Origin: an uncultured Nitrospirota bacterium
GTDB taxonomy: Bacteria > Nitrospirota > Nitrospiria > 2-01-FULL-66-17
DNA length: 64,000 nucleotides
Assembly: GCA_964570625.1 (NCBI GenBank)
Contig: CAZMYW010000027.1
Coordinates: forward strand, 285,510 to 349,509
Direction of reading: 5' to 3'
Below the pieces are notes generated by a model. The model had not been told where the DNA came from. It searched no databases and worked only from the letters and a program-made list of their open reading frames with translations. The translations under genes and the position numbers were made by a program. This document shows positions 1 to 64,000 of the stretch, piece after piece. How positions within the stretch are numbered: position 1 is the first letter of the stretch; every line of letters starts with the position of its first letter.

Positions 1-1120
1 GTTGCACTCTTGAGTCGCCAAAACCCGCCGTAGGCGCCGACGGTTGCGCGGGAGTCGTGCCGGTATCCACGAGTGAGCTCCGCGTGAATGAGCACACGGG
101 CGGCGATCCGACGCAGAGTGTAGGGGCGTTGTCCACGGGGTTTGTCTGGGCGTAGTCCGGATTGGGAGCCGACGGGGCCGAGGACAGTACCAGATACCCT
201 GTCACCAAATAGTCGAGGTTTTGCGCCCACGAGACTTTGCACGAGGTTGCGTCGGGATCGCCGCAGGTTACTGTAGGCTTCTCAGGGGGAAAGGGTACGG
301 TGGACGCCCCCAGCCCTCCATACGCACCTACGTCGGCACCGCCTTCACCCGCGCCTTTTGCAGCGGAGCCACTTCTGAGATGAAAATCGTTCTCCTCAGG
401 GCCCTTAGTGACTTCCACAAACTCAGGGTCGAGATCATCGGGAGGATTTGGATCCACCTCGTCCCCGCGTTCGCCGCTGTTAGGTGGAACGTTCCAGAAC
501 AGGTTCCCCACAGGCTGGGTGAATCCAACGACCGTTGAAAAGGGTGTGATGGGCATCACTGAGACGTTAGAAAAAATGTTGTTGCGAATGACGATATTCG
601 AGGTCGGGCAGTTGATCCCATTAGCGACGTTGAAGAACGTCACCTGCGCGATTGTGCTTCCGGTTATTGTGTTACCGCTGCAATCAATGGCGATTGACGC
701 AAGCGTGATCACGAGGTTCCTGAGAATCACACTAGGTGACCCTTCGATCTTCACCCCGGTTCCCGAGGTGATCAGGATTAGCCCATCAATCGTGACCGCG
801 GCGGAAGTTCCCCCGATCGTAATAATGGGTTCGTTGGACGCTGCGCGAAGGACGACCTTAGCACCATCCTTAGCGCGGATGGTCACTGAAGTTGAAATCG
901 TCAAATTGTCGACGTATGTATCAGTGGCCACTTCGATGACGTCAGTGGTCGTGGTCCCATCCCTAACCGACATGTCAATGGCTTGACCAATTGTTCTCGC
1001 GTCTTCGGGTACCCGGAAGGTCTCCCCAAAGCTCTGTGCTGACGGAAATGCCGTGAACGCGAAGAAGAGACAGAGAGCCGCCGGTCGAGGGATGCGCCGG
1101 CTCAATCCTAGGGACAACAT
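1..1120 (-). CDS. secreted right-handed parallel beta-helix (PbH1) repeat protein, 5' part only (runs off window start)
   Basis: Own translation of the minus strand from the ATG at 1118-1120 gives a signal peptide MLSLGLSRRIPRPAALCLFFAFTAFPSAQSF. It is followed by beta-helix-like repeats (VTIDGLILITSGTGVKIEGS, ILRNLVITLASIAIDCSGNTITG, NIVIRNNIF). The frame has no stop down to position 1. The + ORF 408..986 is its antisense shadow. Confidence 0.5.
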   Translation of the reverse strand, partial: MLSLGLSRRIPRPAALCLFFAFTAFPSAQSFGETFRVPEDARTIGQAIDMSVRDGTTTTDVIEVATDTYVDNLTISTSVTIRAKDGAKVVLRAASNEPIITIGGTSAAVTIDGLILITSGTGVKIEGSPSVILRNLVITLASIAIDCSGNTITGSTIAQVTFFNVANGINCPTSNIVIRNNIFSNVSVMPITPFSTVVGFTQPVGNLFWNVPPNSGERGDEVDPNPPDDLDPEFVEVTKGPEENDFHLRSGSAAKGAGEGGADVGAYGGLGASTVPFPPEKPTVTCGDPDATSCKVSWAQNLDYLVTGYLVLSSAPSAPNPDYAQTNPVDNAPTLCVGSPPVCSFTRSSLVDTGTTPAQPSAPTAGFGDSRVQ

Positions 1121-1126
1121 GCTAGC

Positions 1127-1639
1127 TCAGTAACTGAGGAGGGAGACGACGTGCTGGTCCTTGAGCCGGTCACGGCCGCGAAGGTCTACCAGTTCGATGA
1201 GCACGGCCACACCAACGACCACGCCGCCGATCGCGCCGACGAGGTGGACCGTGGCCGCCATGGTGCCGCCGGTGGCCAACAGGTCGTCGACGATCAGGAC
1301 GCGCTCGCCGCGGTCGATCGCGTCCTTGTGGATGGCCAGTGAGCTCGACCCGTATTCCAGGTCGTAGGTTTTCTCGTACACCTCGGCGGGCAACTTGCCG
1401 GGTTTGCGGACCGGCACGAAGCCCGCCCCCAGTTCCAGGGCCAGCGGAGCACCCAGGATGAAGCCCCTCGATTCGATCCCGACCACCTTCTGAATGCCCT
1501 CGCCGCGGTAGAACTCGGACAGGCGTTGGATCACGCGGGCAAACGCCTGTGCGTCCCGCAACAAGGTCGTGACGTCGTAAAACAGGACGCCGGGTTTGGG
1601 AAAGTTAGGGACTTCCCTGATTTTGGCTTTGAGGTCCAT
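1127..1639 (-). CDS. apt: adenine phosphoribosyltransferase
   Basis: 170-aa product with the PRTase motif VLIVDDLLATGGT and the Apt-like N-terminus MDLKAKIREVPNFPKPGVLFYDVT. Confidence 0.9.
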   Translation of the reverse strand: MDLKAKIREVPNFPKPGVLFYDVTTLLRDAQAFARVIQRLSEFYRGEGIQKVVGIESRGFILGAPLALELGAGFVPVRKPGKLPAEVYEKTYDLEYGSSSLAIHKDAIDRGERVLIVDDLLATGGTMAATVHLVGAIGGVVVGVAVLIELVDLRGRDRLKDQHVVSLLSY

Positions 1640-1661
1640 ACACCGCTCGGGGAGGGGACGG

Positions 1662-2768
1662 TTAGAGGATTTCGTCGGCCGTGATGTTCTTCTTCCCGAT
1701 CACGACGCGAAGTTTGGTCAGCGCCCCGGCCTCGATCTGTCGCACCCGCTCTCGGGTGAGACCAAACACCTTGCCGATTTCTTCCAAGGTATGGGGCTCG
1801 TCGCCGTCGAGGCCGAATCGCATGACCAGGACCTTTTGTTCGTTGGGCTTGAGGACCTTCATCCACTGGATGATGTCTTCACGTCGCCTGATCCCTTCGG
1901 CGCTCGTAGCCGGCGACACTTGCGACGTGTCTTCGATGATGTCCTTGAGCGTGGTTTCCTGCGCGCTTCCGATGGGACTCTCCAGCGAATAGGTCTTGCG
2001 GATCAACTGCTGCAAGTGAACGACTTCCTCAACCGGGATGCGCAGCCGCCGCGAGATCTCCTTGGCATTGGGGTCGCGGTCGTACTCCTGCATCAGGACG
2101 TCCACCGCCTGCAAGTAGTGGTTGACCTTTTCGACCACGTGCACCGGCAAGCGGATCAACTTGCTCTGGTTGATGATCGCGCGTTCGATTGACTGCCTGA
2201 TCCACCACGACGCGTAGGTGGAAAACTTGAATCCACGGCGGTAGTTGAACTTCTCGACGGCTTTGATCAAGCCGATATTCCCCTCTTCCAGCACGTCGGA
2301 AAACGGGAGCCCTCGGTTGATGTAGCGTTTGCCGATGCTGACGACGAGTCGCAGATTGGACTCGATCATCTGCTCGCGGGCTTTGGCGTCGCCCTTTTCG
2401 ATCAGCTTGGCGAGGCGCTGTTCGTCGGCAAAGGTCAGGAGCGTGGACCGGCGGATCTCTTTCAGGTAGCTCTTGACCGCATCCATCCCCCCGCTGGGTT
2501 CGGATTCGGGCTCGGCCTCGATGACCGTTTCCCGGGCCTCGAACTCCACCTCGTCGTCCGCGGGACGCTCATCGTCGTCCGGCTCAACGTCTGCCTTGAG
2601 GGGAAACGTTTCGTCGGTGGCGGACTCCTGGGGCTCGGCCGAGTCGCCATCGAGCGTGACATCTTTGGCCTTGCGTGGTCGCTTGGAAAGAACGGCTTTT
2701 CGCGCTTTCGGATTAGGCAACGTTGAACCCTCTCGCTCCGGAAGAACCCGCCTGCCATCGCACATCAA
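1662..2768 (-). CDS. RNA polymerase sigma factor, sigma-70 family (principal-like / group 2, RpoS-SigA paralog)
   Basis: Acidic N-terminus. Region 2 motifs LIEKGD, RLVVSIGKRYINRGLPFSDVLEEGNIGLIKAVEKF and YASWWIRQSIERAI are present, with a region 4 HTH (TLEEIGKVFGLTRERVRQIE). The annotated ATG start overlaps acyP by 56 nt, so the true start may be a downstream alternative codon. Confidence 0.85.
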   Translation of the reverse strand: MMCDGRRVLPEREGSTLPNPKARKAVLSKRPRKAKDVTLDGDSAEPQESATDETFPLKADVEPDDDERPADDEVEFEARETVIEAEPESEPSGGMDAVKSYLKEIRRSTLLTFADEQRLAKLIEKGDAKAREQMIESNLRLVVSIGKRYINRGLPFSDVLEEGNIGLIKAVEKFNYRRGFKFSTYASWWIRQSIERAIINQSKLIRLPVHVVEKVNHYLQAVDVLMQEYDRDPNAKEISRRLRIPVEEVVHLQQLIRKTYSLESPIGSAQETTLKDIIEDTSQVSPATSAEGIRRREDIIQWMKVLKPNEQKVLVMRFGLDGDEPHTLEEIGKVFGLTRERVRQIEAGALTKLRVVIGKKNITADEIL

Positions 2769-2997
2769 CCGACTCCACCCGCGCCCCCGGAGGGCCGATC
2801 CGCAGCCGGCCGATCACCGTCTCGATCACTTCACGGGAGCCTTCCAGTCGCACCTCGACTCGCCCGTCGCGCAGATTTTTGGCGTGGCCGCTCAGCCCCA
2901 GGCGAGTCGCCTCCGCCGCGGCGAAATTCCGGTAGCCGATCCCCTGGACCTGGCCGCTGACGTGAACCGTGGCTTGGTGCACCTTGGTATCGCTCAT
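2713..2997 (-). CDS. acyP: acylphosphatase
   Basis: VHVSGQVQGIGYRNF and GLSGHAKNLRDGRVEV acylphosphatase signatures. Start placed at the second Met (MSDTKV), because the upstream Met would run into tRNA-Pro. Confidence 0.75.
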   Translation of the reverse strand: MSDTKVHQATVHVSGQVQGIGYRNFAAAEATRLGLSGHAKNLRDGRVEVRLEGSREVIETVIGRLRIGPPGARVESVDVRWQAGSSGARGFNVA

Positions 2998-3012
2998 CGC
3001 GTTCCGAACAAA

Positions 3013-3086
3013 TCGGGGTGAGAGGATTTGAACCTCCGACACCCAGCTCCCGAAGCTGGTGCGCTACCAGGCTGCGCCACACCCCG
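3013..3086 (-). tRNA. tRNA-Pro (anticodon CGG)
   Basis: Reverse complement CGGGGTGTGGCGCAGCCTGGTAGCGCACCAGCTTCGGGAGCTGGGTGTCGGAGGTTCAAATCCTCTCACCCCGA folds as a cloverleaf. 7-bp acceptor stem, anticodon loop TTCGGGA, T-arm GGAGG/TTCAAAT/CCTCT. CCA is not encoded. Confidence 0.85.
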
Positions 3087-3166
3087 TTGTTCCCCTGTAA
3101 AAGGCAACTCATCTCGCAGCCTCGGGCCTAAAATTCGGCCCTGCGTTGCGCCAAGCAAGCTCGGTT

Positions 3167-3225
3167 GGAACCTCCGACACCCAGCTCCCGAAGCTGGTGC
3201 GCTACCAGGCTGCGCCACACCCCGT
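3167..3225 (-). pseudogene. truncated tandem copy of tRNA-Pro (5' 59 nt only; T-arm and 3' acceptor strand absent)
   Basis: Direct repeat of 3031-3089 at 3167-3227. The sequence downstream of the repeat (GGAGGTTCCAACCGAGCTTG) cannot form a T-stem or an acceptor stem. Confidence 0.6.
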
Positions 3226-3232
3226 TCCTCTA

Positions 3233-4336
3233 TCAGTGCCATGTTTCCAATCGCAAACGGTGCGCCTCGGCGACCCCAGGATGCACCACCCGGCCGTGGT
3301 AGAGATTCAAGCCGGCACCCAGGGCCGGATCGGCCTTCAAGGCCGGCTCGACGCCGTGTTCAACCAACTTCATGACGTAGGGCAGAGTCACCGCGGTCAA
3401 CGCCTGCGTGGACGTCCTCGGGACCGTACCCGGCAGGTTCGCCACTCCATAGTGAATGACCCCATGCACGATAGCCACCGGGTTGGCCTGCGTCGTTTTC
3501 TTCGCTGTCTCGACGCACCCGCCTTGGTCGATCGACACGTCCACGATCACCGAGCCTTTCCGCATCTGCGCCACGGTTTGCGCGGTGACCAGATGGGGGG
3601 TGCGTCCTCCGGAGACCAACACCGCGCCGACCACCAGGTCCGCTTGCACCACCGTCCCGTGAATCGTCTCCGGACTCGCGATCAAGGTCGTGATCCGGCC
3701 GCCGAACAGATCGTCCACCGCCCGCAGCCGGTTGGGATCCTGTTCGAGCACCGTGACCCGCGCGCCCATCCCGACCGCCATCTTGGCCGCGCTGGTTCCG
3801 ACAATGCCACCCCCGAGGATCGTGACCCGTCCCCGCTCCACGCCAGGAATGCCGGACAACAAGACGCCGCTACCGCCGTTGGTCCGTTGGAGATACGAGG
3901 CCCCGATCTGCACCGCCAGGCGACCGGCGATATCGCTCATCGGCCGCAGCAGCGGCCGCACGCCGTCCGCCTGCGTCACCGTCTCGTACGCGATGCCCAC
4001 GATTCCGGCCGCCAGCAACGCCTCGGTCAGGCCGCGATCCGCGGCCAAGTGCAAGAACGTAAAAAGCGTCTGGCCCTTCTGGATCCACGGATACTCTTTG
4101 GGAAGGGGCTCCTTGACCTTCACGATCAGGTCGCCCATCTTGTACACCGCTTCCGTGGAGGCGACCAGCATGGCTCCCGCCTCCTCGTAGGCGCGATCGG
4201 AGAACCCGCTGCCCTCCCCCGCGCCGCGTTCCACGAACACTTGCGCTCCGAGATGGGCGATCGCACGCACCCCTGCGGGGGTCATCCCGACCCGGTACTC
4301 GTGCTCCATAATCTCGCGCGGAACGCCGACTTTCAT
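3233..4336 (-). CDS. ald: alanine dehydrogenase
   Basis: MKVGVPREIMEHEYRVGMTPAGV N-terminus, an NAD-binding GGGIVGTSAAKMAVGMGARVTVLE fold and length 367 aa. Confidence 0.9.
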   Translation of the reverse strand: MKVGVPREIMEHEYRVGMTPAGVRAIAHLGAQVFVERGAGEGSGFSDRAYEEAGAMLVASTEAVYKMGDLIVKVKEPLPKEYPWIQKGQTLFTFLHLAADRGLTEALLAAGIVGIAYETVTQADGVRPLLRPMSDIAGRLAVQIGASYLQRTNGGSGVLLSGIPGVERGRVTILGGGIVGTSAAKMAVGMGARVTVLEQDPNRLRAVDDLFGGRITTLIASPETIHGTVVQADLVVGAVLVSGGRTPHLVTAQTVAQMRKGSVIVDVSIDQGGCVETAKKTTQANPVAIVHGVIHYGVANLPGTVPRTSTQALTAVTLPYVMKLVEHGVEPALKADPALGAGLNLYHGRVVHPGVAEAHRLRLETWH

Positions 4337-4439
4337 CGCGCCCTCACATGGACGTCCGTGTCCGAATTGGGTTAACGTAGCAGTTCGACCCGCGAAAAGT
4401 CAAACGTTGTCCGAGGTTACGAACGACGCGTTGGCGCCG

Positions 4440-6392
4440 TTAGAAGTTGGCTTGCAAGCCGATGCGCGGTGTGAATCCGGCGCTGGGAAATCCGATGGCT
4501 TCTTCATAGTCGGCATCGAACACGTTATCGACCGCCAGGACATATCGCCACGACGGCCGTGCCGTTTTCCAGGTCATCGCCAGATTGACCCGTGTGTAGG
4601 GAGCTAAATAGCGGTCGCCGGTCGGGATCGACGAGTCCAGAACTCGTCCCACATACAGAACGTCTACATTGACGGAGACGGAGGGAGACGGCTGCCATCC
4701 AACCACGACCCCTCCGCGCCACTCGGGACGGTTTCGGAGCTCTTCTTCGGTGCCCACAATGTCCATCCCCAGGTGGGTGAGATGCGAAGACACGTGAAGG
4801 CGCCCGGTCGCCTGTACACCGACCTCCATCTCCACGCCGTTCCCAACGACCTTCGACCGATTGACCAATTGCGGTGGCGGACCCTCTTGCAGATCGATCA
4901 TGCCGTACGACACCGTGGAAAAATATGCGGCGCGGAGCGTCACCCGCTCACCCCACAGGAGCTGCGTCACGGCCACCTCTCCGCTGTGGCTTCGTTCCGG
5001 CAGCAGATTCGGATTGCCCACGATCGGGTGCCCCAAAGCGAAAAAACTGGGCAATTTGAACCCCTCGCCCCAACTGACCCGAAGGGTCGTGTCAGTGGAC
5101 ACGATCCTGTACGAGAACGCCGAACGAACGCTGACCTCGGCGTCGAACTCACTCGGGATATCCAGCCGCAGGCCTGCGTGGGCGCGCAACCCTTCGGACA
5201 CGGTGTATCGACCTTCGATAAACGGCGCCCAGGCTTGACGGTCCATCTCGAAATCCGCCGGAACAACCGTTCCCCCAAAAGACAGCCCGCCTCGGCTGTT
5301 GCCCCTTTCAGATTGAGCTTCGATTCCCAGCCCCACGGCCAACCGTTCGGTGGGGGTCGACCGGCGAAGGAGCGTCACCACCTGGCGGCGGTACCGACTG
5401 TCGGAAAAGTTGGGCGGAATTCCGGCCGGATCACGCACTCCGGGCGCGACGCCAGGTGAATCAGTCTGATCCTGCCGATCGTAGTATTGGATGGTCAGAT
5501 CGGGAATCCAGGTGGAGGGATCCGCAGCAGACAACTCGATCCCCGCGATCATCTCGGTGGAACCCCCCTCCTCGACCTCGCGCAACACGGCGAAAGACGG
5601 TCCACCGCTGTCCTCCGGGAACGTTTCGCGGTGGCCATCCGTGTAGCTCACCGTGGAGCGGAGTCCAATCCACCGGGTCACCCGGCCGCCGAAACTTCCT
5701 CGAATCGTTTGGTTGACCAACGCGCTGCCCTCCGTCGCGGTTCCGCTGTCGAAATAGGAACCGCTCAACGAATACTCCGCGTCGCCAGAAACCCCCTGGG
5801 CCCGCAAGACCGCGTGACGGTACCCAGCGGGTCCACCGGACACCTCCACGCCTCTGACTGCCTCCGACGCGCCGCGAGGGGTCACGATATTCACGACGCC
5901 CGCCAGTGCATCCGAGCCGTAGATCGCGGACATCGGTCCCCGCACGATCTCGACCCGCTCCACGTTCGCGACATCCAGCGTCGACAGGTCGAACGATCCG
6001 CCGCGGCTATTGGTGGGATCGTTCACCTTCACCCCGTCAATCAGCACAACGGTATAGTTGGGATCGGCGCCTCGAAGGTACAGGGAGCTCACCGCTCCGC
6101 CGCCGGCCTGATCGACGTGTAGCCCCGGAACTTGTCGTAACAGGTCGGGGACATTCCGTGCCTGCTGCGCGGCGATCTGCTCTTTGGTGATCACGGTCAC
6201 GCTGGCTCCGCTGTCCTCGATCGTCGAAGGGAGCACCGTTCCGGTCACCAGGACGGGCTCCAGCGTCACTCGTATCGGGCCTGGCTCATGTTCCGTTTGG
6301 GCCTCCGCTAGAATATCCGGTCCGAGCCACAGGCCGAGGCATGCGGTAAGGGCACCGACGAGACGGACCGATCGAATTTCTCCGCGTCCCAT
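4440..6392 (-). CDS. TonB-dependent outer-membrane receptor
   Basis: Plug-domain motifs (DLLRQVPGLHV, SLYLRGADPNYTVVLIDGVKVNDP, VERVEIVRGPMSAIYGSDALAGVVNIVT) and a C-terminal aromatic residue (..LQANF). The signal peptide begins at the internal Met, so the start was chosen at 6392; the ORF extends to 6464. Confidence 0.85.
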   Translation of the reverse strand: MGRGEIRSVRLVGALTACLGLWLGPDILAEAQTEHEPGPIRVTLEPVLVTGTVLPSTIEDSGASVTVITKEQIAAQQARNVPDLLRQVPGLHVDQAGGGAVSSLYLRGADPNYTVVLIDGVKVNDPTNSRGGSFDLSTLDVANVERVEIVRGPMSAIYGSDALAGVVNIVTPRGASEAVRGVEVSGGPAGYRHAVLRAQGVSGDAEYSLSGSYFDSGTATEGSALVNQTIRGSFGGRVTRWIGLRSTVSYTDGHRETFPEDSGGPSFAVLREVEEGGSTEMIAGIELSAADPSTWIPDLTIQYYDRQDQTDSPGVAPGVRDPAGIPPNFSDSRYRRQVVTLLRRSTPTERLAVGLGIEAQSERGNSRGGLSFGGTVVPADFEMDRQAWAPFIEGRYTVSEGLRAHAGLRLDIPSEFDAEVSVRSAFSYRIVSTDTTLRVSWGEGFKLPSFFALGHPIVGNPNLLPERSHSGEVAVTQLLWGERVTLRAAYFSTVSYGMIDLQEGPPPQLVNRSKVVGNGVEMEVGVQATGRLHVSSHLTHLGMDIVGTEEELRNRPEWRGGVVVGWQPSPSVSVNVDVLYVGRVLDSSIPTGDRYLAPYTRVNLAMTWKTARPSWRYVLAVDNVFDADYEEAIGFPSAGFTPRIGLQANF

Positions 6393-6586
6393 CAAGAACG
6401 CGAATACGCGCGCACCGGACCAGTATCGAACGCACGCGTCAACGAGGAAGCCCCTGCATGGCATACCGCCGGAGAAACAGCCGGTACTGTATCGGCCGAC
6501 TCCTGGAAAATCAATCGAAGCCCCCGGCCTCGATACATCGAGTTCTCCTTTGACACGAAAGCGAGCTCGAGCCTACAATACGGCGT

Positions 6587-7702
6587 TTGGAAGACGCCTT
6601 CAGACACCCGATGACCAACCACACACCCAGTCCCGTCCCCCATTTCATCACGGTGGGATGGCAGGACGGCTGCGTGCGCCTCCTGGACCAGCGCCGCCTG
6701 CCGGAAGAAGTGCGTTACCTCGACTGCACCGACTATCGCGAAGTCGCGGAGGCCATCAGAACCCTGGCGGTCCGCGGGGCGCCAGCCATCGGGATCGCTG
6801 CGGCTATGGGTCTTGCCCTTGGAGCCACGACATTGGTCCCGGCATCGTCCGATGAGTTCCAGAGCGGGCTCTCAAAGATCGCCGACGACCTGGCCTCGAC
6901 CCGCCCGACGGCGGTCAATTTGTTTTGGGCATTGGATCGGATGAAGCGCGTCGCCGCGCAGCATCAACACCTTGAGCGCGGAGCCCTGGTTCGGCGTCTC
7001 ATCCAGGAATCTCAAGTGATACTTGAAGAAGACGTGGCGATGAATCGCGCCATGGGAGCGATCGGCGCCACGTTCATTCACGATGGGAACACGATCCTCA
7101 CCCACTGCAACGCCGGCGCGTTGGCGACCGGCGGGTACGGTACGGCCCTCGGGGTGATTCGGGCCGCGTGGGGAAGCGGGAAGCGTATCCGGGTCGTCGC
7201 CGACGAGACGCGGCCGGTGCTCCAAGGTGCGCGCCTCACGGCATGGGAACTGATGCAAGACAGTATTCCGGTCACCCTGATCACCGACAACATGGCAGGC
7301 GCTCTCATGCGGCAGGGCCGCATCCAAGCGTGTATCGTAGGCGCGGACCGGATCGCGGCCAACGGCGACGTGGCGAACAAGATCGGCACCTACAGCGTCG
7401 CGGTGCTCGCTCGCCATCACGGTCTTCCGTTTTATGTGGCTGCGCCGACCTCCACCCTCGACCTCTCGCTACGCTCCGGCGCCGACATTCCCATCGAATC
7501 CCGCAATTCTCGCGAAGTCACACACGTCCACGGGGGGACCACCGTCGCGCCGGACGGTGTGGAGGTGGACAACCCCGCGTTCGACGTCACGCCCGCAGAA
7601 CTCATCACCGCCATCATCACGGAAAAAGGCGCCTTCCGGCCGGCCGACATCCATCGCCTCAATGGCGACGGCGCATCGTTGGCCCCACACCGTCTCGCGT
7701 AA
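6587..7702 (+). CDS. mtnA: S-methyl-5-thioribose-1-phosphate isomerase (eIF-2B alpha/beta/delta family)
   Basis: [32 protein letters not shown] and [21 protein letters not shown] motifs typical of MtnA. Confidence 0.85.
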
Positions 7703-7754
7703 CCCCCGACCCCCGCCTGACGATCCTCCCGCCCGCGCGGTCGGGGTAGCGCGA

Positions 7755-8123
7755 TTACTCCACCGCCTTCACGTCGGTGACGAAATATTCCGTTTCGCCG
7801 AAACAGGTCGTCGGCAAACCCTTGTGTTGTTCGTAGTGAAGCGAGACTCGTTTCCCCATCAATTGATTGATCCGTTCCACGACCGCGTCGTCTCGCACGG
7901 TAAACAGGAATTTCTCGGGCGACGTGCCAGGCATGGACACCATGGACAGTTCCCCCTCCGATGTTTTGCAGATCCACCCCTTCGTGGACAGTTTCTGGAC
8001 GTAACCGGCTCGTTCACCGGAGGAGTAGCTCCACGTCAGCGCCAACCACACGTACAGAACACCGACTAAAATCGCCGCACCGACCAGCCCGCCGATCCAC
8101 CGCATCACGGTTGTCCTATTCAC
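7755..8123 (-). CDS. hypothetical membrane-anchored protein (single N-terminal TM)
   Basis: 122-aa ORF with a hydrophobic N-terminal helix and balanced composition. No family was recognised. Confidence 0.45.
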   Translation of the reverse strand: MNRTTVMRWIGGLVGAAILVGVLYVWLALTWSYSSGERAGYVQKLSTKGWICKTSEGELSMVSMPGTSPEKFLFTVRDDAVVERINQLMGKRVSLHYEQHKGLPTTCFGETEYFVTDVKAVE

Positions 8124-8173
8124 GATGACCTCCCCGTCTCCTGGATATTCCCTTCACTCCGCTGACTGCGCCA

Positions 8174-9442
8174 TCACTTGACGCCGGAAATCGTGACGAC
8201 CACCCGGCGATTCTTCTTCCTCCCCTCCGGCGTCTTGTTGTCCGCAATCGGATTCGACGGGCCATACCCTTTGGCCGTCAACCGCGATGCGTCCACACCG
8301 AGGTCGATTAATGCTTGCCGCACCGCATCAGCCCGCCGTTGGGACAGGCCCACGTTGTTCTGTACGGACCCAACGTTATCGGTGTGACCCTCGACCTCGC
8401 CCGTAGTCTTCGGCGTGGTTTTCATGAACTCCGCCACGCGCAGGATCTCGCTCTGATACTGCGGCTTGATCACGGCCTTGTTCGTGTCGAACTCGATCGC
8501 CAACTCGATGCTCACCTTCTCTTCCGCCGGCGGTTGCGGAGGCGGACACCCGGTCGTATCCACGCGCTCGCCGCGAGGGGTGTCCGGACAACGGTCAGCT
8601 GCATCTGGCACCCCGTCCCCGTCGGCGTCGGTCGGACAGCCTTGTGGGTCGACCGGCATTCCCTCGGGCGTTCCCGGACACCGATCGTGCATATCCAACA
8701 CCCCATCGCCGTCGGAATCCGCCGGTGGCGGCGGAACCGGCGCAGGAGGAGGAGATGAGGATGGTGGTGGTGCTTGCGGCGGAGGAGGCGGCGCGGCGGC
8801 AGCCATCGGCGAGGGTTGCGCGCCGCCCCACGAGAACACGAGGCCCAGCGTGTACTCCAAATTGTTGTAGGTCGGCGAATTGTGCTGGTCCATGATGTGG
8901 CGGACGTCCGCCCGCAATCCGATCGTTCGATTCAGCGCCCATTTCGCACCCACCCCGTAGTCCACGAGGAAGTCCTCGTCGGCTGCCCCACCAGAATCGG
9001 GATCGAGCTTGATGACACCGAATCCGGCCGCAAGGTAGGGGACGACTCGGGCTTCGGGCATCAGATGCCAGAGCCCTTCGATTCGGTACAGATATCCTTC
9101 CACGTCGACCGGAGCCACCTTCGATTCCGTTCGCAGATAATCGAATGCTCCTTCCAGGGCAAATCGCGACGTCCAGTTAAAGCCCAATCGCAGCCCATAT
9201 ACCGGCTTATGTTTGAGTTCCTGATCCGACTCGAACACGTAGCCCCCGATCACGGGGCTGATCGACCATTCTCCGGCCCGCGTCTCGGCCCAAGCCGGGG
9301 ACACCGCCAACCACACCGACGCTATCGCAATGCTCAACCCGCGAAATGCATTCATCGCCATCCTCCCTGATCCGTTAATGACTGTGTCCGCTGCCTGGCC
9401 GGCAGCCCGAGTCATCGCCTGACCCCAAACGGCCGGCGTCAA
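8174..9442 (-). CDS. OmpA-family outer-membrane protein with Pro-rich linker and thrombospondin type-3 (DxDxDGxxD) Ca-binding repeats
   Basis: Signal peptide and an N-terminal beta-barrel, followed by a PPPPQAPPPSSSPPPAPVPPPP linker. Two TSP3 repeats (DSDGDGVLDMHDRCP, DADGDGVPDAADRCP) precede a C-terminal OmpA peptidoglycan-binding domain (NQALSQRRADAVRQALIDLG, RRVVVTI). Confidence 0.85.
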   Translation of the reverse strand: MTPAVWGQAMTRAAGQAADTVINGSGRMAMNAFRGLSIAIASVWLAVSPAWAETRAGEWSISPVIGGYVFESDQELKHKPVYGLRLGFNWTSRFALEGAFDYLRTESKVAPVDVEGYLYRIEGLWHLMPEARVVPYLAAGFGVIKLDPDSGGAADEDFLVDYGVGAKWALNRTIGLRADVRHIMDQHNSPTYNNLEYTLGLVFSWGGAQPSPMAAAAPPPPPQAPPPSSSPPPAPVPPPPADSDGDGVLDMHDRCPGTPEGMPVDPQGCPTDADGDGVPDAADRCPDTPRGERVDTTGCPPPQPPAEEKVSIELAIEFDTNKAVIKPQYQSEILRVAEFMKTTPKTTGEVEGHTDNVGSVQNNVGLSQRRADAVRQALIDLGVDASRLTAKGYGPSNPIADNKTPEGRKKNRRVVVTISGVK

Positions 9443-9457
9443 CCCGTCGCGTCCGTC

Positions 9458-9901
9458 TCAGGCCGCCCTCACCTCGGACGTACAGTGCGGGCAGCGCGTC
9501 GCTTTGATCGGGATGGTAGAGATGCAGTGTGGACAGGTCTTCGTCGTCGGAACCGCTGGCGCCGACACGGGTTCGCGCTTCAGCCGATTGACCTGTTTGA
9601 CCAGCACAAAGATCACGGCGGCGACAATGACGAAGTCCACCACCGTGTTGAGGAACAGCCCGTAGTTGACTGTGGCTGCGCCGGCCGCTTTAGCCGCCTC
9701 CACCGATGGATACGCGGTGTCGGAGAGATTCAGAAATAGGTTCGAAAAATTCACGCTACCCAACGCCAACCCGATCGGCGGCATCAACACGTCGCTCACC
9801 AACGACGACACGATCTTCCCAAACGCCGCGCCGATGATGATCCCCACCGCCATGTCGAGCACATTGCCGCGCATCACGAATTCTTTGAATTCTTTTAGCA
9901 T
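9458..9901 (-). CDS. mscL: large-conductance mechanosensitive channel MscL with C-terminal CxxC..CxxC zinc-ribbon extension
   Basis: [44 protein letters not shown] is near-identical to the E. coli MscL N-terminus. The start was trimmed to this Met. The C-terminus reads [20 protein letters not shown]. Confidence 0.85.
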
Positions 9902-10127
9902 GGGTCCCTCCCTCATCGTTGAGTTGATTCCCAGACGAACGGTCCCCGTCTGTGCGAGCATCCCGGAGTGGCAATAGCCCAGAGCGACCCGGATTGTACG
10001 AAGAAAGGATCGACATTCCAACCCCCCATTGAAGAGCGCCGACTCCAACGTTTCGGGCGTGACCAGGGGGAGAACCGGCGATGGCGTCAGGCAGGTGTTG
10101 CGGGGTGGCGGTCGGGCCGCGGCGCGT

Positions 10128-10520
10128 TCAGAACATCCGTTCGGTGAGGATTAGGAACCAGATGACTCCTGCGTTGAGCAGGGCCACCAACACGACGGCG
10201 GAGCCCACGTCCTTCGCTTTCCCGGAAAGTTCATGGCGGTCGGGCCCGACGCGGTCCACGACCGCCTCGATTCCGGAGTTGATCAACTCGGCCATGATCA
10301 CGAGGGCGAGACTGCCGATCAGGAGAGCGCGCTCCACGCCGTTACTGCCCACCCATACTGCCAGCGGCGCAAGCACCACACACAGAACCACGTCAGCGCG
10401 AAACGCCCACTCGCTGCGCCAGGCCGCCTTCAACCCATCCAGCGAAAATCCAAGGGCTCGGATCAGCCGCCTGACCGGGCCGGTCGGTTGGGGTTTATAC
10501 CCGATCCGTGGACGCTCGAC
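10128..10520 (-). CDS. dgkA: diacylglycerol kinase
   Basis: [13 protein letters not shown] and [45 protein letters not shown] match DgkA. The start is uncertain: there is no in-frame ATG and a GTG near 10520 or 10475 is possible. The ORF track runs to 10652. Confidence 0.75.
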
Positions 10521-10537
10521 GGGCTGTGAGGGGTTGG

Positions 10538-10969
10538 TCACCTTCGCTTGAGATCCCAGTCGTGGTACCAACTCAGATAGAACTGCAACCGGTTGGACGT
10601 CTCGGCCAATTCGGGATATCGCTCCCAATAGTAGTCCACGCCGATGTGCCACGGCGCGCGACGGAGTTCCACCCCGATTGCGGGCCCGTAGGCATTATAG
10701 AAATCCTTATTGTTTTCTCGGAACCGATAGCGCAGTTCCGCAAACGTGTTCAGGGTCAGCTCACCGGGCAGCGTAATCCAATCGATCCCTTGGTTGACGT
10801 AACCTAACACACCCGGTCCGGCGATATCAGACTTTTCGTAGGCAGCGTGGCCCCACGCGGAACCAGGCAGGGCCTCGATCGCGTACGCCCACCCGCACGT
10901 TCCAGCCCCCATCGCGACCGTGCTCACCGCGATTATCACTACTCGTTTCGTTCTTTCACGCCATGCCAC
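10538..10969 (-). CDS. hypothetical secreted Trp/Tyr-rich protein
   Basis: Signal peptide (AYA cleavage). Sits between bcsG and dgkA in the same orientation. No family was recognised. Confidence 0.45.
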   Translation of the reverse strand: MAWRERTKRVVIIAVSTVAMGAGTCGWAYAIEALPGSAWGHAAYEKSDIAGPGVLGYVNQGIDWITLPGELTLNTFAELRYRFRENNKDFYNAYGPAIGVELRRAPWHIGVDYYWERYPELAETSNRLQFYLSWYHDWDLKRR

Positions 10970-10981
10970 GTGTCTTCCTCC

Positions 10982-12541
10982 TCACCGTCTCGCGGTCTGC
11001 AGAGTTGGTTCCACACCGACCGCGTCCGGCCGCAGCTCGACCCAGTGCATCCCAAACGAACGCCCCTTAGCCAGATACTTCTCCCCGTCTTGCACCACGA
11101 TCGCCCCTTGATTCTCCGCCACGAACGCCGTCGAGGGAATCTGATCCGCTATCACGCGAAGATCCGCCTCGGTGAAATCGAACGCCGGGCGCGACGCGAG
11201 TTGGGCCACCAACGACGCGACGGCTAGATAACTGGTCGGCTGATCCACCACCTGTTGAGCGGGATGATCACCACGGAACCACCCCGGCCCGATCAACTTG
11301 ACCCCAACCGGCACGGTGGTGATGGACGGAAGAGGAACCTCTCGCAATCCAGCCGGCTGCACCCGCGATCCCCGAAGCGCCAGACCGTGTTCAGCGACCA
11401 TGACCACCGCGACACGCCGTCCGTCGGCCTCCATCAAGGAAAAGAACCGATCGAAATCTTGGAATAACGCGCGGACGAACTCGGCGTAGTGAGTCGACCG
11501 ATCGTGCGTCGGCCACTTACGGTCGTCGGCATGGCGCCCACCGTCATGCAGCGTAATCGTGTTGTAGTAGAGCATGGCGCGCGGAGAAGACTCCGCTCTC
11601 CTGAGACGCCACCAGTTGGCCAACACCGCGTAATCGTCGTACACCGGCTCCCCGGTGAAGTCGCGCGCCCGAATCGGGGCATCCCCTCGACCGATCGGCG
11701 GAGACGCGTGTCCCAACCGGGTAATCTCCTCGACCATTCCGCCGTAGGTCCCCTCATGATTCAATGTGGAATACAGTCGGTAACCGCTCGCACTCAATCG
11801 ATCGGGCAGATAACAGTCCTCCCCCGCAGGCCGATACAATGCGTCGTGAGGACTCTGGCCGCAGCCGGACCGCAACAACCGGATGGCCGACGGGTTGCTG
11901 TGCGAGGTCACGGAGTTGAATCGAGTGAACAAGACATCGAACTGATCAAAAAAGGGATCTCGATCCAGGCTCGCCGCGGCCAGATCGTCCCACGACAACG
12001 AACACACGTGTAGCAACACGACGTCGAAATCCGGACCCGGTCGACCTGAAAACGTCACCGTCTGTTCGGCTTGAGCGGCATAAAACGAGGCCAGGGCGCC
12101 ATCCACGCCCTCCGGACCTTTTCCGTAGACCCGGATGGCGACGACCGCCAACAAGACGAGCACCACCGGCGTCAGGCGAATCCGGCGACGGATCAGCACG
12201 GCCACCGCGATCATCGTCACCAGCGCCGCGACTTCCACCGTCGCCAGACTTCGCCACACCAGCTGAGCGAGAAACTCATCCGACGGTAACGGGGTGTCCC
12301 GAATAAAGGTCAAGGCGGACGGAAGGGGCGGCAACCACGAATCATGCCAGGCCAGCAGCACCCCCGACGCAACCGTGACGATCCGACGGCCCCACACCAC
12401 CGCGCGATAACGGATCCAAGATGGCGGGGTGGGCAGCAGGATCCAGGCGGCGAACCCCAGATTCGCCACCACATCGAACGGGATATGTCCCCGGAGGTGC
12501 AGGAACACTTTGGCGAGAAAGTAGTACGCCCACCCACTCAT
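10982..12541 (-). CDS. bcsG: cellulose biosynthesis protein BcsG-like (membrane phosphoethanolamine transferase, alkaline-phosphatase superfamily)
   Basis: N-terminal GWAYYFLAKVFLHLRGHIPFDVVANLGFAAWILLPTP parallels E. coli BcsG GWNFYFLVKFGLLWAGYLNFHPLLNLVFAAFLLMPLP. The C-terminal LLHVCSLSWDDL, FNSVTSHSNPSAIRLLRSGCGQ, YNTITLHDGG and VVMVAEHG motifs also match BcsG. Confidence 0.85.
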   Translation of the reverse strand: MSGWAYYFLAKVFLHLRGHIPFDVVANLGFAAWILLPTPPSWIRYRAVVWGRRIVTVASGVLLAWHDSWLPPLPSALTFIRDTPLPSDEFLAQLVWRSLATVEVAALVTMIAVAVLIRRRIRLTPVVLVLLAVVAIRVYGKGPEGVDGALASFYAAQAEQTVTFSGRPGPDFDVVLLHVCSLSWDDLAAASLDRDPFFDQFDVLFTRFNSVTSHSNPSAIRLLRSGCGQSPHDALYRPAGEDCYLPDRLSASGYRLYSTLNHEGTYGGMVEEITRLGHASPPIGRGDAPIRARDFTGEPVYDDYAVLANWWRLRRAESSPRAMLYYNTITLHDGGRHADDRKWPTHDRSTHYAEFVRALFQDFDRFFSLMEADGRRVAVVMVAEHGLALRGSRVQPAGLREVPLPSITTVPVGVKLIGPGWFRGDHPAQQVVDQPTSYLAVASLVAQLASRPAFDFTEADLRVIADQIPSTAFVAENQGAIVVQDGEKYLAKGRSFGMHWVELRPDAVGVEPTLQTARR

Positions 12542-12589
12542 GGCGTGTCGCCCCTCAGACCCGGTGCGTACGGTGCCCCACGCGCCGCC

Positions 12590-15115
12590 TCATCCCGCCG
12601 TGGTTGGTACGGCGCGCTGCTGCCTCGCCGTGTGCTGGGCGAACTCGATCCACGTGATCAAGAATCGGCTCAGCGGTTCCTCACACCGAAGCCCCACATA
12701 CAAGCCGCCGGCCCTAGACTGTTGCCACACGACGCGCCCCCTGATGGTATACACATCCATGCCGGGGATCAATCGGACCACGCACCGCTCCGCAACCGGG
12801 CCCACCGCGTTGGGGAACCGAATCAACAGTCCGGTCTCGCTCATGTCCTCGGTCAGGCCGCTGATCACGTCGTCGCGCGACACCAACTCGCAGGGAACCG
12901 CAAGGTCGAACCGTGGCGCCAGTCGGCGCACCGAACGGTCCTTCCCGAAGGATCGAACCACCGCCGTCGCCAACCACCCGAGTGAACGCCACATTCCGGT
13001 GTCAATCAGTTGAACCCGCTCCCAGGTCGACGGGGAACAGTACATGTGTCGGATGATGCTCGCTCGTTTGCCTTCGTCCAGTTCGCCGAACTCGATCCCC
13101 ACGAACGAGCTGCGGTCGGCCACACGGTCGTTGCGAACCACGGTTCCGCGAAGTTCCGTGGTCTCCCCGTCGCCCAGGATGCGCACATCCACCTGGCGGG
13201 GCAGCAATCGCGGTGGATCGAGAAACAGCCTCACCCCCGATTCGCTCACGTCGAACGTCCGTGCAAGCAGGACCGCGCCGTCCACGCCCAATTCACACGG
13301 CAGCTCCGCCGCGAGCCGGGTCGCGGTCCGACGCTGCGGACGTTCGCGCGCCACCATCGCCGCGGTGGCGCACAACACGACATTGTACAGGCTCCACACC
13401 ATACTCACCGCCAACGCGGGGTTGGACCGCCCCTCCCGAATGAGTTCCGCAACACCCAGCGCGATTCCGACCAACAACAGCGCCGTGATCACCGCGTAGG
13501 GCGCGCTGGGAATGACGTCCAACCGAGACTTGGGCGATTGAATCCCTTTGGGTGTCACCAAAAACGCCCACGACCGGCGGACGAAAATCGTGGTAAAGGT
13601 TGTGATCGCCAACGGGACCGACATGACCGTCTCGTACAGGTCGGCCCAGAACGGGTTGCGGAACCCTCGCGTGACCACACCCGTCGCCACCACCGCCCCG
13701 ACATAGTGGGCGACATAGAACGTCAGCAGCGAGAGTGTGTCGGCCACCACCACGTATGTCCCGAACAGCAGGTAGGCCAACGGAGCGACCAGGTAGATCA
13801 CTCGGGAAGGACCAAGCAGAAAGTAGTAAATCGACGCGAGATAGTCGATTCGCTGCGCCACGCTGAGTCCCGGGAGGAACAACGGATTATCCCGGGACAG
13901 GAACATTTGAATATGGCCTCGCGTCCAACGCTGTCGCTGCCGGATATAACTGGCGCAGCTTTCCGGCGCCAAACCCGCGGCCAACCGCTTATTGACGTAA
14001 ATCGATCGGTACCCCTTGGCGTGCACCAGCAGGGTCGTGTGGATATCTTCCGTGACCGAGGCGGTCACGAACCCGCCAACCTCTTCGAGCGCCCGCCGAC
14101 GAAAAATCCCGCCGCTGCCGCAGAAAAATACCGAATTGTGTCCGTCCCGACCGGGCTGCACGACCTGGAAAAATAAGTCCTGCTCGTTGATCACGTGATC
14201 TTCGAGCCGAAAATTACGTTGGAAGATATCCGGGTTGTAGAAGTGATGCGGTGTCTGCACGAGCGCGACCTTGGAGTCGTCGAAGTGGCCGACCGTTTCC
14301 ATCAAGAAGGTGCGCACCGGCACGTGATCGGTATCGAACAAGAGGACCAGTTCACCGGACGATTGCGGCAGCGTGTAGTTCAGGTTGCCGGCTTTGCCGT
14401 GCTCGCGGGTCGGACGACTCACGTAAATGCAGTTCAACTGCGCGGCCAATGCCCGGACCTCGGCCCGGCCGCCGTCGTCCAAGACATAGACGCGTTTTCG
14501 CTCGGTCCGGTACTCCATCGCCTGACAGGCCACCAGGGTTCGCCGGAGAATGTCGATCGGCTCGTTGTAAATCGTCACGAACACGTCGACCGTCGGCAAC
14601 TGCTCCCGATCAGCGGTTTTGGGCGGACGCTGGATCGGGTTGACGATTTGGAAATAAAAGAACAACACCCCGCCCAGCCCATACAGTTCAGCGGCCAACA
14701 CGGTCAGACTCAGCCCGAGACTGAGCGGATCAGCGGTATTGAGCGTGTACAAGCCGCGCCACAACAGGTAACGGGCGGTCAGGATCACGCTGAGCCCGAC
14801 CACGAACCACTGGAGTTTGCGGCTACGCGGACGCCGAGTTGCGACCACCACGATGACCGCCAGCAGGACCACCGAAATCACCCCGTCGGTGCTGCTCGCT
14901 GCTCCCGGCCACAGGCTCACAGTCTCGGGCGCAGGACCGCCCTCCGGTGAAGGGGAGGTGGCAACGGGTTCCTGGGTCCGGCCGATCCCGGAAGCGAAAC
15001 ACAGCGCCGCCAGGATCAGGGTCCCGGCTAAGAGAACCCGACCCAGGCTAGACTCCAGGGACCAACCGAACACGCCGTACGGTCGGTTATGTTGGATACT
15101 CCCCTCGCTCACCAC
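12590..15115 (-). CDS. bcsA: cellulose synthase catalytic subunit BcsA-like GT2 with two C-terminal PilZ domains
   Basis: VLDDGGR, the DTDH region, FFCGSGGIFRRRAL, TEDIHTTLLVHAKGYRS and QRQRWTRG (QxxRW) are present. Two RxxxR...D/NxSxxG PilZ modules follow (RRTATR..DVSESG; RRLAPR..DMSETG). Confidence 0.85.
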   Translation of the reverse strand: MVSEGSIQHNRPYGVFGWSLESSLGRVLLAGTLILAALCFASGIGRTQEPVATSPSPEGGPAPETVSLWPGAASSTDGVISVVLLAVIVVVATRRPRSRKLQWFVVGLSVILTARYLLWRGLYTLNTADPLSLGLSLTVLAAELYGLGGVLFFYFQIVNPIQRPPKTADREQLPTVDVFVTIYNEPIDILRRTLVACQAMEYRTERKRVYVLDDGGRAEVRALAAQLNCIYVSRPTREHGKAGNLNYTLPQSSGELVLLFDTDHVPVRTFLMETVGHFDDSKVALVQTPHHFYNPDIFQRNFRLEDHVINEQDLFFQVVQPGRDGHNSVFFCGSGGIFRRRALEEVGGFVTASVTEDIHTTLLVHAKGYRSIYVNKRLAAGLAPESCASYIRQRQRWTRGHIQMFLSRDNPLFLPGLSVAQRIDYLASIYYFLLGPSRVIYLVAPLAYLLFGTYVVVADTLSLLTFYVAHYVGAVVATGVVTRGFRNPFWADLYETVMSVPLAITTFTTIFVRRSWAFLVTPKGIQSPKSRLDVIPSAPYAVITALLLVGIALGVAELIREGRSNPALAVSMVWSLYNVVLCATAAMVARERPQRRTATRLAAELPCELGVDGAVLLARTFDVSESGVRLFLDPPRLLPRQVDVRILGDGETTELRGTVVRNDRVADRSSFVGIEFGELDEGKRASIIRHMYCSPSTWERVQLIDTGMWRSLGWLATAVVRSFGKDRSVRRLAPRFDLAVPCELVSRDDVISGLTEDMSETGLLIRFPNAVGPVAERCVVRLIPGMDVYTIRGRVVWQQSRAGGLYVGLRCEEPLSRFLITWIEFAQHTARQQRAVPTTAG

Positions 15116-15389
15116 GGTCCTCGATCGCGTGCCGTTTTACCACACCGTCAGCCGGCAAGTGAACGCCGGTCACGGCTCACGCGTTACGGGAAAGACCGAT
15201 AAAGGGCCTGCTTTCCTCCGAAGCAATTCGAATGAATAGCTAAAAACTTTCCGCGATCCTCTTTCACTGACTCGCGGCTATGAGGGTCGGGGCGCCGATA
15301 TCGCGAGTGTCCGAGGGGTTCCTCGGGCCTTGGGGGCAGGGTCGTTCAGAATTGAACAGGATCGGAAGCCGGCCGACCGGCTGCGTCCG

Positions 15390-16007
15390 TCAGACGCCTT
15401 CTCCGCGGCATGGCGGGCAGCATCTAGCTCCCCCGACCGCCGCAACCAAACGGGTTTCCATCGTCCATTCCCCGCAACGCTCACATGCAGCGGAAGCAAA
15501 GATCCGGGCTGTGGGTGGAGGAGGGACATCGATGGGAGACACGGAAAACAAATCCCGTTCAGGAAGATCGAGGACGCGATGGGAGAGACTGGTCATTTCA
15601 CGGCCAAACCGCTGCTGTTCCGAGGGAGACGCGTCGCCTCCCAACACACGGTTCATCAACGCGGTGAAGGCCACGCCTTCTCCGCGGTCGAAGGATTCCC
15701 AGAAGTGGCAGTAGACTCGAACCGCTCGACCGGTTCGACGATCCACAAACGTATACGCGGCCTTTCCGTACGGGCGATAGACGAGGTTCCCTTTGCCGAA
15801 TGTGCAGCCCGTCACGGCCTGCACCGCGTCCACGGAACAGGAATCATTTTCTACGATCGCCACCAGTTCCTCGTCGCGCGGGCGCTCGCAGGACAGTTCG
15901 CGCATCGCCGCCTTGGCGACGCGGTACCCCATGGCGATATCCAGACAGAGGTGACCGTGAAACGCCACCACCGCGTTGAACTCCGGATCGGTCGATCGGT
16001 CGCTCAC
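15390..16007 (-). CDS. FmdE/FwdE-family protein with C-terminal zinc ribbon
   Basis: AFHGHLCLDIAMGYRVAKAAMREL FmdE signature and a C-terminal CERCGEW...CCPPC ribbon. The start was reassigned to the GTG at 16005-16007. That GTG overlaps the TGA of the upstream small ORF as GTGA, and the long N-terminal part of the track ORF is low-complexity. Confidence 0.65.
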   Translation of the reverse strand: MSDRSTDPEFNAVVAFHGHLCLDIAMGYRVAKAAMRELSCERPRDEELVAIVENDSCSVDAVQAVTGCTFGKGNLVYRPYGKAAYTFVDRRTGRAVRVYCHFWESFDRGEGVAFTALMNRVLGGDASPSEQQRFGREMTSLSHRVLDLPERDLFSVSPIDVPPPPTARIFASAACERCGEWTMETRLVAAVGGARCCPPCRGEGV

Positions 16008-16366
16008 AGGCCGCTCGAACTGGCCAGCGCGCGGGTGACGCACTCGATGATCCGGAACGGCTGCGCGGCTCGGCACTGCCGACAGGAGAGTTCCGAAAAA
16101 TCGCGCTGCACATCGACCGCGCGCACGTATACGGATGCCAAGTGATCCGCCGCACACGTCGCGAGGGGTTCCGCCACTAAGACCTCCGGAGGATCGGCGG
16201 GGCCAGACTCCGTCGAATCCCAACTCGCCAGGCGAACGGCGTGCCGAATCCGGCACGCCCGACACGCGACGACCATTCCGGACTGATTCAACCGCTTGAC
16301 CGCCAGGTCATTGCGGTGCATCGCGAAACACTGTTGCAAAAACGCGGAACTGAGAAACGTCGTCAT
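16004..16366 (-). CDS. small Cys-rich hypothetical protein (two CxxC pairs)
   Basis: 120-aa ORF starting 6 nt after the sigma-54 activator stop and translationally coupled (GTGA) to the FmdE-like gene. CRACR and CRQCR motifs are present. Confidence 0.4.
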   Translation of the reverse strand: MTTFLSSAFLQQCFAMHRNDLAVKRLNQSGMVVACRACRIRHAVRLASWDSTESGPADPPEVLVAEPLATCAADHLASVYVRAVDVQRDFSELSCRQCRAAQPFRIIECVTRALASSSGL

Positions 16367-16372
16367 GGCGCC

Positions 16373-17902
16373 TTAGACCGACGACAGTCCGTACTTTCTG
16401 AGTCGATACCCCAATTGCCGGGGCGTGATCCCCAGCAACTTGGCGGCTCTAGCCTGCACGCTATGCGCCTCTTCCATCGCCTTGAGGATCTGCTGCCGTT
16501 CCAGTTCTTCCACCGTCGAGGTCAACGACGTGTCTGATTCCGGGACAACGGAAAACGAGCGCGAACGCTCCCCGACCACCCCAATGACATCTTGAAGCGT
16601 GATTTGCGGTTGCCGGCCCATGATCACCATCCGCTCCAGCGTGTTCTCCAATTCACGGACGTTGCCCGGCCATTGGTGTTCCACGAGGCGAGCCAGCGCG
16701 TCCGGCATGATGGTGGTTGGTCTCTGATGCTCCAGGCGAAGCCGCTTCAGAAAATGATCGACCAGCAACGGGATATCCTCCTTGCGTTCACGCAGCGGCG
16801 GCACCCGAATCGGAACCACCTTGAGCCGGTAGTACAGGTCCTCGCGGAACAGGCCCTCGGCCACGGCCCGTTCAAGGTCCCGATTCGTGGCGGCGATCAA
16901 ACGAACCTGGACGGTAATGGGCCGAGTCCCCCCGACCCGCTCGAACGTCCGCTCCTGCAACACACGGAGTAATTTGGATTGCATCCCCAACGGCAGTTCA
17001 CCGATCTCATCCAAAAACAGGGTGCCGCCGTCAGCCAACTCGAACCGCCCCTTGCGGAGCGCAGTGGCGCCGGTAAACGCCCCCTTCTCGTGCCCGAACA
17101 GTTCACTCTCGATGAGGTTCTCGGGCAATGCCGCGCAGTTGAGCGTGATGAACGGTCCCTCGGCCTGCGGACTGTTGTAGTGCACCGCGCGTGCGATCAG
17201 TTCCTTCCCCGTCCCGCTCTCCCCCAGCAACAACACCGTGGCGCGGCTTCCACCGACCTTCTCGATGGATTCGAACACTTCGACCATCGCCCCGCTCCGC
17301 CCCACGATCGGCGACGCACGATATTTGGCCTGTAACTGGTGTTGGAGAGACAAGTTCATCGCCTCAAGCTTGCGGCGCTCTTCATCCACCAACCGCTGCA
17401 GCTTAACGGCCTGCCCGATCAGCGACGCCACCACCGCGAGGACCCGCACATCCTCGTCGAGACTGACGGCCGGGTCAGGAGCCGGCCGATCGACGCTGAG
17501 CACCCCGAGGGTTTCGCCCTGCGCTTGAACCGGCACCGCGACCAGTGCGAGTCTGGACAGATCCGCCCGCGACTGCGTGCGGTTGAGGAACAACGGCTCT
17601 TTCCCCAAATCAGGCACGATCATGGGTTCGCCGTTCGTGAACACGGCACCCGTCACCCCCTCGGCGGTCTTGAATCGTCCGCGCGCCATTTCCTCCTCCG
17701 TGAGTCCGTACGCCGCGGTGATCACCAGGTCGTCGGTCCCCGGGTCATGCAGGGCGAGAGTGCCTCGCGTCGTGCCGAGCACCGTGCCGAGAATGCGGAG
17801 GACCTCGTGGCTCGTCTCTCGGATATCGAGTGACGTGGCGAGGCCTCGCGCCACCTCGTACAGGCACGTGAGTTCCTGGACTTTACGTTCGAGCGGGGTC
17901 AT
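16373..17902 (-). CDS. sigma-54-dependent transcriptional activator (GAF sensor + AAA+ + Fis-type HTH; NifA/FhlA-like)
   Basis: N-terminal GAF domain, Walker A GESGTGKE, the GAFTGA motif (EKGAFTGA), an arginine finger region and a C-terminal HTH ([22 protein letters not shown]). Confidence 0.9.
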
Positions 17903-18016
17903 CGGAGACGTACGCGGTCGTCCTCAGGCGCGTCGGGGCGTTCATGTGGACGCCCCGACGGGTTGGATCATCGCTACGGCACCCGGGACGCACCACCGTG
18001 CGTCCGGGCCGCGTCA

Positions 18017-19426
18017 CTAAATGTCAAAGTAGAGGAAAAACTCATACGGGTGCGGACGCAACCGCATTGGATCGATTTCTTTCTCGCGCTTGTAGGTGAT
18101 CCAGGTCTGGAGCGCGTCCTTGGTGAACACGTCGTTCTTGGTCAAAAACGCGTGGTCGGCCTCAAGATTCTCCAGCGCCTCGTCCAGGCTGCCCGGCATC
18201 GTCTTGACCCTCGCCAATTCTTTGCTTTCCATCTCATAGAGGTCTTTTTCAATCGGCAGTCCCGGATCAATCTTGTTCTCGATCCCGTCGAGGCCCGCCA
18301 TCAACATCGCCGCGAACGACAGGTACGGATTACACGATGGATCGGGGAAGCGCACTTCGATCCGCTTGGCCTTGGGGCTCGGCGAGTACATCGGAATGCG
18401 GATCGAAGCTGAACGGTTGCGGCTAGAATACGCGAGGTTCACCGGCGCTTCGAATCCCGGCGTGAGCCGCTTGTACGAATTGGTCGTCGGGTTGGTCAAC
18501 GCCGCCAGCGCGCCCGCGTGTTTGAGGATCCCGCCGATGTAGTACAGGCAGAGTTGCGAGACGCCCGCGTATTCCTTACCGGCGAAGAGCGGCTTGCCCT
18601 CCTTCCAGATCGACTGGTGGGTGTGCATACCGGAGCCGTTATCGCCGAAGATTGGTTTGGGCATGAACGTCGCCGTCTTGTTGTGGCGTTTGGCGACGTT
18701 CTTGACGATGTACTTGAACATCATCATCTTGTCGCCCATGTTCACCAACGAATCGAATCGGATGTCGATCTCAGCCTGGCCCGCCGTAGCCACTTCATGG
18801 TGCTGACGTTCGACCGAGATCCCCACCTTCTGCATTTCCAGCACCATTTCGGTGCGGATATCCTCCTGGGAATCGACCGGGGAGACAGGAAAGTATCCTT
18901 CCTTATGCCGCGGTTTGTACCCGCGGTTGGCGCCCTCCGCCCCCGAATTCCAGATTCCTTCCTCCGAATCGAGGAAGTAGTAGCCGCTGTGGCTCGTCTG
19001 ATCGAAGCGGGCGGTATCCAAGATGAAGAACTCGTATTCCGGTCCGAAGAACGCGGTGTCGCCGATCTTGGTCGATTTGAGGTATTGCTCGGCCTTCTGG
19101 GCAATGAATCGCGGGTCCCGATCGTAAGATTCGCGGGTAATCGGGTCAACGATGTTACAGATCAGGCTGAGCGTCGGGGTTTTCATGAACGGGTCCATCA
19201 CCGCAGTCTTGGGATCGGGCATCACCAGCATGTCGCTGGCGTTGATCGCCTTCCACCCCCGGATCGACGACCCGTCGAACCCCAATCCATCCTTAAAAAT
19301 ACCTTCCGAAAGCTCCTCAACCGGAATCGAAAAATGCTGCCACACCCCGGGGAAGTCGACAAACTTCATATCGACCATCATCGCCTTGCTCTTCTTCGCC
19401 AGCTCCAACACTTCCTTCGCCGTCAT
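18017..19426 (-). CDS. glnA: glutamine synthetase type I
   Basis: [37 protein letters not shown], the [21 protein letters not shown] site and a KPLFAG adenylylation-loop-like region. Start set at the internal Met, which has a GGAGAGGGAG RBS. Confidence 0.95.
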
Positions 19427-19484
19427 CTCCCTCTCCTTTCGGTCCGCACCGTGCCTTCCATTGCTCTCCGACTCCGATCCACCG

Positions 19485-19536
19485 ACAAAAATAAAAAGAC
19501 GTCCCAGGCGCACACCAGCGCCTGAAGGACGTCTTT
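19485..19536 (-). terminator. intrinsic terminator-like hairpin plus U-tract in the glnA 5' leader
   Basis: The minus-strand RNA reads AAAGACGUCCUUCAGGCGC-UGGUGU-GCGCCUGGGACGUCUUU followed by UUUUUAUUUUU. It lies about 60 nt upstream of the glnA ATG. Confidence 0.5.
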
Positions 19537-19715
19537 GTCCTCCGGGTGCCCAGCCCGTGTCAGGGCCAGCAATTGAGCCGCTTATAGCACGCGCCGAACA
19601 TGAGTGTCAAGCGACCCGCGTATCCGCTGAACGATCGTTCGCCATCGCGTCTATTGCAGGTTGACTCTGCAAGCGCCCATGCCGTAAAAAAAACTCGACT
19701 CTGGTCGGACATCGG

Positions 19716-20159
19716 GTGGGTTTCGACAAAATGCCGCAAGCGCCTTCCAGATCGCGCAGAACGTTCGGCGCGATCACTGTGCTCGTTATCACCGCCGCAG
19801 GGTGTGCGGGGACCCCGGAAGCGCGGCACGTCACGATTCCACCGGAACGAGTGGACCGCCTTATCCAATCGCTCTCAACACCGGTCGATCAGCCGCCCAT
19901 GCTAAAAGATCCGGTCGCACATCCGTATTATCCCAAGGAGGTCATCCCGGACAAACGACCCGGGATGGTGCTGCTCAAGATCGACGTCGACGCGAAGGGA
20001 CACGTCACCGCGGTGGAAGTGATCGAGTCCACTGCATTGATCTTCGAATCGCAAGCGCGACAAGCCGCCCGGCAGTGGTCCTTCGAACCCGCACGACGGG
20101 ACGGCGTCAACGTTCCTGCGACCATTGTCGTGCCGGTGGAGTTCAGCGAGAGAAAGTAG
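19716..20159 (+). CDS. TonB C-terminal-domain family lipoprotein
   Basis: Lipoprotein signal (ITAAGCAG). The C-terminal GHVTAVEVIESTALIFESQARQAARQWSFEPARRDGVNVPATIVVPVEF matches the TonB_C fold pattern. Confidence 0.65.
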   Translation: MGFDKMPQAPSRSRRTFGAITVLVITAAGCAGTPEARHVTIPPERVDRLIQSLSTPVDQPPMLKDPVAHPYYPKEVIPDKRPGMVLLKIDVDAKGHVTAVEVIESTALIFESQARQAARQWSFEPARRDGVNVPATIVVPVEFSERK

Positions 20160-20196
20160 GCGGAGATTAGGACCGTCTCAGGCGTCGTGTTTCTTT

Positions 20197-21933
20197 TTAT
20201 CGCTCTCGGTACCGATTCGTCACGGGCATCCGGCGGTCTTTGCCCAGGGCGCGGGGGGTGAGTTTGATGCCGATGGGGGCTTGGCGGCGCTTGTATTCGC
20301 TGTGGTCGACCATGCGGGCCACGGTTTCGACCATCTTTTTTGGATAACCCATCGCTACGATTGATTCCAGCGCTTTATCCTCTTCGACGTACGCCTTGAG
20401 GATAGCGTCCAACACGTCGTACGGCGGCAGCGTGTCTTGATCACGCTGATTGTGCTTGAGCTCTGCGGTCGGTGCGCGATCAATGATCCGCTGCGGGATC
20501 ACCTTCCCGGCCGCGTTGCGGTGGCGCGCGAGATCGTAGACGCACGTCTTATACACGTCTTTGATGACGGCGAATCCGCCGGCCATGTCTCCGTAGAGCG
20601 TGGCGTATCCCACGCTCATCTCGCTTTTGTTGCCAGTCGTCAGCACGAGCCAGCCGAACTTGTTTGAGAGCGCCATGAGGAAGTTACCGCGAATCCTCGC
20701 CTGAACGTTTTCTTCCGTCGTGTCCGGACGGCGACCGGAAAATGCCTCGGCCAGTGCCTTCTCGTAGCCGGCCATCAGGCCGTGGATCGGCAGGGTGACC
20801 AGGCGAATCCCAAGGTTGTGGACGAGATGCTCGGTATCTTCGCGGCTCTGGGTGGAGGTGTACGGCGACGGCATGAACACGCCCACGACCCCCGAAGCAC
20901 CTAGCGCATCCGTGGCAATCGTGGCGGTGAGCGAGGAATCGATGCCTCCGCTGAGCCCGATCACCACAGTCTCGAACCCGTTCTTGGCGACGTAATCTTT
21001 GACTCCGGTCACCAGCGCGCGAAAAACCTCCTCCTCCGGCGCAAGCGCAGGAGCCACCGGGCGATTGACCCAGGTCCGTTTCGGCTTGGAGGATTTGATC
21101 GTCGGGACCTTCACCCGTTGCACGGCCCCGAACTGCTTCAGCATCGCCAACTTCTTTTTTCGACGTCGCGTATCGTGCAGACGCGCCTGAAACACCGCGT
21201 CAACGTCCAAATCGACGACCAGTAGCTCCTCGGCGAACTGCCGTCCCCGCGCCACAATCGTGCCCTGTTGATCTACGATCACACTGTGGCCGTCGAACAC
21301 GAGTTCGTCCTGCCCCCCCACGGCATTCACCGATGCGACCATCACCTGGTTATCCACCGCGCGCGTCGCGAACATCCGCTCGCGGAACGCGCCCTTGCCT
21401 TGGGAGTAGGGCGACGCGCCGATATTGACGATGACTTCAGCCTCACCGACCAGGGACTGTAGCTGCGTCGGCCCCTCTGGAAACCAAATGTCTTCGCAAA
21501 TGTTCACGCCGATGGTCACGCCATTGACATCGAACACCGAGCAGTCTCTCCCCGTTTGAAAGTACCGGTCTTCGTCGAACACGCCGTAGTTGGGGAGGTA
21601 CATCTTGCGGTGCATGCCGACCCGGCGGCCGTTGGCCAGGACAGCCGCGGCATTGAAGATATCACCGTCGCGGTCCACCACACCCACCACCGCGACGATT
21701 CCGCGCGTGGCCGACGTGATGGAATCCAGCGCCTTGAGGTTATCCTGAATAAAACGAGGCTTGAGGAGGAGGTCTTCTGGCGGATATCCGGGCAGCGACA
21801 TTTCGGGAAACGCCACGAGATCCGCGCCCGCTTTGCGCGCTTCCCCGATCAGCCGGCGAATCTTGGCGGCGTTGCCCGTCAGATCTCCGACCGTACTGTT
21901 TATTTGCGCGAGCGCAAGCCGCAGTCGACGCAT
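20197..21933 (-). CDS. nadE: glutamine-dependent NAD+ synthetase
   Basis: N-terminal CN-hydrolase domain (RLALAQINSTVGDL, FPEMSLPGYP) and a C-terminal NAD synthetase domain (VIGLSGGIDSS). Start at MRRLRLALAQ. Confidence 0.9.
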   Translation of the reverse strand: MRRLRLALAQINSTVGDLTGNAAKIRRLIGEARKAGADLVAFPEMSLPGYPPEDLLLKPRFIQDNLKALDSITSATRGIVAVVGVVDRDGDIFNAAAVLANGRRVGMHRKMYLPNYGVFDEDRYFQTGRDCSVFDVNGVTIGVNICEDIWFPEGPTQLQSLVGEAEVIVNIGASPYSQGKGAFRERMFATRAVDNQVMVASVNAVGGQDELVFDGHSVIVDQQGTIVARGRQFAEELLVVDLDVDAVFQARLHDTRRRKKKLAMLKQFGAVQRVKVPTIKSSKPKRTWVNRPVAPALAPEEEVFRALVTGVKDYVAKNGFETVVIGLSGGIDSSLTATIATDALGASGVVGVFMPSPYTSTQSREDTEHLVHNLGIRLVTLPIHGLMAGYEKALAEAFSGRRPDTTEENVQARIRGNFLMALSNKFGWLVLTTGNKSEMSVGYATLYGDMAGGFAVIKDVYKTCVYDLARHRNAAGKVIPQRIIDRAPTAELKHNQRDQDTLPPYDVLDAILKAYVEEDKALESIVAMGYPKKMVETVARMVDHSEYKRRQAPIGIKLTPRALGKDRRMPVTNRYRER

Positions 21934-22176
21934 GCCCACCTCCGCAAAAACTGTACTCACGGCGGGGATGAGGTGTCAAGAACACTGATCCGCGCTTCCA
22001 ACGTGACCGGGTTGTGGACCGAGAAGCGTATTCATGCACTATGAGACAGGAGCCCGTTCAGGAATGCGTCGGATGCCAGGCGGAGCGAGCGCCCGCACCG
22101 CAGCGTACTGTGTCGTACGTGAGGAGCGGACGCGGAGCGACAACGCCGCAGACGGCCATTCATGAACGGGCTCCCG

Positions 22177-22599
22177 CTACCGGACGATCAGCGTGCCCTT
22201 CATGCCGTTGTCATGATGAGAGACTGGGGCTTCCGCGTCGCAGCGAAACGAAAACTCCCCGGCCTTCTTCGGCGTAAACCTGATGATCACCGTGGCGCCC
22301 GGCAAGACTTCCAATTCCTCGACACCATGAACCAGCGCAATCGCGCCCTTGGTCTCCAAATCCACCTTGATGTCCGCCAGCACGTCGGACACGAATTCGT
22401 GCAACACCTTGCCAGAATTCACCAACTTCAGCTCAACCGGTTTTCCGCTTTGAATCTCGATCTGAGCGGGTTCGAACTTGTATTCGGTCATTCGAATCGT
22501 CACGGTTTGCGGCGCCGGCGGAATAGTCCGTTCATCCGCCACGGCGTGGACCGTCAACAATCCCATCGTCAGCATACCGGCCAATATCACTGCTCTCAT
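22177..22599 (-). CDS. cupredoxin-like (type-1 blue copper) periplasmic protein
   Basis: Signal peptide MRAVILAGMLTMGLLTVHA. Candidate Cu ligands are H (HEF), C (FRCD), H (SHHD) and M (NGM), in a beta-sandwich-sized 140-aa product. Start trimmed to the internal Met, which is ATGA-coupled to the upstream gene. Confidence 0.65.
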   Translation of the reverse strand: MRAVILAGMLTMGLLTVHAVADERTIPPAPQTVTIRMTEYKFEPAQIEIQSGKPVELKLVNSGKVLHEFVSDVLADIKVDLETKGAIALVHGVEELEVLPGATVIIRFTPKKAGEFSFRCDAEAPVSHHDNGMKGTLIVR

Positions 22600-23090
22600 T
22601 GTTTCCTCCCCTTCCACCACATGTCGTACAACGGCACCCCGATCAACACCACGGCAGTCCCGGTCATCACCACCCAGCTCGCGATTTGGAGCATGGCAAA
22701 CCCGGGGGCCACGAACCGAATCAGCCACGGAGACGCCAAGTCACTGAACGTCGCCGCAAACGCCAGCACGATCACGGTTCGTTTCAACGGAAGACCGATC
22801 GATGTCGCGACGAACAGGTGCGTCAACACCAACAGGACGATCCCTTCGATAAACGCATGGAAGTGTAGTTCCTCCAGCATCTGGCCCACCGGCCTCGGCA
22901 ACAGGTCTTCATCCCCCGATCCACGATAATGCTCGACGACCTGTTGATACTGCGGCCCCACCCTGGTGAAGGCGATCGCCACCAAACTCACGTAGCCCAC
23001 CGCGGCGAACACCAAGAAAGCCGTGTAAATCGCCTTGAGCTCCGGCGGGCTGAACCGGATCTGGAACCCCTGACGAGAAAAATCTTTCAT
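22596..23090 (-). CDS. 4-TM integral membrane protein, unknown family, His-rich second helix
   Basis: Four predicted helices and LHFHAFIEGIVLLVLTHLF. ATGA overlaps join it to both neighbours. Confidence 0.55.
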   Translation of the reverse strand: MKDFSRQGFQIRFSPPELKAIYTAFLVFAAVGYVSLVAIAFTRVGPQYQQVVEHYRGSGDEDLLPRPVGQMLEELHFHAFIEGIVLLVLTHLFVATSIGLPLKRTVIVLAFAATFSDLASPWLIRFVAPGFAMLQIASWVVMTGTAVVLIGVPLYDMWWKGRKQ

Positions 23091-24631
23091 GACCCGTCTC
23101 CGCCGGCCCCGTACACCGTCGCCGTCAGGGCCAACGCCGTCTTCACCGCCTGCGCGGTGGAGCGGGAGGACAACGTCGCGCCGCTAATCCCGTGGATGTC
23201 GCGGCCGAGGCGTAACGGCGCCGCCAGTGTCTTGCCGGTAAACTGGGCGAGAAATCGCTTGGAACGGATCTCCGAACCCTGCGACTCGCGATAGATCAAC
23301 ACCTGCACGCCCCGCACCACACCCTCGGGAGCGACCGCGACCATAAACGTGATCGGCTGCTCCTTCCCGATAACGTCCACCACCGTCGCATAACCCAACG
23401 CTCCTTCGGCGCCGGTACCGACCCAAAAGGTGACCTCCGACTCGCGAACTCGCCTCCCGATCAGGGATTCGATCCGCGCCCGGTGGCCTTCCGTGAGTGA
23501 CACGGTTTCCTGCGTAAATTGCTCGGCCTCGGGGATCAAAGCCTTGAGCGCTTCTTCACGGCTCATGTACACCACGGCCTGGCCCAACGGTGGACGCACC
23601 ATCATCGCCATCACCGCAGCGACCATTCCGACCAGTATCCGGCGCCTAGCGAGCATATGCGGGGGACAAGGCTCCACCACCAACTCGCTCCATCCGGACG
23701 TCTGGCTGGTGACCACCCGTCCCGTATCGTCCGCGCTCGCAATCACCCCGTCGAGTCCCTGTTGGCCCAACAGATCCACCCCAGCGCGCGGACCCAACAC
23801 AAAGGCCGCCGTGGACAACGCATCGGCATCGAGCGCGGTCCTCGCCACCACCGACGCACTCGCCGCGCGGTGGGCCGGACGCCCTGTTCTGGGATCCAGA
23901 ATGTGGCCGTATCGGATCCCACGGATGATCACGGCCTGTTGGTCGTCTCCCGATGTGGCCAATGCGGCATCGCTCAAGCACACCACGCCCAAGACGCGAT
24001 TCGGATCCCGCGGGTGCCTGATGCCCACACGCCACCCGTCCTCACCAGGCGGCTTCCCGATCGCGTACGCCACGCTGCCGAAATCCACGAGCGCCGACGA
24101 CACGCCCGCTGCGATCAACAACCGGACGACTCGGTCGATGGTATAGCCCTTGCCCATCGCGCCGAACTCGAGTTCCACACAGGAATCTCGGTAGGCCACC
24201 GTCCCGGCGTGCGGATCCACGGCAATCATGGAAAATCCCACTCCAGCCAACAGTCCTTCCAACTCGTCCCCGGCAAGCGGCCGCAACGGCACGCCGCCGT
24301 ATCGGTCGTCACGAATCCGCCACGAGCGCGTGAGCGGCGAGACCGTGGCATCCACGGTCCCGCCGCTGATGACCGAAAACCGACGCGCCGCTTCAATCAA
24401 CCCGAGCAGCTCGGCACCGACCACGACCGGTCCGCGCCAGGCCTCGCGATTGACCCGCGACATCTCGCTGGTCGGATCAAACACGCTCAGCAGGCGTTCG
24501 ATCCGCACGGCCTCGGCAAACGCAGCGCGGAGCAATTCGTTCCCCGGTTCAGGGTCAGTGCCAGGAAGCGTGATATCGAGCACGCTCCCCATACACGGCT
24601 GGCTCCCTCTGGTGATTGGCCGGGCCATCAA
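23087..24631 (-). CDS. FAD:protein FMN transferase (ApbE) fused via a TM segment to an FMN-binding (NqrC/RnfG/NosR-type) domain
   Basis: ApbE-like N-terminal region of about 330 aa, then the hydrophobic RRRILVGMVAAVMAMMV segment. The C-terminal domain carries the flavinylation motif GISGATLSSRS. Confidence 0.75.
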   Translation of the reverse strand: MMARPITRGSQPCMGSVLDITLPGTDPEPGNELLRAAFAEAVRIERLLSVFDPTSEMSRVNREAWRGPVVVGAELLGLIEAARRFSVISGGTVDATVSPLTRSWRIRDDRYGGVPLRPLAGDELEGLLAGVGFSMIAVDPHAGTVAYRDSCVELEFGAMGKGYTIDRVVRLLIAAGVSSALVDFGSVAYAIGKPPGEDGWRVGIRHPRDPNRVLGVVCLSDAALATSGDDQQAVIIRGIRYGHILDPRTGRPAHRAASASVVARTALDADALSTAAFVLGPRAGVDLLGQQGLDGVIASADDTGRVVTSQTSGWSELVVEPCPPHMLARRRILVGMVAAVMAMMVRPPLGQAVVYMSREEALKALIPEAEQFTQETVSLTEGHRARIESLIGRRVRESEVTFWVGTGAEGALGYATVVDVIGKEQPITFMVAVAPEGVVRGVQVLIYRESQGSEIRSKRFLAQFTGKTLAAPLRLGRDIHGISGATLSSRSTAQAVKTALALTATVYGAGGDGS

Positions 24632-24635
24632 TCGG

Positions 24636-25832
24636 TCAATGGAATTGATACCCTACGCCTAGATTGAACCGGGTGCCGTCGTTGTCGGCCCCGTCTTCCC
24701 AGCTCTCCAGATCGGCCTTCACCGCAACATCCGGAATCGGGTAATAGGCCAAACCTGCGGTCATCACCTGCCGTTCGTTGGCCGGATTGGCGGTGAAGCC
24801 GGTCGGCATCGACTTCTGCGTGTCGAAATCTTCATACCGGATGAACGCGACCACGGACTGGTTCGTATCGGGAGCCAGTAGTTTGAGGAAATCATAAGCG
24901 GCTTCCAGGTACCACCCCATCATCTCCTCGCCGACGTCCTCCCCTGTAGCCGTGCTAATCTCAGCCGCACTATCCACGCTGATCGACGCCACCACACCGC
25001 GCAAATCCAGGCCGGCAAGACGCAGCCTCGCGTCCGCCTCCAGAATCCCCACCCCTGCATCGCCCAGCGCCGAGTTCTTCGTGGTATTGGCGCCGCCCTG
25101 GTAGACCGAGAGCCCGAGGTCCACACCCGGCAAGCCGACGTACTCCAATCGGCCCACGATCGCCAGCTCGTCCGAGGGCTGCTCCGCCACGTGTCCCCGC
25201 CCGCCGCGAATCCCGTTCGACGCGGTAAAGCCTTCGGCATTCAACCCGGACACGAGGTACACGCGGTACTTGAGGCCGGCCGGAACCGAGCCGAAGAACC
25301 CAACGCCGCCCTCTTGCCACGTAGTCGGAATGATGGTGCGCTGCACGTACGGTCGCTCCACGCTGTAAAAGAGCGGGGGCTCATGGAATTCGTTCAGCGG
25401 TCCCACCGGCATCAGCATACTGCCGGTCCGCACGTTGAAAGCCGGCGTGATGAGGAAATCCAGGTACGCAAACTCGAGCTCGATCTCGGTGGCCGCGTGC
25501 TCGAAATCGACCTCGGTGTGGACGCTGATGCGGTCGTTAAACTGATAACTCACCCCCCACACCATCCGGTGCAAATCCATGATCGCCGGGGCGTCGTCAT
25601 CGGGAACGCCCGATCCCTCAGGGCTATTGAAATGCAGCTCGCCATACCCGTGGAAACTCACCTTCCCCGTTCCGGATCCCCCGTGCGAGTCGGCCCCGCC
25701 GCCCCCTAGTTGATCCAGGCGCGACTCGATGTGGTCGAGCCGCTCGGTCACCGACTCATCCGCCAGCACGCTCATTGCCGCCGGCCCGACAAGCCATAAA
25801 CAAACCCCCAGCGTGGCCATAGTTCTCTTCAT
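24636..25832 (-). CDS. outer-membrane porin (beta-barrel, phosphate-selective-porin-like)
   Basis: Signal peptide and an amphipathic beta-strand pattern with aromatic girdle residues. C-terminus is ..GVGYQFH. GGAGGA RBS. Confidence 0.65.
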   Translation of the reverse strand: MKRTMATLGVCLWLVGPAAMSVLADESVTERLDHIESRLDQLGGGGADSHGGSGTGKVSFHGYGELHFNSPEGSGVPDDDAPAIMDLHRMVWGVSYQFNDRISVHTEVDFEHAATEIELEFAYLDFLITPAFNVRTGSMLMPVGPLNEFHEPPLFYSVERPYVQRTIIPTTWQEGGVGFFGSVPAGLKYRVYLVSGLNAEGFTASNGIRGGRGHVAEQPSDELAIVGRLEYVGLPGVDLGLSVYQGGANTTKNSALGDAGVGILEADARLRLAGLDLRGVVASISVDSAAEISTATGEDVGEEMMGWYLEAAYDFLKLLAPDTNQSVVAFIRYEDFDTQKSMPTGFTANPANERQVMTAGLAYYPIPDVAVKADLESWEDGADNDGTRFNLGVGYQFH

Positions 25833-25920
25833 TGCTCCTCCTTCGTGGGTGAATGGTGATTCGACTGACTGGGCGCTGGGTGCTCCAAGACCGCTGGCCT
25901 CTGTGGATTCTACCGGTCGT

Positions 25921-26085
25921 CTAACGCGAGGAAACGTTGGGATCGCGCGGAGGCGGAACGGTTCCGGCGATGCGATTCTGGGGAATGAGGACGGTGCGCT
26001 TGCAGCGACGGCACTTCAGCTCCAGGACATCGCCTCTCCACCGGGCCATGAGGCCACCGCACAAGCAGCGGACTTCGGACGCCAC
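25921..26085 (-). CDS. small Com-like zinc-ribbon protein
   Basis: VRCLCGGLMARWRGDVLELKCRRCKRTVLI resembles phage Mu Com (..IRCPHCNKLL..ELKCPRCK..). Start placed at the GTG with a GGAAG RBS. The track ORF start at 26148 abuts the operator and leaves no RBS. Confidence 0.45.
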   Translation of the reverse strand: MASEVRCLCGGLMARWRGDVLELKCRRCKRTVLIPQNRIAGTVPPPRDPNVSSR

Positions 26086-26150
26086 TTTTTCTTCCGCTCG
26101 GCGGGGAGTCACGAGGCTCGATTTCGGTGTCTGTTCACGCTCACCCAATT

Positions 26151-26218
26151 GATAATGGAATTAGATTTCAATTTCATTAAATGGGCGTCATAGTAGTAGG
26201 ATCGGAACAGCTTGTCAA
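26151..26218 (-). promoter_or_regulatory. promoter/operator module 1: TTGACA, 17 nt, TACTAT, followed by a Fur-box-like AT-rich palindrome (GATAATGGAATTAGATTTCAATTTCATTA)
   Basis: Read on the minus strand: -35 TTGACA (26213-26218), -10 TACTAT (26190-26195), then the palindromic AT-rich site 26151-26180 immediately upstream of the Com-like/porin operon. About 80 bp is homologous to module 2. Confidence 0.5.
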
Positions 26219-26279
26219 GCGGGAACGTTCGGACGTGGGAGTTCAGGAACGCCGCGGACGGCGGCGTTGCCCGGTAGGA

Positions 26280-26753
26280 CTACTCTTTCTTGATCTGTTG
26301 ACTGAGGTAGTTTTCAACCCCGACCCGCTTGATCGCGTCGAGTTGGGTTTCGATCCACTCGATGTGCTCCTCTTCACCCTGGACCATCCGCTCCAATTTT
26401 CCGCGGGTGTTGTAGTCCCCCACTTTCACGCAATGGGTGATCGCGTCGGTCAGGACACCCACCGCCTCCTGTTCGAGCCGCAGATCCAAGTTCAACTGTT
26501 CCAGGACGGTTTCGCCGATCTGCACTTGGCCCAGTCTCTGGAGGTTGGGAATCCCGTCGAGGAAGAGAATATGCTCGATGAGTTCGTGGGCGTCTTTCAT
26601 CTCGTCGAAGCTGTGTTTCTTGATCTTTTCGTACAAGCGCTCGAATCCCCAGTGACGACACATTTCCGCGTGCACGAAATATTGATTGATCGCAGTGAGC
26701 TCGTTGGTCAACACGCGGTTCAGCGAATCAACGACGCCCTTTTTGGCTTTCAT
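26280..26753 (-). CDS. bfr: bacterioferritin
   Basis: MKAKKGVVDSLNRVLTNELTAINQYFVHAEM and the EExH ferroxidase residues. 157 aa from the internal Met. Confidence 0.9.
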   Translation of the reverse strand: MKAKKGVVDSLNRVLTNELTAINQYFVHAEMCRHWGFERLYEKIKKHSFDEMKDAHELIEHILFLDGIPNLQRLGQVQIGETVLEQLNLDLRLEQEAVGVLTDAITHCVKVGDYNTRGKLERMVQGEEEHIEWIETQLDAIKRVGVENYLSQQIKKE

Positions 26754-26856
26754 GGTACCTCCCGGACGATGTGGTGACGGGGCTCTAGAACGTGAACGAG
26801 TGGCACCGTATCTCACCGGACCGGGGGATGTCAACAAGGTGCGAGGAACGCAGGGG

Positions 26857-27078
26857 TTACGAGCGGCTGGAGGTGCCGGCTGGAGCCATTCGCTTGGTTT
26901 TGAACTGTTCGGTTCGGGCAAGCGCGGCGAGATCCGCAATCCGCGTCACGCAACGTCCACAACAGTCGTCCCGGTCGATGCCCAGTTCCTCGGCCAACGC
27001 TTTGGGGCTGACGATCCCTGCGCGACCCAAGCTGCGGACATGGGAATCGGTGATGCCTTTACATAAACAGATATACAT
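26857..27078 (-). CDS. bfd: bacterioferritin-associated ferredoxin (2Fe-2S)
   Basis: MYICLCKGITD ... CCGRC cysteine pattern. 73 aa. Confidence 0.8.
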   Translation of the reverse strand: MYICLCKGITDSHVRSLGRAGIVSPKALAEELGIDRDDCCGRCVTRIADLAALARTEQFKTKRMAPAGTSSRS

Positions 27079-27096
27079 ATGCGACCGCCCTCACCG

Positions 27097-27161
27097 TTCA
27101 ATATTGTTCGATATTGAATTGCTTTTTCAAAATTCTAGCTGATCGGACGGGCACGTGTCAA
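27097..27161 (-). promoter_or_regulatory. bfd-proximal promoter (TTGACA, 18 nt, TAGAAT) with a 22-bp palindrome TTCAATATTGTTCGATATTGAA in the short leader
   Basis: -35 at 27156-27161 and -10 at 27132-27137 on the minus strand. The near-perfect inverted repeat at 27097-27118 lies between the predicted TSS and the bfd ATG (27078). Confidence 0.45.
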
Positions 27162-27350
27162 GCAGCGAGTTTCGGATGGGGTATCGACCCCGCAGGGCCT
27201 CCCCGAGGAGAGCGAAAAAAAAGAAACGCCCGGAATGAATGCATTCCGGGCGTTGGGCAAGTAAGCCTCGAGCCTCTGCAGTGCTGTCGTTCGTCGCGGA
27301 GCCGTATCCGCGTTAGGCGATCGTCACGCTCTCAGTCGCCACATACTCGG

Positions 27351-27425
27351 ACAATGAAATTGGAATTAGATTTCATTTTCATTTACAATGCGCGCATCGT
27401 AGCCGAACGGGAAATGACTTGTCAA
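27351..27425 (-). promoter_or_regulatory. promoter/operator module 2: TTGACA, 18 nt, TACGAT, plus Fur-box-like palindrome AATGAAATTGGAATTAGATTTCATT
   Basis: Shares the 14-mer GGAATTAGATTTCA, the TTGACA element and the spacing with module 1. It sits between the fur stop and bfd. Confidence 0.45.
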
Positions 27426-27437
27426 GGGGAAACTGGA

Positions 27438-27944
27438 CTAGTGGCTGTGGGGTTGCGGCGGTTGCGGGGGGCGAGCCTGCTGCTGGCTTTTGTCCGCTCG
27501 GACGGTCTCGCAGGCCTTGCAGAACCCATACAACTCGAGCTTGTGGAACGTGATCCGAAAATCGTGCTGACGGGCCACGTTTTCCTGAAACTCCTCGATT
27601 TGAAAGTTCTCGAACTCGATGATCCGTCCGCAGTGGGTGCAGATCAGATGATCGTGGTGCGATTTCCAGGCCACGTTGTCGTAGATGGTTTTCCCCTTGC
27701 CGAAGTGCCGCTCTTGGGCGAGTTCCCACTGGCACAGCAGCTTGAGGGTCCGATACACGGTAATAATCCCGATCGAGGGATCTTTCTTGGCGACCTGGTT
27801 GTAGAGATCTTCGACCGTAATGTGGTCCTGGTTCAGAAAGAGCTGCGCGATCAACTCACGCTGATGCGTCAACTTCAGGCCGTGTTCGCGCAGTCGCGCG
27901 TGGAGTAGGTCTCGAGATCGAGATTTGGGGGCGGCTTTCACCAT
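27438..27944 (-). CDS. fur: ferric uptake regulator family transcriptional repressor
   Basis: LKLTHQRELIAQLF DNA-binding helix, HHDHLICTHCG..FCKAC metal sites and a Q/P-rich C-tail. Start trimmed to MVKAAPKS. Confidence 0.85.
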   Translation of the reverse strand: MVKAAPKSRSRDLLHARLREHGLKLTHQRELIAQLFLNQDHITVEDLYNQVAKKDPSIGIITVYRTLKLLCQWELAQERHFGKGKTIYDNVAWKSHHDHLICTHCGRIIEFENFQIEEFQENVARQHDFRITFHKLELYGFCKACETVRADKSQQQARPPQPPQPHSH

Positions 27945-28093
27945 CACATCACGTCGTACGACTTGTTGGAACGATACGCTGGTCTGAAAGAGCCTGTCAA
28001 GGTATCCCCGTCTGGAACGACTGCGCGGACCCGGACCCGCACCTTGACTTTCATCCGGGTTTCCATACAATGGCCCCTACTTGAGGAGACTGT

Positions 28094-28279
28094 ATGGCAT
28101 CCGGACGGGAACGAGCGAAAGAATTGAGACGGCGTCAGAAGCGGCGACGCGAGCGCCTTCGGGAAAAAATCAAATCCCTGAAAGCCAAAGCCCAGGTCCA
28201 CGCGGCTAAGAAACCCGTCAAAGCCAAACCGAAACGCGAAAAACCAGGCCCCGCCGCCGCTCCAGCCGAGTCCGCTTAA
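28094..28279 (+). CDS. small highly basic Lys/Arg-rich protein (hypothetical)
   Basis: 61-aa ORF with a GAGGAG RBS 8 nt upstream. It lies in an otherwise empty gap between fur and the ANTAR regulator. Confidence 0.35.
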   Translation: MASGRERAKELRRRQKRRRERLREKIKSLKAKAQVHAAKKPVKAKPKREKPGPAAAPAESA

Positions 28280-28327
28280 CCGACCGAGCACCCACCCCTT
28301 TCCCCCACGGGTCCGGCAAGACCTCGC

Positions 28328-29578
28328 TTACCGCTGACTGCGCGTCGTGCCGATCACGGCTTCCGCGACTTGCCGCATCGGCCGGCGGTTGTTCATACTC
28401 TGACGCTGCAGCACGCGAAAGGCCTCTTCCTCGGTCAGCCGGCGCTCCCGCATCAAGATGCCTTTGGCTTTCTCCACCAGTTTCCGCAGCTCCAACGCGT
28501 CGTGCATTTGCGCGGTCTCCTGCATCAAACGCGTGTTCTCGATCGCCACCGCCGCCTGATTGGCGATCGCCTGCAGCAACTCGATTTCGTCCGTCAAAAA
28601 CACGTGCGGCTCGGCAGTGTAGCTGTTGATCACGCCGACGGCTCGGTCTTTGTACAACATCGGCACTGACAGGAGAGAACGGAGTCCTTCTCGACGCGCC
28701 AGATCGGGATACACGTACCCCGGATCGGCCGTCACGTCGCAGACAGCGATCGGGCGTTTCTCCAGCACCGCCCGCCCGCTCACCGCCTGACCGATCTTGA
28801 GCGGCGGCTTGCTCCGGTACGCGTCGGACAGGCTCTGCGTGGCGGCGATACGCAGTTCCCCTCGCTCGTCGTCCGCGAGCATGATCGAGCAGATCGCGGA
28901 CCCCATGGTTCGAGCCGTGATCGTCACGATGAGGTGCAGCATCTCTTCGAGATACCGCGTCGATGTGATCGTGGTGCTTACCTGCAGGAGCGTCTCGAGC
29001 TGGAGCGTCTTACGGCGCATGCCTTCGTACAAACTGGCGTTTTCGATCGCCCCGCCCACCTGATGGCCGATCGCGGCAAGGAGCGCGATCTGCGAGACGG
29101 AATGGCGATGGGGATCCCGGTGCTGCACGTTGATCACGCCGATGACCTGGTCTTTGGCGATCACCGGCACGGACAAGAATGCCTGATAGCGGTCCTCGGG
29201 CAAGTTATGAAAACACTTGAACCGCGGGTCCTCGCTGGCGTGCTGGTCGATCGCCACGGGCGTACGCTCACGCGCGACCCATCCGGTGATCCCCTCCCCT
29301 ATCTCTAATTTGATTCGACCGATCAGTCGCGGATGCGGCTGTTTGGAGGCCCTCAGCACCAGTTCCTGATGGTTGTCATCGACGAGGTACAGAAACACGG
29401 CATCGCCAGCGGTCACCTCGACGACCAAGTCGATGATCTGTCGGAGCACGGCTTCCTGATCGAGCGTCCCACTGATGGTTTCGCTGATCCGTCGCAAGAC
29501 GTCCAATTCGCGGTTGGTCTGGCGCACCGCGTTGACGGCGGGGCGGGGTCGGCGGGACCGCGTGGTTATCGCAGCCAT
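28328..29578 (-). CDS. GAF-GAF-ANTAR RNA-binding antitermination regulator
   Basis: Two GAF domains and a C-terminal ANTAR domain (LRKLVEKAKGILMRERRLTEEEAFRVLQRQSMNNRRPMRQVAEAVI). Confidence 0.85.
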   Translation of the reverse strand: MAAITTRSRRPRPAVNAVRQTNRELDVLRRISETISGTLDQEAVLRQIIDLVVEVTAGDAVFLYLVDDNHQELVLRASKQPHPRLIGRIKLEIGEGITGWVARERTPVAIDQHASEDPRFKCFHNLPEDRYQAFLSVPVIAKDQVIGVINVQHRDPHRHSVSQIALLAAIGHQVGGAIENASLYEGMRRKTLQLETLLQVSTTITSTRYLEEMLHLIVTITARTMGSAICSIMLADDERGELRIAATQSLSDAYRSKPPLKIGQAVSGRAVLEKRPIAVCDVTADPGYVYPDLARREGLRSLLSVPMLYKDRAVGVINSYTAEPHVFLTDEIELLQAIANQAAVAIENTRLMQETAQMHDALELRKLVEKAKGILMRERRLTEEEAFRVLQRQSMNNRRPMRQVAEAVIGTTRSQR

Positions 29579-29638
29579 CGTGCGGGCATTCTAGCAATCC
29601 GCACGGAAAGTCTCAAATAGCGCCGCGATCGCTTGCGC

Positions 29639-31249
29639 TCACTCCGCCGTGACCAATACGTCGTACGTCCCCAACCGCCCGGCCGATGGCGGGGCCACCG
29701 GCGACCGCGCGATCTGGATGACGTACTCCGCGCCGGCCGTCGCCGCAAATGTCACCCGGGAGGACAACGTCGAAGCGTCGTTGGGCGGACAACTCGACGC
29801 ACACGATGTCGGGTACGTCAGCCCGCTGAGGTTGTCTGAGGCCGTGCCGTCGGATAGCCCCAGTACGTCCAGGATCGTATCCGCGGCGTTGGATACACCT
29901 GCGTCGCACGCAACCGGGCTCCCGGCGCAATGGGACGTGGCGATCGCATAGGTCCCGTCAGCCGGCGCTGTGAACCGCACGTGGTCCACGTCGCCGGCCG
30001 GATACAGCGAGTGGTGCTGAACGGCCGCCGGGTCGGCGATGAATAGGTCGATCGGCGCGGCTCGCGACGGATCGTCGTCGTTTCCGCCGGCTTCGTGATC
30101 ATCGCCCCACAAGTCGATGCTCCGGGCTTCCAGAATCGGTCGCAGATCGCCCGGGTTGGCCGCCTGCCACGCGACCCAGAAACTTTCGAAACTCACCGGC
30201 GACACCGCCAGCCCCTGGACCACGGACCAGACCGAGGAGAGCAACCCGCTGAGCGGGCCGGTCCCCTCATCGCCGTCCTCCGCGTCGTAGACATCCCACA
30301 AGACAGCGGCGACCGCCAATTCGTTGGTGTCGTACCGGGTGGCGGCGCCGAACGACGGCCCTTCGATGTCGAAAACCAACCGGACGCTGTCGCCGCTCGT
30401 GTCGATATGCGTGGGGTCGTTTCGCACTGCGCTGGAAAAGAAGGTTGCCCACCCCTCGGACCACGCCAGGCGCAGATCCATCGTCGAATCGGTCAAGCGG
30501 TGCGGCCCACCCGGCGAATCGTCTCGTGAGTAGACGTCGAGGACGAAATGACCGTACTCGTGGAGCAACACCGCGTCGTCGAACTCGTCAGGGTCCTCCG
30601 CCGTGCCCAGCACGGTGATGGCCTCCGTCGCGGGATTGTAGCTGGTGCCGTTCGGATTGCCGGGAAACCAGTACCACACCAGCGGCGAGACGGGCACGGC
30701 GCCCGAGAGGCCCTCGACCAACTCCCCGCCGCGGATGCCTTGATCCAAGATATTAAACGCACCGGCGCCGAGCGTTCCTCCGGTTCTCAACCCCGCCACC
30801 TCGACGGTTTCTCCGTCGCCGGCGTCGTCGTACGCCAATGCGGCCAACCCGTACAGAAACGGTTCGGCGGCAGACCGCCTCACGCTGACCGCGTATCGGC
30901 TGGACGACGAGAGCACGCGGACGTACACGCCGACTCGGCCGGGATTGTTGAAGGTCACCTGGAATCGCCCCTCGCCGTCCGTCTCCCCCGAAGCCAGCAC
31001 GGCGCCACTCTGGCAGCTGATGAGTTCGAACGCGGCATATCGAATGGGGGTTGCGGAGACCGCGCCGGTCGGCCCCTGCGTCGTGATGACCCGCTTGTCG
31101 TACAGCGCCTGGCCGGAGGCCGAACCGTCGCCGCCGACGTCAATACGCCCCTCGAACGGCGCGCACGACGAAAAGGTCCGCGGCGATCCCTCGTGGCAGC
31201 TCAACACGGCTGCGGCCAAGAGGGCGGCTCCCACGCGAATCACGGACAC
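29639..31249 (-). CDS. secreted lipoprotein with HExxH (LLHEYGHF) zincin-like motif
   Basis: Lipoprotein-type signal (AAAVLSC), Asp-rich putative Ca sites and the HEYGH motif. Start moved to a GTG just downstream of the preceding gene's stop. The track ORF begins at 31381, inside the upstream gene. Confidence 0.55.
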   Translation of the reverse strand: MSVIRVGAALLAAAVLSCHEGSPRTFSSCAPFEGRIDVGGDGSASGQALYDKRVITTQGPTGAVSATPIRYAAFELISCQSGAVLASGETDGEGRFQVTFNNPGRVGVYVRVLSSSSRYAVSVRRSAAEPFLYGLAALAYDDAGDGETVEVAGLRTGGTLGAGAFNILDQGIRGGELVEGLSGAVPVSPLVWYWFPGNPNGTSYNPATEAITVLGTAEDPDEFDDAVLLHEYGHFVLDVYSRDDSPGGPHRLTDSTMDLRLAWSEGWATFFSSAVRNDPTHIDTSGDSVRLVFDIEGPSFGAATRYDTNELAVAAVLWDVYDAEDGDEGTGPLSGLLSSVWSVVQGLAVSPVSFESFWVAWQAANPGDLRPILEARSIDLWGDDHEAGGNDDDPSRAAPIDLFIADPAAVQHHSLYPAGDVDHVRFTAPADGTYAIATSHCAGSPVACDAGVSNAADTILDVLGLSDGTASDNLSGLTYPTSCASSCPPNDASTLSSRVTFAATAGAEYVIQIARSPVAPPSAGRLGTYDVLVTAE

Positions 31250-31254
31250 GGATG

Positions 31255-31983
31255 TCAGGCTTTTTGTGACGCCAGGTCGGGGGCCGGCCAGAACAGGATG
31301 CGGTGGCAATACGTGCAGGTCAACAGCTTCTCGTTTTTGCGGAGATCCGCCACCAGTTGCGGAGGCAGCGCCAATCGGCACCCTTGGCAGGCGCCGTTCC
31401 TCAGGGCCACGACGGCAAGTCCTTTGCGCGTCGTCTTCAAATAATCATACGTCTGGCTGTTGGAGGGAGCCAGTTGGGCTGCCAGCGCGCGTGCGTCGAA
31501 TCCAAGGCGCTCAGTCTCGGCTTCCATCGCTCGCTGCTCGGCCTCGATCCGAGCGCGTTCCTGCTCGAATTCCCCCTTGCGAGCCGCCAGCGCGTCCTCG
31601 CGCTCCTTGATGGTCCGCTGCAGCACTTCGCCGCGATCCATCATTTCGAGGAGCCGTTCCTCGACCGTCCCTTTTTCTTGCTGAGCCAGCTCGATCTCGA
31701 ACAGGTGGGCCTGATACTCCTTGTTGGACTTGATGTCCCCCGATCGGCCCTTGAGTTTCTCGATCCGTTCTTCACGCTCCTTCAGGTCCTGCTCTTTCTC
31801 ACGTCGGTCTCGGTTGACCACGTCGAGATCGCTCTTCGCCTTGACGATCTCCGCGGTTGCGTCCTCGACGGGTTTCGCTGCTGCTTCGATCAGGAGCGGA
31901 ACCTGGCGGCGCTTCTCCGTGTGTGCGTCGAGTTGGAGGTCCAACTCCTGAAGGCGGATCAGTACGGCAAGCTGTTCGTTCAC
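31255..31983 (-). CDS. coiled-coil protein with C-terminal C4 zinc ribbon (COG1579-like)
   Basis: Long heptad-rich region, then CQGC...CTYC. GTG start at VNEQLAV chosen, because the track ATG would read across tRNA-Met. Confidence 0.65.
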   Translation of the reverse strand: MNEQLAVLIRLQELDLQLDAHTEKRRQVPLLIEAAAKPVEDATAEIVKAKSDLDVVNRDRREKEQDLKEREERIEKLKGRSGDIKSNKEYQAHLFEIELAQQEKGTVEERLLEMMDRGEVLQRTIKEREDALAARKGEFEQERARIEAEQRAMEAETERLGFDARALAAQLAPSNSQTYDYLKTTRKGLAVVALRNGACQGCRLALPPQLVADLRKNEKLLTCTYCHRILFWPAPDLASQKA

Positions 31984-32079
31984 GCGGGTTCCTCGACAAT
32001 TCCAAACGCTCCCATTCCGACGGATCTCGTTGTTCGGCGACCGGCGATCAGGCCCGTACGGTTCTCCCCAAACGAGGAT

Positions 32080-32152
32080 GGGCCCACCAGGACTCGAACC
32101 TGGGACCAACCGGTTATGAGCCGGCAGCTCTGACCAACTGAGCTATGGGCCC
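32080..32152 (-). tRNA. tRNA with CAT anticodon (elongator Met, or Ile2 if lysidinylated)
   Basis: Reverse complement GGGCCCATAGCTCAGTTGGTCAGAGCTGCCGGCTCATAACCGGTTGGTCCCAGGTTCGAGTCCTGGTGGGCCCA forms a cloverleaf with anticodon loop CTCATAA. Confidence 0.85.
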
Positions 32153-32155
32153 TCA

Positions 32156-33976
32156 TCATCCCTCCACAAAACTCTTGAGCCGCCGACTCCGGCTCGGATG
32201 TCTGAGCTTACGGAGCGCTTTCGCTTCGATTTGGCGAATGCGTTCGCGCGTGACTTCGAAATCTTGGCCCACTTCCTCGAGGGTGTGGTCGGTGGTCTCC
32301 CCGATGCCAAATCGTTTCCGTAGCACCTTCGCCTCGCGGCTGGTCAACGTGCTCAGCACGTTGCCGATCTGTCGCTGCAGATCATACCGAATCGTCGCTT
32401 CGAGCGGCGACGCGACCCGTTTGTCTTCGATAAAGTCCCCGAGGTGGCTGTCCTCCTCTTCCCCGATGGGCGTTTCGAGCGAAATCGGCTCCTTCGCGAT
32501 CTTGAGGATCTTGCGGACCTTGTCCAGCGACAGATCCATCTTCTCCGCGATCTCTTCGGGTAGGGGTTCTCGTCCGAGTTCCTGCACCAGCAGCCGCGAC
32601 GTGCGGATCAGTTTGTTGATCGTCTCGATCATGTGAACCGGAATGCGGATCGTTCGCGCCTGATCCGCGATCGCCCGGGTGATCGCCTGCCGGATCCACC
32701 ACGTGGCGTAAGTGGAAAACTTGTAGCCGCGGCGGTATTCGAACTTGTCAACGGCTTTCATCAAACCGATGTTGCCTTCTTGGATCAGGTCGAGAAACTG
32801 CAGCCCGCGGTTCGTGTACTTCTTCGCGATGCTGACCACCAGCCGGAGGTTCGCTTCGACCAGTTCGCCCTTCGCGCGTTTGATCTTCTGGTCGCCCAGG
32901 TGCAGCTGCCGGATCGCGCCTTTGAGTTCCGCCGCGGAGACCGCCGCCTCCATTTCGGTGGTCCGGATCAGCCGCAACGCGTTCCGGTACCGTTTTTCCA
33001 CCTGTGAAAACTCGTCCTCGCTCATCTCGATTTTCTTGAGCAGCACCTTGAGCGCGCGGGGATTGTGTTTCATCCGGCGGAAAATCACCAGCGGCTCTTC
33101 CTCCGGACCGCCCATGCGGCGCCGGATGTCGGCCATCTCGCATTCGGAACGGGCGACGTCGTCCGCCAGAGCCTTCAGACGTTTGAGCACTTCGTCGAGG
33201 AACCTGGACTGGAGCTTCAACCCCTCGACTTTCACCACCAAACGGTCCTGGGCTTCCTTCACCTCCTGCTTCATCTTGCGGCGTTTGGCGGCGTCGCTCC
33301 CGGCCCGCTTCCAGCGGATCGCCACGTGATTCAATTCCCGAAGCAGGGTCCGAATGCCGCCCAATAGATGCAACACCTTGTTCTTCAATTCGGACGTGTC
33401 CCGCTCACCCGCCTCCTGGTCGGCGATATCCTCGTCGAAGGCGACCACCAGATCCTCGACCCGAATCGTGTCCTGTTTGAGCAACTCGCCGCTCGCCAGG
33501 ATTTCCCTCACGGTCATCGGCATCCCGAACACGATCGAACTCACCTCGCGTTTTCCCTCTTCGATGCGCTTGGCGATTTCGATTTCGCCTTCCCGGCTCA
33601 GCAGATGGACGCTGCCGATCTCCTTCAGATACAGCCGGACCGGATCGTCGGTTCGGTTCAGAATTCCCGGCGTGAGGTCGATCTCTTGTTCTTTTTCCTC
33701 GCTCTCTTCCAGGAACTCCTCGCCGGTTTCTTCGTTGTCCTCCGGTTCCTCCAGTTCTTCTTCCGCTTCTCCGAGCGGAGGAAAGCGGCCTTCCTCCCCC
33801 GAGTCGACCACTTCGATGTCCATCTCGCCGAACATCACCATAAGATTGTCGATCTGCTCGGAGGAGAGCACATCGGCGGGAAGGGCGTTGTTCAATTCGT
33901 CGTATGTGAGGAACCCCTTTTCCTTCCCCAAGGAGATGAGGTTTTTGACTTCGTCGAGTTTCTCGTCTTTGGACAT
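32156..33976 (-). CDS. rpoD: RNA polymerase primary sigma factor
   Basis: Region 1.1 and an acidic spacer, the RpoD box ([33 protein letters not shown]), regions 3 and 4 ([28 protein letters not shown]). 606 aa. Confidence 0.95.
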
Positions 33977-34027
33977 GAACGTTATGCTCCCGCCGCCTTA
34001 TCCACGCACTGTCTGGGAGGCTCCAGC

Positions 34028-35893
34028 CTACGAGCCCCGATGTTGTTCGATCTCTACGATTTCCTTTTTGAGCCGGCCGAGTTCACGCTGTAACCGTTCT
34101 CTCTCCCCCTGATCCTGACATTGATCGATCGATCGAGGGATTTCCGCCACTCGGCGTTCATGTTGATGACGGCGAAGTGTGACCACACAATCGCGAATCT
34201 GCTGCTCGGGATCGTCCCCATCGAACGGATACGTGGCCAGCTTGGTGAGCGCGGCCGCGACGTCCTCTCGTCCCTCGGACAACGCCCGATCTCGAAGGAT
34301 GACTGGCAGATCGCTGCCACGTGCTCCCAGCTCTCCCCGCGCCGCCTGCAACACGGACCGCAACGTGTCATCCGTCAAGGCGTCGTCGGACACCGCCGCG
34401 AGAAGGCCCGCGGCCAACCGCCCCTGGATCAAGGCCGCCACGACTCCCTCCTCCGCCGGTGGCCACGCGCAAGTGACAGGCGGCGTGTGACTGCGCGGTC
34501 CGCCGGGTACACCTGGTGGGGTCCCGGCCGAACCCGACTTTCGGCCGCGGTGCAGTTCATCGCGCAACGAGGACTCGGCCACGCGAATGCGGTCGGCCAG
34601 CCACCGCACATAGTGGTCGCGGTCGATCGCGTTCGAGAGCTTCGCCACCACCGGCAAAGCGCGCGCCGCCGCGGATTTTTTGGCGTCCGTCGCGCGATAG
34701 TCCCCGGGCGGGACCAGATGGTTCAGCACGAATTCGGTCAGACTCACCGCCCGGTCCAATGCGGCGCGAAACGCGTCGGGACCGTCGTCGTGGATGACCC
34801 GATCAGGATCCTTACCCGGAGGCAAGGAGGCGACGTCCACCCGCAGATCAAGGGGCACGAAGAGATCCACCGTCCGCAGCGCCGCGCGCACGCCGGCGTC
34901 GTCCGGATCGAACACCAGACAGACACGGGTGACCAGTCTGCGGACCGCCTCCAGGTGCGCTGGGGTGAGCGCGGTGCCGAGAGTCGCCACGACGTTGGTG
35001 ACGCCGGCTTGGTGCGCGGCGATCACGTCGAAATACCCTTCGACCACGACCAACACCCCGCTCGACGACACGGCCTGGCGCGCCCGGTCGAGCGCGAACA
35101 ACTGCCGCCCTTTGGTGAACAGCGGCGTATCCGGTGAATTCAAGTACTTGGGGAGCGTATCGTCCAGCACCCGTCCCCCGAACGCCACGACCTGCCCATG
35201 CACGTCGCGGATCGGACAGATCACCCGGTGTCGAAAACGGTCGTACCATCCGCCGCCCTGGGTCCGCGGAACCGCCAGCCCCGCGTCCTGGAGTTGCGCC
35301 GGCGTCCAGCCTTTCGCGGTCAACGCGGTGAAGAGGTCGTCCCACGACGCCGTCGCGTACCCCAGTCCGAACGCCTCGATGGTGTCCGCGGTCACGCGAC
35401 GCGACTGGAGATAGCGCCGGGCCGCATCGCCTTCCCGGCCGGTCAGCCGTCGGCGGAAGTGCTCGGCGGCCGCGATGTGGATGTCGTACAACGATTGGCG
35501 GTGCCGGTCGACGACCGACGATTCTCGGGAAGGCAACGGCACGTTGGCTTTGCGAGCCAGCCACTGCACGGCCTCGGGGAAACTGACCGACTCGCGCTGC
35601 ATCACGAACGCGAAGAGATCGCCGCCGGCCCCGCAACCAAAGCAATGATACAACTGCTTGGACGCGCTGACCGTGAACGACGGACGTTTCTCTCCGTGGA
35701 ACGGACAGAGGCCGACCGCGTTCTGACCGGTTCGTTTGAGGGAGACGTAGGCGCCGATGAACTCGGCGAGGTCCACCCGTTCGCGGATCGCGTGAAGCAC
35801 CGCGTCGGAAAACCCGCGTCCGGGCCGATCGTGTCGGCCCGACCCGGGAACCGCCCGCTCAGCGGAGGGGGGATCGTGAGCCGTTGACGTCAT
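34028..35893 (-). CDS. dnaG: DNA primase
   Basis: Zinc-binding CPFHGEKRPSF..YHCFGCGAGGD, the TOPRIM region (VVVVEGYFDVIA, DPDDAGVRAAL) and a C-terminal DnaB-interaction region. Confidence 0.9.
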   Translation of the reverse strand: MTSTAHDPPSAERAVPGSGRHDRPGRGFSDAVLHAIRERVDLAEFIGAYVSLKRTGQNAVGLCPFHGEKRPSFTVSASKQLYHCFGCGAGGDLFAFVMQRESVSFPEAVQWLARKANVPLPSRESSVVDRHRQSLYDIHIAAAEHFRRRLTGREGDAARRYLQSRRVTADTIEAFGLGYATASWDDLFTALTAKGWTPAQLQDAGLAVPRTQGGGWYDRFRHRVICPIRDVHGQVVAFGGRVLDDTLPKYLNSPDTPLFTKGRQLFALDRARQAVSSSGVLVVVEGYFDVIAAHQAGVTNVVATLGTALTPAHLEAVRRLVTRVCLVFDPDDAGVRAALRTVDLFVPLDLRVDVASLPPGKDPDRVIHDDGPDAFRAALDRAVSLTEFVLNHLVPPGDYRATDAKKSAAARALPVVAKLSNAIDRDHYVRWLADRIRVAESSLRDELHRGRKSGSAGTPPGVPGGPRSHTPPVTCAWPPAEEGVVAALIQGRLAAGLLAAVSDDALTDDTLRSVLQAARGELGARGSDLPVILRDRALSEGREDVAAALTKLATYPFDGDDPEQQIRDCVVTLRRHQHERRVAEIPRSIDQCQDQGERERLQRELGRLKKEIVEIEQHRGS

Positions 35894-36361
35894 TTACGAC
35901 GATGATGGGAGGCGCTCCAAATATCGTTTGACCGCCGCGTTGACGGTCCCACCCTCCGCGCGGCCCGCCACGCGGGACATGGTCGCCTTCATCACGTTGC
36001 CCATGTCTTTCATGCTGGAGGCGCCGATCTCAGTACCCACCGCGCGCACCAGGTCATCGAGTTCTTGCTCCGAAAACGGCGTCGGAAGAAACGACTGGAG
36101 GATGGTGACCTCTTCCTCCTCTTTGACAACGAGATCCTCTCGACCGGCTTTTCGGAACTGCTCGATCGAGTCCCGCCGCTGTTTGATGCCGCTGTGGATG
36201 ACTTCCAGGACGTCGTGGTCGGTAAGCGGGCGGTCTTTCCCTCGATCGATTTCCCGGTTCTTCAGGGCGGCGCGGATCATCCGGATGGTCGACAGTCTGG
36301 CGGTGCGTCCGCTCCGCATCGCTTCCTTCATCTCTTCGACCAACCGTTCCTGAAGAGCCAT
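35894..36361 (-). CDS. yqeY: GatB/YqeY domain protein
   Basis: YqeY-family N-terminus MALQERLVEEMKEAMRSG. Conserved position upstream of dnaG. Confidence 0.85.
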   Translation of the reverse strand: MALQERLVEEMKEAMRSGRTARLSTIRMIRAALKNREIDRGKDRPLTDHDVLEVIHSGIKQRRDSIEQFRKAGREDLVVKEEEEVTILQSFLPTPFSEQELDDLVRAVGTEIGASSMKDMGNVMKATMSRVAGRAEGGTVNAAVKRYLERLPSSS

Positions 36362-36396
36362 TATTCCCCGCTCACGTTGGATGTAAAAAGGTTCTT

Positions 36397-36426
36397 ATTA
36401 TACGGAATGCGTTTCCGGAGGGTCAA
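36397..36426 (-). promoter_or_regulatory. sigma-70 promoter TTGACC, 18 nt, TATAAT for yqeY-dnaG-rpoD
   Basis: The minus-strand reading is TTGACCctccggaaacgcattccgTATAAT. It ends about 35 nt before the yqeY start. Confidence 0.6.
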
Positions 36427-36467
36427 CCCACATCGCGTCATGGGCGTGTGCGAATGATTCGGCGCGC

Positions 36468-36818
36468 TCAGCCTGGCGGCCACGTCATCTGACGCCCTCC
36501 GAGTAGATGGACGTGGAGATGGAACACGGTTTGGCCGCCATTCGACCCCACGTTAATCACGGTTCGGTATCCGGATGCCGCGACTCCGGTTTTGGCGGCC
36601 AGGAGGTTCACGCTCGCCATCAGCGACGCGATCACGGGGGTGTCTTCGACCGCGAGCGCCTGCAGACCGTCGATGTGACGTTTGGGAATCACCAGCAGAT
36701 GCACCGGCGCCTTGGGGGCGGTATCCTGGAACGCCAACACCTCGTCGGTTTCGTGGACGATCGCGGCCGGGAGTTCCCGGCGGACGATCCGACAGAACAG
36801 GCACGTCGACGCGCTCAT
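36468..36818 (-). CDS. HIT-family (histidine triad) hydrolase
   Basis: CLFCRIV, HLLVIPKRH and the HLHVHLLGG triad. Start trimmed to MSASTC. Confidence 0.85.
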   Translation of the reverse strand: MSASTCLFCRIVRRELPAAIVHETDEVLAFQDTAPKAPVHLLVIPKRHIDGLQALAVEDTPVIASLMASVNLLAAKTGVAASGYRTVINVGSNGGQTVFHLHVHLLGGRQMTWPPG

Positions 36819-36861
36819 CCTCTCTCCCTGTTCGTAGTGCCGGTGATGCCGCGAGTCCGGC

Positions 36862-37596
36862 TCAGCGTGTACGGCGGCGGGTTCCTGGTGTCGCACGCCT
36901 CGCGGCGGGTCGTCGCGTGGACGTCGGTCGCGGACGTGCCCCAAACCGTCGTTCCAGCTCTTCATAAATCGCCGCGGGAGCAATCTCGTGGTGCCCCAGC
37001 GCGATCAATGAGTGGAACCAGAGATCCGCCGTCTCCCACACGATCTGATCACGCGCTCCGTTCTTGGAAGCGAGCAGCATTTCGCCCGCCTCTTCGGCGA
37101 CCTTCTTGAGGATTCGGTCGAGCCCCTCGGCAAACAACGACGCAACGTACGATCCATCGACGGGATGGGCCTTGCGATCGAGGATCACGCGATAGACCCG
37201 ATCGAGCACCGCCCCCGTGGGTCCGTCCGTGACGCGAACCAGCCGGTTGCCTTCGACGCGGCGGAAAAAACAGGTGGGTTCTCCGGTATGACACGCCGGT
37301 CCCGTCTGATCCACTTCCACCACCAGCGCGTCGCCGTCGCAGTCGAGCCGGATCGAGACCACGGCCTGCGTGTGACCGGACGTCTCTCCCTTCTTCCAGA
37401 GCATGCGGCGCGAGCGACTGTAAAAGTGCGTGGAGCCCGTCCTGAGCGTCAATGCGAGCGCCTCGCGGTTCATGTACGCCAGCATGAGCACCCGCCCGGA
37501 GGCTCGCTCCTGCACGATGGCGGGCACCAACCCGGCCGCATCGAACCGCACCGCCTTCCCGAGATCGATCGGTTTTTTCGTCTTCGCCTTCGGCAC
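36862..37596 (-). CDS. hisI: bifunctional phosphoribosyl-AMP cyclohydrolase / phosphoribosyl-ATP pyrophosphatase
   Basis: The HisI region ([42 protein letters not shown]) is followed by a HisE region ([22 protein letters not shown]). There is a basic Arg/Pro-rich C-tail. Confidence 0.9.
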
Positions 37597-37604
37597 CGAC
37601 GCTC

Positions 37605-38402
37605 CTAACCCGGCCTCACCACGATGCCCCGTTCGGCCAAATACTCCTTGACCTGCTTGATGCTCAGCCGACGATCGTGAAACAGCGACGCCGCCAGGAC
37701 CGCGTCCGCTCCACCCAACGCCAAGGCCTCGTAAAAGTGCTGAAGCGTTCCCGCGCCGCCGGATGCCACGACGGGCACAGTCACCGCGGACGTCACGGCG
37801 CGCAATAACGCGACGTCGTACCCCTGCTGCGTCCCGTCCCGGTCGATGCTCGTCAGCAGCACCTCACCCGCCCCCAGGTCCACCGCTTGTCGCGCCCAGG
37901 CCACCGCATCCAACCCGGCGGGACGACGGCCGCCGTGCGTCAGCACCTCCCACCCGTCCGTCCCCGCGCGCGCGTCGATCGCCACCACGATGCACTGACT
38001 CCCGAACCGTTCCGCCGCTTCACGGATCAAGTCGGGCCGCGCCACCGCGGCGGTATTGATCGACACCTTATCGGCGCCGGCCAACAGCAACGCCCGGATG
38101 TCGTCGGTCCCGCGAACGCCTCCCCCCACCGTCAGCGGCATGAACGCGCGCTCGGCGGTTCGGCTGACCACGTCGAGCAAGATGGGTCGCTCGTCCGACG
38201 ACGCGGTGATGTCCAGAAAACACAGTTCATCCGCACCCTCGGCGTCGTACCCGGCCGCGGCCTCCACCGGATCGCCGGTGTCGCGCAGGTCCACGAACCG
38301 CACGCCCTTCACCACACGGCCGTCTTTCACATCCAAACAAGGAATAATCCGTTTGGCGAACGTGCCTGATCCGCTGAAAACGGGCGCCTGCTGCGTGGTC
38401 AC
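37605..38402 (-). CDS. hisF: imidazole glycerol phosphate synthase, cyclase subunit
   Basis: [20 protein letters not shown] and [13 protein letters not shown]. The start was reassigned to a GTG at 38400-38402, which overlaps the hisA TGA stop as GTGA. The track ORF's 100-aa N-terminal extension lies inside hisA. Confidence 0.9.
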
Positions 38403-39118
38403 GTCTTCCCCGCCGCCATGGCGTCGCGCAGCGACAACACGCCGCGGTAGAGCGCCTGCCCCACGATCGCGGCCTCGACGCCGCGAATCGCGGCCAGCGC
38501 CCGAACGTGTTCGGTCGTCGCAACTCCGCCGGACGCGATCACCGGGGTCGGCGACGCGCCGGCCACTGCGGCGAGCGCCTCGATATTGGGCCCCTCTTGT
38601 GTGCCGTCCCGGCTGATGTCGGTGTACAACACCGCCGCAACGCCAGACTGGGACGCCTCCCGGACCACGTCCAACGCCGAACGGTTCGTCGCCTCGACCC
38701 ACCCGCGGATGGCGACTCGGCCGTCCCGCGCGTCGACCGCCACCACGATCCGTCCCGGAAACCGCGCGCAGGCCTCCCGCACGAACGCGGAATCGAGCGC
38801 GGCGCGCGTGCCCAACACGACCCGGTCGGCGCCGGCGGTCACGTACCGCTCGATCGTCGCCACCTCGCGCACACCGCCCCCCACCTGCACCGGAACCTTG
38901 ACCGCCTTCAGAATGGCCTCCACCGCGGCGTGGTTTCTCGGCTCACCCTCCACGGCGCCGTCCAAATCCACGACGTGCAGCCGCTCGGCGCCCTCGGACG
39001 CCCAGCGTTCCGCCATGGCGGCGGGATCGTCGCCGTACACGGTCTCCGCGTCGAATCGTCCCTGCCAGAGCCGGACGCACCGTCCGCCTCGGATATCGAC
39101 GGCCGGAATGATCGTCAC
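38399..39118 (-). CDS. hisA: ProFAR isomerase
   Basis: [25 protein letters not shown] and [11 protein letters not shown]. Confidence 0.9.
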
Positions 39119-39762
39119 GACACGGGCCTGGCGGTTTCGGCGCGGAACGCCGAAAATTTCCGGAGGAGCGAGAGCCCCAACGCCTGGCTTTTTTCGGGAT
39201 GGAACTGGCAGGCCACGACGTTTTTCCAGGCGAGTACGGACGCGAATCGCACGCCGTACACCGTCTCGGCCGCGACGATCTGCTGGTCATCGGGGGCCAC
39301 GTAGTAGGAGTGGACGAAATAGAAATACCCCTGGTCGGGAATCCCCGCCAGGACCTCGGGGGGCGGCCGTCGAATCGAGACCGTATTCCACCCCATGTGC
39401 GGCACTTTCAAGCCACCCATGGCGGGGGCGTCGGAGGGGAACCGCACGACGCGTCCGGGAATGACGTTCAGCCCCCGATGCCGGCCGAACTCTTCGCTTT
39501 CGGTCATGAGGAGTTGCATCCCGAGACAGATTCCCAGGAACGGCGTCCCGGCCTCGATCACCTCGCGGATCACGGGTTCGAGCCCCAGGCGATCGAGCTG
39601 TTGCATCCCGGCCTGGAACGCCCCGACGCCGGGCAACACCACACGGTCCGCCTGTCGAATGCGGGCGGGATCGCTGGTCACCTCGACGCGCGCGCCCAGT
39701 TGCTCGAAAGCCTTCTGGATGCTGCGCAGGTTGACCACTTGATAGTCGATGATCGCGATCAC
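39115..39762 (-). CDS. hisH: imidazole glycerol phosphate synthase, glutamine amidotransferase subunit
   Basis: MIAIIDYQVVNLRSIQKAF, GICLGMQLL and FHPEKS. Confidence 0.9.
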   Translation of the reverse strand: MIAIIDYQVVNLRSIQKAFEQLGARVEVTSDPARIRQADRVVLPGVGAFQAGMQQLDRLGLEPVIREVIEAGTPFLGICLGMQLLMTESEEFGRHRGLNVIPGRVVRFPSDAPAMGGLKVPHMGWNTVSIRRPPPEVLAGIPDQGYFYFVHSYYVAPDDQQIVAAETVYGVRFASVLAWKNVVACQFHPEKSQALGLSLLRKFSAFRAETARPVS

Positions 39763-40403
39763 GACTCGATCCGTCCCTTGCTCGACGGCACGCCCGCCAC
39801 GCGAGGATCGATCCGGGTCGCCTGTTCCAGCGCCCGGCCGAACGCCTTGAAAGTCGCCTCCAGCATATGGTGCGCGTTTTTTCCGTACGGCACCTCCACG
39901 TGCAGCGTCAGCCCCGCGTGGACCGAAAGCGCCTCCAAGAAGTGCTCAACCAACTGGGTGTCGAACGACTGGACTTTACGCGTGACCAGCGGCACGCGGT
40001 ACACCAGATACGGACGCCCGGAGAGGTCCACCGTGACGCGCGCCAGCGTCTCATCCATCGGCACCGCGCCGGACCCGAAGCGTCGGATCCCAATCTTGTC
40101 CCCCAATGCCTGTTTGATCGCCTGTCCCAACACGATCCCCAGATCTTCCACCGTGTGGTGATCGTCCACTTCTCGATCACCGGACGCCTTGACGTCGAGG
40201 TCCAACAGCCCGTGTTTCCCCATCACCGTGAGCATGTGGTCCAGGAACGGGATGGAGGTGGACACGCGGGTACGACCGGTCCCGTCCAGATCAAGCGTGA
40301 TCTCCACCGCTGTTTCGGCGGTCTTGCGCGACACCGCCGCCCGTCGCGAGGACGCACGGCGCTTCACCGGTCCCGAGCGTCGCGTGTCGCTGCGTGTCGC
40401 CAC
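39759..40403 (-). CDS. hisB: imidazoleglycerol-phosphate dehydratase
   Basis: DHHTVEDLGIVLGQA and HHMLEATFKAFGRAL. The start is uncertain (alternative codon near 40403 or 40367); the track ORF's N-terminus overlaps hisD. Confidence 0.85.
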   Translation of the reverse strand: MATRSDTRRSGPVKRRASSRRAAVSRKTAETAVEITLDLDGTGRTRVSTSIPFLDHMLTVMGKHGLLDLDVKASGDREVDDHHTVEDLGIVLGQAIKQALGDKIGIRRFGSGAVPMDETLARVTVDLSGRPYLVYRVPLVTRKVQSFDTQLVEHFLEALSVHAGLTLHVEVPYGKNAHHMLEATFKAFGRALEQATRIDPRVAGVPSSKGRIES

Positions 40404-40407
40404 CGGC

Positions 40408-41706
40408 TCAGTCCTCCGGGCGCATGCGGATGTCGATGGCCTGGGCGTGCGCCTCCAACCCCTCCACGCGGGCGATCTGAACGACCTTCTCCGCGAATCG
40501 ACGCAGCGCATCCTGGGAAAACGCGATCAGGCCGCTCTTCTTGGTGAAGTCATCCACCGACAGCGGAGAAAAGAACCGCGCGGTGCCGCCCGTGGGCAAC
40601 ACGTGGTTGGGGCCGGCGAAGTAATCGCCCAACGCCTGCGGGGTGTGGTGACCCAGAAACACCGATCCCGCGTTCTTCACAAATTTGAGCACCTTGTACG
40701 GCCGTTCGATCGACAACTCGAGGTGCTCCGGCGCCACGTCGTTGGCGATGCCGATCGCATCCAGGACCTCCGGCACCACCATGGCGTACCCCCGGTGTTT
40801 CAGCGAGGCCTCGGCGATCTTGCGCCGCTCCAGCTTCGGAAGTTGAAGCGCGAGTTCTTTTTGCACTTTTTTCACGAAGGCGTCCGACAGCGCCACCAGG
40901 ATCGTCCACGCGTCTTCGTCGTGTTCGGCCTGGGAGAGGATATCCGCCGCGATATGGGCGGGATGCGCCGTCTCGTCCGCGATGATGAAAATCTCGCTCG
41001 GCCCCGCCACCATATCGATGTCCACCGTGCCGTACACCAACCGCTTCGCCGTGGCGACGAACGCGTTGCCGGGCCCCACGATCTTGTCCACCCGACGGAT
41101 CGTTTTGGTGCCGTAGGCCATCGCGCCGATCGCCTGCACCCCGCCGATTCGATACACCTCATGGATACCGACCAGATCCGCGGCCACCAGGACGTAGGGA
41201 TTCATCTCGCCACGCGGCGTGGGGGTACACATCACGATCCGCTCGACGCCCGCCACCTTGGCCGGAATGCCGTTCATCAGCACCGACGACGGATACGCCG
41301 CCTTCCCGCCCGGCACATACAGGCCGGCCGAAGCGAGCGGACGTTGTTGCTGGCCCAGGGTCACCCCCGCCTCTTCGAAACTCCAGGAATGGGACTGCTG
41401 TTTGGAGTGGAACGAGTAGATACGGTCGGCCGCCATCTTGAACGCGTCCACGACCTTAGGGTCGGTCTTGGTCAACGCGGCGGCTCGCTCTTCCATCGTG
41501 ACCAAAAATCGTTTCGGCGACATCGCGATACGGTCGAATTGCTTGGTGTACCGCGACACGGCGACATCACCCTTGGCGCGGACGTCATCCAGCATCGCAC
41601 GCACCTTGTGCTCAATCCGCCGGTCCTCGGGTTCGCCGCGGTTGATGAGATTCGCCAACTCGCGCCGGCCCGCTCCGGTCTTCACTTTGATAACCTTCAT
41701 CCCCAT
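40408..41706 (-). CDS. hisD: histidinol dehydrogenase
   Basis: Length 432 aa with conserved GPGNAFVATAKR and HDEDAW-type motifs. Confidence 0.9.
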   Translation of the reverse strand: MGMKVIKVKTGAGRRELANLINRGEPEDRRIEHKVRAMLDDVRAKGDVAVSRYTKQFDRIAMSPKRFLVTMEERAAALTKTDPKVVDAFKMAADRIYSFHSKQQSHSWSFEEAGVTLGQQQRPLASAGLYVPGGKAAYPSSVLMNGIPAKVAGVERIVMCTPTPRGEMNPYVLVAADLVGIHEVYRIGGVQAIGAMAYGTKTIRRVDKIVGPGNAFVATAKRLVYGTVDIDMVAGPSEIFIIADETAHPAHIAADILSQAEHDEDAWTILVALSDAFVKKVQKELALQLPKLERRKIAEASLKHRGYAMVVPEVLDAIGIANDVAPEHLELSIERPYKVLKFVKNAGSVFLGHHTPQALGDYFAGPNHVLPTGGTARFFSPLSVDDFTKKSGLIAFSQDALRRFAEKVVQIARVEGLEAHAQAIDIRMRPED

Positions 41707-41740
41707 ATGGCGTCCTTTCCGCTTCGGTGGCTCCGGTCCC

Positions 41741-42394
41741 TCACGCGTTCGGTGGCCCGGCCGCCGAGACCCGCTCGATGAGTTCGTTAATCCCGGGGTA
41801 CTTGACCTTCATGCTGGCGCGATTCACGATCAGCCGCGCGGTCGATCGCAGGATCTCCGCGACGACCGTCAATTCGTTTTCTTCCAGGGTCTTGCCCGTC
41901 GACACGAGGTCCACGATGCTTTCGGCGAGCCCGATCCGTGGAGCGAGTTCCACCGCGCCGGACAGCTTGACGAGTTCGACCGCCAACCCGCGCTGCGAAA
42001 AATAGCGTTCCGCAATAGCCGGATATTTGGTGGCCACGCGGCACGTTCCGGTCCGCGGGACGCCCCGGGGGCCGACGGGTTTTTTCGGCTCGGCCCACAC
42101 CACGCGACACACGCCGTACCCCAGATCCACGGGCTCGTACACTTCCTTGGGATGCTCGAGCAACACGTCTTTCCCCGCGATTCCCACGTCGGCCGCGCCG
42201 TACTCCACGTAGGTGGGCACGTCGACGGCGCGCACGATCATCACCGACACGCCCGCGTCGTCGGTTCGAAACAACAACTGTCGCGTGTCGCGCGTGAGCC
42301 CCTTGGGACGGATGCCGAGGCGGGCGAACCGCTCGACGGTCGGCTCCAACAACCGTCCCTTGGGAAACGCGATGACCAGGGGCGCGCGGGTCAC
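41741..42394 (-). CDS. hisG: ATP phosphoribosyltransferase
   Basis: [36 protein letters not shown] and the C-terminal regulatory domain. Confidence 0.9.
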
Positions 42395-43653
42395 GCCGCC
42401 TCACGAACGCGTCGAATCACGGCTCCCACGCGGGTCAACTTTTCCTCCATCTGTTCGTACCCCCGGTCGAGGTGGTACACGCGGGAGATGGTGGTCTCGC
42501 CCTCCGCCGCAAGGCCCGCGACCACCAAACACGCGCTCGCGCGCAGATCGGACGCCATGACGGGCGCGCCGCTCAGCCGCGGCACGCCGCGCACCACCGC
42601 GTGGTTGCCCTCCACCCGGATCGAGGCGCCCATGCGTTTCAACTCCGCGACGTGCGTCATCCGGTTTTCAAACACCGTCTCGGTCACCACGCTCGCGCCG
42701 TTGGCCAGGGTCAACACCGCCATCATCTGCGCCTGCATGTCGGTGGGAAATCCGGGATACGGGGCGGTGGTGAAATCCACCCCGCGCAGCGGTCGCGAGC
42801 GCACTACACGCAGTCCGCTCGCATCGGCCGTCACGTCGGCGCCCGCCTCGCGAAGCTTGGCCAGCGCGGCATCGAGATGCCCGGCCACCGCGCCCCGCAA
42901 CAAGACGTCCCCGCCCGTGATCGCCGCCGCCGTCAAATACGTGCCGGTCTCGATCCGGTCCGCCATCACCCGGTACCGGCCCCCGCGGAGCGCGGTTACG
43001 CCTTCAACCGTAATCACGTCCGTCCCCGCTCCGCTGATCTTGGCGCCGCGGGCGATCAACGCGTCGGCCAAGTCGATCACTTCGGGCTCGCGCGCCGCGT
43101 GTTCGATCGTGGTCTTGCCCTCCGCCAGCGTGGCGGCCATGAGCAGATTTTCCGTACCCGTGACGCTCGGGAGATCCAACGCGACACGCGCACCGCGGAG
43201 CTTGCCGGCCTTGACACGGATATACCCGTGTTGGATCGACACTTGCGCGCCCATTCGTTCCAGCCCTTCGAGATGCAGGTTGACCGGACGCGCGCCGATC
43301 GCGCAGCCGCCGGGCAACGACACGCTGGCTTCGCCGCCCCGCGCCACGAGCGGACCCAACACCAGAATCGACGCGCGCATGGTCTTCACCAGCTCGTACG
43401 GCGCGTCAGTCGCGGACAGCGAGGGCGTCGTCACCCCCACCGTTCCCGCGCCGTCGTCGTACGTCCGCGCACCCAGATGGCGAAGCAGCGAAAGAATCGT
43501 CGTCACGTCCCGGAGTCGGGGGACGTTCGAAAACACGCACTCCTCCTCGCTGAGCAACGCCGAAGCGAGCAACGGCAGCGCCGCGTTTTTGGCTCCGCTG
43601 ATGGGAATCTCGCCGGCCAGGGGACGGCCGCCCTGCACCACGATGACGTCCAT
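42391..43653 (-). CDS. murA: UDP-N-acetylglucosamine 1-carboxyvinyltransferase
   Basis: [31 protein letters not shown] and the [10 protein letters not shown] active-site Cys loop. Confidence 0.9.
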
Positions 43654-44543
43654 CAGATCGGCCGAGCCAAGGTCATGATCCGTGGGATCCCGTTAAAGTC
43701 TGCGTCGAGTCGTTCGATCACGAATCCCCCGCGCTCCGCGAGCGCCCGCACCGCTTCCGCCTGACCGAACCCCAGCTCCAGCACGACCCGCCCCCGCGGC
43801 GCGAGCACGGCGGTCACCTCGGCGACGATGCGACGGTAATACCGCAACCCATCGGGACCGCCGCGCAACGCGCCTTCCGGCTCGAAGCGGACCTCGGGCT
43901 GCACACGCTCGTAGTCGTGATCCGCGACGTACGGCGGGTTCGACACCGCCACATCCACCCGGATCTCCTGTTGCGCAAGCGGGGCGAACAGGTCGCCTTC
44001 GAGAAATCGCACGCGCGTCGCCAATCCCAGCCGTTCTGCATTATCCCGCGCCACGCGGAGCGCGGCAGGTGAGTGATCCACCGCGTACACCGCGGCATCG
44101 TGCCGCGTCGCAGCCACGGCCAGCGCGAGGCACCCGCTGCCCGTGCCCAGATCCGCCACCACCGGGTGCGGCACACTCGCCACCGCGTCCAGGACCGCCG
44201 CCACCGCCCCTTCCGTTTCAGGCCGCGGGATCAATACGTCGGGCGTGACCGTCAGATCCAGGCCGTAAAAGGTTTCCCGGCCGATCACATACTGAAGCGG
44301 TTCACGACGCGCCCGGCGCCGCACCACCGCGACGAAACGGTCGCGCTCCTCGTGGGTTAGCGGCAGCCGAGGTTCGAGGTACGCGGCGTGACGCGGGGCG
44401 CCCAACACCTCCGCCAGCAGCGCTTCGGCCTCCAGCCGCGGCGCGTCCAGCTCCGCACGCGCCAACAGACCGCTCGCCCACCGGACAGCGCCCGATCGGG
44501 AGAGAGGCCTTACAGTCGCTGGAGTTGCGCGGTCTGTGTCCAT
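43653..44543 (-). CDS. prmC: release factor glutamine N5-methyltransferase (HemK)
   Basis: The NPPY motif (VSNPPYV) and SAM-binding [11 protein letters not shown]. The start is uncertain; the track ORF runs to 44564. Confidence 0.8.
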
Positions 44544-45598
44544 ACCTGGAGCGCCTCGATACACTCGTCGAGATCCCCGCCGAGCACTTGGTCCAACCGG
44601 TGCAACGTCAGGCCGATCCGGTGGTCGGTGACCCGATTCTGCGGGAAGTTGTAAGTTCGGATCTTTTCACTGCGCTCCCCGCTCCCCACCTGCGCCTTGC
44701 GGTCTCTGGCGATTTGCGCCTCCTGGCGTTCCCGCTCGACTTCCACCAAACGCGATCGCAGGATGCGCATCGCTTTCACGCGGTTCTTCAGCTGCGACCG
44801 TTCGTCCTGACAACTGACCACGGTGCCGGTCGGAATATGAGTGATCCGGACCGCTGAATACGTCGTGTTCACGCTTTGACCACCCGGTCCCGAGGAACAG
44901 AACGTGTCGACACGCAGGTCCTTGGGTTCGATGTGATACTCGACTTCCTCCACCTCGGGGATCACGGCTACCGTCACCGTAGAGGTGTGAATGCGCCCGC
45001 CCGCCTCGGTGACCGGCACACGCTGCACCCGGTGGACTCCGCTCTCGAACTTCAGGCGGCTATACGCCCCTTTGCCCTCGATCAGCATGATGGCCTCCTT
45101 CATGCCGCCGATACCCGTTTCATTGGTCGAGACCATCTCCATCCGCCACCGGTGCGCTTCCGCATACTTCCCGTACATGCGAAACAGTTCGGCGGCAAAC
45201 AGCGCCGCCTCGCTGCCCCCGGTTCCGGCGCGAATTTCCAGAAAAATATTCTTGTCGTCGCGCGGATCTTTCGGCAGCAACGCCAGACGCAGGGATTCCT
45301 GCACCGCGAGCCTCTTGGGTTCCAGCGTCCGGACCTCTTCAAGAGCCAACTCGCGAAACGTCGGTTCGGTGCGGGAATCAGCGGCCATACGCCCGGCCTG
45401 CTCCAACTCGTTGAGGAGCGCGCGATAGTCCTCGTACTGGCCGACGATATCGGCCAGATCGGCCCGCTCCTTCGACAGCCGCTGCACCGCCTGATGGTCG
45501 CCGACCACGGACGGGTCCCCGAGGCTTCGCTCGATCTCGGCGAATCGCGCGGCGAGGGCTTCGAGCCTGCCGATGAGTGGGTCGGCCTGTTGAGTCAC
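44510..45598 (-). CDS. prfA: peptide chain release factor 1
   Basis: GGQ (SGPGGQSVNTT) and PAT-type (PVT here) decoding motifs. Start chosen at the GTG that yields an RF1-length protein of 362 aa. The track ORF starts at 45664. Confidence 0.85.
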   Translation of the reverse strand: MTQQADPLIGRLEALAARFAEIERSLGDPSVVGDHQAVQRLSKERADLADIVGQYEDYRALLNELEQAGRMAADSRTEPTFRELALEEVRTLEPKRLAVQESLRLALLPKDPRDDKNIFLEIRAGTGGSEAALFAAELFRMYGKYAEAHRWRMEMVSTNETGIGGMKEAIMLIEGKGAYSRLKFESGVHRVQRVPVTEAGGRIHTSTVTVAVIPEVEEVEYHIEPKDLRVDTFCSSGPGGQSVNTTYSAVRITHIPTGTVVSCQDERSQLKNRVKAMRILRSRLVEVERERQEAQIARDRKAQVGSGERSEKIRTYNFPQNRVTDHRIGLTLHRLDQVLGGDLDECIEALQVWTQTAQLQRL

Positions 45599-45679
45599 GG
45601 AAAACACGGACGTCGAAATGCCACGGGGGGTGGGGACGACCTGACGGAGGCGTGCCCCAACCACGGAGGCCGTTGGCCG

Positions 45680-45886
45680 TTATTTTTTGCCGGTGCCGTA
45701 CTTTTTCCGGAACCGCTCGACGCGGCCTTCGGTGTCGATGATCTTCTGCGTCCCGGTGAAGAACGGATGGCATAACGCGCAAATCTCCACGCGAATGTCC
45801 TTGACGGTCGATCGCGTCCGCAGCACACTTCCGCAGGCGCAGGAGATACTGGCCTCTTGATAAGTAGGATGGATATCAGTTTTCAC
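45680..45886 (-). CDS. rpmE: 50S ribosomal protein L31
   Basis: [20 protein letters not shown]...[10 protein letters not shown]. Confidence 0.9.
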
Positions 45887-46078
45887 CGGATCACGCTCCG
45901 ATCTTTTTGAAATTACAAACGAATCTCAGCAAGTTTCCCCTAAATTAGCCGGGGTATTATACCGTGTTGGCCCGTCGTTTACAAGGGAAACATCCAAAGG
46001 GCCTGCAAAAACCCGCCACCGATCACGGAGGGCCCATCGCTTGCGTCGGTTCCAGGCCGTGTGTTACCCTTCACACTT

Positions 46079-47077
46079 ATGTGGCGATTCCTCGTCGCGC
46101 TTGCCGCGTGGGTCACCATCCTCCCGGCCTGTACGCGCGGCGAACCCACGGTCATCGCCGTGGCGGTTCACCCCACGAACCCCCAAATCGTCTACGCGTC
46201 CTCCAGCAAAGGCGTGTTCAAGACCCGAGACGGGACCGCGACGTGGGCTCCCCTCAATGAAGGGCTCGAACATTCCCAAGTCCTCGCATTTGCGATTGAT
46301 CGTACCGCCACATCCACGATCTACGCCGGCACCTTTGCCAACGCCATCTATAAGAGCAACGACGGCGGCCAACAGTGGCGGCCGGCCAATGTAGGGATGA
46401 AAGAGCACGTTTCAGTGGTTAATGCCTTTGCGATCTACCCGCGAAACTCCCAGGAGATCTATGCGGCCACCACCGTGGGGGTATTCCGGAGCACGGACGG
46501 CGGAAACCTCTGGGTGGAAACGGTCCATGGCATGGAGAGCGTGTACGTGGTCGCGATCGCGTTCGACCCCCAAACGCCTGATATCCTGTACGCAGGCACG
46601 AGCGGTGGGATGTATAAGAGCCGCGACCGGGGGTCGCGCTGGGAGATTGTCAACCAAGGCCTGATCGAGAGAGCGGTGGGCTCTGCCATGAAGTTGGGAG
46701 TGAACGCCATTTCCGTGAACCCGGACCAGCCCGACAATCTGGTGATCGCCACCGGCAAGGGGATCTACCTCAGCCACAACGGCGGAGGCTCCTGGGAGTC
46801 ACGCACCACGGGCTCGTCGGTGCCCTTTACGACCTCGCTTCAGCGGGACCCAGCCGATGGCGCGCGCCTGTACGCCGGCGGAGACAGCGGGGTGTTCATC
46901 AGCACCGATGGCGGCAACACCTGGGGGCCGGTGAGCACCGAACCACGGCCCGGCGTGGTGCGCGCGCTGGCCGTTGATCCAACCACCCCGGGTGTCGTGT
47001 ACGCGGGCACACAACGCGGGTTGCTCAAGAGCACCGACAGCGGAGGGACGTGGGTCCAAATCGAAGGCTTGCGGTAG
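46079..47077 (+). CDS. BNR/Asp-box repeat beta-propeller lipoprotein (Ycf48-like)
   Basis: Lipoprotein signal (ILPAC) and repeated S-x-D-x-G-x-T-W-like Asp-boxes (SNDGGQQW, STDGGNLW, SRDRGSRW, SHNGGGSW, STDGGNTW, STDSGGTW). Confidence 0.75.
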   Translation: MWRFLVALAAWVTILPACTRGEPTVIAVAVHPTNPQIVYASSSKGVFKTRDGTATWAPLNEGLEHSQVLAFAIDRTATSTIYAGTFANAIYKSNDGGQQWRPANVGMKEHVSVVNAFAIYPRNSQEIYAATTVGVFRSTDGGNLWVETVHGMESVYVVAIAFDPQTPDILYAGTSGGMYKSRDRGSRWEIVNQGLIERAVGSAMKLGVNAISVNPDQPDNLVIATGKGIYLSHNGGGSWESRTTGSSVPFTTSLQRDPADGARLYAGGDSGVFISTDGGNTWGPVSTEPRPGVVRALAVDPTTPGVVYAGTQRGLLKSTDSGGTWVQIEGLR

Positions 47078-47703
47078 TTTCGGTCCTCACCGTCACCGCG
47101 CTCTTGCTCGCCGCGGGCAAGCCGGCACACGGCGAGATCGAACGCCCCCACTCCCTCGCGTTCAAAGTCGGCTATCACGTGTATCCGGACAGCACCTACT
47201 TCGACGCCACCGAGGTGGCTGGAGCTGGCCTCGGAGGCTCCGCGGATTTGTCCGGGCAGAGCCTCGAGCTGTTCGACTACACCTACCAGTGGCCTTCCCG
47301 GTGGAGTCTGAACGCCTCCCTGGTGGGCGGGTACTACCAGGAGTACGTTCCCAACCTGACCGGGCAACATTCGATCTTTGTCCATACCATCACCGTGACG
47401 CCGGTGTATCGACTCGCCGGATCAGACCGGATCGGCGCATGGCAGATCTACAGCGGCGTGGGACTAGGCCGATATGGATCGACCATCCGCTTCGATTCCG
47501 GCGGTGGAAGCAACGAGTACAATACCTACACGTTGGGATACCAAGCGCTGCTCGGCGCGGAGTATCGATACAACGAGCAGACCGGGTTTCTGTTGGAACA
47601 AAAGTTTTCGCGCGCGCGAGTACGATTCGGATCCGAGCTCGGGGACCTGGAAATCGACCTCGGGGGCTTCAACGTGCTGGTCGGCGTCCGAATCCACTTC
47701 TAA
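47050..47703 (+). CDS. small outer-membrane beta-barrel protein (OmpW/opacity-like), C-terminal Phe
   Basis: Signal peptide with an RR n-region and AHG cleavage site. Alternating hydrophobic strands. Ends ..VRIHF. GTG start overlaps the previous gene by 28 nt. Confidence 0.65.
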   Translation: MGPNRRLAVVSVLTVTALLLAAGKPAHGEIERPHSLAFKVGYHVYPDSTYFDATEVAGAGLGGSADLSGQSLELFDYTYQWPSRWSLNASLVGGYYQEYVPNLTGQHSIFVHTITVTPVYRLAGSDRIGAWQIYSGVGLGRYGSTIRFDSGGGSNEYNTYTLGYQALLGAEYRYNEQTGFLLEQKFSRARVRFGSELGDLEIDLGGFNVLVGVRIHF

Positions 47704-47724
47704 CCCGTTGTCCGATCGGTTCGA

Positions 47725-48141
47725 CTACAGCGCCTCGGCATGACCGGCGCCGCGACGGACCTGACTCAGGGCCCTCCGCGCGTGAGTTAGCGCGTCTTCT
47801 CCCCGCCCCTGTCCCCCGGCGTCGACCACCTTCTCGGCATCCTCGATCGCTTGCCGCACGTGGTCGGCCGCGTCTCGCGCATGGCGGTTACCCGGCTGAG
47901 GCAAACTCGCAAGAGCCCGTTCACCAGATTCCATCACTCGCTGAGCATCCATGACCATGCGGTCGAGATCGCGGCGATCGCCGCTGTCGACCATGGCCTG
48001 GGCGGCGGACATCATCTCGCTGATGGCGCGGCGAACTCCATCGGGGTCGCCCGCCCACGCCCAGCCGACGACGGACAGCCACGCCGCGATCGCCGTGATG
48101 AGACCACACCGAACGTTCGGTGAAATCGGGATCACCGTCAT
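47725..48141 (-). CDS. hypothetical periplasmic protein
   Basis: Signal peptide. A helical, Ala/Asp/Arg-rich product of 138 aa. Confidence 0.45.
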   Translation of the reverse strand: MTVIPISPNVRCGLITAIAAWLSVVGWAWAGDPDGVRRAISEMMSAAQAMVDSGDRRDLDRMVMDAQRVMESGERALASLPQPGNRHARDAADHVRQAIEDAEKVVDAGGQGRGEDALTHARRALSQVRRGAGHAEAL

Positions 48142-50117
48142 CAGCGCAGGCTGAAGAACCCCCGTTTCGGCACCAAGCTGATGCCCACGAAAACCCCGTG
48201 CTCAAGCGACCCCGCCATGATCAAGCCGCGATCCGTCATCGACACGGTTTCGAACGCCGCGGCCGGAAACGCCCCCTGCGTCGGTTTCCATTCGCGGCCG
48301 CCGTCGCTCCACCACACACCGCCGCTGGTTGCGACGACCACCACGTCATCGCGGCCGCCCGCGTCGAGCGCCAGCGCCCGTATCGCGACTCCGCTGGGAA
48401 GACCGGACCCGACCGGCGCCCACCGCGTCGAAGCCCCCTGTTGCTGATACACGGTTCGGTCGGTCCACGCGTACACCGAGCGGCCGACCGCCACCCCGAG
48501 AAACGCCTCCGACGCCGCAGGGACGCCGAGGGAGACCCACCGATTGGCGTCGTCTCGCTTGAAGACCTCGCCGCGCTCGGTCAGCGCAATGACCCGCCCT
48601 TCCGGGGTCAGCGCCACGTGTCGCACCTGGCCCGCTGACGGCTCCAGCGGGATCGCCGTCCACTCCACGGCTCCGGGACCCCGCGCAAACAGACCGGACG
48701 AGGTCAGCCCGTACAATCGATCGGCGCTCTCCGCAAATGAGATCGGAGAGCCCGACAACCCGTCGACGTCGGGAACCCAGCGGCTTTTCTCCCAGTCGGC
48801 TCGATAGATGACCTCGGGGGTCGCGGCGTATGGCACGCCGGTGGAATCGACGGCCAGGGCGCGGATGGTCCGCAAGTCGATGCCGTCGTTGAACGGTCCC
48901 CAACTTCGGCCCCCGTCTTTACTGCGATACAGACCGTTGGTACGAGTCCCGGCGAACAACCCTCGCCGGGGATCAGCGGCCAGTGCGCTCACTCCGGGAA
49001 ACAACAGCCCGTGTTCAATCGTCAGCCACGCCCCTTTGGAGTCTCGCAGATCGCGCACCGCCACGCCCCCCGACGTTCCGGCATACAAGATCCCGTCTCG
49101 GGCCAACAACAGGCTCTGCACGTTCGTGTTCGGCATGCCCTGACTGATCGAGTCCCAGCGCCGGCCGCCGTTCACGCTCTGAAATACGCCCTCCCCGGTG
49201 CCCACATAGACTGCGTCAGACCCCACGACCAGACCCCGGATCGAGAGATTGGTCAGCCCTTCGTTGGCCGCGATCCAGTGACGGCCCTGGTCGGTGGTTC
49301 TGAACACGCCCCCTCCGAAGCTCCCGGCATACACCACCCCCGCTCGATCGACGGCGAGCACGCGGATGAAGTTCTCCCGCAGGCCGCGCTCATCGGACAT
49401 CCCTTCGTTGATCGCTCGCCATTTGGTGCCTTGATCGACGCTGGCGAACAGGCCATTGCCGCCGGTTCCGGTGTAGAGCGTCCCATCGAGCCCGAGGGCG
49501 AGCGATCGCGCGAGCATCGTCTCCAATCCACGGTTGATCGGCGTCCAGCGACGTCCGCGGTCTGTGCTCTTGAACACACCGGAACCCGTGCCGGCGTACA
49601 GCAGTCCGGCCCGGGGATCGTGGAGGATCGAGGTCACCTGTTCAAGCCCGATGCCTTCCCCGCTCGCCACCCAGCGGCGCCCCCCGTCTTCGCTCCGGAA
49701 CATTCCGCCCTGAATGGTTCCGGCAAACACCGTCCCCTCCGGCGTCACCGTCAGGGTCATCAGAAACCGATCCGATGGGCCCTGCTCGGCCGGAATCCAC
49801 CGCTCCGCGCCCGGGAGTTTGGTATACACGCCGTCCCCGAACGTCCCGGCGTAGATGGTCCCGTCAGCCCCTTCAGCCAACGCTTGAACGCTCCCCGCGG
49901 TGACGGGACCGTTCGTTTGGTACAAGGTCACGTCACCGGTCGCAGGCGGCTGGTAGCCCTCCTCACGGGTAAGATATTCGAACGGCTCCAGCATCTTGCC
50001 GTCGCCGGTCTGTTCACACCCCTGCGGCTGCCCGCCCATCGCCACTCCGACAGCCAGCACCGCCCCCCAGAATCGCGTACGCACTGTGTGCTCCCTCCCG
50101 CTTACCGTTCCGTCCAC
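48141..50117 (-). CDS. large BNR/Asp-box repeat beta-propeller protein
   Basis: At least 10 Asp-box-like repeats (SEDGGRRW, STDRGRRW, SVDQGTKW, TTDQGRHW, SVNGGRRW, SKDGGRSW ...). Paralog of the 46079 gene. Confidence 0.75.
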   Translation of the reverse strand: MDGTVSGREHTVRTRFWGAVLAVGVAMGGQPQGCEQTGDGKMLEPFEYLTREEGYQPPATGDVTLYQTNGPVTAGSVQALAEGADGTIYAGTFGDGVYTKLPGAERWIPAEQGPSDRFLMTLTVTPEGTVFAGTIQGGMFRSEDGGRRWVASGEGIGLEQVTSILHDPRAGLLYAGTGSGVFKSTDRGRRWTPINRGLETMLARSLALGLDGTLYTGTGGNGLFASVDQGTKWRAINEGMSDERGLRENFIRVLAVDRAGVVYAGSFGGGVFRTTDQGRHWIAANEGLTNLSIRGLVVGSDAVYVGTGEGVFQSVNGGRRWDSISQGMPNTNVQSLLLARDGILYAGTSGGVAVRDLRDSKGAWLTIEHGLLFPGVSALAADPRRGLFAGTRTNGLYRSKDGGRSWGPFNDGIDLRTIRALAVDSTGVPYAATPEVIYRADWEKSRWVPDVDGLSGSPISFAESADRLYGLTSSGLFARGPGAVEWTAIPLEPSAGQVRHVALTPEGRVIALTERGEVFKRDDANRWVSLGVPAASEAFLGVAVGRSVYAWTDRTVYQQQGASTRWAPVGSGLPSGVAIRALALDAGGRDDVVVVATSGGVWWSDGGREWKPTQGAFPAAAFETVSMTDRGLIMAGSLEHGVFVGISLVPKRGFFSLR

Positions 50118-50345
50118 CAGACGGAGGATCGAGTTCTCGGCCTCCGGTTACCCACTCTGGATAATTTCGGCCAATCGGACGGCGCCATCGCTTCCCCGGT
50201 GGTCACCGATCCCGTTGATTACAGGCCACGCGCGCGTCGCGGGCGCCACGGCCTTCTTCTTGCTTCCGGAGATGAGGTTCCTCTCAGCACAGTTGGCAGT
50301 CATCGTTCACCCCGTCTGTGCGCAGACGGAGAAGGGGAGTACGAC

Positions 50346-50516
50346 ATGAGGGATTGGGGTCTGGTGGCGTTGTCCTTCGCGGCGATCAGCGGAGGATTGT
50401 CCTGGGTCGTGTACTTTGGGTGGGATTTGTACACCAGCGTCCCACCCGGCGCACACACGCCGCCGGTGAGTACGCCCAAGAAGGACCAAGGCCGCGAACA
50501 CCGGCACGCCGCGTAA
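50346..50516 (+). CDS. small hydrophobic protein (56 aa, one TM)
   Basis: ATG preceded by a GAAGGGGAG RBS. Product MRDWGLVALSFAAISGGLSWVVYFGWDLY... Followed by a strong terminator. Confidence 0.4.
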   Translation: MRDWGLVALSFAAISGGLSWVVYFGWDLYTSVPPGAHTPPVSTPKKDQGREHRHAA

Positions 50517-50533
50517 CAACCGGCCGAGTGTTC

Positions 50534-50579
50534 CACGCGGGCTCCAGTCCGGACGTCCGGACTGGAGCCCGCGTGTTTT
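50534..50579 (+). terminator. rho-independent terminator (19-bp perfect stem CACGCGGGCTCCAGTCCGG / CCGGACTGGAGCCCGCGTG, loop ACGT, then TTTT)
   Basis: Perfect inverted repeat 50534-50552 / 50557-50575 followed by a T-run. The U-tract is present on the + strand only. Confidence 0.7.
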
Positions 50580-50598
50580 GAACCGGTGACGATCGCGG

Positions 50599-51567
50599 TC
50601 ACCACCATCCACGTCGCCGAAAATATGCCGCCAAACCCACCCCCATCACTCCCATCGCCAGCAACACCGCCGGATAGCCCCAACGCCAGTGCAGTTCCGG
50701 CATGTCATCGAAGTTCATGCCGTAGATTCCCGTCACCACCGTCAACGGCAGCACCACGCTGGCGAACGCGGTGAGCACTTTCATGGTCTCATTCAGCCGA
50801 TTGGATACCACCGAGAGGTACGCATCCCGAACACCCGTCACCGTGTCCCGGTAAAACTCGGCCATCGACGAGACCTGAAAGAGATGATCGTACACGTCGC
50901 GAAAATACCACCGGGTGGTCTCTCCAATCTGCGGGAATGGCTCACGACTGAGCCGGTGGACGACTTCCCGCTGCAAGTGGGACAGCCGGACCAGATGGAG
51001 CAGCTGCCGCTTGACCGTAAACACCCGCCCTAAGAGACTGTGGTCGGGCTGACCCATGACCCGCTCCTCGAGATCATCGGTCACCGCGTCCAAGGTATCC
51101 AACAGCATCACGTACTGATCCGCGACCAGGTCGAGGGCGGCGTGGAGGAGGAAGTCCGTCCCTCGCTTGAATACCGCGGTATCTCGCTGGGCCTGCAACC
51201 GCAGGTCGGCGATGACGGAACATTCGCGGTCATGGACCGTGACCAGGAACTTGGTACTCAGGAAACAGTGCAATTCGGTGGTCTGCAACATCTCCGCGAC
51301 GGCGTCCTGATGGGGGCTATGGACGATCAAAAACAACACATCGCCGTAGTCATCCAGTTTTGGCAGTTCGTTCTGAATCCGGCAGTCTTCGATCGCCAGC
51401 GGATGAAAGTGGAAGACCGTGGCCAACAGGCCGAACTCCGCGTCGGTGGGCGACTCGATATCGACCCACACCCGGGCCGCCGGGTCGGCAAGCACCGCAG
51501 CGAGGCCCTCGGCATCGGCCGGCCCCGGGCCCACCGCCCCGTCCCGTATGACGACGGTGGTCAACAT
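50599..51567 (-). CDS. corA: magnesium/cobalt transporter CorA
   Basis: The GMN motif (YGMNF) lies between two C-terminal TM helices, with a CorA-like N-terminal cytoplasmic domain. Start at MLTTVV, 4 nt after the glnD stop. Confidence 0.85.
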   Translation of the reverse strand: MLTTVVIRDGAVGPGPADAEGLAAVLADPAARVWVDIESPTDAEFGLLATVFHFHPLAIEDCRIQNELPKLDDYGDVLFLIVHSPHQDAVAEMLQTTELHCFLSTKFLVTVHDRECSVIADLRLQAQRDTAVFKRGTDFLLHAALDLVADQYVMLLDTLDAVTDDLEERVMGQPDHSLLGRVFTVKRQLLHLVRLSHLQREVVHRLSREPFPQIGETTRWYFRDVYDHLFQVSSMAEFYRDTVTGVRDAYLSVVSNRLNETMKVLTAFASVVLPLTVVTGIYGMNFDDMPELHWRWGYPAVLLAMGVMGVGLAAYFRRRGWW

Positions 51568-51571
51568 CCGA

Positions 51572-54265
51572 TCACGTCGCGGCCTGTTCCGCGGTCGCGC
51601 CGCGGGGACCCACGACGGCGGCCGCCACATACGCATCGACCGCGTCGGTCAGGGTTCGTTTGATGCGGGCCAGTCGTTCACCGTCAAGGACTTTGCCGCC
51701 GCCGGTGTCCTGAACATAAAACACGTCCACGATCTGATCGACGCGGGTCGCGATCTTCGACGAGTGGATCGACAGTCCCAGGTCGAACAGCGTGCGGGTG
51801 ATGACGTAGAGCAACCCTTGAACGTCGGTGGCAAACACGTCGATGATCGTAAACCCGTCAGAGGTCTCGTTGTCGACCTCCACCTGCGTCGGTTCGGTGC
51901 CGTGCGGAAGCGGCCGGACGCGCGGCAAACGCGTCCCGCGCTTGAATAGATCCTCCACCCGCTGCCACCCCATCACCACGGCGCTGAGCGTGCGCTTCAG
52001 CTCGCCGATGCGGCTGGCAGGCGGTTCACTCGTGTAATCCGGGTCCTGAAACCGAAATGTGTCCACCACCACACCGTCGAGTCGCGTGAACACGTGGGCG
52101 CCGAGAATCTGGAAGCCGAGCGCAGCCAGACTCCCCGCCAGTTTGGAGAACAGTCCGGGGATGATCGAATCGAAGGTGGCCACGGTCAAGTCGGTGGCCT
52201 GCTGGTCCGCTTCCCAGCGGGTGTCCACGAGGACGCCGTCCGGCGGCAGCCGATACACCAGTTCCAGGTGCCCGACGATTTGCTCGGACGGCGTGACCAA
52301 GAAATAACGATCCGGCATGGCCTCGAACTGCCCCTCGAGCCACAACGAAGGCAACCGGTCTCCGAGCAGGTCACGCACCCCCGCCTCGACGCGTCGTCGA
52401 GCCGAGGCGTCGCCCGCGACCCGCCCGCCCGCCAACGCGTCCATCGCCCGGGTGTACAGGTCGTGGAGCAAATCCTGTTTCCACGCGGTCCAGGTGCCGG
52501 GACCCACCGCGGTGATGTCGGCGTAGGTAAACGCGAGAAACATCTGTAACAATTCCGGCTGGCCGGCCTGACGGGCGAATCGAACCAGGACCTTCTCGTC
52601 GCTCAGGTCGCGCCGAAACGCGATCTGCGACATCAGCAAATGATGCCGCACTAAAAACGTCAGCACCCCCCGCTCGTGCGCGTCGAACTCCAGTCGGTCA
52701 GCCACCCGCGAGGCGATTTCTTCGCCGATCAGACTGTGATCCCCGCCCTTACCTTTCCCGATGTCGTGCAGCAAAAGCGCCAGATGCAAGAGATCTTTGC
52801 GGTGGACCTCTCGGTAGACCGCGGCGATCGGCCCATCGGCGTCGGCCAGCGCGCAGGCGGCTTGGACCGCGCGGAGGCTGTGCACGTCGACCGTGAACTT
52901 ATGATACTGGTTGAACTGCATGAGTCCCCGCGCGGACGCGAACTCCGGCAACACCCGCTCCAGGATTCCCACCCGGTGCATGGCCTCCAGGGTGCGCCCC
53001 GCGCCGGACCCGGCGAACAAGGCGAACACCCGTCGCTGGATCGCGAAATTCGCATAAGCGTTCTCAGGCTGATTCGGCACGGCGCGATGGATGGCGTCGA
53101 GGGTGGACTCGGCGATCGGCCGCCCCTGTTCTTGCGCCACGGCGAACAACCCGATCACCGTGTCCGGATCCGCGGCCAGGGCCTCTCGGCGGCGTTCCGG
53201 CAACAACACGGCGTTGCGCGTGACCACGTACCGTCCCTGGATCTCGCGCGCGGTCACCGCGGTGACGAACCGACGCCAGCGGGTCGGGCGCTGCAAGTGA
53301 CGGAGAAACCGGTTGCCGGTCTGGTGCAGCGCGGTGGAAACGCGGTAATACTGCTGCATGAACCGCTCCACGCCGAGCATCTGTGGGCCGTCTTCGAACC
53401 CGAAGAACCCGGCCAGCCGGACCTGTTCGTCGAACGTCAACACGTCGCCCGCTTTGCCCGCGTGAAAATGCATCTCGTTGCGGACCGCCCAGAAAAAGTC
53501 CCGGGCCTCGATCAAGTCGCGATGCTCGATATCGGTCAGCAACCCGCGTCCCACCAGCTCGGCCCACGACGTCGTGCCATAGCCGGCTCGCGCCAGCCAT
53601 CCAATATAGTGTAGGTCGCGCAGGCCGCCCTTACTCTTTTTGAGATCCGGCTCCAACAAGTACACGGTGGACCCGTAGCGCTGGTACCCCGCGTCTCGCT
53701 CGGCGAGTTTCTGCGCGATATACGTGCGGCCGTCCTTCCGCAGTTGAGCGGCGACCGAGTGTTCGAACTCCTCGAAGAGTCCTCGGTCCCCCGCCAGCCA
53801 TCGGGCTTCGAGCAGCGCGGTCCGGATCGAGACATCGCGCCGGCCCAACTCCAGGCAATCACGGATCCGACGAACGCTGTGCCCCACGGTGTACCCGAGA
53901 TCCCACAGCGCGTGGAGCACGCCTTTGCTGACCGCCAACCCCTCGCCGCGAGCCGGGGGGTCGAAGAGGAACATGACGTCCACGTCCGACGCGGGAAACA
54001 GCTCGCCACGCCCGTATCCCCCGACCGCCACCACGGCGCACCCCGACCCGTGGCGATCCACGTCCTCGGGCGCAACCGTCCCACGGTACAGCGCGGCCAC
54101 TACCGCGTCCATGAGCGCGGAAAGGCCGGCGACCGTGTCCGCCCCGCACCGGCGCTCATGGTGGTCGCGACGAAGCCGTTCACGCTGCTCCGCGACGACC
54201 TCGCGCAAACGTCCCGCGTCATGACTCGCGGCAATCACCGCGTCTCGATCCACTCGATTGATCAT
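51572..54265 (-). CDS. glnD: [protein-PII] uridylyltransferase / uridylyl-removing enzyme
   Basis: Nucleotidyltransferase domain (GGYGRGELFPASDVDVMFL), an HD domain (HLALLLHDIGKGKGGDH) and two C-terminal ACT domains. 897 aa. Confidence 0.9.
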   Translation of the reverse strand: MINRVDRDAVIAASHDAGRLREVVAEQRERLRRDHHERRCGADTVAGLSALMDAVVAALYRGTVAPEDVDRHGSGCAVVAVGGYGRGELFPASDVDVMFLFDPPARGEGLAVSKGVLHALWDLGYTVGHSVRRIRDCLELGRRDVSIRTALLEARWLAGDRGLFEEFEHSVAAQLRKDGRTYIAQKLAERDAGYQRYGSTVYLLEPDLKKSKGGLRDLHYIGWLARAGYGTTSWAELVGRGLLTDIEHRDLIEARDFFWAVRNEMHFHAGKAGDVLTFDEQVRLAGFFGFEDGPQMLGVERFMQQYYRVSTALHQTGNRFLRHLQRPTRWRRFVTAVTAREIQGRYVVTRNAVLLPERRREALAADPDTVIGLFAVAQEQGRPIAESTLDAIHRAVPNQPENAYANFAIQRRVFALFAGSGAGRTLEAMHRVGILERVLPEFASARGLMQFNQYHKFTVDVHSLRAVQAACALADADGPIAAVYREVHRKDLLHLALLLHDIGKGKGGDHSLIGEEIASRVADRLEFDAHERGVLTFLVRHHLLMSQIAFRRDLSDEKVLVRFARQAGQPELLQMFLAFTYADITAVGPGTWTAWKQDLLHDLYTRAMDALAGGRVAGDASARRRVEAGVRDLLGDRLPSLWLEGQFEAMPDRYFLVTPSEQIVGHLELVYRLPPDGVLVDTRWEADQQATDLTVATFDSIIPGLFSKLAGSLAALGFQILGAHVFTRLDGVVVDTFRFQDPDYTSEPPASRIGELKRTLSAVVMGWQRVEDLFKRGTRLPRVRPLPHGTEPTQVEVDNETSDGFTIIDVFATDVQGLLYVITRTLFDLGLSIHSSKIATRVDQIVDVFYVQDTGGGKVLDGERLARIKRTLTDAVDAYVAAAVVGPRGATAEQAAT

Positions 54266-54336
54266 TGACTTTTGACCGAGTAATACGGCAGTCTACAGCA
54301 TTATAGTTTCATCAACCCCTGCAGGAAAGGACGACT

Positions 54337-54759
54337 ATGACGGCTTCGCGGATCACCCCCCCGATAACCGCTGCGCCGGCCACCGGGGCCTGTTCCACGT
54401 GTGACCAGATCGTCGCGCGTTTTGCCGGAGCCGGCATCCGGCCGTTGCGCGTGGCGATCAAATGCCGCCGTTGCGGATCCGTCCACCGTCATCCCTCCCC
54501 GCCGCCCGCGCCTCCGATCAAAACCCGCCGAAGTTCGAAAGCCGCGGCGGCGATTGCCCACGAAGTCGCGTATGAGCGCCTGCTCGCGGTGACCTCGGGT
54601 CGCAAGAGCCGCCCCTACTCGGTGTCCGGTGCCTTTCGCGCTCACGATGTGATTGAACATTCGACGTTTGGGCTGGGAGTGGTTACGCATCTGCTCGCCG
54701 GAGACAAGATTCAAGTCGTGTTCAAGAACGGGGACAAACTGCTCGTCTGCCGCCGCTAG
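54337..54759 (+). CDS. hypothetical protein with N-terminal CxxC..CxxC zinc ribbon
   Basis: AGGAAAGG RBS. CSTCDQIV...CRRCGSV ribbon. The C-terminal half has non-low-complexity composition. Confidence 0.45.
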   Translation: MTASRITPPITAAPATGACSTCDQIVARFAGAGIRPLRVAIKCRRCGSVHRHPSPPPAPPIKTRRSSKAAAAIAHEVAYERLLAVTSGRKSRPYSVSGAFRAHDVIEHSTFGLGVVTHLLAGDKIQVVFKNGDKLLVCRR

Positions 54760-54918
54760 ACACGCATCCGGATCGTCGCCTGTCCAGGCCCGGGCCGGAT
54801 GCGAGCCGGATCGCACACGGAAACGCGTTCCGCGCCGCTTGATAACCCGATCAAATGATCGTTCCTCTCGCTTGACGACGCAGGCGCTGCAACAACGCCG
54901 CGGGACGGATCGAGACGG

Positions 54919-55329
54919 TCAGCGCCGCGCCCGTGTTGTCCGGGCCGGTCGTCGCTTGGCAGGCCGAGCGGCCGGACGTGCCGGCTTGGTCGGAGGCGGA
55001 GGCGCCACATACGCCGCCAACGCAGGGTGTGTCTCGGGATCAATGGAGTGTGTCCACGTCAACCCCACCAGGAACCCTCGCGGCGAGGGTGCGAGCCACG
55101 CGACCACCCCCGACAGTTTTTCTTGGGTGGGAGCTCCGGCCTGATCGAGAAAGGCCATGGTCACGGTGACCGCTTCGTTCGGCGGGATGGCCTCTGGAAC
55201 CCGCAGACCGGCTCCGGTCGCACTCACGTTGGTCACCACCGCCGTTAAGGCCCGTCCACCGGACCCCGGAATGACCAGCGTCGTGCCCGTAAGCGTGACG
55301 CGACGTGCCGTTCGTTTTTCCGTAATCAT
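54919..55329 (-). CDS. stand-alone PilZ-domain protein with Pro/Ala/Arg-rich tail
   Basis: RTARRVTL (RxxxR) and NVSATGAGL (D/NxSxxG) c-di-GMP-binding motifs. Start trimmed to MITEKR. Confidence 0.6.
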   Translation of the reverse strand: MITEKRTARRVTLTGTTLVIPGSGGRALTAVVTNVSATGAGLRVPEAIPPNEAVTVTMAFLDQAGAPTQEKLSGVVAWLAPSPRGFLVGLTWTHSIDPETHPALAAYVAPPPPTKPARPAARPAKRRPARTTRARR

Positions 55330-55596
55330 ACCAACCCCCTCATTGAGAGAATCGCCGGTCCCGGCGCTCGGCTGAGCGCGAGGGGACCCGTCCGTTCCGC
55401 CAACGGACACTGCCCGGCCCACCACTGAAACCCTTCAATCGATCGTCTACCCTGACGCGGTGTGTCCCCGATCCGACCAAGCGCCGCGAGCATACCACAA
55501 CCTCGCGGCGACGAGAAGGCTTGTTCCGACTCGGGAAACCGTGTATGATCGCTCGGTTCCATCAACGACAACCCCGACTGATACCGACGGAGCACC

Positions 55597-55929
55597 ATGT
55601 CAACGACCAATCATCTGACCCCGACGCAACACCCCTCGTCCCGTGAGGATCACCGGACGTCGGAGGACCTCAGCGTGGAACAAGAATCCCTGCTCCAACA
55701 CCTGCGGACCGAGTTGCAACAAACCCGCCAAGAACTGGAAGCGCTTCGCGCGACCGTCGAGCATCTGGTGGCGCAAAGCGTCGCGACCTGCAAGAAGTGC
55801 GGCGCGACCTACGACATATTTCGCCATCATTATAGCATCGGATTGTTCGACAATATCGTCTATGTGAAGTGCCCGCAGTGTCAGACCCCCATGCCGGTCG
55901 ATCCCCGCCTCGGTGTCCAGCCGGAGTGA
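55597..55929 (+). CDS. hypothetical zinc-ribbon protein
   Basis: CKKCGATYDI...CPQCQTP ribbon after a coiled-coil segment. GTGA-coupled to the next gene. Confidence 0.45.
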   Translation: MSTTNHLTPTQHPSSREDHRTSEDLSVEQESLLQHLRTELQQTRQELEALRATVEHLVAQSVATCKKCGATYDIFRHHYSIGLFDNIVYVKCPQCQTPMPVDPRLGVQPE

Positions 55930-56321
55930 CCGCCTCCGTGATCCGCGCCGACAAGCTGTACGCCGGTCTTACCTGGGACCTCTACAAGGAGCACATCAAA
56001 AAGTTTTCGCATGCCGCGGTCAAGGGGCTGCCCACAGAAAACGAAATGAAGGAGACCTTGGCGTCGCTCGTGGACACGTCCACCGTCAAGGTGCTGACCC
56101 AGGAGAAGGTCGGGATGGTGGTCACGTTCCACTGGCTCGACACGTTTCCGGCGTTCGACGTCTGTGAGGTCACCGACGTCAAAGGCTTCCTGAGCCAGCG
56201 GTACGGCGGGGGAAAATTCAAGTTGAACCTGTACCACGGCATCAACTTTCTTTCGACCAAGAACTGGGAGACCGAAGGCCCTCCGCTGTGGAAGACGATG
56301 ATCCGGACTCCGGAGGAGTAA
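55926..56321 (+). CDS. hypothetical protein (131 aa)
   Basis: GTG start overlaps the upstream TGA stop. It ends 4 nt before the cytochrome c gene. Confidence 0.45.
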   Translation: MTASVIRADKLYAGLTWDLYKEHIKKFSHAAVKGLPTENEMKETLASLVDTSTVKVLTQEKVGMVVTFHWLDTFPAFDVCEVTDVKGFLSQRYGGGKFKLNLYHGINFLSTKNWETEGPPLWKTMIRTPEE

Positions 56322-56324
56322 CCC

Positions 56325-56807
56325 GTGTCCAAGGCCGTGTATCAATTGTTCGTGGTTTTCGTGCTCTTTTCCGGGGTCATCTACCTGTTGTTGATGATCA
56401 GCCCGGATCAGCCGGCGTCACGAGCCGGCGAACGCGACATCACCATCCCACGTGCGCCGGGTGAGGCCAAACAGATCGCGAACCCGTTCCCCTTGAGCAA
56501 CGAGGTGCTGCTCGAAGGCGAACAAATTTACCAGACCAAAGGCACGTGTTTTACCTGCCACGGAACCTCCGGAAGGGGCGACGGCCCGGCCGGCCTGGAA
56601 CTCAACCCAAGACCCCGCAACTTCATCAATCCCCAGTTCCACGAACTCCGGACCGACGGCGAAATGTTCTGGGTGATCCGCAACGGGAGCCCCGGTTCAC
56701 GGATGTTTTCCTACTCCCCGTCGGTGATCACCGAAGACGAAGCCTGGAAGGTCATCCACTACATCCGAACCCTTCCCACCAGGAACGCGGGATCCGCCCC
56801 CGGTTAG
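56325..56807 (+). CDS. membrane-anchored mono-heme class I c-type cytochrome
   Basis: N-terminal TM helix, heme site CFTCHG and a distal Met region (FSYSP...). 160 aa. Confidence 0.8.
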   Translation: MSKAVYQLFVVFVLFSGVIYLLLMISPDQPASRAGERDITIPRAPGEAKQIANPFPLSNEVLLEGEQIYQTKGTCFTCHGTSGRGDGPAGLELNPRPRNFINPQFHELRTDGEMFWVIRNGSPGSRMFSYSPSVITEDEAWKVIHYIRTLPTRNAGSAPG

Positions 56808-56838
56808 AACACCGCTAGCAGTACCCTCGGGCGACACG

Positions 56839-57019
56839 CAGGCTGCTCAAAAAGCTCCAGCTGCCAGGCCGCAGGGAGGAGGAAACCGGAGCGTACTGGG
56901 TCGTACGCGAGGGCGAGTGGCGCCACGAAGAAGTGGCGCCAAGCCACGAGCGCCGAGACGGTAAGGCGGCCGGCACATCGCAGTACTGCACGCAGCAGAT
57001 GGACTTTTTCAGCAGCCTG
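56839..57019. repeat. MITE-like element copy L (181 bp) with 16-bp terminal inverted repeats CAGGCTGCTCAAAAAG / CTTTTTCAGCAGCCTG
   Basis: The TIRs are seen directly. An internal core of about 55 bp is shared with copy R in the opposite orientation. The right TIR abuts the stop codon of the 57020..59056 gene. Confidence 0.6.
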
Positions 57020-59056
57020 TTAGTCCTGGATGTCGCGGGTGGTGAAGGGCCGCGCCGGTTCCGCCCCCAGAATCCGTCGCAGAATCGAATTCAGCGTCAC
57101 CGGGTCGTTGTCGAACCCGCCGTGCGTCGTACTGCGCGAGGTGCTGGCCGCACCGTGACCACGCCCGGCGATCACCAGCGCCGGGAGTCCTCCGACCATA
57201 CGCTGTACCACCTTGTAGACCTCGTCGTCGGCCCCGAGAAATTTCTCCATCCCGAGAATCGGCACGCCGCGGCGCCCCTCAAAGGCGTTGCTGACCAGAT
57301 AGAGCAATGACTTCCCGTACGGCCCCACGGAATCGGCCCGCTCGGCTTCATCCCCGAGCAAGAAGAGGCTCGGGATCGGGCACCGGCCCTCCCGGATAAC
57401 GGGCAGCACCAGTCGCTTGAATAACGCGACCGTGATCGCGGGCGCCATGAAGTGCAGGCTCTTGATCGGTATCCCCAAGGCGGTGAGGTGCGGCAGGGCG
57501 TGCGCGGCGAAGATGCACCCGGCGCTGTGGCCCACCACGTGGAGTTCCCAGCGTCGTCGCTCGGACTCGCCCGCGCGTTTGAGCGCGGCCTGGCCGTGCC
57601 GCGCCAGCATGGCCATCCCGCCCCGCCTGGCCGGATGCTCCGAGGCCAGCCGCGCGTTTTCTTTCATCTCGTTCCACAACGCGGTTCCGGGAACCGCCGC
57701 GGTCAGCTCGATCGACCGGTCTTTGGCCTCGAGCAGGCCCTCGCGCAAGCGATGCATCCACTCCGCGGCCCCGGCTCGTTGGTCGACGTCGGTGAACAGG
57801 TCGCGGATCATCCCGTTGAGCGACTCCACCACCCCCGACTCCCACATCACGTGGAGCGGGTAGATCTCGTTGGCCAGCAACACGTCGCGAAACGCCACGA
57901 CCCGTCGCGCCACCGCCTGCTCGTCGTTGAGCCCGCCGTGCAGATACAGCAACACCCGACGTTTGGACCAGGTCTTCGCGGCCGCGGGAATGACGTCGTC
58001 GAACAGCCGTGCGAGGTCTTGTTCGGTGGTCCAGTACTCGCCGGACATGGACAACTCCCCGTTGTTGCCCACATCGATCACATAGGGACGGATCGCCGCC
58101 AGCGGAATCGCTTGGCTGGCCCGCTGCAGGCCTTCAGTGGTGTCGGTCGCCCCCGCGGCCCAGAGATCCACCGCCACCGGCACGCCGAGTTGCGCCACCC
58201 AGACGTCGGTGGTGTGCAACAGATAGTCTTCATACGGCAGCAGCGCAAAACCCTCGGCGCCCCACCGGCGGCCCCAGGAGTTCTGGACGATGAACCCCTG
58301 CGAGGTATACCCCACGATGGCCACCGCGTGCCCGCTGTCGGCCCGTCCTTTGCGCGCGATCACGGGCAACTCGCGCTGCCGCACCATCCCGCCCGATCGG
58401 TAGGAGAGCTTGACCTTGCGGGGCCCGGGGGTGTCCCACCCCGCGTGCACCATGAGTGTGGCGTACAAGACGCCGACCTCGTTGAGTGCCGCGTGCATGT
58501 CGCGCACCTGGCGGTGCATGACGCGATAATACGCGCCACCCGGCGTCGCGAGCGCCTCGTCCGCGATCGCCGGCGTAAAATGGTGCACACCGCGCCGGTC
58601 TTTGGGCCACGAGCGTTCGCCGCACACGCCGTGGCGCACCCAGCCCTTGATCGTGCCGCGCGCCGACGAGCCTTCGTACTGCTCGCCCGGCCATTCGTCG
58701 TACCGGCGCGCCAGTTCGTAGAGCATCCGAGCGCTGACCCGCCTCACCACCTTGCGCTGGTTCAGCAGAAAGTTGATCGCCGCGGCCAGCGCGTAGCCGG
58801 TGCAGGCGCCCTCGGCACCCTGATCCAGAATCTCGGGCACCGCGTCGCAGTTGATCAATTGATCGGGAAGCGGGATCAGCCGGGGCTGATAAAACCAGTC
58901 ACGAACGTCGATGCGATCCGGAAATGCGTCGAGGAACCGCCCCATGCGCTGCCCCGCAGAGGTCGCACCCTCCGGCCGAGAGGCCGGTTGACGCGCAGCC
59001 GGTCGAGGCGGACGGGTACGCGATCGAGCCGACGCGGAGCGGTGTTTGGCGACCAT
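57020..59056 (-). CDS. cytoplasmic two-domain enzyme: N-terminal papain-like (C1) cysteine peptidase domain fused to a C-terminal alpha/beta-hydrolase (esterase/lipase-like) domain
   Basis: C1 motifs are IDVRDW, DQGAEGACTGYALAAAI (Gln/Cys), GHAVAIVGY (His) and VQNSWGRRWGAEGF (Asn/Trp). The alpha/beta domain carries LYLHGG (oxyanion hole) and HVVGHSAGC (GxSxG). There is no signal peptide. AAGGAG RBS 5 nt before the ATG at 59056. The N-terminal 37 residues are basic and Pro-rich. Confidence 0.8.
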   Translation of the reverse strand: MVAKHRSASARSRTRPPRPAARQPASRPEGATSAGQRMGRFLDAFPDRIDVRDWFYQPRLIPLPDQLINCDAVPEILDQGAEGACTGYALAAAINFLLNQRKVVRRVSARMLYELARRYDEWPGEQYEGSSARGTIKGWVRHGVCGERSWPKDRRGVHHFTPAIADEALATPGGAYYRVMHRQVRDMHAALNEVGVLYATLMVHAGWDTPGPRKVKLSYRSGGMVRQRELPVIARKGRADSGHAVAIVGYTSQGFIVQNSWGRRWGAEGFALLPYEDYLLHTTDVWVAQLGVPVAVDLWAAGATDTTEGLQRASQAIPLAAIRPYVIDVGNNGELSMSGEYWTTEQDLARLFDDVIPAAAKTWSKRRVLLYLHGGLNDEQAVARRVVAFRDVLLANEIYPLHVMWESGVVESLNGMIRDLFTDVDQRAGAAEWMHRLREGLLEAKDRSIELTAAVPGTALWNEMKENARLASEHPARRGGMAMLARHGQAALKRAGESERRRWELHVVGHSAGCIFAAHALPHLTALGIPIKSLHFMAPAITVALFKRLVLPVIREGRCPIPSLFLLGDEAERADSVGPYGKSLLYLVSNAFEGRRGVPILGMEKFLGADDEVYKVVQRMVGGLPALVIAGRGHGAASTSRSTTHGGFDNDPVTLNSILRRILGAEPARPFTTRDIQD

Positions 59057-59180
59057 GAGACTCCTTTCCCAGATGGAACGAGCCGACGATCAGTCGCACA
59101 ACTCAAGGAAGGTAACGGCAAGAGCATTAGCAAACAGCCGCCGCGAAGTCAAGCAAGTTATTTCGAGATGGAATATCCCT

Positions 59181-59303
59181 GCAGGCTGCTGAAAAAGGCC
59201 CATCTGCTGCGTTCTCGGTCGTCGGAAATCCTCACGTACGACCCAGTACGCTCCGGTTTTCCTCCTTCCTGCGGCCTTGCAGCTGGGCCTTTTTGAGCAG
59301 CCT
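59181..59303. repeat. MITE-like element copy R (123 bp), inverted relative to copy L; TIRs CAGGCTGCTGAAAAAG / CTTTTTGAGCAGCCTC
   Basis: The reverse complement aligns with copy L across the TIR, the 55-bp core (..CCGGAGCGTACTGGGTCGTACG) and a distal GCAGCAGATGG block. Copy L carries an extra 88-bp internal segment. Confidence 0.6.
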
Positions 59304-59305
59304 CC

Positions 59306-60211
59306 CTACGCGCAGAGGGGAAGGGCGTCTGCCGAGACCTCTCCCAGAACCTCTTGCAACCGCGCTTCCACCCCGCAATCCGTCCATCCCGCGTCTTTGA
59401 CCGGAAGAACTGTCAGGGTAGGGCGCGTCAGCCCAGGGAGCCGGCGCAGAAAGGCCGACGAGAAGTTCAAGGGGTGAAACGTCCGGTACACCTCATCGAT
59501 CTCTTCGCGTGTGCCTGCGCTCACCGCCAGACGGCGAAACGCGCCCGCGAGCACCGGCGCCGCCTCCTGGACATACGCCCACAACGTGCTGGCGCGAAAC
59601 ACCATCACGAACGTGTTCCACAGCGCCCCCCGCTCGATCAACTCAGCCGCCCGAGTGGCGCCGGGTTTTTCCACGAATCGCGTCACCGCACACAGACCGT
59701 TCGAGTCCGGCGCTCCCGGCACCACGTATCCATAGTCCGCCTCGGGGCCGGTCGGCGCCACGGCGAGCAGGACGACCCGGGACGGTTGACGCTCCACAGC
59801 TTCGCAGGCGCGCGCGACCTGCGTCATAAACGCCTCGTCATTCGTGACCATATGGTCCGAGGGAAACACCGCCACCGTGGCGTCGCCGTACTCCCGGCCG
59901 ATGCTCACCAGGGGCAGCAAGAGTCCGGGCGCCGTGTCTTTGTTCTCGGGCTGCACCACCACGCGACCGCCCGGACGATTCGCAAGTTGTCGCCACACAT
60001 CGGGAAACGCAAAGTGATCGCGGCTGACCACGGTGAACAACCGGCGTGGCGTGATCAAGCGTTCGGCACGGCGGAAGGTCTGCTCCAGCAGCGAACCGGC
60101 CCCCGTAAAATCGACATACTGCTTGGGCAACGCGTCACCGCGCAGCCGGCGCACGAACGCCTCCAACCGACGCCCGTCTCCCCCCGCCAACACGATACCG
60201 CAGCGCACCAT
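59306..60211 (-). CDS. sugar-phosphate nucleotidyltransferase (mannose-1-phosphate guanylyltransferase-like)
   Basis: MVRCGIVLAGGDGRRL and KQYVDFTGAGSLLEQT N-terminal NTP-transferase motifs. GGGAGG RBS. The track ORF's first 125 codons are discarded. Confidence 0.75.
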   Translation of the reverse strand: MVRCGIVLAGGDGRRLEAFVRRLRGDALPKQYVDFTGAGSLLEQTFRRAERLITPRRLFTVVSRDHFAFPDVWRQLANRPGGRVVVQPENKDTAPGLLLPLVSIGREYGDATVAVFPSDHMVTNDEAFMTQVARACEAVERQPSRVVLLAVAPTGPEADYGYVVPGAPDSNGLCAVTRFVEKPGATRAAELIERGALWNTFVMVFRASTLWAYVQEAAPVLAGAFRRLAVSAGTREEIDEVYRTFHPLNFSSAFLRRLPGLTRPTLTVLPVKDAGWTDCGVEARLQEVLGEVSADALPLCA

Positions 60212-60672
60212 GGCTCCTCCCGCGTCCTTCATCATGCCTCCCGTTGTTGGATGGAAAACAGAAAAGATCAATTCGACAAAAACAGCGATGAAGGATAGCC
60301 GAGGGCGGACCTTCTGTAAAATCGATGCCGCGTTCAACGAGTTCGAAACATGATGAAACAGTGAGCAAGAGATGCCTTGACCTCGCGGTTTCTCGCGTGC
60401 TATCACCTTACTGGTGAGACGCGGACGCGAAACGATCGCGGGACGGACTTCACGTTTTCGAAAGGACACGATCTCAGACACACAGTTGTAAACACCTTCC
60501 ATCATGGCAAACTGCCGGCGACGGCAGGACGCAAAGCACCGGATCTTCCGAGACGCTGAAGACAGCCGGGCCGCCGAGGTGGCAATAATCAAACCAGTGA
60601 TTATTGGCATGTCGGGAGCCCGGCTTTTCTATTCCGGCTCCCGCGGTTGGCGTCACGGGGAACAGTCTCGCG

Positions 60673-61455
60673 ATGTACGACTGCTCGGAGATCAACAAAC
60701 TCCTGCATCCCTCCCTGGATCGGGAGCTGGACATCAAAGAGTCCCTCCGCGTCCAGACCCACCTCAAAGACTGCGCCTCGTGTCGCGAACGGCTCCTGGA
60801 CGATCAAGAATTCCTGGCATACCTCCCGTCGCTCCTGACGCCGAACCCCGCGCCGGACACCGTGCGTCAAGCCGTCACCGATGCGCTATCGCGTGAGGCT
60901 CATCGGCTCGACCAGAGCAGGCTCCGGTGGCGCGCGCTCGCCTCACCCAGCATGCTCGCGGCGGTTACGGTGCTTCTGGCCCTGTTCTACGTCATCCCCC
61001 ACCCGCAGATCCCGACATTGGTGAAGATCGCCCTGGCCGAACATCGGCTCTACATGAAAGACCCTGCGCTCCTGCAAATCAAGAACGACGACGTGCGAAC
61101 CGTGACGCACGCGCTCCAACAGCGACTACCCTTCCCTCTCCACGTCCCGCCAAAAACCACGGCCGACGTCCGACTGGTCGGCGCCGACGTGATGCCCCAC
61201 CCGATCCCCTCCGCGGTGCTTGCGTACCAGGTGAACGACTCACCCGTCTCGCTGCTCGTCACCACCCCGCGAAATATCTCGTTCTCCAACGCCGCGACCC
61301 GGACCTTCAAAAACACGCTCTTTCACTCCGCCTTCCTCGATGGCCTCCACGTGCTGCAGTGGTCGGACCACCGCCACACCTACGTCCTGGTGGCCTGCCG
61401 CGACACACCAGTCGACTCCCTCCCCTTCGCCGTGCTCACGGCCGATGGCTCCTAA
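60673..61455 (+). CDS. zinc-finger anti-sigma factor (ZAS, HxxxCxxC) with TM helix and periplasmic C-terminal domain
   Basis: MYDCSEINKLLH..LRVQTHLKDCASCRERL motif, then a TM helix (MLAAVTVLLALFYVI). No ECF sigma gene is adjacent. Confidence 0.6.
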   Translation: MYDCSEINKLLHPSLDRELDIKESLRVQTHLKDCASCRERLLDDQEFLAYLPSLLTPNPAPDTVRQAVTDALSREAHRLDQSRLRWRALASPSMLAAVTVLLALFYVIPHPQIPTLVKIALAEHRLYMKDPALLQIKNDDVRTVTHALQQRLPFPLHVPPKTTADVRLVGADVMPHPIPSAVLAYQVNDSPVSLLVTTPRNISFSNAATRTFKNTLFHSAFLDGLHVLQWSDHRHTYVLVACRDTPVDSLPFAVLTADGS

Positions 61456-61728
61456 CCCACTCCCCTTAAGAATCGGGAAATTGACACGTAGCACCAATCC
61501 GGGATAGAACAGCCCCGTCCACTAGGGCCTCGTCCTCAACCGCAGGGTCAAAAACCTTGTCATCTCCTGCGTCCACGCGTGCGGTTTTAGAGCATGCTGG
61601 AAGGGTGAGAAGAGCGGGGTCAAAAACAAAAGAAAATTAAACAAAAAGAGAGAGAAATTCAGGACCTTTCGCGAAGTCTAGCGCTCTTTCAGTCAGACCT
61701 CCAAGATTGTTTCATTTGTCCGACCTGC

Positions 61729-62751
61729 TTGAAATCCTATCCGATCATAAAACAGGATGAGATTAGTGAGGCGCATATTTTGCCCAAAGCCTCTGGCGGC
61801 ACGTTGAAGACCTATCTCTGTGTAAAGTGTAACAGTACGTTTGGGAGTCGGCAGGACAAATGGTTTGGAGAATACCTCGGGGTGATAAAGGACAAGGATC
61901 GCTCTATTTTTGGATGCGAAACAAAAAAAGGTTACTTTGAAATTGAGGGTATTCGTGTAGGTGGTAAATTCGAGTTTACGCTCCAAGATGGATTCCAGTT
62001 GTTTATCTGGCAGGATAAGACATCTCCTGCGGCGCTGAAGAAACTACAAGAGCTTCGAAACAATGGAGGTCTAAGCACATACAACGTCAGCATCCCGATT
62101 CCACTTCTAGAGGAGGAAAACCAGAGGCTTTCGGGGATCGGTTTTCTTACCGCGGCTTACTTACTGTGGTTTAAAGAATTTGGATACTCATGGGCTCTGC
62201 AAAAACACCTCGAACCAATAAGGCAGCAGATCCATAAACCGACAGAATCAATTTTGCCTGCAAAGTTTTTGGCTACTACGAATAGCGTGTTTGACAGTCC
62301 GTGGATTGGAATCGCCTTTCTAGGCGGCGAAGTGGCTCTCGCGGCTGGTCTCGCGAATCATGTTGTCCTTTTGCCTCCAGCGGACAGAGTTGATTTCTAT
62401 CATCGAATCTCTCGAATCGACACAGAAAACATCAAGTTGAGTAACCTCCGGACATTTAGTTTTTATAAAAATCACTCCTTCGATGGCCCATTGGGAATAC
62501 TGTTTGGGGATTGCCTTGCCTTGGCCCCTGATGCGCTGCGGGTTGGCGGAAATCCAAATGTTGCTGTGCTGTTTCTCCCGCCTGAAGGAGACTCGCCTCA
62601 ACTCCTGTACCCAGTTCCTGCAAACACCTCAATTTCTATTCCCCCAGACGCTATTAGGATAAGGTCGAGAAGAGGGCGCTTAGCGCCACTGGCTACGTTG
62701 GGCGAAGGCGGGCCAGCAGCTGTAGTTCCGGAGTCCGGAAGCCCCGCGTGA
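61729..62751 (+). CDS. HNH-motif nuclease-like protein with an unknown 280-aa C-terminal domain; N-terminus probably disrupted
   Basis: EAHILPKASGG..TYLCVKCNSTFG HNH core. The matching upstream CxxC (CFICPTC, 61708-61728) is in frame but precedes the only start codon in the track (TTG at 61729). An in-frame ATG at 61594 is followed by TGA at 61606. The locus is AT-richer than the surrounding DNA. Confidence 0.5.
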   Translation: MKSYPIIKQDEISEAHILPKASGGTLKTYLCVKCNSTFGSRQDKWFGEYLGVIKDKDRSIFGCETKKGYFEIEGIRVGGKFEFTLQDGFQLFIWQDKTSPAALKKLQELRNNGGLSTYNVSIPIPLLEEENQRLSGIGFLTAAYLLWFKEFGYSWALQKHLEPIRQQIHKPTESILPAKFLATTNSVFDSPWIGIAFLGGEVALAAGLANHVVLLPPADRVDFYHRISRIDTENIKLSNLRTFSFYKNHSFDGPLGILFGDCLALAPDALRVGGNPNVAVLFLPPEGDSPQLLYPVPANTSISIPPDAIRIRSRRGRLAPLATLGEGGPAAVVPESGSPA

Positions 62752-62882
62752 CGCTTCGCAAAGTGATCGATGGCTTATCGCTGTGATCGGAGGGATATCC
62801 AGAACCAGTTGATTCTGACCCCTCAAGCTGAATCCAGCGAGACCCGCATTGAGGGCCGCGTCGTCCCTTCACAGGGGGAACT

Positions 62883-63380
62883 ATGAAGGCAATGGCTTCT
62901 TTCGCTTTGCTGCTACTGCTAACGAGCTGTGCCGGGCTTGAGCCGGTGCCGGACTCAGAGCGCACGTTCGAGGGTGTCTTTGAAGCTCCAGGATTCACTA
63001 AGGATCAGATATTCACGGCGACACGAATCTGGATCGCAGAGAATTTCAGATCAGCAAAGGCAGTAGTCGAATACGAGAATAAAGAGGAGGGTACGCTAAT
63101 CGGAAACGGAGTCATTTCATACCCTTGTAACGGCATTGACTGCATCGCGAAGGGGAATTGGAAAGTACCATTCACGATGCGGGTCGACATGAAGGATCAA
63201 AAGTTTCGTCTAACGTTCTCAAATCTGCGGCTCACGTGGCCGCCCTCGTCCAACTATCCGGCCGCTGACGGTCCGATGGTTCAGCGCGGCCAGTTGGAAG
63301 CGGTAAGACCCAAGCTGTTGGCATTCGGCCCTGCCATCCTAGATTCCATATCGAGCAACAGAAAGGCGAGCGACTTTTGA
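62883..63380 (+). CDS. hypothetical lipoprotein
   Basis: Lipobox LLTSC, a GGAACT-type RBS and AT-richer codon usage like the upstream gene. Confidence 0.5.
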   Translation: MKAMASFALLLLLTSCAGLEPVPDSERTFEGVFEAPGFTKDQIFTATRIWIAENFRSAKAVVEYENKEEGTLIGNGVISYPCNGIDCIAKGNWKVPFTMRVDMKDQKFRLTFSNLRLTWPPSSNYPAADGPMVQRGQLEAVRPKLLAFGPAILDSISSNRKASDF

Positions 63381-63539
63381 AATCCAACAAGTCCAATACA
63401 GCCGACTCGGGGTCAGACTTGACTTGTTGACTTCTTGAGAGGTCTTCAAGTTTTGGAACGGATCTCTCGCGAAGAACCCACTCTTTTAACGCAATAACGC
63501 ACTCAGAAACTTCCCGAAGCGGGTGCGTAGTTGCTTGGG

Positions 63540-63989
63540 CTAGAACTCGTACGCGGCGATCGTTTTCACCAGCAGGTCGTCGCTGGCTTGGGTGAGGCCC
63601 ACGCCTATGCCGAAATCCACGTCCACTGGGCCGATCGGGAATTTGACGGCTGGGACGAGGTAGTGGATCTGCGCGTCCCACGGCTTCCAGTCGCTGAACT
63701 CGCCTAGCGCTCCGTAGCCTTCGAGGCCCAGGCGGACCTTGCCCATCGGCGCGTATACCCCCACCGCGTATTCGAACTCCACGCCCTCGTCCACATCAGG
63801 AGCATCGAGCGCTTTTTCGAAGATCGGGTTGAGCCGCACAATTACGGGCGCGAAGGTTTTCTCGAAGATCAGACGGGTTTCGAGTTTCTCGGAGCGGCCG
63901 TAGGCGGTGTTGGGAATGTAGTATTCGAAGTACAGCGCGGTGTCGAAGAGCCGCTCGCCCGCTTCAAAAAACCGGTAGCGCGACACCAC
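63540..63989 (-). CDS. outer-membrane beta-barrel protein (C-terminal ..AAYEF), possibly partial at window edge
   Basis: Alternating amphipathic strands with a terminal aromatic residue. The ORF begins 11 nt from the window end, so the true start may lie beyond the window. Confidence 0.45.
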   Translation of the reverse strand: MVSRYRFFEAGERLFDTALYFEYYIPNTAYGRSEKLETRLIFEKTFAPVIVRLNPIFEKALDAPDVDEGVEFEYAVGVYAPMGKVRLGLEGYGALGEFSDWKPWDAQIHYLVPAVKFPIGPVDVDFGIGVGLTQASDDLLVKTIAAYEF

Positions 63990-64000
63990 GGCCCGAAACT

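Follow-up and report, generated by a model that had tools for sequence, protein, structure and literature searches.

A BcsA-like synthase with tandem PilZ domains is encoded together with BcsG, a putative outer-membrane half-barrel protein and DgkA, and without a local bcsB, in an uncultured Nitrospirota bacterium

The stretch of DNA that we analyzed (hereafter, the window) comprises 64,000 nt from the uncultured Nitrospirota bacterium 2-01-FULL-66-17 (GCA_964570625.1, contig CAZMYW010000027.1, positions 285,510–349,509 of the forward strand). Between positions 10128 and 15115, the minus strand of the window carries four tightly spaced genes, specifying in order a BcsA-like processive glycosyltransferase (GT2) synthase predicted to be gated by c-di-GMP (12590..15115), the membrane-anchored periplasmic phosphoethanolamine (pEtN) transferase BcsG (10982..12541), a secreted protein of 143 aa that we refer to as orf143 (10538..10969) and the diacylglycerol kinase DgkA (10128..10541). 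The gaps of 48 nt between bcsA and bcsG, and of 12 nt between bcsG and orf143, are consistent with an operon. These gene identities, as first predicted, were borne out by Pfam and NCBIfam matches, structure–sequence alignments and motifs. The other neighbors of the synthase gene in the window are an fmdE-like gene, mscL and an ompA-like gene. An intergenic region of ~275 nt (15116..15389, minus strand) separates the fmdE-like gene from bcsA and presumably houses the promoter and ribosome-binding site; reading of this sequence revealed no convincing σ70 or terminator signal above chance, and a Shine–Dalgarno sequence (GAGGA) lies 2–5 nt upstream of the GTG-GTG at 15115/15112. The same window also contains a c-di-GMP-I riboswitch and a stand-alone PilZ gene, which point to c-di-GMP signaling in this genome.

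The 841-aa open reading frame (ORF) of the synthase gene matches the GT2/Cellulose_synt family of Pfam and contains PilZ in two separate stretches. The predicted protein consists of an N-terminal hydrophobic helix and variable linker, three further transmembrane (TM) helices, the GT2 domain, a TM5–8 region and two C-terminal PilZ domains. A motif scan, together with alignment to the BcsA structure 7lby_A, located all of the BcsA catalytic motifs that the original prediction had claimed (DDG213, DTDH261, FFCGS330, TED355 and QRQRW393), and the gating loop (FLVTPK518) is likewise kept. The RxxxR...DxSxxG signature of PilZ domains occurs twice, at residues 592 and 727. In particular, PilZ domain 1 (residues ~594–692; 13040..13336, minus strand; RTATR ... 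DVSESG) corresponds to the best Pfam PilZ stretch and aligns with the PilZ domain of E. coli BcsA, and PilZ domain 2 (residues ~725–830; 12626..12943, minus strand; RLAPR ... DMSETG) has both c-di-GMP-binding motifs intact and takes the place of the C-terminal helix region found in canonical BcsA proteins, including that of E. coli. The two Pfam stretches and two complete motif sets confirm the tandem PilZ arrangement that had been proposed for this protein, and two complete motif pairs are present in 87 of its 120 closest homologues. The best PDB matches of the synthase are BcsA structures (7lby, 9b8v and 9fmv), and it shares 35.9% identity with E. coli BcsA over 613 aa (E. coli residues 178–796). 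Its scores against TIGR03030 (600.7 bits; cut-off 699.1) and NF008558 (488.6; cut-off 992) fall below both NCBIfam equivalog cut-offs, so the family assignment does not fix the type of glucan linkage. The synthase has an N-terminal extension that is also found in homologues at 55–85% identity. Its alignment with E. coli BcsA begins at about E. coli residue 178, and it has no counterpart of the ~140-residue N-terminal domain with which the E. coli protein recruits a BcsG trimer (PMC11379886).

The gene that follows the synthase encodes BcsG, as had been predicted. Its product matches PF11658 (E=1e-130), scores 427.8 against TIGR03368 (cut-off 410.2) and has the full-length architecture: its TM and catalytic domains each align to E. 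coli BcsG (9b8v_B), with which it shares 37.7% identity over 485 aa, and its linker is short, unlike that of the E. coli protein. Residues C180, S215, H332, E384, H385 and R400 of the window BcsG correspond to C243, S278, H396, E442, H443 and R458 of E. coli BcsG, among which we take the Ser to be the nucleophile and the Cys, Glu and His residues to be zinc ligands. S278 is the nucleophile of the E. coli enzyme (PMC11379886). With the nucleophile and the zinc ligands kept, the window BcsG looks catalytically competent.

The product of orf143 begins with a signal-like helix, assigned as a Sec signal peptide (...AYA/IE), followed by six predicted strands of an outer-membrane half-barrel; the original prediction was right about the signal peptide but missed the part that this protein may play as a third component, namely a half-barrel porin. 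Searches of Pfam and NCBIfam with orf143 returned no match. A profile search, on the other hand, identified 198 cluster representatives (E <= 0.001) among 1.84 billion, and these define an unannotated family that takes three forms: a single six-strand unit, as in the window, a tandem of two units, and a tandem barrel located behind long TPR arrays. The tandem form is confidently modeled as a closed 12-stranded outer-membrane barrel composed of a 2 x 6 internal repeat. Within a single tandem protein, the two halves often resemble each other more closely (mean 52%, up to 94%) than do halves from different proteins (~39%), which indicates that a single unit was duplicated repeatedly, as would be expected if single units already worked in pairs. 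Judged by its sequence, the family is previously undescribed and shares no detectable similarity with the barrel of BcsC: hhalign comparison with the BcsC barrel gave a probability of 0.1%, neither PF05420 nor NF008520 matched single, tandem or TPR-fused members, and the KdgM/NanC family HMM gave no match. Unlike other 12-stranded barrels (PcoB, the KdgM/NanC/VhGalP oligosaccharide porins and the autotransporter barrels), to which members of the family show only 7–13% sequence identity and no Pfam match, the orf143 family has an internal 2 x 6 repeat and exists as a free half-barrel. Where the barrel is fused to TPRs, it occupies the slot of BcsC, in the order bcsA-bcsB-bcsZ-TPR::barrel-bcsG; the fusion follows bcsB-bcsZ in all four of the contexts long enough to judge (L019, L029, L030 and L031) and precedes bcsG wherever the contig extends. 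The fused relatives thus resemble the exporters BcsC, PgaA and PelB in being long TPR proteins with a C-terminal barrel, and passage across the outer membrane is the predicted role of the family; the barrel has 12 strands as opposed to the 16 of BcsC, and the window version has only six strands and lacks TPRs, the TPR-plus-barrel arrangement after bcsZ being seen only in the fused relatives. The position of the TPR-fused relatives, together with the closed-barrel model of the tandem form, makes it most likely that orf143 is an outer-membrane exit pore that would act as a dimer and would be the counterpart of the BcsC barrel.

The last gene of the cluster specifies a protein that matches PF01219 with 113.7 bits (gathering score 22.3) across profile positions 2–102 of 102. 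Translation of dgkA probably begins with the GTG at 10541, making the gene (10128-10541, ~137 aa) shorter than the called ORF. This GTG overlaps the TGA of orf143 as GTGA, an arrangement that implies translational coupling of dgkA to orf143. In L001, L002, L007 and L008, dgkA is arranged in the same way.

That bcsB is missing locally had also been predicted, and a bcsB fused or adjacent to the synthase gene did not emerge on re-examination. Pfam detected no BcsB among 28 large ORFs of the window; phmmer with E. coli BcsB, BcsC, BcsZ, BcsE and BcsF found no match in the window (a weak negative for BcsF, whose 63 aa bring it close to the size limit for ORFs); and a six-frame hmmsearch at maximum sensitivity with three-sequence BcsB and BcsZ profiles found none in the 64 kb. 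The same pattern extends beyond the window. A tandem-PilZ-type bcsA together with the barrel gene recurs in 14 loci, mostly from Nitrospirota MAGs (the window, L001–L005, L007–L012, L017 and L024, with L006 left out as a duplicate of L005); 12 of the 14 carry bcsG, and none has bcsB or bcsZ within flanks of up to 10 kb. Taken across the window and these loci, as opposed to whole genomes, the synthase clade is likely to be independent of BcsB.

The module shares with the type II Bcs systems of E. coli and Salmonella (bcsRQABZC plus bcsEFG), which make pEtN-cellulose, a PilZ-containing BcsA homologue in which the catalytic and gating motifs are identical, a full-length BcsG homologue with its active-site residues, and the logic whereby phosphatidylethanolamine yields pEtN and diacylglycerol. 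Unlike those systems, the window lacks BcsB, BcsZ, BcsC, BcsE, BcsQ and BcsR (BcsF being too small to exclude), its outer-membrane component is a six-strand half-barrel as opposed to TPRs and a 16-strand barrel, and dgkA lies inside the operon. The so-called type IV systems of cyanobacteria (XcsA with HlyD-like XcsB and a TolC-like protein; PMC8892547, PMC12430437) likewise have a BcsA-type synthase with PilZ that works in the absence of BcsB, BcsC and BcsK. However, neither HlyD nor TolC families matched any of the scanned window ORFs, such that no gene for a membrane-fusion or TolC-like protein adjoins the synthase gene; BcsG and the small barrel are present instead, and the phyla represented are Nitrospirota, Nitrospinota, Elusimicrobia, Bdellovibrionota and Deltaproteobacteria (MAGs).

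We consider it probable, if by no means assured, that the four-gene operon encodes a minimal secretion system of the synthase-dependent kind that is activated by c-di-GMP and exports a cellulose-like β-glucan. In this system, the BcsA-like GT2 enzyme would polymerize UDP-glucose at the inner membrane and pass the product through a TM channel of its own; c-di-GMP, acting on the first PilZ domain, would gate its activity, and the second, motif-complete PilZ domain would provide an extra c-di-GMP site. In the periplasm, BcsG would decorate the nascent chain with pEtN taken from phosphatidylethanolamine, and the diacylglycerol thereby freed would be converted to phosphatidic acid by DgkA. In the outer membrane, the half-barrel specified by orf143 would associate with a second copy to form a 12-stranded pore through which the polymer leaves, thereby taking on the task that falls to the BcsC C-terminal barrel in classical systems, and the whole would work without BcsB, BcsZ or a TPR scaffold. 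The pEtN-modified β-glucan originally proposed as the product fits the gene identities and the BcsG motifs, and would be the expected outcome of these steps. Among the points against the proposal, it leaves the route from the inner to the outer membrane unexplained, because neither a BcsB crown nor TPRs are encoded at the locus, and it leaves the positioning of BcsG without explanation, because the synthase lacks the N-terminal domain of E. coli BcsA.

The locus might instead be part of a conventional Bcs system whose bcsB, and perhaps bcsZ and bcsC, lie elsewhere in the genome, the module being accessory or paralogous. The visible portion of the genome is 64 kb, the Nitrospirae MAG of L019 does have a classical bcsA-bcsB-bcsZ cluster, BcsB is co-catalytic for BcsA in the systems studied (PMC8892547), and Li and Romling raise the same caveat for Nitrospirota BcsG, noting that with incomplete genomes bcs clusters elsewhere are not excludable (preprint, 10.64898/2026.09.23.753746). 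We nevertheless consider this explanation unlikely, because bcsA normally either adjoins bcsB or is fused to it (PMC8892547), bcsB is found in 0 of the 14 clade loci with flanks of up to 10 kb, the bcsB genes of L013, L019, L029 and L031 each adjoin their own single-PilZ or PilZ-poor bcsA (single-PilZ in L013 and L019) and not one of the tandem-PilZ type, and cyanobacteria provide known examples of Bcs systems that lack BcsB. Quite unlikely, too, is a polymer other than β-1,4-glucan (for example, a mixed-linkage or β-1,3 glucan), with BcsG decorating that polymer or another periplasmic acceptor. Against such a polymer, FFCGS, TED, QxxRW and FxVTxK are all kept when the synthase is aligned end to end with E. 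coli BcsA, the score drops to 70 bits for PgaC, the next best characterized GT2 family, BcsG exceeds its equivalog cut-off, and the same barrel and BcsG families occur in canonical bcsABZ clusters. The sub-threshold TIGR03030 and NF008558 scores of the synthase, the joint absence of BcsB, BcsZ and BcsC, the existence of bcsG-barrel pairs with no bcsA nearby, and the occupation of the slot between synthase and barrel by a glyoxal/galactose-oxidase-like protein in L003 and by a PMT_2 GT-C protein in L024 would all be consistent with it.

Regarding the two smaller genes, orf143 could specify an outer-membrane enzyme or BcsG accessory (compare PagL, LpxR and OMPLA), or an anchoring protein, and not an export pore. 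Indeed, bcsG is the tightest partner of the barrel gene across loci, and the pairs in L015 and L026, which have no bcsA within 10 kb, suggest that the barrel could be tied primarily to BcsG; moreover, the family has a strongly conserved polar motif (NQGIDW) along with conserved R, E and D residues, and the barrel gene of L023 has no bcs genes nearby. Yet the barrel remains with bcsA where bcsG is absent (L003, L022 and L024), its best structural matches are transport barrels, and the TPR-plus-barrel architecture that fills the BcsC slot in four of four contexts is a hallmark of synthase-dependent exporters (BcsC, PgaA and PelB; PMC8892547), which makes a role other than that of a pore improbable in our view. 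For dgkA, a housekeeping kinase gene that lies downstream by chance, with no specific tie to BcsG, is a more serious contender, although still a somewhat unlikely one. Within the cassette, dgkA is confined to the closest subclade (the window, L001, L002, L007 and L008), whose members share flanking genes such as one of the IF-2B family. It is absent from most bcsA-bcsG-barrel loci, is lacking in L004, L005, L009–L012, L017, L019, L021 and L026 and, with mscL, is kept in L003 even though bcsG is replaced there; the dgkA link is thus optional. Arguing for a specific tie are the co-translation implied by the GTGA overlap, the presence of dgkA in L002 and L008, where mscL was not detected, and an independent bcsG-dgkA adjacency in the unrelated and architecturally different cluster of L029. 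Linkage of dgkA to pEtN transferase genes is documented for mcr-3 and mcr-8 (PMC10285318), where a transferase of the alkaline phosphatase superfamily likewise sits beside a kinase that removes the diacylglycerol by-product (PMC10285318, PMC7559476), and papers cited in PMC10285318 provide experimental precedent for DgkA support of pEtN transferases; unlike the present module, those cassettes contain EptA/MCR-family enzymes and not BcsG, act on lipid A and not a glucan, and include no synthase or porin. The recycling loop that had originally been put forward therefore holds up as chemically sensible, with the mcr-3/dgkA precedent and the L029 adjacency behind it, but the linkage is limited to one subclade plus L029. 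Recycling by DgkA of the diacylglycerol released by BcsG is plausible, by analogy with the mcr cassettes, without being universal.

We put forward more tentatively the combination of a BcsB-independent cellulose synthase clade, regulated through two c-di-GMP-binding PilZ domains, whose pEtN-modified product leaves through a homodimeric 2 x 6-strand barrel, with a natural half-barrel outer-membrane protein whose single, tandem and TPR-fused forms would show, in lineages alive today, how β-barrels evolve by repeat duplication, and which would constitute a second way, unrelated to BcsC, of accomplishing the export step; that all of this holds together is possible but doubtful. BcsB is regarded as an obligatory partner of bacterial BcsA with a co-catalytic role, and a widespread clade in which BcsB is consistently missing but BcsG is kept would offer a simpler test of what BcsB contributes and would reveal how BcsG takes up its position when BcsA lacks the enterobacterial N-terminal domain. 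The passage of cellulose across the outer membrane in the absence of BcsC is an acknowledged open question (PMC8892547), for which the orf143 barrel family may supply a concrete candidate; because the barrel sits in the BcsC slot of clusters that are classical in other respects, the export idea is directly testable. The occurrence of the six-strand protein also as 2 x 6 tandems and TPR fusions would make the family a rare natural case of barrel assembly from sub-barrel units, and a cassette of three or four genes would be an attractive means of producing chemically modified cellulose in a heterologous host.

The stretch between 10128 and 15115 contains four co-directional minus-strand genes: a bcsA-like gene (12590–15115), an 841-aa ORF in which Pfam recognizes GT2/Cellulose_synt and, in two stretches, PilZ; bcsG (10982–12541), whose product scores above the TIGR03368 equivalog cut-off; a 143-aa ORF without a family match (10538–10969); and dgkA, which most likely starts with the GTG at 10541. 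That GTG overlaps the stop codon of the 143-aa gene as GTGA, and this overlap, together with intergenic gaps of 48 and 12 nt, indicates that the four genes form a single operon. A GAGGA ribosome-binding site lies ahead of the GTG at 15115/15112. Both mscL, ~226 nt downstream, and an fmdE-like gene, ~275 nt upstream, look separate from the operon. (Note that a promoter and terminator scan of 9300–16400 gave counts not above shuffled expectation, and we dropped it as evidence.) The base composition of the operon is the same as that of its surroundings, and thus gives no sign of recent transfer. The neighboring MscL homologue (9458–10048, minus strand) carries a C-terminal Cys-rich extension (CPHC...CPHC) that is unusual for MscL and weakly matches the zinc ribbons UPF0547 and DZR; downstream of mscL, 8174–9442 (minus strand) encodes an OmpA-family protein whose N-terminal OMP beta-barrel is accompanied by a long Pro-rich linker and by calcium-binding repeats of thrombospondin type 3.

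The original prediction was that the first gene encodes a GT2 synthase with all of the BcsA motifs and two PilZ domains, and on this the motif scan and Pfam agree. Every diagnostic motif is retained (DDG, DTDH, FFCGS, TED, QRQRW and the gating loop FLVTPK), and two PilZ signatures (RxxxR...DxSxxG), both complete, are found at residues 592 and 727. The protein scored 600.7 bits against TIGR03030 (CelA; equivalog cut-off 699.1) and 488.6 bits against NF008558 (cut-off 992), in both cases short of the cut-off but far exceeding the score of every other family. Among solved structures it matches E. coli BcsA best, at 403 bits and with 35.9% identity over 613 residues (E. coli 178–796), followed by Rhodobacter BcsA at 329 bits. 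Two complete PilZ motif pairs are present in 87 of the 120 nearest BcsA homologues; the bcsB-linked BcsAs of loci L013 and L019 have one PilZ each. Homologues of 55–85% identity share the hydrophobic helix and the variable linker at the N-terminus, suggesting that the long form of the protein is probably real. We rejected the idea that this helix is a built-in stand-in for the transmembrane anchor of BcsB because the count of hydrophobic segments gives the normal four transmembrane helices before the GT domain. The pseudomonad "orphan BcsA-like" NdvB-type cyclic glucan synthases were rejected as an analogue because they are GH17–GT2 fusions (PMC10237404). Another locus, L022, encodes a 1013-aa BcsA homologue (6844–9885, plus strand) with TPR repeats fused N-terminally (residues ~93–231) and two PilZ stretches; a single barrel gene comes immediately after it, and bcsG is absent.

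The predicted lack of bcsB in the window was borne out by three kinds of search. Of 28 large ORFs spread over the 64 kb, Pfam recognized none as BcsB, BcsZ or BcsC; the E. coli Bcs proteins (from locus L025), used as phmmer queries, found no match in the window; and six-frame hmmsearch at maximum sensitivity, run with profiles of BcsB and BcsZ, gave matches only in the two control loci that truly have these genes. The same profile search, covering up to ±10 kb around barrel matches, detected a bcsB or GH8 gene in none of the tandem-PilZ loci, and none of the genes encoded nearby could guide a chain across the periplasm. The absence of bcsB could reflect either a bcsB located elsewhere in each genome or a synthase that does not need one. 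Li and Romling noted that incomplete genomes limit the same exclusion for Nitrospirota BcsG. However, bcsA and bcsB are normally adjacent (PMC8892547), and cyanobacteria provide known examples of systems that lack BcsB (PMC8892547, PMC12430437). We therefore favor a BcsB-independent synthase as the more likely, though not proven, explanation of the clade-wide absence. In L013, from a Deltaproteobacteria MAG, bcsB (11394–13648, minus strand) is split over two reading frames, as ORFs of 437 and 314 aa that are both strong BcsB matches, the gene being frameshifted, a pseudogene or misassembled.

To place the operon among related loci, we gathered contigs encoding BcsA homologues, scanned species genomes with the barrel alignment (described below) and annotated the loci with phmmer. 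A bcsA gene of the tandem-PilZ type accompanies a gene for a relative of the 143-aa protein, the barrel gene, in 14 loci (the window, L001–L005, L007–L012, L017 and L024; L006 duplicates L005), and bcsG is present in 12 of these, all save L003 and L024. The bcsG–barrel pair also occurs beside a different BcsA-like or GT2 gene (L020, L021), lacking any synthase gene within 10 kb (L015, L026) and next to a divergent classical bcsA–bcsB–bcsZ (L013). Most of the host MAGs belong to Nitrospirota, and others to Deltaproteobacteria, Elusimicrobia, Nitrospinota and Bdellovibrionota. In L003, from a close relative whose BcsA is 55% identical to that of the window, the bcsG position between the barrel gene and dgkA is filled by a glyoxal/galactose-oxidase-like gene (13100–14569, plus strand; Glyoxal_oxid_N plus GO-like_E_set), and a copper-radical oxidase of this kind might act on the C6-OH groups of sugars in place of the addition of phosphoethanolamine (pEtN). 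In L024, the modifier slot between bcsA and the barrel gene holds a PMT_2 GT-C (ArnT/PMT-like) membrane glycosyltransferase gene (8261–9808, plus strand), whose presence may reflect another kind of periplasmic decoration or be coincidental. Together, these two replacements suggest a general plan of synthase, exchangeable periplasmic modifier and barrel. L004 (17050–19176, minus strand) and L026 (15058–16461, minus strand) likewise have a PMT_2 gene close to the module. L020 (2313–8192, plus strand), from a Nitrospinota MAG, encodes a 773-aa BcsG with a 250-residue N-terminal extension and a tandem barrel, followed by a 274-aa protein of unknown function and then by a GT2 synthase in which PilZ is replaced by another type of c-di-GMP receptor, MshEN.

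An HMM check of the 143-aa secreted protein, proposed originally, was uninformative as regards Pfam and NCBIfam, against which the protein and 16 relatives gave chance-level matches only; its homologues, by contrast, were recognized as an unannotated barrel family. Many of them are ~250–300 aa long and consist of two tandem copies. One such tandem homologue, modeled from a 77-sequence alignment, has twelve strands (pLDDT 94, pTM 0.82). Its structural matches include TamA barrels, ranked second and fourth, and, between ranks 3 and 26, the 12-stranded barrels BrkA, VhGalP (a KdgM-family oligogalacturonate porin), Hbp, Tsx, intimin and NanC. At E ≤ 0.001, just 198 family members were retrieved when the profile was run against 1.84 billion representatives. 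The 268 barrel sequences collected comprise 106 single units, 124 tandems, 18 long proteins (688–1459 aa) and 20 fragments. In identity matrices and average-linkage clustering, the N- and C-terminal halves of tandem barrels do not split into two clades, and halves share a mean identity of 52% within a protein (up to 94%) versus ~39% between proteins; the six-strand unit has thus been duplicated repeatedly. Alongside the demonstrated barrel fold, family architectures and synteny, we infer that the single unit of the window pairs into a homodimer that corresponds to the 12-strand tandem barrel, and that it would serve in transport as an outer-membrane exit pore.

Every long barrel protein carries the two repeats at its very C-terminal end, and in all nine that were scanned the N-terminal part is TPR-rich. 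TPR plus barrel is the architecture typical of synthase-dependent exporters (PMC8892547). In all four contexts that are long enough (L019, L029, L030 and L031), the TPR::barrel gene directly follows bcsB–bcsZ, exactly the position of bcsC in classical clusters, and bcsG comes next in L019, L029 and L031 (the L030 contig ends before this point). None of the nine scanned proteins matched the BcsC barrel, and hhalign found no relationship between the barrel family and E. coli BcsC. L029 and L031 are classical bcsABZ–[TPR::barrel]–bcsG clusters; in each, the gene in front of the cluster encodes a class III nucleotidyl cyclase (Guanylate_cyc), not a GGDEF protein (L029 2209–3018 and L031 312–1145, plus strand), and an adenylate cyclase is also nearby in L029.

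That bcsG directly follows the synthase gene and encodes a pEtN transferase was confirmed: the protein scores 427.8 against TIGR03368 (cut-off 410.2), its transmembrane and catalytic domains both align to E. coli BcsG, and the Ser nucleophile and metal ligands are preserved. The BcsG proteins of Nitrospirota and Elusimicrobiota have been described as "free-standing" (Li and Romling), a label contradicted for many Nitrospirota loci here, in which a BcsA-like gene adjoins bcsG. The N-terminal domain of E. coli BcsA positions a BcsG trimer (PMC11379886); the BcsA of the window has no counterpart of it. The last gene of the module is, as predicted, dgkA, encoding a clear PF01219 member. The further proposal, that DgkA recycles the diacylglycerol released by BcsG, fared less evenly. 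For a functional link we count the translational coupling of dgkA to the barrel gene, the independent bcsG–dgkA adjacency in the architecturally different L029 cluster and the precedent of the mcr-3 and mcr-8 cassettes, in which pEtN transferases are linked to dgkA with experimental support cited (PMC10285318). Moreover, dgkA is kept with the cassette in L001, L002, L007 and L008, of which L002 and L008 gave no mscL match. On the other hand, the majority of bcsA–bcsG–barrel loci lack dgkA, and L003 retains dgkA–mscL although bcsG is gone. We thus regard DgkA not as a defining part of the module but as an optional accessory, specific to a lineage, that relieves diacylglycerol build-up. L001 and L002, whose BcsAs are 86% and 61% identical to that of the window, both derive from GCA_040960215.1, and these two different bcsA–bcsG–barrel–dgkA cassettes are either paralogues in one organism or the product of a mixed bin.

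Elsewhere in the window are a c-di-GMP-I riboswitch aptamer (60496–60578, plus strand; Rfam RF01051, 52.3 bits versus a gathering score of 35) and a gene for an additional c-di-GMP receptor, a stand-alone PilZ protein (54919–55425, minus strand); c-di-GMP signaling is therefore clearly active in the source organism. The riboswitch overlaps the 5' end of a long opposite-strand ORF (59306–60610), and directly downstream of the aptamer a 283-aa ORF (60604–61455, plus strand) contains a zf-HC2 (anti-sigma-factor-type) zinc finger. The region 60001–64000 has a G+C content of 0.53–0.57 versus ~0.63 elsewhere and contains an HNH-endonuclease ORF (61729–62751, plus strand; GC3 0.48) and a DUF4468 ORF, and so may be foreign DNA. 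A second G+C dip (0.557) at 26001–28000 adjoins a ferritin-like gene. Three large ORFs of 746, 580 and 398 aa (41438–43678, plus strand; 29639–31381 and 24636–25832, minus strand), with GC3 of 0.78–0.80, gave no Pfam match at all.

The system would work like a Bcs pEtN-cellulose secretion system, yet it is a member of no described type. It falls outside the definition of type II, having no BcsB, BcsC, BcsZ, BcsE or BcsA N-terminal domain, and outside that of the cyanobacterial BcsB-less systems, having no HlyD or TolC partner; its outer-membrane component comes from an unannotated family with no sequence relationship to the BcsC barrel. We found no description of the tandem-PilZ BcsA, the barrel family or the module in the searchable literature, where queries on BcsG and Nitrospira, tandem-PilZ cellulose synthases and Nitrospirota bcsA returned only the remark on "free-standing" BcsG as related. 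The module bears on what BcsB is needed for and on how cellulose exits cells without BcsC, and the barrel family supplies a natural half-barrel outer-membrane protein.

Follow-up and report, generated by a model that had tools for sequence, protein, structure and literature searches.

The glutamine synthetase gene glnA in the 64-kb stretch of Nitrospirota DNA analysed here (the window) is preceded by a leader (19427-19610) that we take, with a probability of roughly 60%, to be a transcription-attenuation leader under protein-dependent antitermination of the ANTAR type. At its core lies an intrinsic terminator that shares one arm with a conserved hairpin, P2, whose loop has the features of an ANTAR recognition site. 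That a terminator inside the leader places glnA under attenuation or antitermination control was the core reading of a first-pass annotation of this DNA, and the comparative evidence below supports it. Ammonium enters biomass through glutamine synthetase, and the Nitrospirota are the phylum of the main nitrite oxidisers, which oxidise nitrite in soils and wastewater plants.

The gene reads from the minus strand and starts with an ATG at 19426; its closest GlnA relatives are from Nitrospirota. Between it and its divergent neighbour extends an intergenic region of 289 bp without any same-strand gene, as had been noted in the first pass. The features referred to below are as follows.

16373-17902, minus strand: GAF/sigma-54-activator/HTH_8 gene, downstream of glnA
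18017-19426, minus strand: glnA, type I glutamine synthetase, 469 aa (Pfam Gln-synt_N plus Gln-synt_C, E = 1e-135)
19429-19445, minus strand: GGACCGAAAGGAGAGGG block, including the Shine-Dalgarno (SD) sequence AAGGAG (19438-19433), the ribosome-binding site of glnA
19487-19536, minus strand: intrinsic terminator, a 17-bp stem (19536-19495) plus the U-tract UUUUUAUUUUU (19497-19487)
19524-19543, minus strand: P2 antiterminator hairpin, GGAGGAC[AAAGAC]GUCCUUC, with an ANTAR-type hexaloop (A1, A2, G4)
19544-19549, minus strand: linker GCACCC between P1 and P2, short in relatives and purine-rich in several of them
19550-19569, minus strand: P1 hairpin, CUGGCCC[UGACAC]GGGCUGG, conserved in structure, variable in sequence and loop, the loop not being of the ANTAR kind
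19581-19589, minus strand: predicted extended -10 element TGcTATAAG (TG 19589-19588, TATAAG 19586-19581)
19605-19610, minus strand: predicted -35 hexamer TTGACA, read from the sequence
19716-20159, plus strand: TonB_C gene, divergent neighbour upstream of glnA

For comparison, leaders were gathered from the contigs of a close clade, found by protein search, whose GlnA proteins are 84-94% identical, and by scanning metagenomes for the 19-mer GGACAAAGRCGTCCTTCAG, giving a set of 16 distinct sequences with the window included. The GTDB species representatives were unusable for this alignment because in the best 80 loci, where GlnA identity is at most 79%, glnB or glnD lies upstream of glnA and a leader of the present type is absent. 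All 16 leaders keep TTGACA(C), a spacer of 17-18 nt (18 nt in the window), TGnTATAAG(CG), P2, the terminator and the U-tract, the -35 hexamer being invariant throughout. In most of them, a hairpin is also predicted where P1 is expected, and the GGACCGAAAGGAGAGGG block is kept, its conservation extending past the SD itself. By contrast, the DNA 5′ of the -35 is unrelated among the 16, and the upstream gene varies as well: a divergent TonB_C gene in the window, elsewhere a same-strand NAD synthase gene or genes for Tricorn/Omp85, CARDB or FG-GAP proteins. Since the unit is conserved while the upstream DNA and the upstream gene differ, we conclude that it belongs to glnA and that its promoter lies upstream of the hairpin.

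This promoter, of a strong predicted sigma-70 type, is located about 40 nt upstream of the terminator hairpin, and from its elements we infer a transcription start at around A19574. A generic promoter scan had missed it because that scan requires a T at position 6 of the -10 element. An alternative in which the hairpin merely ends an upstream transcript, with the real glnA promoter between hairpin and start codon, has hardly any likelihood left. That is, a conserved promoter stands directly upstream of the hairpin, whereas comparison of the 16 leaders revealed none in the 60 nt that follow it, and the region 19427-19715 contains no sigma-54-like site (TGGCAC-N5-TTGC, up to 2 mismatches). In addition, as the upstream gene is divergent, there is nothing on the glnA strand to terminate from upstream. 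The earlier placement of the hairpin between a promoter and the glnA ribosome-binding site is thereby supported. Two other candidate elements in this region were discarded: a GGCACG-like stretch near 19455, considered as a sigma-54 promoter, is without the -12 GC and is not conserved; and a 49-codon ORF starting with TTG (19572-19423), considered as a leader peptide, is without an SD, its frame being broken by indels in relatives.

The terminator consists of a stable G+C-rich hairpin directly 5′ of a U-tract on the transcribed strand, with a 5′ arm at 19536-19518, a 3′ arm at 19511-19495 and the loop UGGUGU at 19517-19512; the end of the UUUUUAUUUUU tract lies 60 nt from the glnA ATG. The first-pass annotation was right about its strand, its position, the U-tract and the distance to glnA, and needs correcting with regard to the stem, which comprises 17 rather than 16 bp and contains a 2-nt bulge (U19526, U19525). 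The 50-nt terminator segment folds at -29.0 kcal/mol compared to a shuffle mean of -11.4 (z = -7.17), and none of 200 shuffles folded as well. A generic terminator scan picked up the inner stem only, and its count for the region (2 vs 2.7 expected) is not above chance, which is why the significance of the terminator rests on energy and conservation.

Conservation of the terminator is high but unevenly distributed over its two arms. Across 12 distinct P2-plus-terminator sequences, 95.6% of the terminator pair cells hold standard pairs, and the upper stem shows a compensatory change from G-C to A-U. In the lower stem, the changes sit on the 3′ arm, with U-A becoming U-G in 6 sequences and G-C becoming G-U in 2. 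The 5′ arm belongs to P2 as well and does not vary except for an A/G alternation at loop position 5 that gives a G-U wobble. This asymmetric constraint, with an invariant 5′ arm (bar that one position) facing a drifting 3′ arm, counts in favour of antitermination.

Mutually exclusive pairing, conservation and covariation are all present in the leader. The loop and 3′ arm of P2 (19536-19524) are identical with the 5′ arm of the terminator. When truncated RNAs are folded, P2 forms in 16 of 16 leaders (-9.6 to -11.7 kcal/mol), the window's P2 reaching -11.7 kcal/mol without the terminator 3′ arm, and P1 forms too in most of them; when the full leaders are folded, the terminator forms in every case (-18 to -29 kcal/mol). 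P2 and the overlapping terminator thus exclude each other in folding throughout the set. P2 is therefore the kind of competing antiterminator structure for which the first pass had proposed structure prediction, and it is conserved in all 16 leaders. In relatives, 100% of its cells are paired and the hairpin is nearly invariant, which is also the reason that it shows no covariation within the glnA family; between families, the flanking pair differs, being A-U, C-G or G-U. Its 14-mer occurs a single time in the window. Over 26 copies of the module formed by P2 and terminator, some of them from other genes as described below, the loop reads AAAGAC, AAAGGC, AACGAC or AAUGGC. As the variants at loop position 3 break terminator pairing, the loop must be under constraint beyond that of the terminator.

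P1, in turn, is conserved as a structure, and its sequence varies. It is clear in the closest subgroup of the window and less clear in the leaders L082/L083 and L122, and it covaries, appearing as CUGGCCC/GGGCCAG, CUAGCCC/GGGCUAG, UCCGGCC/GGCCGGA or GGCUC/GAGCC. Its loops measure 3-7 nt in relatives, with neither length nor sequence conserved. A direct search of the 16 leaders found no A..G.. hexaloop hairpin at a consistent position upstream of P2. Scattered matches to this pattern, also sought downstream of P2 and upstream of the promoter, are non-conserved; one of the candidates examined as a P1, GGCG[AACGAU]CGUU at 19643-19630, is located 5′ of the -35 and has no counterpart in relatives. 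The earlier remark that a dual hexaloop target could not be found in this leader is accurate as regards the dual A1/G4 target, which is absent; what it overlooked is the single hexaloop hairpin GGAC[AAAGAC]GUCC, which overlaps the terminator.

How well does such an element fit the known ANTAR targets? Membership in the canonical family requires two hexaloop hairpins separated by 2-25 nt (Ramesh et al. 2012), and the glnA leader has one. The P2 loop carries the required A1 and G4 and agrees with the consensus AAHGDV as well as with AAHGRC and the published AAHGRH. At the position where a second A1/G4 hexaloop hairpin would be expected, 2-25 nt upstream, there is instead the P1 hairpin, 6 nt upstream, with the loop UGACAC. 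A covariance model, R1, built from 30 published ANTAR targets (Ramesh et al. Fig. S1/S2), scored the leader at 10.6 bits (E about 1.1) with one hairpin aligned, compared to a literature cut-off of 14-15 bits. With filters off, P2 is the best R1 match in the whole window. Note that in the Nitrospirota locus L018, which gave the best "full" match of R1, the model combines P2 with a part of the terminator; this match is probably spurious. In the window, AAHGRN-type hexaloop hairpins are about as frequent as expected by chance (12 vs 10.8 expected); the one of glnA is the only one followed by a terminator, and the window holds no further copies of the P2-terminator module. An ANTAR-domain protein is encoded in the same genome, as detailed below. 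Because P1 is without an ANTAR loop, the canonical dual-hexaloop definition does not apply, and the glnA element is an ANTAR-type variant with a degenerate P1, not a canonical ANTAR target. The absence of a second A1/G4 hexaloop, together with a covariance match that covers half a site and stays below the literature cut-off, counts against the antitermination reading.

The eut leaders of Enterococcus faecalis, controlled by the ANTAR protein EutV, offer a structural perspective on this point. They follow the same logic of antiterminator versus terminator, with an AAHGRH loop containing A1 and G4. In the crystal structure of EutV with RNA, the ANTAR dimer is in contact with one hexaloop only. 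The authors reduce the minimal motif to one hexaloop and describe P1 as a "recruitment" hairpin, while in the eut system antitermination needs both hairpins and their spacing (PMC8934654). One ANTAR dimer per hexaloop (Walshe et al. 2022) is compatible with a leader that has a single hexaloop, and given this structure, a one-hairpin ANTAR site is structurally plausible.

The module recurs outside the leader set. Nine of the Nitrospirota representative loci that could not be used for the alignment carry P2 plus terminator on the 3′ side of glnA, at a distance of 100-250 nt and in some cases as tandem copies. Several of these copies possess a canonical P1, namely CCGAC[AACGGC]GUCGG in L001, CCCGAC[AGCGUC]GUCGGG in L003 and GGC[AACGRS]GCC in L018, L019, L021 and L025; in L008 and in the second of the tandem units, P1 is non-canonical, as it is in the window. 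In L019, L021 and L025 the module precedes a formate/nitrite transporter gene, and in L018 it precedes the gene of an NrtA-like binding protein with its permease. The 19-mer GGACAAAGRCGTCCTTCAG is also carried by leaders of purF in Clostridia, again with P2 and terminator. Here, a promoter of the form TTGACA-17-TACAAT leaves about 13 nt before P2, which makes a P1 impossible. Canonical and P1-less forms therefore coexist, both being seen among the modules of Nitrospirota and Clostridia. Judged from sequence annotation, the targets of the module are nitrogen-related or glutamine-using genes.

Rfam was searched with the whole window at gathering thresholds and with 19380-19760 at E <= 10. No riboswitch, T-box or known leader was returned, and neither glnA RNA nor glutamine-II (Downstream-peptide) matched in 19380-19760 even at E <= 10. 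Two families came up below threshold, P11 with 19.0 bits (gathering threshold 70) and narK RNA with 15.3 bits (43.2), a likeness limited to the GGACAAAGRCGUCC hairpin and the terminator; these weak matches arise because P2 resembles the NalA/P11 hairpin. Among the mechanisms listed in the first pass, the ANTAR option is thus the best supported, whereas glutamine riboswitches and T-boxes found no Rfam counterpart. A small molecule such as glutamine that remodels P1, linker and P2 without any protein would suit the association with glnA, the conserved and partly purine-rich linker and the structural conservation of P1. Indeed, glutamine riboswitches are likewise cis-regulatory RNAs on nitrogen genes, glnA included. 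However, they have no sequence or structure match to the present leader, whose pre-terminator region is too short and too variable by comparison: there are about 45 nt ahead of the terminator, and neither loop nor sequence of P1 is conserved. Moreover, an aptamer would not fit into the clostridial purF leaders, which have the same P2 and terminator with about 13 nt ahead of them. We therefore rate a riboswitch as very improbable.

The closest known relatives of P2 are found in nitrate assimilation. The P2 hairpin of nasF from Klebsiella oxytoca (regulator NasR), GGAU[AAAGGC]GUCC, and the hairpin GGAC[AAAGGC]GUCC of NalA/P11 from Pseudomonas, a proven target of NasT, are both nearly identical to GGAC[AAAGAC]GUCC of the glnA leader. 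All three have a hexaloop hairpin whose 3′ arm is the 5′ arm of a terminator, a target in nitrogen assimilation and a short terminated RNA. They differ in several respects. nasF and NalA have a P1 that is itself an A1/G4 hexaloop hairpin and depend on both loops, whereas P1 of the glnA leader is without such a loop; their targets are nitrate/nitrite assimilation operons rather than glnA; their promoter is NtrC/sigma-54-dependent, while that of the glnA leader is predicted to be sigma-70-like; and their regulators are NIT-ANTAR proteins or NasS/NasT, in contrast with the GAF-GAF-ANTAR candidate for glnA.

The NalA case also bears on whether the glnA leader might be an independent small RNA gene. 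The terminated leader RNA would be about 88 nt long. The first-pass annotation had raised, as an alternative, a small RNA at 19540-19700; what stands of it is this terminated leader RNA, with its predicted start near 19574. A short structured RNA bracketed by a strong promoter and a strong terminator does look like an sRNA of about 88 nt, NalA was originally listed as an sRNA, P11, and a variable efficiency of termination is so far a prediction, which leaves room for a leaky terminator with unregulated, constitutive partial read-through into glnA. On the other hand, glnA depends on read-through of the terminator because no conserved promoter lies between it and the SD, and to read through a -29 kcal/mol terminator without regulation would be wasteful. 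Furthermore, the invariant 5′ arm of P2, the competitor of the terminator, would have no role in a plain sRNA, and the unit is always found directly before glnA, whatever lies upstream. We consider both the sRNA gene and the leaky terminator improbable.

Other ANTAR-controlled nitrogen genes come closer to the present arrangement in one respect or another. The sites of GnfR in Geobacter sulfurreducens (CAGGCAANGGCGCC) are single GGC[AANGGC]GCC elements that overlap premature terminators, with the same loop and the same overlap as in the glnA leader; they are situated upstream of nitrogen genes, e.g., glnK and amtB, and are bound by an ANTAR regulator. GnfR differs in being a phosphorylated response regulator that acts with RpoN-dependent promoters, and glnA is not among its reported attenuated genes. 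Predicted ANTAR elements in Firmicutes share the target, being located before glutamine synthetase genes. In Table S2 of Ramesh et al. 2012, which lists ANTAR matches before glutamine synthetase, the enzyme is mentioned 25 times, with examples in Alkaliphilus metalliredigens (Amet_3386, with an adjacent ANTAR gene) and Caldicellulosiruptor. Those matches come from a search with a dual-hairpin model, unlike the present leader with its Nitrospirota setting, non-canonical P1 and GAF-type regulator candidate. ANTAR attenuation of nitrogen genes is thus already established, and ANTAR matches before Firmicutes glutamine synthetase genes are on record. What is new is the Nitrospirota setting, the recurrent degenerate or absent P1 and a GAF-ANTAR candidate with a PtsP-like GAF; a search of the literature on ANTAR and Nitrospira regulation, or on ANTAR-based control in Nitrospirota, found no report.

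A candidate for the protein partner of P2 is encoded within the window itself.

28328-29578, minus strand: GAF-GAF-ANTAR protein, 416 aa, candidate antiterminator (Pfam: two GAF domains plus ANTAR)

The first pass had pointed to a GAF-ANTAR regulator 9 kb from glnA, and Pfam supports this assignment, the ANTAR match covering positions 1-54 of 54 (E = 2e-21). By tblastn this is the only ANTAR domain in the window, and a search for a second ANTAR gene was negative for both the window and the syntenic loci (21 kb). The ANTAR part matches Rv1626, EutV, NasR and AmiR, and the first GAF domain (GAF1) is nearest to the GAF of PtsP/EI-Ntr (3ci6, E = 1e-20), a domain that binds glutamine in several Proteobacteria (PMC4848567). 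The protein is kept across Nitrospirota at 62-98% identity. Two glnA leaders (L085 and L130) are on contigs equal in length to contigs with members of its 90% cluster, and the contig of a third (L123) is equal in length to one with an 81% orthologue. Because the protein is also kept in Nitrospirota whose glnA is without the present leader, its link to glnA is one of proximity and co-occurrence. Based on these sequence comparisons, we put the chance that the GAF-GAF-ANTAR protein is the regulator of the glnA leader at somewhat less than even. That its signal might be glutamine or 2-oxoglutarate, sensed by GAF1, is a more doubtful proposal.

Another trans-acting factor could take its place in a regulated attenuator. 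It might be an ANTAR protein encoded outside the window, perhaps of the NasT/NasR kind that responds to nitrate or nitrite, an unrelated RNA-binding protein, or an sRNA complementary to the invariant 19 nt GGACAAAGRCGUCCUUCAG. P2 is most like the nitrate-type sites of NasR and NasT, and in Nitrospira-type genomes the module stands before nitrite/nitrate transporter genes. Additional arguments for such a factor are that the GAF-ANTAR protein also occurs in genomes where glnA is without this leader, and that a non-canonical P1 could mean a different mode of recognition. In addition, our view is limited to 64 kb of the genome, and there may be genes for further ANTAR proteins in the rest of it. 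Conversely, neither the window nor the 21-kb syntenic loci show a NIT-ANTAR or REC-ANTAR gene, the hexaloop is an exact fit to the ANTAR consensus, and the GAF-ANTAR gene stays on contigs matching those that carry the leader. On balance, we consider a different trans factor unlikely, if less so than the sRNA gene or the leaky terminator.

For ANTAR-type antitermination, the following course of events is conceivable. A strong, apparently constitutive sigma-70-type promoter would start the RNA near 19574, and the nascent leader would form first the 5′ hairpin P1 and then P2. By default, the terminator (-29 kcal/mol) would capture the loop and 3′ arm of P2 (about -12 kcal/mol), and transcription would stop at the U-tract, 19487-19497. 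An activated ANTAR protein bound to the AAHGRC hexaloop would hold P2 in place, thereby blocking the terminator and permitting read-through into glnA. The GAF-GAF-ANTAR protein with its PtsP-like GAF1 might act as the reporter of nitrogen status, via glutamine and/or 2-oxoglutarate. Both the binding of a protein to P2 and the choice of this protein we infer from the comparisons above. If this model holds, glnA in this clade would be controlled mainly after initiation, not by the textbook NtrC/sigma-54 scheme, and a GAF-ANTAR protein with a PtsP-like GAF would be a candidate for an antiterminator that senses a metabolite directly.

The module links glnA to nitrite/nitrate transporter genes across Nitrospirota. 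A wider and tentative proposal, which we believe less likely than the assignment of the regulator of glnA, is that of a Nitrospirota nitrogen-assimilation regulon (glnA, the nitrite/formate transporter and the NrtA-type transporter) under a one-component GAF-GAF-ANTAR antiterminator. Its PtsP-like GAF would sense glutamine and/or 2-oxoglutarate directly, and a single hexaloop would suffice, together with a non-specific 5′ helper hairpin. If true, ANTAR attenuators would include a "one-hexaloop" class that is functional, with further members before purF in Clostridia, where P1 is missing altogether. The module further suggests that search models based on dual hairpins under-count ANTAR targets. 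Natural test cases for a one-hexaloop minimum are available in the 16 glnA leaders, where P1 is degenerate, and in the clostridial purF leaders, where there is none.

Among Nitrospiraceae species representatives, ANTAR-type attenuators, each comprising an upstream P1 hairpin, a P2 hexaloop hairpin and a terminator, were observed directly 3′ of glnA, frequently as tandem pairs. In such tandems, a canonical P1 (A1/G4 hexaloop) is usually found in the first unit and a non-canonical P1 in the second. Single or paired, the attenuators precede either an NrtA-like ABC transporter operon or a gene for a formate/nitrite transporter. These attenuators lie as follows, in coordinates of the respective relative's locus:

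4440-4700, ANTAR-type attenuator(s) 3′ of glnA in L018
4440-4720, ANTAR-type attenuator(s) 3′ of glnA in L019, L021 and L025
about 4450-4650, ANTAR-type attenuator(s) 3′ of glnA in L001, L003, L008, L010 and L031

The identical 19-mer GGACAAAGGCGUCCUUCAG was also found in Clostridia, as a P2-plus-terminator module in leaders of purF (amidophosphoribosyltransferase) at loci L100, L106, L121 and L128 as well as L110, L125 and L126; the L121 leader, for example, lies at about 2010-2150 (- strand) of its locus. Here, a TTGACA-17-TACAAT promoter is followed by the module after only ∼13 nt, which makes a P1 hairpin impossible.

Turning to the candidate trans-acting antiterminator, the GAF-GAF-ANTAR protein (28328-29578, -), we found its first GAF domain (residues 20-181) to resemble that of PtsP/EI-Ntr (PDB 3ci6, E = 1e-20; 3trc, E = 6e-18), whose ligand in several Proteobacteria is glutamine (PMC4848567). 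Orthologues of the protein are annotated by JGI as "GAF and PtsI domain" proteins.

Within the window's own glnA leader, the block GGACCGAAAGGAGAGGG (19429-19445, -) spans the Shine-Dalgarno sequence, and in most of the 16 distinct leaders of window and relatives conservation extends well past it; no conserved pairing partner for this block was found. Another ANTAR-like hairpin, GGCG[AACGAU]CGUU (19630-19643, -), lies 5′ of the predicted -35 element, ∼87 nt ahead of P2; it has no conserved counterpart in relatives and probably arose by chance.

On its downstream side, glnA adjoins a NifA-like GAF/sigma-54-activator/HTH_8 regulator (16373-17902, -). Several relatives (L085, L086, L130-L133) share this arrangement, and with it a 120-aa ORF and an FmdE-domain gene. 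L085 and L130 both stem from assembly GCA_040960215.1, where two syntenic, non-identical whole glnA regions occupy separate contigs of one MAG; this bin is probably a mixture of two strains.

The window also carries a cellulose synthesis cluster (10982-15115, -):

12590-15115, -, BcsA-like glycosyltransferase with PilZ domain
10982-12541, -, BcsG

DAG kinase and MscL genes come after it, in an order syntenic in relatives. A c-di-GMP-I riboswitch aptamer lies at 60496-60578 (+; Rfam RF01051, 52.3 bits, E = 2.4e-7).

Follow-up and report, generated by a model that had tools for sequence, protein, structure and literature searches.

The operon lay between positions 22177 and 26148 of the window, which is the whole 64,000-nucleotide stretch of DNA that was analyzed, and all features described here are on the minus strand. 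An ORF scan of the window placed five genes in this interval, packed together and running in one direction: genes for a small Cys4 zinc-ribbon protein (25921 to 26148), an outer-membrane porin (24636 to 25832), an ApbE::FMN_bind fusion (23087 to 24631), a four-helix inner-membrane protein (22596 to 23090), and a secreted type-1-like cupredoxin (22177 to 22599). ATGA overlaps were read from the sequence at 23087 to 23090 and at 22596 to 22599, and translation of the four-helix protein is coupled to that of the fusion. The ORF coordinates and the two overlaps bore out the tightly coupled, co-directional operon proposed in a preliminary description of this DNA. The 4-nt gap that it gave between the porin and apbE applied when the fusion was started at TTG; the gap from the porin stop was 7 nt if the next codon, ATG, was used instead. 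A promoter scan recovered the sigma-70-type promoter claimed ahead of the operon (26190 to 26218), namely, TTGACA (26218), 17 nt, and TACTAT (26190), with 10 of 12 matches. This arrangement was kept in the related loci L007 and L008, and the region from 21800 to 28400 held 8 promoter-like sites versus 1.7 expected.

Co-occurrence of the genes was counted in 19 well-flanked loci, each from a different species. The porin, ApbE, FMN_bind, and the four-helix protein (Aq_1264_TM) were found together in all 19, and the same four-part core was also found in Gemmatimonadota loci. A fur homologue was adjacent in 13 of the 19 loci and a Zn-ribbon gene in 12, whereas the cupredoxin was present in only 5. 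In 5 of the loci, a cytochrome c-FTR1 permease was the first gene of the module; Nitrospirota members mostly had neither FTR1 nor the cupredoxin. On the basis of gene content, the four core genes are a conserved unit that travels together across several bacterial phyla. Co-conservation in other genomes, which the preliminary description had proposed as a check, was thus seen for these four genes but in only a minority of loci for the cupredoxin. As that description had also supposed, no account of this gene combination was found in the literature.

An AT-rich operator (26150 to 26185; core, 26156 to 26178, AATGAAATTGAAATCTAATTCCA) began 11 nt past the -10 hexamer. The 23-mer AATGAAAnTGAAATCTAATTCCA was present twice in the window, at 26156 to 26178 and at 27361 to 27383, with 0 occurrences expected from 100 shuffles, and among all 30-mers of the window these sites ranked second and third in AT content. 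The second copy followed a TTGACA-18-TACGAT promoter (27396 to 27425). The operator recurred at the equivalent place in L007 and L008, while nine sister sites, at orthologous positions in more distant loci, had canonical Fur boxes (TGATAATCATTATCA and variants) at the operon head, and palindromic variants were seen elsewhere. The site had been called a Fur-box-like palindrome; it is AT rich, repeated, and kept in relatives, but it failed the canonical 7-1-7 Fur position matrix and matched the E. coli Fur 19-mer at 12 of 19 positions, which is not canonical. Which protein binds the operator is therefore inferred. The adjacent Fur-family protein (27438 to 27944; Pfam FUR, 3.2e-35) is likely the repressor of the operon. 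The top NCBIfam matches of this protein were Fur models, with scores under their cut-offs.

Pfam domain matches bore out the statement that the operon lies beside bfr, bfd, and fur, with the bacterioferritin gene at 26280 to 26753 (Ferritin, 9e-34) and the [2Fe-2S] BFD-like gene at 26857 to 27078 (Fer2_BFD, 1.4e-6). A bfd-bfr pair adjoined the module in L001, L003, L007, and L008 as well. A tie between the module and iron regulation across phyla is supported at the level of sequence by the frequent adjacency of fur, the Fur boxes of sister sites, and the bfd-bfr or cytochrome c-FTR1 neighbors found elsewhere. No inner-membrane iron permease was found within the window, where FTR1 was absent, as were P19, EfeB, and a polyferredoxin; the lack of a permease through which reduced iron could enter counts against a role in iron acquisition. 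The noncanonical operator and the sub-cut-off scores of the Fur-family protein would also suit a module for copper or another metal, for example, one for periplasmic Cu(II) reduction with a CopI-like cupredoxin, in which the Fur paralogue senses another signal (Mur-, Zur-, or PerR-like). The neighbors of L004, which are HMA, NikR_C, and ZnuA/ABC-3 metal genes, point the same way. We consider such a module very improbable, since the bfd-bfr and FTR1 neighbors and the canonical boxes of sister sites point to iron.

The small Cys4 protein, which is probably translated from the GTG at 26085, after GGAAG, has a core (RCLCGGLMARWRGDVLELKCRRCKR) that was conserved in homologues. As RCxCGxLxA(R/K)-x6-LELKC(R/K)RCKR, this core was kept in 13 loci from at least four phyla, next to the porin gene, with the Cys4 gene upstream of it in 11 and downstream in L016 and L025. 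It shares with Com of phage Mu (Zn_ribbon_Com, PF10122) a small size, a basic character, and a Cys4 motif with the spacing CxC/CxxC ... (I/L)E(I/L)(K/R)C(P/R)RCKR, and its gene, like com, lies directly upstream of one that is possibly under its control; unlike com, the gene lies in a chromosomal operon rather than a phage, and any RNA target would be putative. The earlier label, a Com-like Zn ribbon, held as far as a small Cys4 protein is concerned, but the similarity to Com was seen in sub-threshold matches alone (PF10122 at an E value of 0.015 for one homologue, and the phrog gpCom and translational-regulator families), and the window protein itself had no PF10122 match. A probable function is that of a small regulator that binds nucleic acids and is linked to the porin gene. 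The porin has a signal peptide and an N-terminal helix and was modeled by AF2 as a 16-strand beta-barrel (pLDDT, 80.7), and a Foldseek search against the PDB matched OmpC, OmpF, and OmpM1 at E values of 1e-11 to 1e-13, in line with an outer-membrane porin. Its inner loop (aa 140 to 175) was invariant and rich in His, Glu, and Asp, and some homologues matched Pfam Porin_O_P or Porin_4.

The fusion protein comprised an ApbE flavin-transferase domain (aa 14 to 294; Pfam ApbE, 1.6e-67), with the catalytic motifs GAMGKGY, HILDPRTG, and DADALSTA all present, and an FMN_bind domain (aa 422 to 500; 2.5e-9); its NCBIfam matches were RnfG-like and sub-threshold. The flavinylation motif GISGATLSS (23165 to 23191; aa 481 to 489), read from the sequence, corresponds to (S/A)GATLSV in homologues, and the Thr of SGAT is presumably the site of FMN attachment, as is established for NqrC and RnfG. 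The transferase had therefore been correctly described as fused to its own acceptor, and the fusion was kept in more than 20 Nitrospirota loci. No N-terminal signal peptide was found on the fused ApbE. Instead, a segment resembling a twin-arginine (Tat) signal, ARRRILVGMVAAVMAMMVRPPLGQA (23576 to 23650), lay between the two domains and was conserved in orthologues; all 22 of the 22 orthologous fusions had R-R-x-[FIV]-[LVM] ahead of a run of hydrophobic residues, mostly as S/T-R-R-x-F-L, and the majority of these segments had a small-residue (AxA-like) end. Stand-alone FMN_bind homologues begin with MLSRRRFLT, of the Tat-signal type, and stand-alone ApbEs carry signal peptides. An ApbE without a signal peptide, followed by an interdomain twin-arginine signal, implies that the fusion would be flavinylated in cis in the cytoplasm before export by Tat. 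No documented precedent was found for export by a Tat signal that follows a soluble domain of 320 residues, which counts against this route.

The four-helix protein was assigned to Pfam PF27139 (Aq_1264_TM) from the precomputed assignment of an identical protein (P0001), and the family has 845 representatives. Residues Y55, G57, E73, H76, H78, H91, and P121 were invariant in alignments A1 and A2; "His-rich" thus overstated the case, as just three invariant His residues were found. These form an HxH-x12-H motif on one helix that could serve as a cofactor ligand. The AF2 model had a pLDDT of 88.8. No relative was found among solved structures, so a cofactor cannot be assigned. The claim that the set is heme-free is unproven, because this motif could ligate a cofactor and sister systems have di-cytochrome c domains. 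Paired or tandem copies of Aq_1264_TM occur, which point to a dimer, and in Gemmatimonadota a His-less paralogue is paired with a His-bearing one. In other lineages, the protein is naturally fused either to FMN_bind or, with a fifth transmembrane helix added, to ApbE.

We considered the possibility that Aq_1264_TM exports or traffics flavin (FAD) to supply ApbE in the manner of EetB, with electrons coming from components encoded elsewhere. Small four-helix dimers can indeed be exporters, as in the SMR family. The Aq_1264_TM family is always found beside apbE, a flavin could stack on its numerous invariant aromatics and His, and the fifth helix of the Aq_1264_TM::ApbE fusion puts ApbE in the periplasm, as in an exporter joined to its transferase; EetB/FmnA is a precedent for an FAD exporter co-localized with apbE (PMC9973259). 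We nevertheless judge this role unlikely. The ApbE domain of the window's clade has no signal peptide and lies ahead of the Tat signal, so FAD export should be unnecessary, yet Aq_1264_TM is kept and translationally coupled. Moreover, Aq_1264_TM is also fused to the redox domain itself, and an ATPase or ECF-type partner is absent from the locus.

The cupredoxin (Cupredoxin_1, 2.3e-15) has the ligands H67, C120, H128, and M133, a His-Cys-His-Met set that was invariant in 14 homologues; a second His, H129, was restricted to the window protein and its closest relatives. Its best PDB sequence matches were to the CuA domain of ba3 oxidase, whose second Cys is missing in the window protein. Its presence in few loci indicated an accessory component confined to a subclade rather than part of the core, so that the earlier phrase "built from flavin and copper" is accurate as to a type-1 cupredoxin being present but overstates the copper part. 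For a copper module, the cupredoxin offered a partial match to NCBIfam CopI (E value, 4.5e-11), but the score of this match was 42.8 bits, where the cut-off is 280, and it spanned residues 29 to 70 only, and the protein is missing in most members. CopC/CopD, named in the preliminary description as families that might explain the four-helix protein or the cupredoxin, gave no Pfam domain matches, which also counts against a copper role.

The cupredoxin ligands, which we take to resemble the type-1 sites of FtrB or Fet3, would also fit oxidative ferroxidase-permease uptake of the FtrABCD, EfeUOB, or Fet3-Ftr1 type. The cupredoxin or the FTR1 cytochrome c would then oxidize periplasmic Fe(II), with the FMN protein and Aq_1264_TM as a quinone-pool sink; alternatively, Aq_1264_TM would itself be a metal permease, in which metal would enter at E73/H76/H78 and H91 would form a second site in the middle of the membrane. 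The cytochrome c-FTR1 fusion that heads some modules and the lack of another permease within the window agree with this scheme, and the periplasm-facing ExxHxH cluster, with a single His farther in, looks like a route for metal. Covalent FMN of the RnfG/NqrC type has low potentials, however, so electron flow to it from type-1 copper or cytochrome c would be uphill. Furthermore, FTR1 and the cupredoxin are both missing from most Nitrospirota members, Aq_1264_TM had no similarity to FTR1, and its His-less paralogue pairs with a His-bearing one. We therefore regard oxidative uptake as decidedly unlikely. A type-1 copper center is, for its part, usually too oxidizing to be a good reductant of Fe(III), which counts against the cupredoxin as the reductant.

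Our own reading, held tentatively and as a whole given not quite an even chance, is that the operon encodes a Fur-family-controlled, envelope-spanning redox module acting reductively, whose four-part core would be the 16-strand porin, a periplasmic RnfG/NqrC-type FMN_bind domain with covalent FMN, ApbE, and Aq_1264_TM. Under low iron, the adjacent repressor would leave the operator downstream of the -10 hexamer, as the position of the site and comparative footprinting suggest. From the conserved topology of the fusion, the ApbE domain would stay cytoplasmic, N terminal to the internal twin-arginine signal, and flavinylate the SGAT Thr of its own C-terminal domain with cytoplasmic FAD, and the folded flavoprotein would then be exported or anchored via Tat. 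Aq_1264_TM, as a dimer, may dock the FMN domain and supply it with electrons, taken from quinol in the membrane or from the cytoplasmic side, by way of Y55/E73/H76/H78, a cluster that faces the periplasm, and H91, which lies deeper. The FMN domain would in turn reduce a porin-imported metal, most likely Fe(III), either directly or via an accessory one-electron carrier, which might be the type-1 cupredoxin here and the di-cytochrome c domain fused to FTR1 in other phyla. The module probably represents a flavin-based redox system for acquiring iron that has not been described before. Of the electron-transfer or metal-reductase module first envisaged, the periplasmic flavin role fits a known ApbE-flavinylated class; the heme-free and iron-sparing elements are unproven, the copper element is overstated, and a swap for a cytochrome conduit that spares iron has weak circumstantial support.

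We place the operon among the ApbE-flavinylated extracytosolic electron-transfer systems; its function would most likely be that of an assimilatory metal (iron) reductase. Those systems (Meheust et al. 2021, PMC8238504; Huang et al. 2024, PMC10979944), including the FMN_bind P19/FTR1 iron-uptake clusters, share with it ApbE and an SGAT-bearing FMN_bind acceptor, a small membrane protein in which histidines are the best-conserved residues, a route (proposed for the window module) by which electrons enter at the membrane, pass to covalent FMN in the periplasm, and reach an acceptor outside, and a genomic link to iron assimilation, which extends to P19/FTR1 (PMC8238504). In contrast, the window membrane protein is the four-helix PF27139 and not DUF4405, the module includes a dedicated outer-membrane porin and a small Cys4 protein, and in the window's clade the fused ApbE domain precedes an internal Tat signal. 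Since the 2021 survey retained only proteins bearing signal peptides (PMC8238504), such fusions would have dropped out.

The Listeria flavin-based EET locus (PplA, FmnB, EetA/EetB, FmnA, and Ndh2) likewise combines an FMN_bind protein that is flavinylated with a transferase of the ApbE type and with small membrane proteins whose role was at first not known. It has ferric-reductase activity, which is proposed for the window module as well. Ndh2 and quinone-biosynthesis genes are absent from the window locus, however, and its layout is Gram negative, with a porin. EetB, moreover, was identified as the subunit that binds substrate in an FAD exporter (PMC9973259), whereas the window transferase appears cytoplasmic. 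FtrABCD, EfeUOB, and yeast Fre1-Fet3-Ftr1 resemble the module in their iron-regulated envelope redox proteins and periplasmic cupredoxin (FtrB and the EfeO cupredoxin domain), and sister loci have an FTR1 permease with redox domains attached; the window differs in having no FTR1, P19, EfeB, or polyferredoxin and in a redox core of covalent FMN rather than a multicopper oxidase or peroxidase. Finally, cytosolic and substrate-fused ApbEs exist (PMC12052999). In trypanosomatid fumarate reductases and the Klebsiella cytosolic ApbE, as here, ApbE is N terminal to its own target, and the transferase is cytoplasmic, as is proposed for the window protein, but their target stays intracellular, whereas the window target follows a twin-arginine signal and should reach the periplasm.

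The five genes of the operon were all recovered on the minus strand where the preliminary description had placed them: a small ORF for the Cys4 Zn-ribbon protein (25921-26148), recognized by a core conserved at sister loci; the gene for a 398-aa porin (24636-25832), supported by an AF2 model and Foldseek; and, by Pfam, genes for an ApbE::FMN_bind fusion of 514 aa (23087-24631), a four-helix membrane protein of 164 aa in family PF27139, Aq_1264_TM (22596-23090), and a cupredoxin of 140 aa matching Cupredoxin_1 (22177-22599). The two ATGA overlaps that had been claimed were seen directly in the sequence, and the fusion gene starts with TTG 4 nt past the porin stop, its next codon being ATG, 7 nt past the stop. 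A promoter scan recovered the proposed TTGACA-17-TACTAT promoter (26218-26190, minus strand) and returned 8 promoter-like sites against 1.7 expected in the region from 21800 to 28400. Pfam also bore out the ApbE, FMN_bind, and cupredoxin domain calls and the neighbors bfr (Ferritin, 9e-34), bfd (Fer2_BFD, 1.4e-6), and fur (FUR, 3.2e-35). An Rfam search of 21-29 kb gave no relevant match. Just upstream of fur is a gene (28328-29578, minus strand) for a 416-aa GAF-GAF-ANTAR protein, likely an RNA-binding antiterminator, whose Pfam labels were carried over from L006, an identical locus. On the other side of the operon, some 2 kb downstream and between glnA and nadE, lies a 147-aa ORF (19716-20159, plus strand) whose C-terminal half, judged by eye, resembles the TonB C-terminal domain.

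One genome per species was scanned for homologous loci (numbered with the prefix L), which gave 41 loci encoding an Aq_1264_TM relative, and co-occurrence was counted within 6 kb among the 19 loci that had enough flanking DNA. ApbE, FMN_bind, and a porin-like gene were each present at 19/19 loci, fur at 13, the Zn-ribbon gene at 12, a cupredoxin and a di-cytochrome c::FTR1 fusion at 5 each, and bfr at 3. Moreover, all four genes recur in a more distant Gemmatimonadota subfamily, arranged as porin-like, FMN_bind, Aq_1264_TM, and ApbE, and Aq_1264_TM is naturally fused to ApbE in some proteins and to FMN_bind in others. Together, the counts, the Gemmatimonadota gene order, and the fusions indicated that the conserved unit consists of the porin, ApbE, FMN_bind, and Aq_1264_TM. 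The anticipated co-conservation was thus upheld for these four parts but not for the cupredoxin, an accessory confined to a single Nitrospirota subclade that occupies a different position in two Manganitrophaceae-type loci. None of the key membrane components by which flavinylation-associated systems described so far are recognized in Pfam (NapH-like, MsrQ-like, PepSY-like, DsbD, NQR/RNF-like, and DUF4405) was found among the five genes or in the sister loci.

Against PF02424 the ApbE domain of the fusion scored 228 bits (E, 1.6e-67; cut-off, 25.6 bits), the match taking in positions 1-263 of the 266 in the model, and its FAD/Mg motifs (GAMGKGY, HILDPRTG, and DADALSTA) are intact. The FMN_bind domain (PF04205; E, 2.5e-9) contains a predicted flavinylation motif, GISGATLSS (aa 481-489), that conforms to the acceptor pattern [S/A]GAT[L][S/T]; it also matched the RnfG models of NCBIfam at about E 2e-8, yet far under the model cut-offs. 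A feature beyond those noted previously is that the fused ApbE lacks a signal peptide, because the domain begins no more than 13 residues from the N terminus of the fusion and an in-frame stop lies immediately upstream; a fused ApbE of this kind occurs in more than 20 orthologues. Between the two domains, an R-R-x-[FIV]-[LVM] motif (mostly S/T-R-R-x-F-L) followed by a hydrophobic stretch was present in 22/22 orthologous fusions, with a small-residue (AxA-like) end in most of them. This segment, ARRRILVG...PLGQA in the window (aa 328-352; 23576-23650, minus strand), is on the basis of motif conservation a predicted twin-arginine signal; judged by the pattern usual for Tat substrates (S/T-R-R-x-F-L-K, then a hydrophobic stretch and an AxA-type end), the motif is there, but its location is internal rather than at the usual N-terminal position. 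The homologous stand-alone FMN_bind proteins carry the same signal at the N terminus (MLSRRRFLT), and where ApbE is encoded by a gene of its own in this family, it comes with a Sec-type or Tat signal peptide. A separate FMN_bind protein made from an internal start was ruled out, since no conserved start codon precedes the RR motif. The simplest reading is that the ApbE domain would stay cytoplasmic, draw on the FAD present there, and flavinylate the SGAT Thr of its own C-terminal domain, after which the flavoprotein, already folded, would be exported by Tat; with flavinylation in cis before export, FAD export would be unneeded. At the Gemmatimonadota locus L048 (7518-8507), a stand-alone ApbE itself bears a twin-arginine signal, GRRRFLGLL, so that the family displays at least three ApbE export arrangements: Sec/lipoprotein, Tat, and, in the fusions, none.

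The 4-TM protein was assigned to Aq_1264_TM from the precomputed Pfam assignment of an identical protein (P0001), as were all 115 homologues, and the family comprises 845 representatives at 50% clustering. In a confident AF2 model (pLDDT, 88.8), the invariant residues Y55 and G57 belong to an HYRG motif carried by a short helix in the periplasm, E73, H76, and H78 are at the periplasmic end of helix 2, and H91 is 13 residues deeper on the helix of H76 and H78; P121 is also invariant. Among solved structures, nothing beyond generic four-helix bundles resembled it. A single helix bearing HxH-x12-H would be compatible with a heme or metal site, and sister systems contain c-type cytochrome domains; for these reasons the "heme-free" character originally attributed to the redox set is not established. 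Tandem or paired Aq_1264_TM copies suggest a dimer, and these dimer hints and the 13-residue His spacing favor, as a possibility, a bis-His heme held between subunits. Two Gemmatimonadota operons (L049, 5880-7513; L051, 5755-7540) encode two Aq_1264_TM paralogues each, one lacking all three conserved His residues (and fused to FMN_bind in L049) and the other with HxH-x12-H. Such pairs suggest a heterodimer with one catalytic subunit; they weaken the heme model and argue against a simple inter-subunit bis-His heme. By analogy with EetB of Listeria, which proved to be a flavin export partner of ApbE (PMC9973259), Aq_1264_TM could instead act with ApbE in flavin export or trafficking. Its fusions to ApbE, in which a fifth helix or a lipobox joins the two and places ApbE in the periplasm, speak for such a role, but we consider it unlikely given that ApbE is apparently cytoplasmic in this clade and that Aq_1264_TM::FMN_bind fusions also exist.

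In the AF2 model the porin is a 16-strand barrel (pLDDT, 80.7), and Foldseek matched its fold to OmpC, OmpF, and OmpM1 (E, 1e-11 to 1e-13; probability, 1.0). The signal peptide, the 16 strands, and the C-terminal aromatic residue (the sequence ends in YQFH) agree with a general 16-strand porin. The window porin itself had no Pfam match and, by sequence search, no PDB match; Porin_O_P or Porin_4 was detected by Pfam in some homologues. An inner loop (aa 140-175) and many His, Glu, and Asp residues are invariant across homologues, which suggests a selective rather than a general channel. The Cys4 ORF upstream is a real gene, as judged from its core RCxCGxLxA(R/K)-x6-LELKC(R/K)RCKR, which is kept across Nitrospirota, Binatia, delta-proteobacterial MAGs, and Thermodesulfobacteriota, and it adjoins the porin gene at 13/13 loci (directly upstream at 11; just downstream at L016 and L025). 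The window Cys4 protein did not match Mu Com (PF10122); one homologue reached 15.1 bits (E, 0.015), below the threshold of 22.9, and the phrog gpCom and translational-regulator families gave matches at E 0.003 to 0.05. The Zn-ribbon gene is separated from the porin start by 88 nt (25833-25920, minus strand), a spacer that has counterparts at the closely related loci L007 (7150-7242) and L008 (7170-7268). Part of it, CACAGAGGCCAGCGGTC.TGAGCACCCAG.GC, is conserved and is predicted to form a small hairpin. This block could be a target of the Com-like protein. As an RNA hairpin it was not accepted, since the three close sequences compared gave no evidence of covariation.

The cupredoxin, which has a signal peptide, matched Cupredoxin_1 (2.3e-15) and Copper-bind (9.8e-5) in Pfam, and a comparison of 14 homologues showed H67, C120, H128, and M133 to be invariant. 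The fold match and this His-Cys-His-Met set make the original assignment as a type-1 copper protein a fair one at the level of sequence, where the nearest solved relatives are CuA domains without the second Cys. An identity of either the 4-TM protein or the cupredoxin with CopC or CopD, which would have pointed to a well-known family with another role, was looked for and was absent. A CopI identity was likewise rejected, the match being limited to residues 29-70 and reaching 42.8 bits where the cut-off is 280. A module dedicated to copper or another metal is improbable, with the CopI match far under its cut-off and CopC and CopD absent.

Control by Fur was considered at the level of the family and at that of the window. 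The AT-rich 23-mer in the leader of the operon, here termed the operator (26156-26178), recurs just after fur, between fur and bfd (27361-27383), again behind a promoter, TTGACA-18-TACGAT. It is kept at the operon promoter of L007 and L008, whose 4-TM proteins are 70% identical, while the surrounding DNA diverges. At the operator's position, canonical Fur boxes, defined by the 7-1-7 TGATAATnATTATCA or the 19-bp GATAATGATAATCATTATC consensus (the 19-mer being that of E. coli), were present in L004, L017, L024, L029, L030, L032, L035, and L036; these included the textbook boxes TGATAATCATTATCA (L030), TGATAATCATTCTCA (L024, L029, and L032), TGAGAATGATTCTCA (L004), and TGATAATCATTTTCA (L036, where a second box precedes FTR1). 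Related palindromes occur in delta-type loci and Gemmatimonadota. A conserved operator that is orthologous to Fur boxes, with fur adjacent at 13/19 loci, is what comparative analysis expects of a Fur regulon, and Fur control of the family is well supported on these comparative grounds. In the window, however, a Fur matrix built from nine sister-locus boxes did not pick out the operator, the top scores being within the shuffle range, and the operator matched the E. coli Fur 19-mer at 12/19 positions, short of a canonical box. These two results ruled out its identity as a canonical Fur box, so that it is named here only Fur-box-like with positional orthology; the palindrome noted originally stood by virtue of that orthology and its two copies but failed the matrix scan that had been proposed as its check. 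For this operon, Fur control is thus supported by positional analogy only, and the specificity of the local Fur-family protein may have shifted. Independent links to iron are provided by bfd-bfr, which neighbors the operon in the window and in L001, L003, L007, and L008, and by FTR1 in sister loci. Within 27101-27161 (minus strand), the bfd gene has its own promoter, TTGACA-18-TAGAAT (11/12), and behind it one more AT-rich element, TTGAAAAAGCAATTCAATATCGAACAATAT, the third and unlike the other two; no site in the window matches the E. coli Fur 19-mer better (13/19). The interval between fur and bfd also holds a candidate for a small RNA regulated by Fur (27212-27425, minus strand; MFE, -57.4 kcal/mol; z, -2.4), which comprises the TTGACA-18-TACGAT promoter (27425-27396), the second operator copy, about 130 nt without a convincing ORF, and a strong intrinsic terminator (13-bp stem, 27254-27225, plus a T-run); it had no Rfam match and was not found in L007 or L008.

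The reading that we prefer, tentatively and with somewhat less than even confidence, is that of an envelope redox module repressed by a Fur-family protein, in which the FMN domain reduces a metal admitted by the porin, most likely Fe(III). In this scheme, Aq_1264_TM would dock the periplasmic FMN domain and supply it with electrons drawn either from the quinol pool or from the cytoplasmic side, and the FMN would then reduce the metal substrate let in by the dedicated porin, either directly or via an accessory one-electron carrier, the cupredoxin here and cytochrome c on FTR1 elsewhere. Covalent FMN centers are of low potential and type-1 copper and c-type hemes are of high potential, so that the proposed electron flow would be downhill. 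The scheme has weak points: a type-1 copper centre is ill suited as the final Fe(III) reductant, electron entry through Aq_1264_TM has no assignable cofactor, and the window contains no iron permease. Indeed, the search of the 64-kb window for FTR1, the permease looked for as a sign of uptake of the FtrABCD, EfeUOB, or P19 type, matched nothing but a cytochrome c domain near 56.4-56.8 kb. FTR1 does occur in the sister loci L001, L028, L036, L042, L043, L045, and L047; at L001 (4039-6333) a 764-aa protein has two cytochrome c domains fused to the FTR1 iron permease, as also at L043, L045, and L047. The cytochrome c-FTR1 gene is the first of the module in Binatia and delta-type MAGs, and in L043, L045, and L047 (delta-proteobacterial/Thermodesulfobacteriota) a perfect palindrome, TGAAAGTGACTTTCA, precedes it. 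The presence of FTR1 in sister loci and the ExxHxH cluster of Aq_1264_TM would suit an oxidase-permease system of the FtrABCD/EfeUOB type, or Aq_1264_TM as the permease itself; both the expected redox potentials and a profile comparison that found no relation between Aq_1264_TM and FTR1 argue against this, and we regard it as distinctly unlikely. The alternation between cupredoxin and cytochrome c makes the earlier proposal of an iron-sparing cytochrome substitute attractive, but the two are not positional equivalents and may not be mutually exclusive.

To our knowledge, how electrons are wired to extracytoplasmic redox chemistry and how exported proteins are loaded with flavin are only partly understood in bacteria. 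Here, a four-gene module places an uncharacterized membrane family always beside ApbE and FMN_bind, and six or more phylum-level groups apparently have it under the control of Fur. The module is thus a candidate for the assimilatory iron reductase of groups that matter in the environment, among them Nitrospirota (including Manganitrophaceae), Methylomirabilota, Binatia, and Gemmatimonadota. The natural ApbE-target fusion with an internal Tat signal bears on whether covalent flavinylation can precede export, and the accessory slot, filled in some lineages by a cupredoxin, in others by a cytochrome c-FTR1 fusion, and in others left empty, is relevant to the way in which the metals available influence which electron carrier is used. 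If not iron regulated, the module would still be a new flavinylation-associated system. The fuller proposition is a bolder one, and we put it forward as possible though rather doubtful: that the four-part core is an unrecognized, Fur-controlled, cross-phylum flavin-based periplasmic metal reductase, whose Nitrospirota form follows a new biogenesis route, with flavinylation of the C-terminal domain in cis by the cytoplasmic ApbE to which it is fused and subsequent export through an internal Tat signal, and with Aq_1264_TM as a new membrane electron-entry protein.

The four-gene core with PF27139 was not found described in the literature, nor were a dedicated porin, a conserved Cys4 protein, or the ApbE-Tat signal-FMN_bind fusion of Nitrospirota. 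Cytosolic ApbEs and substrate-fused ApbEs are already known (PMC12052999), and none coupled to export was found in the literature. The 2021 survey of flavinylated systems retained only genes with signal peptides (PMC8238504), so ApbE fusions of the present type would have been missed. Extracytosolic electron transfer by ApbE-flavinylated proteins, sometimes tied to iron assimilation, is itself known, and the scheme proposed here works on the same principle as the flavinylated systems already described (PMC8238504, PMC10979944).
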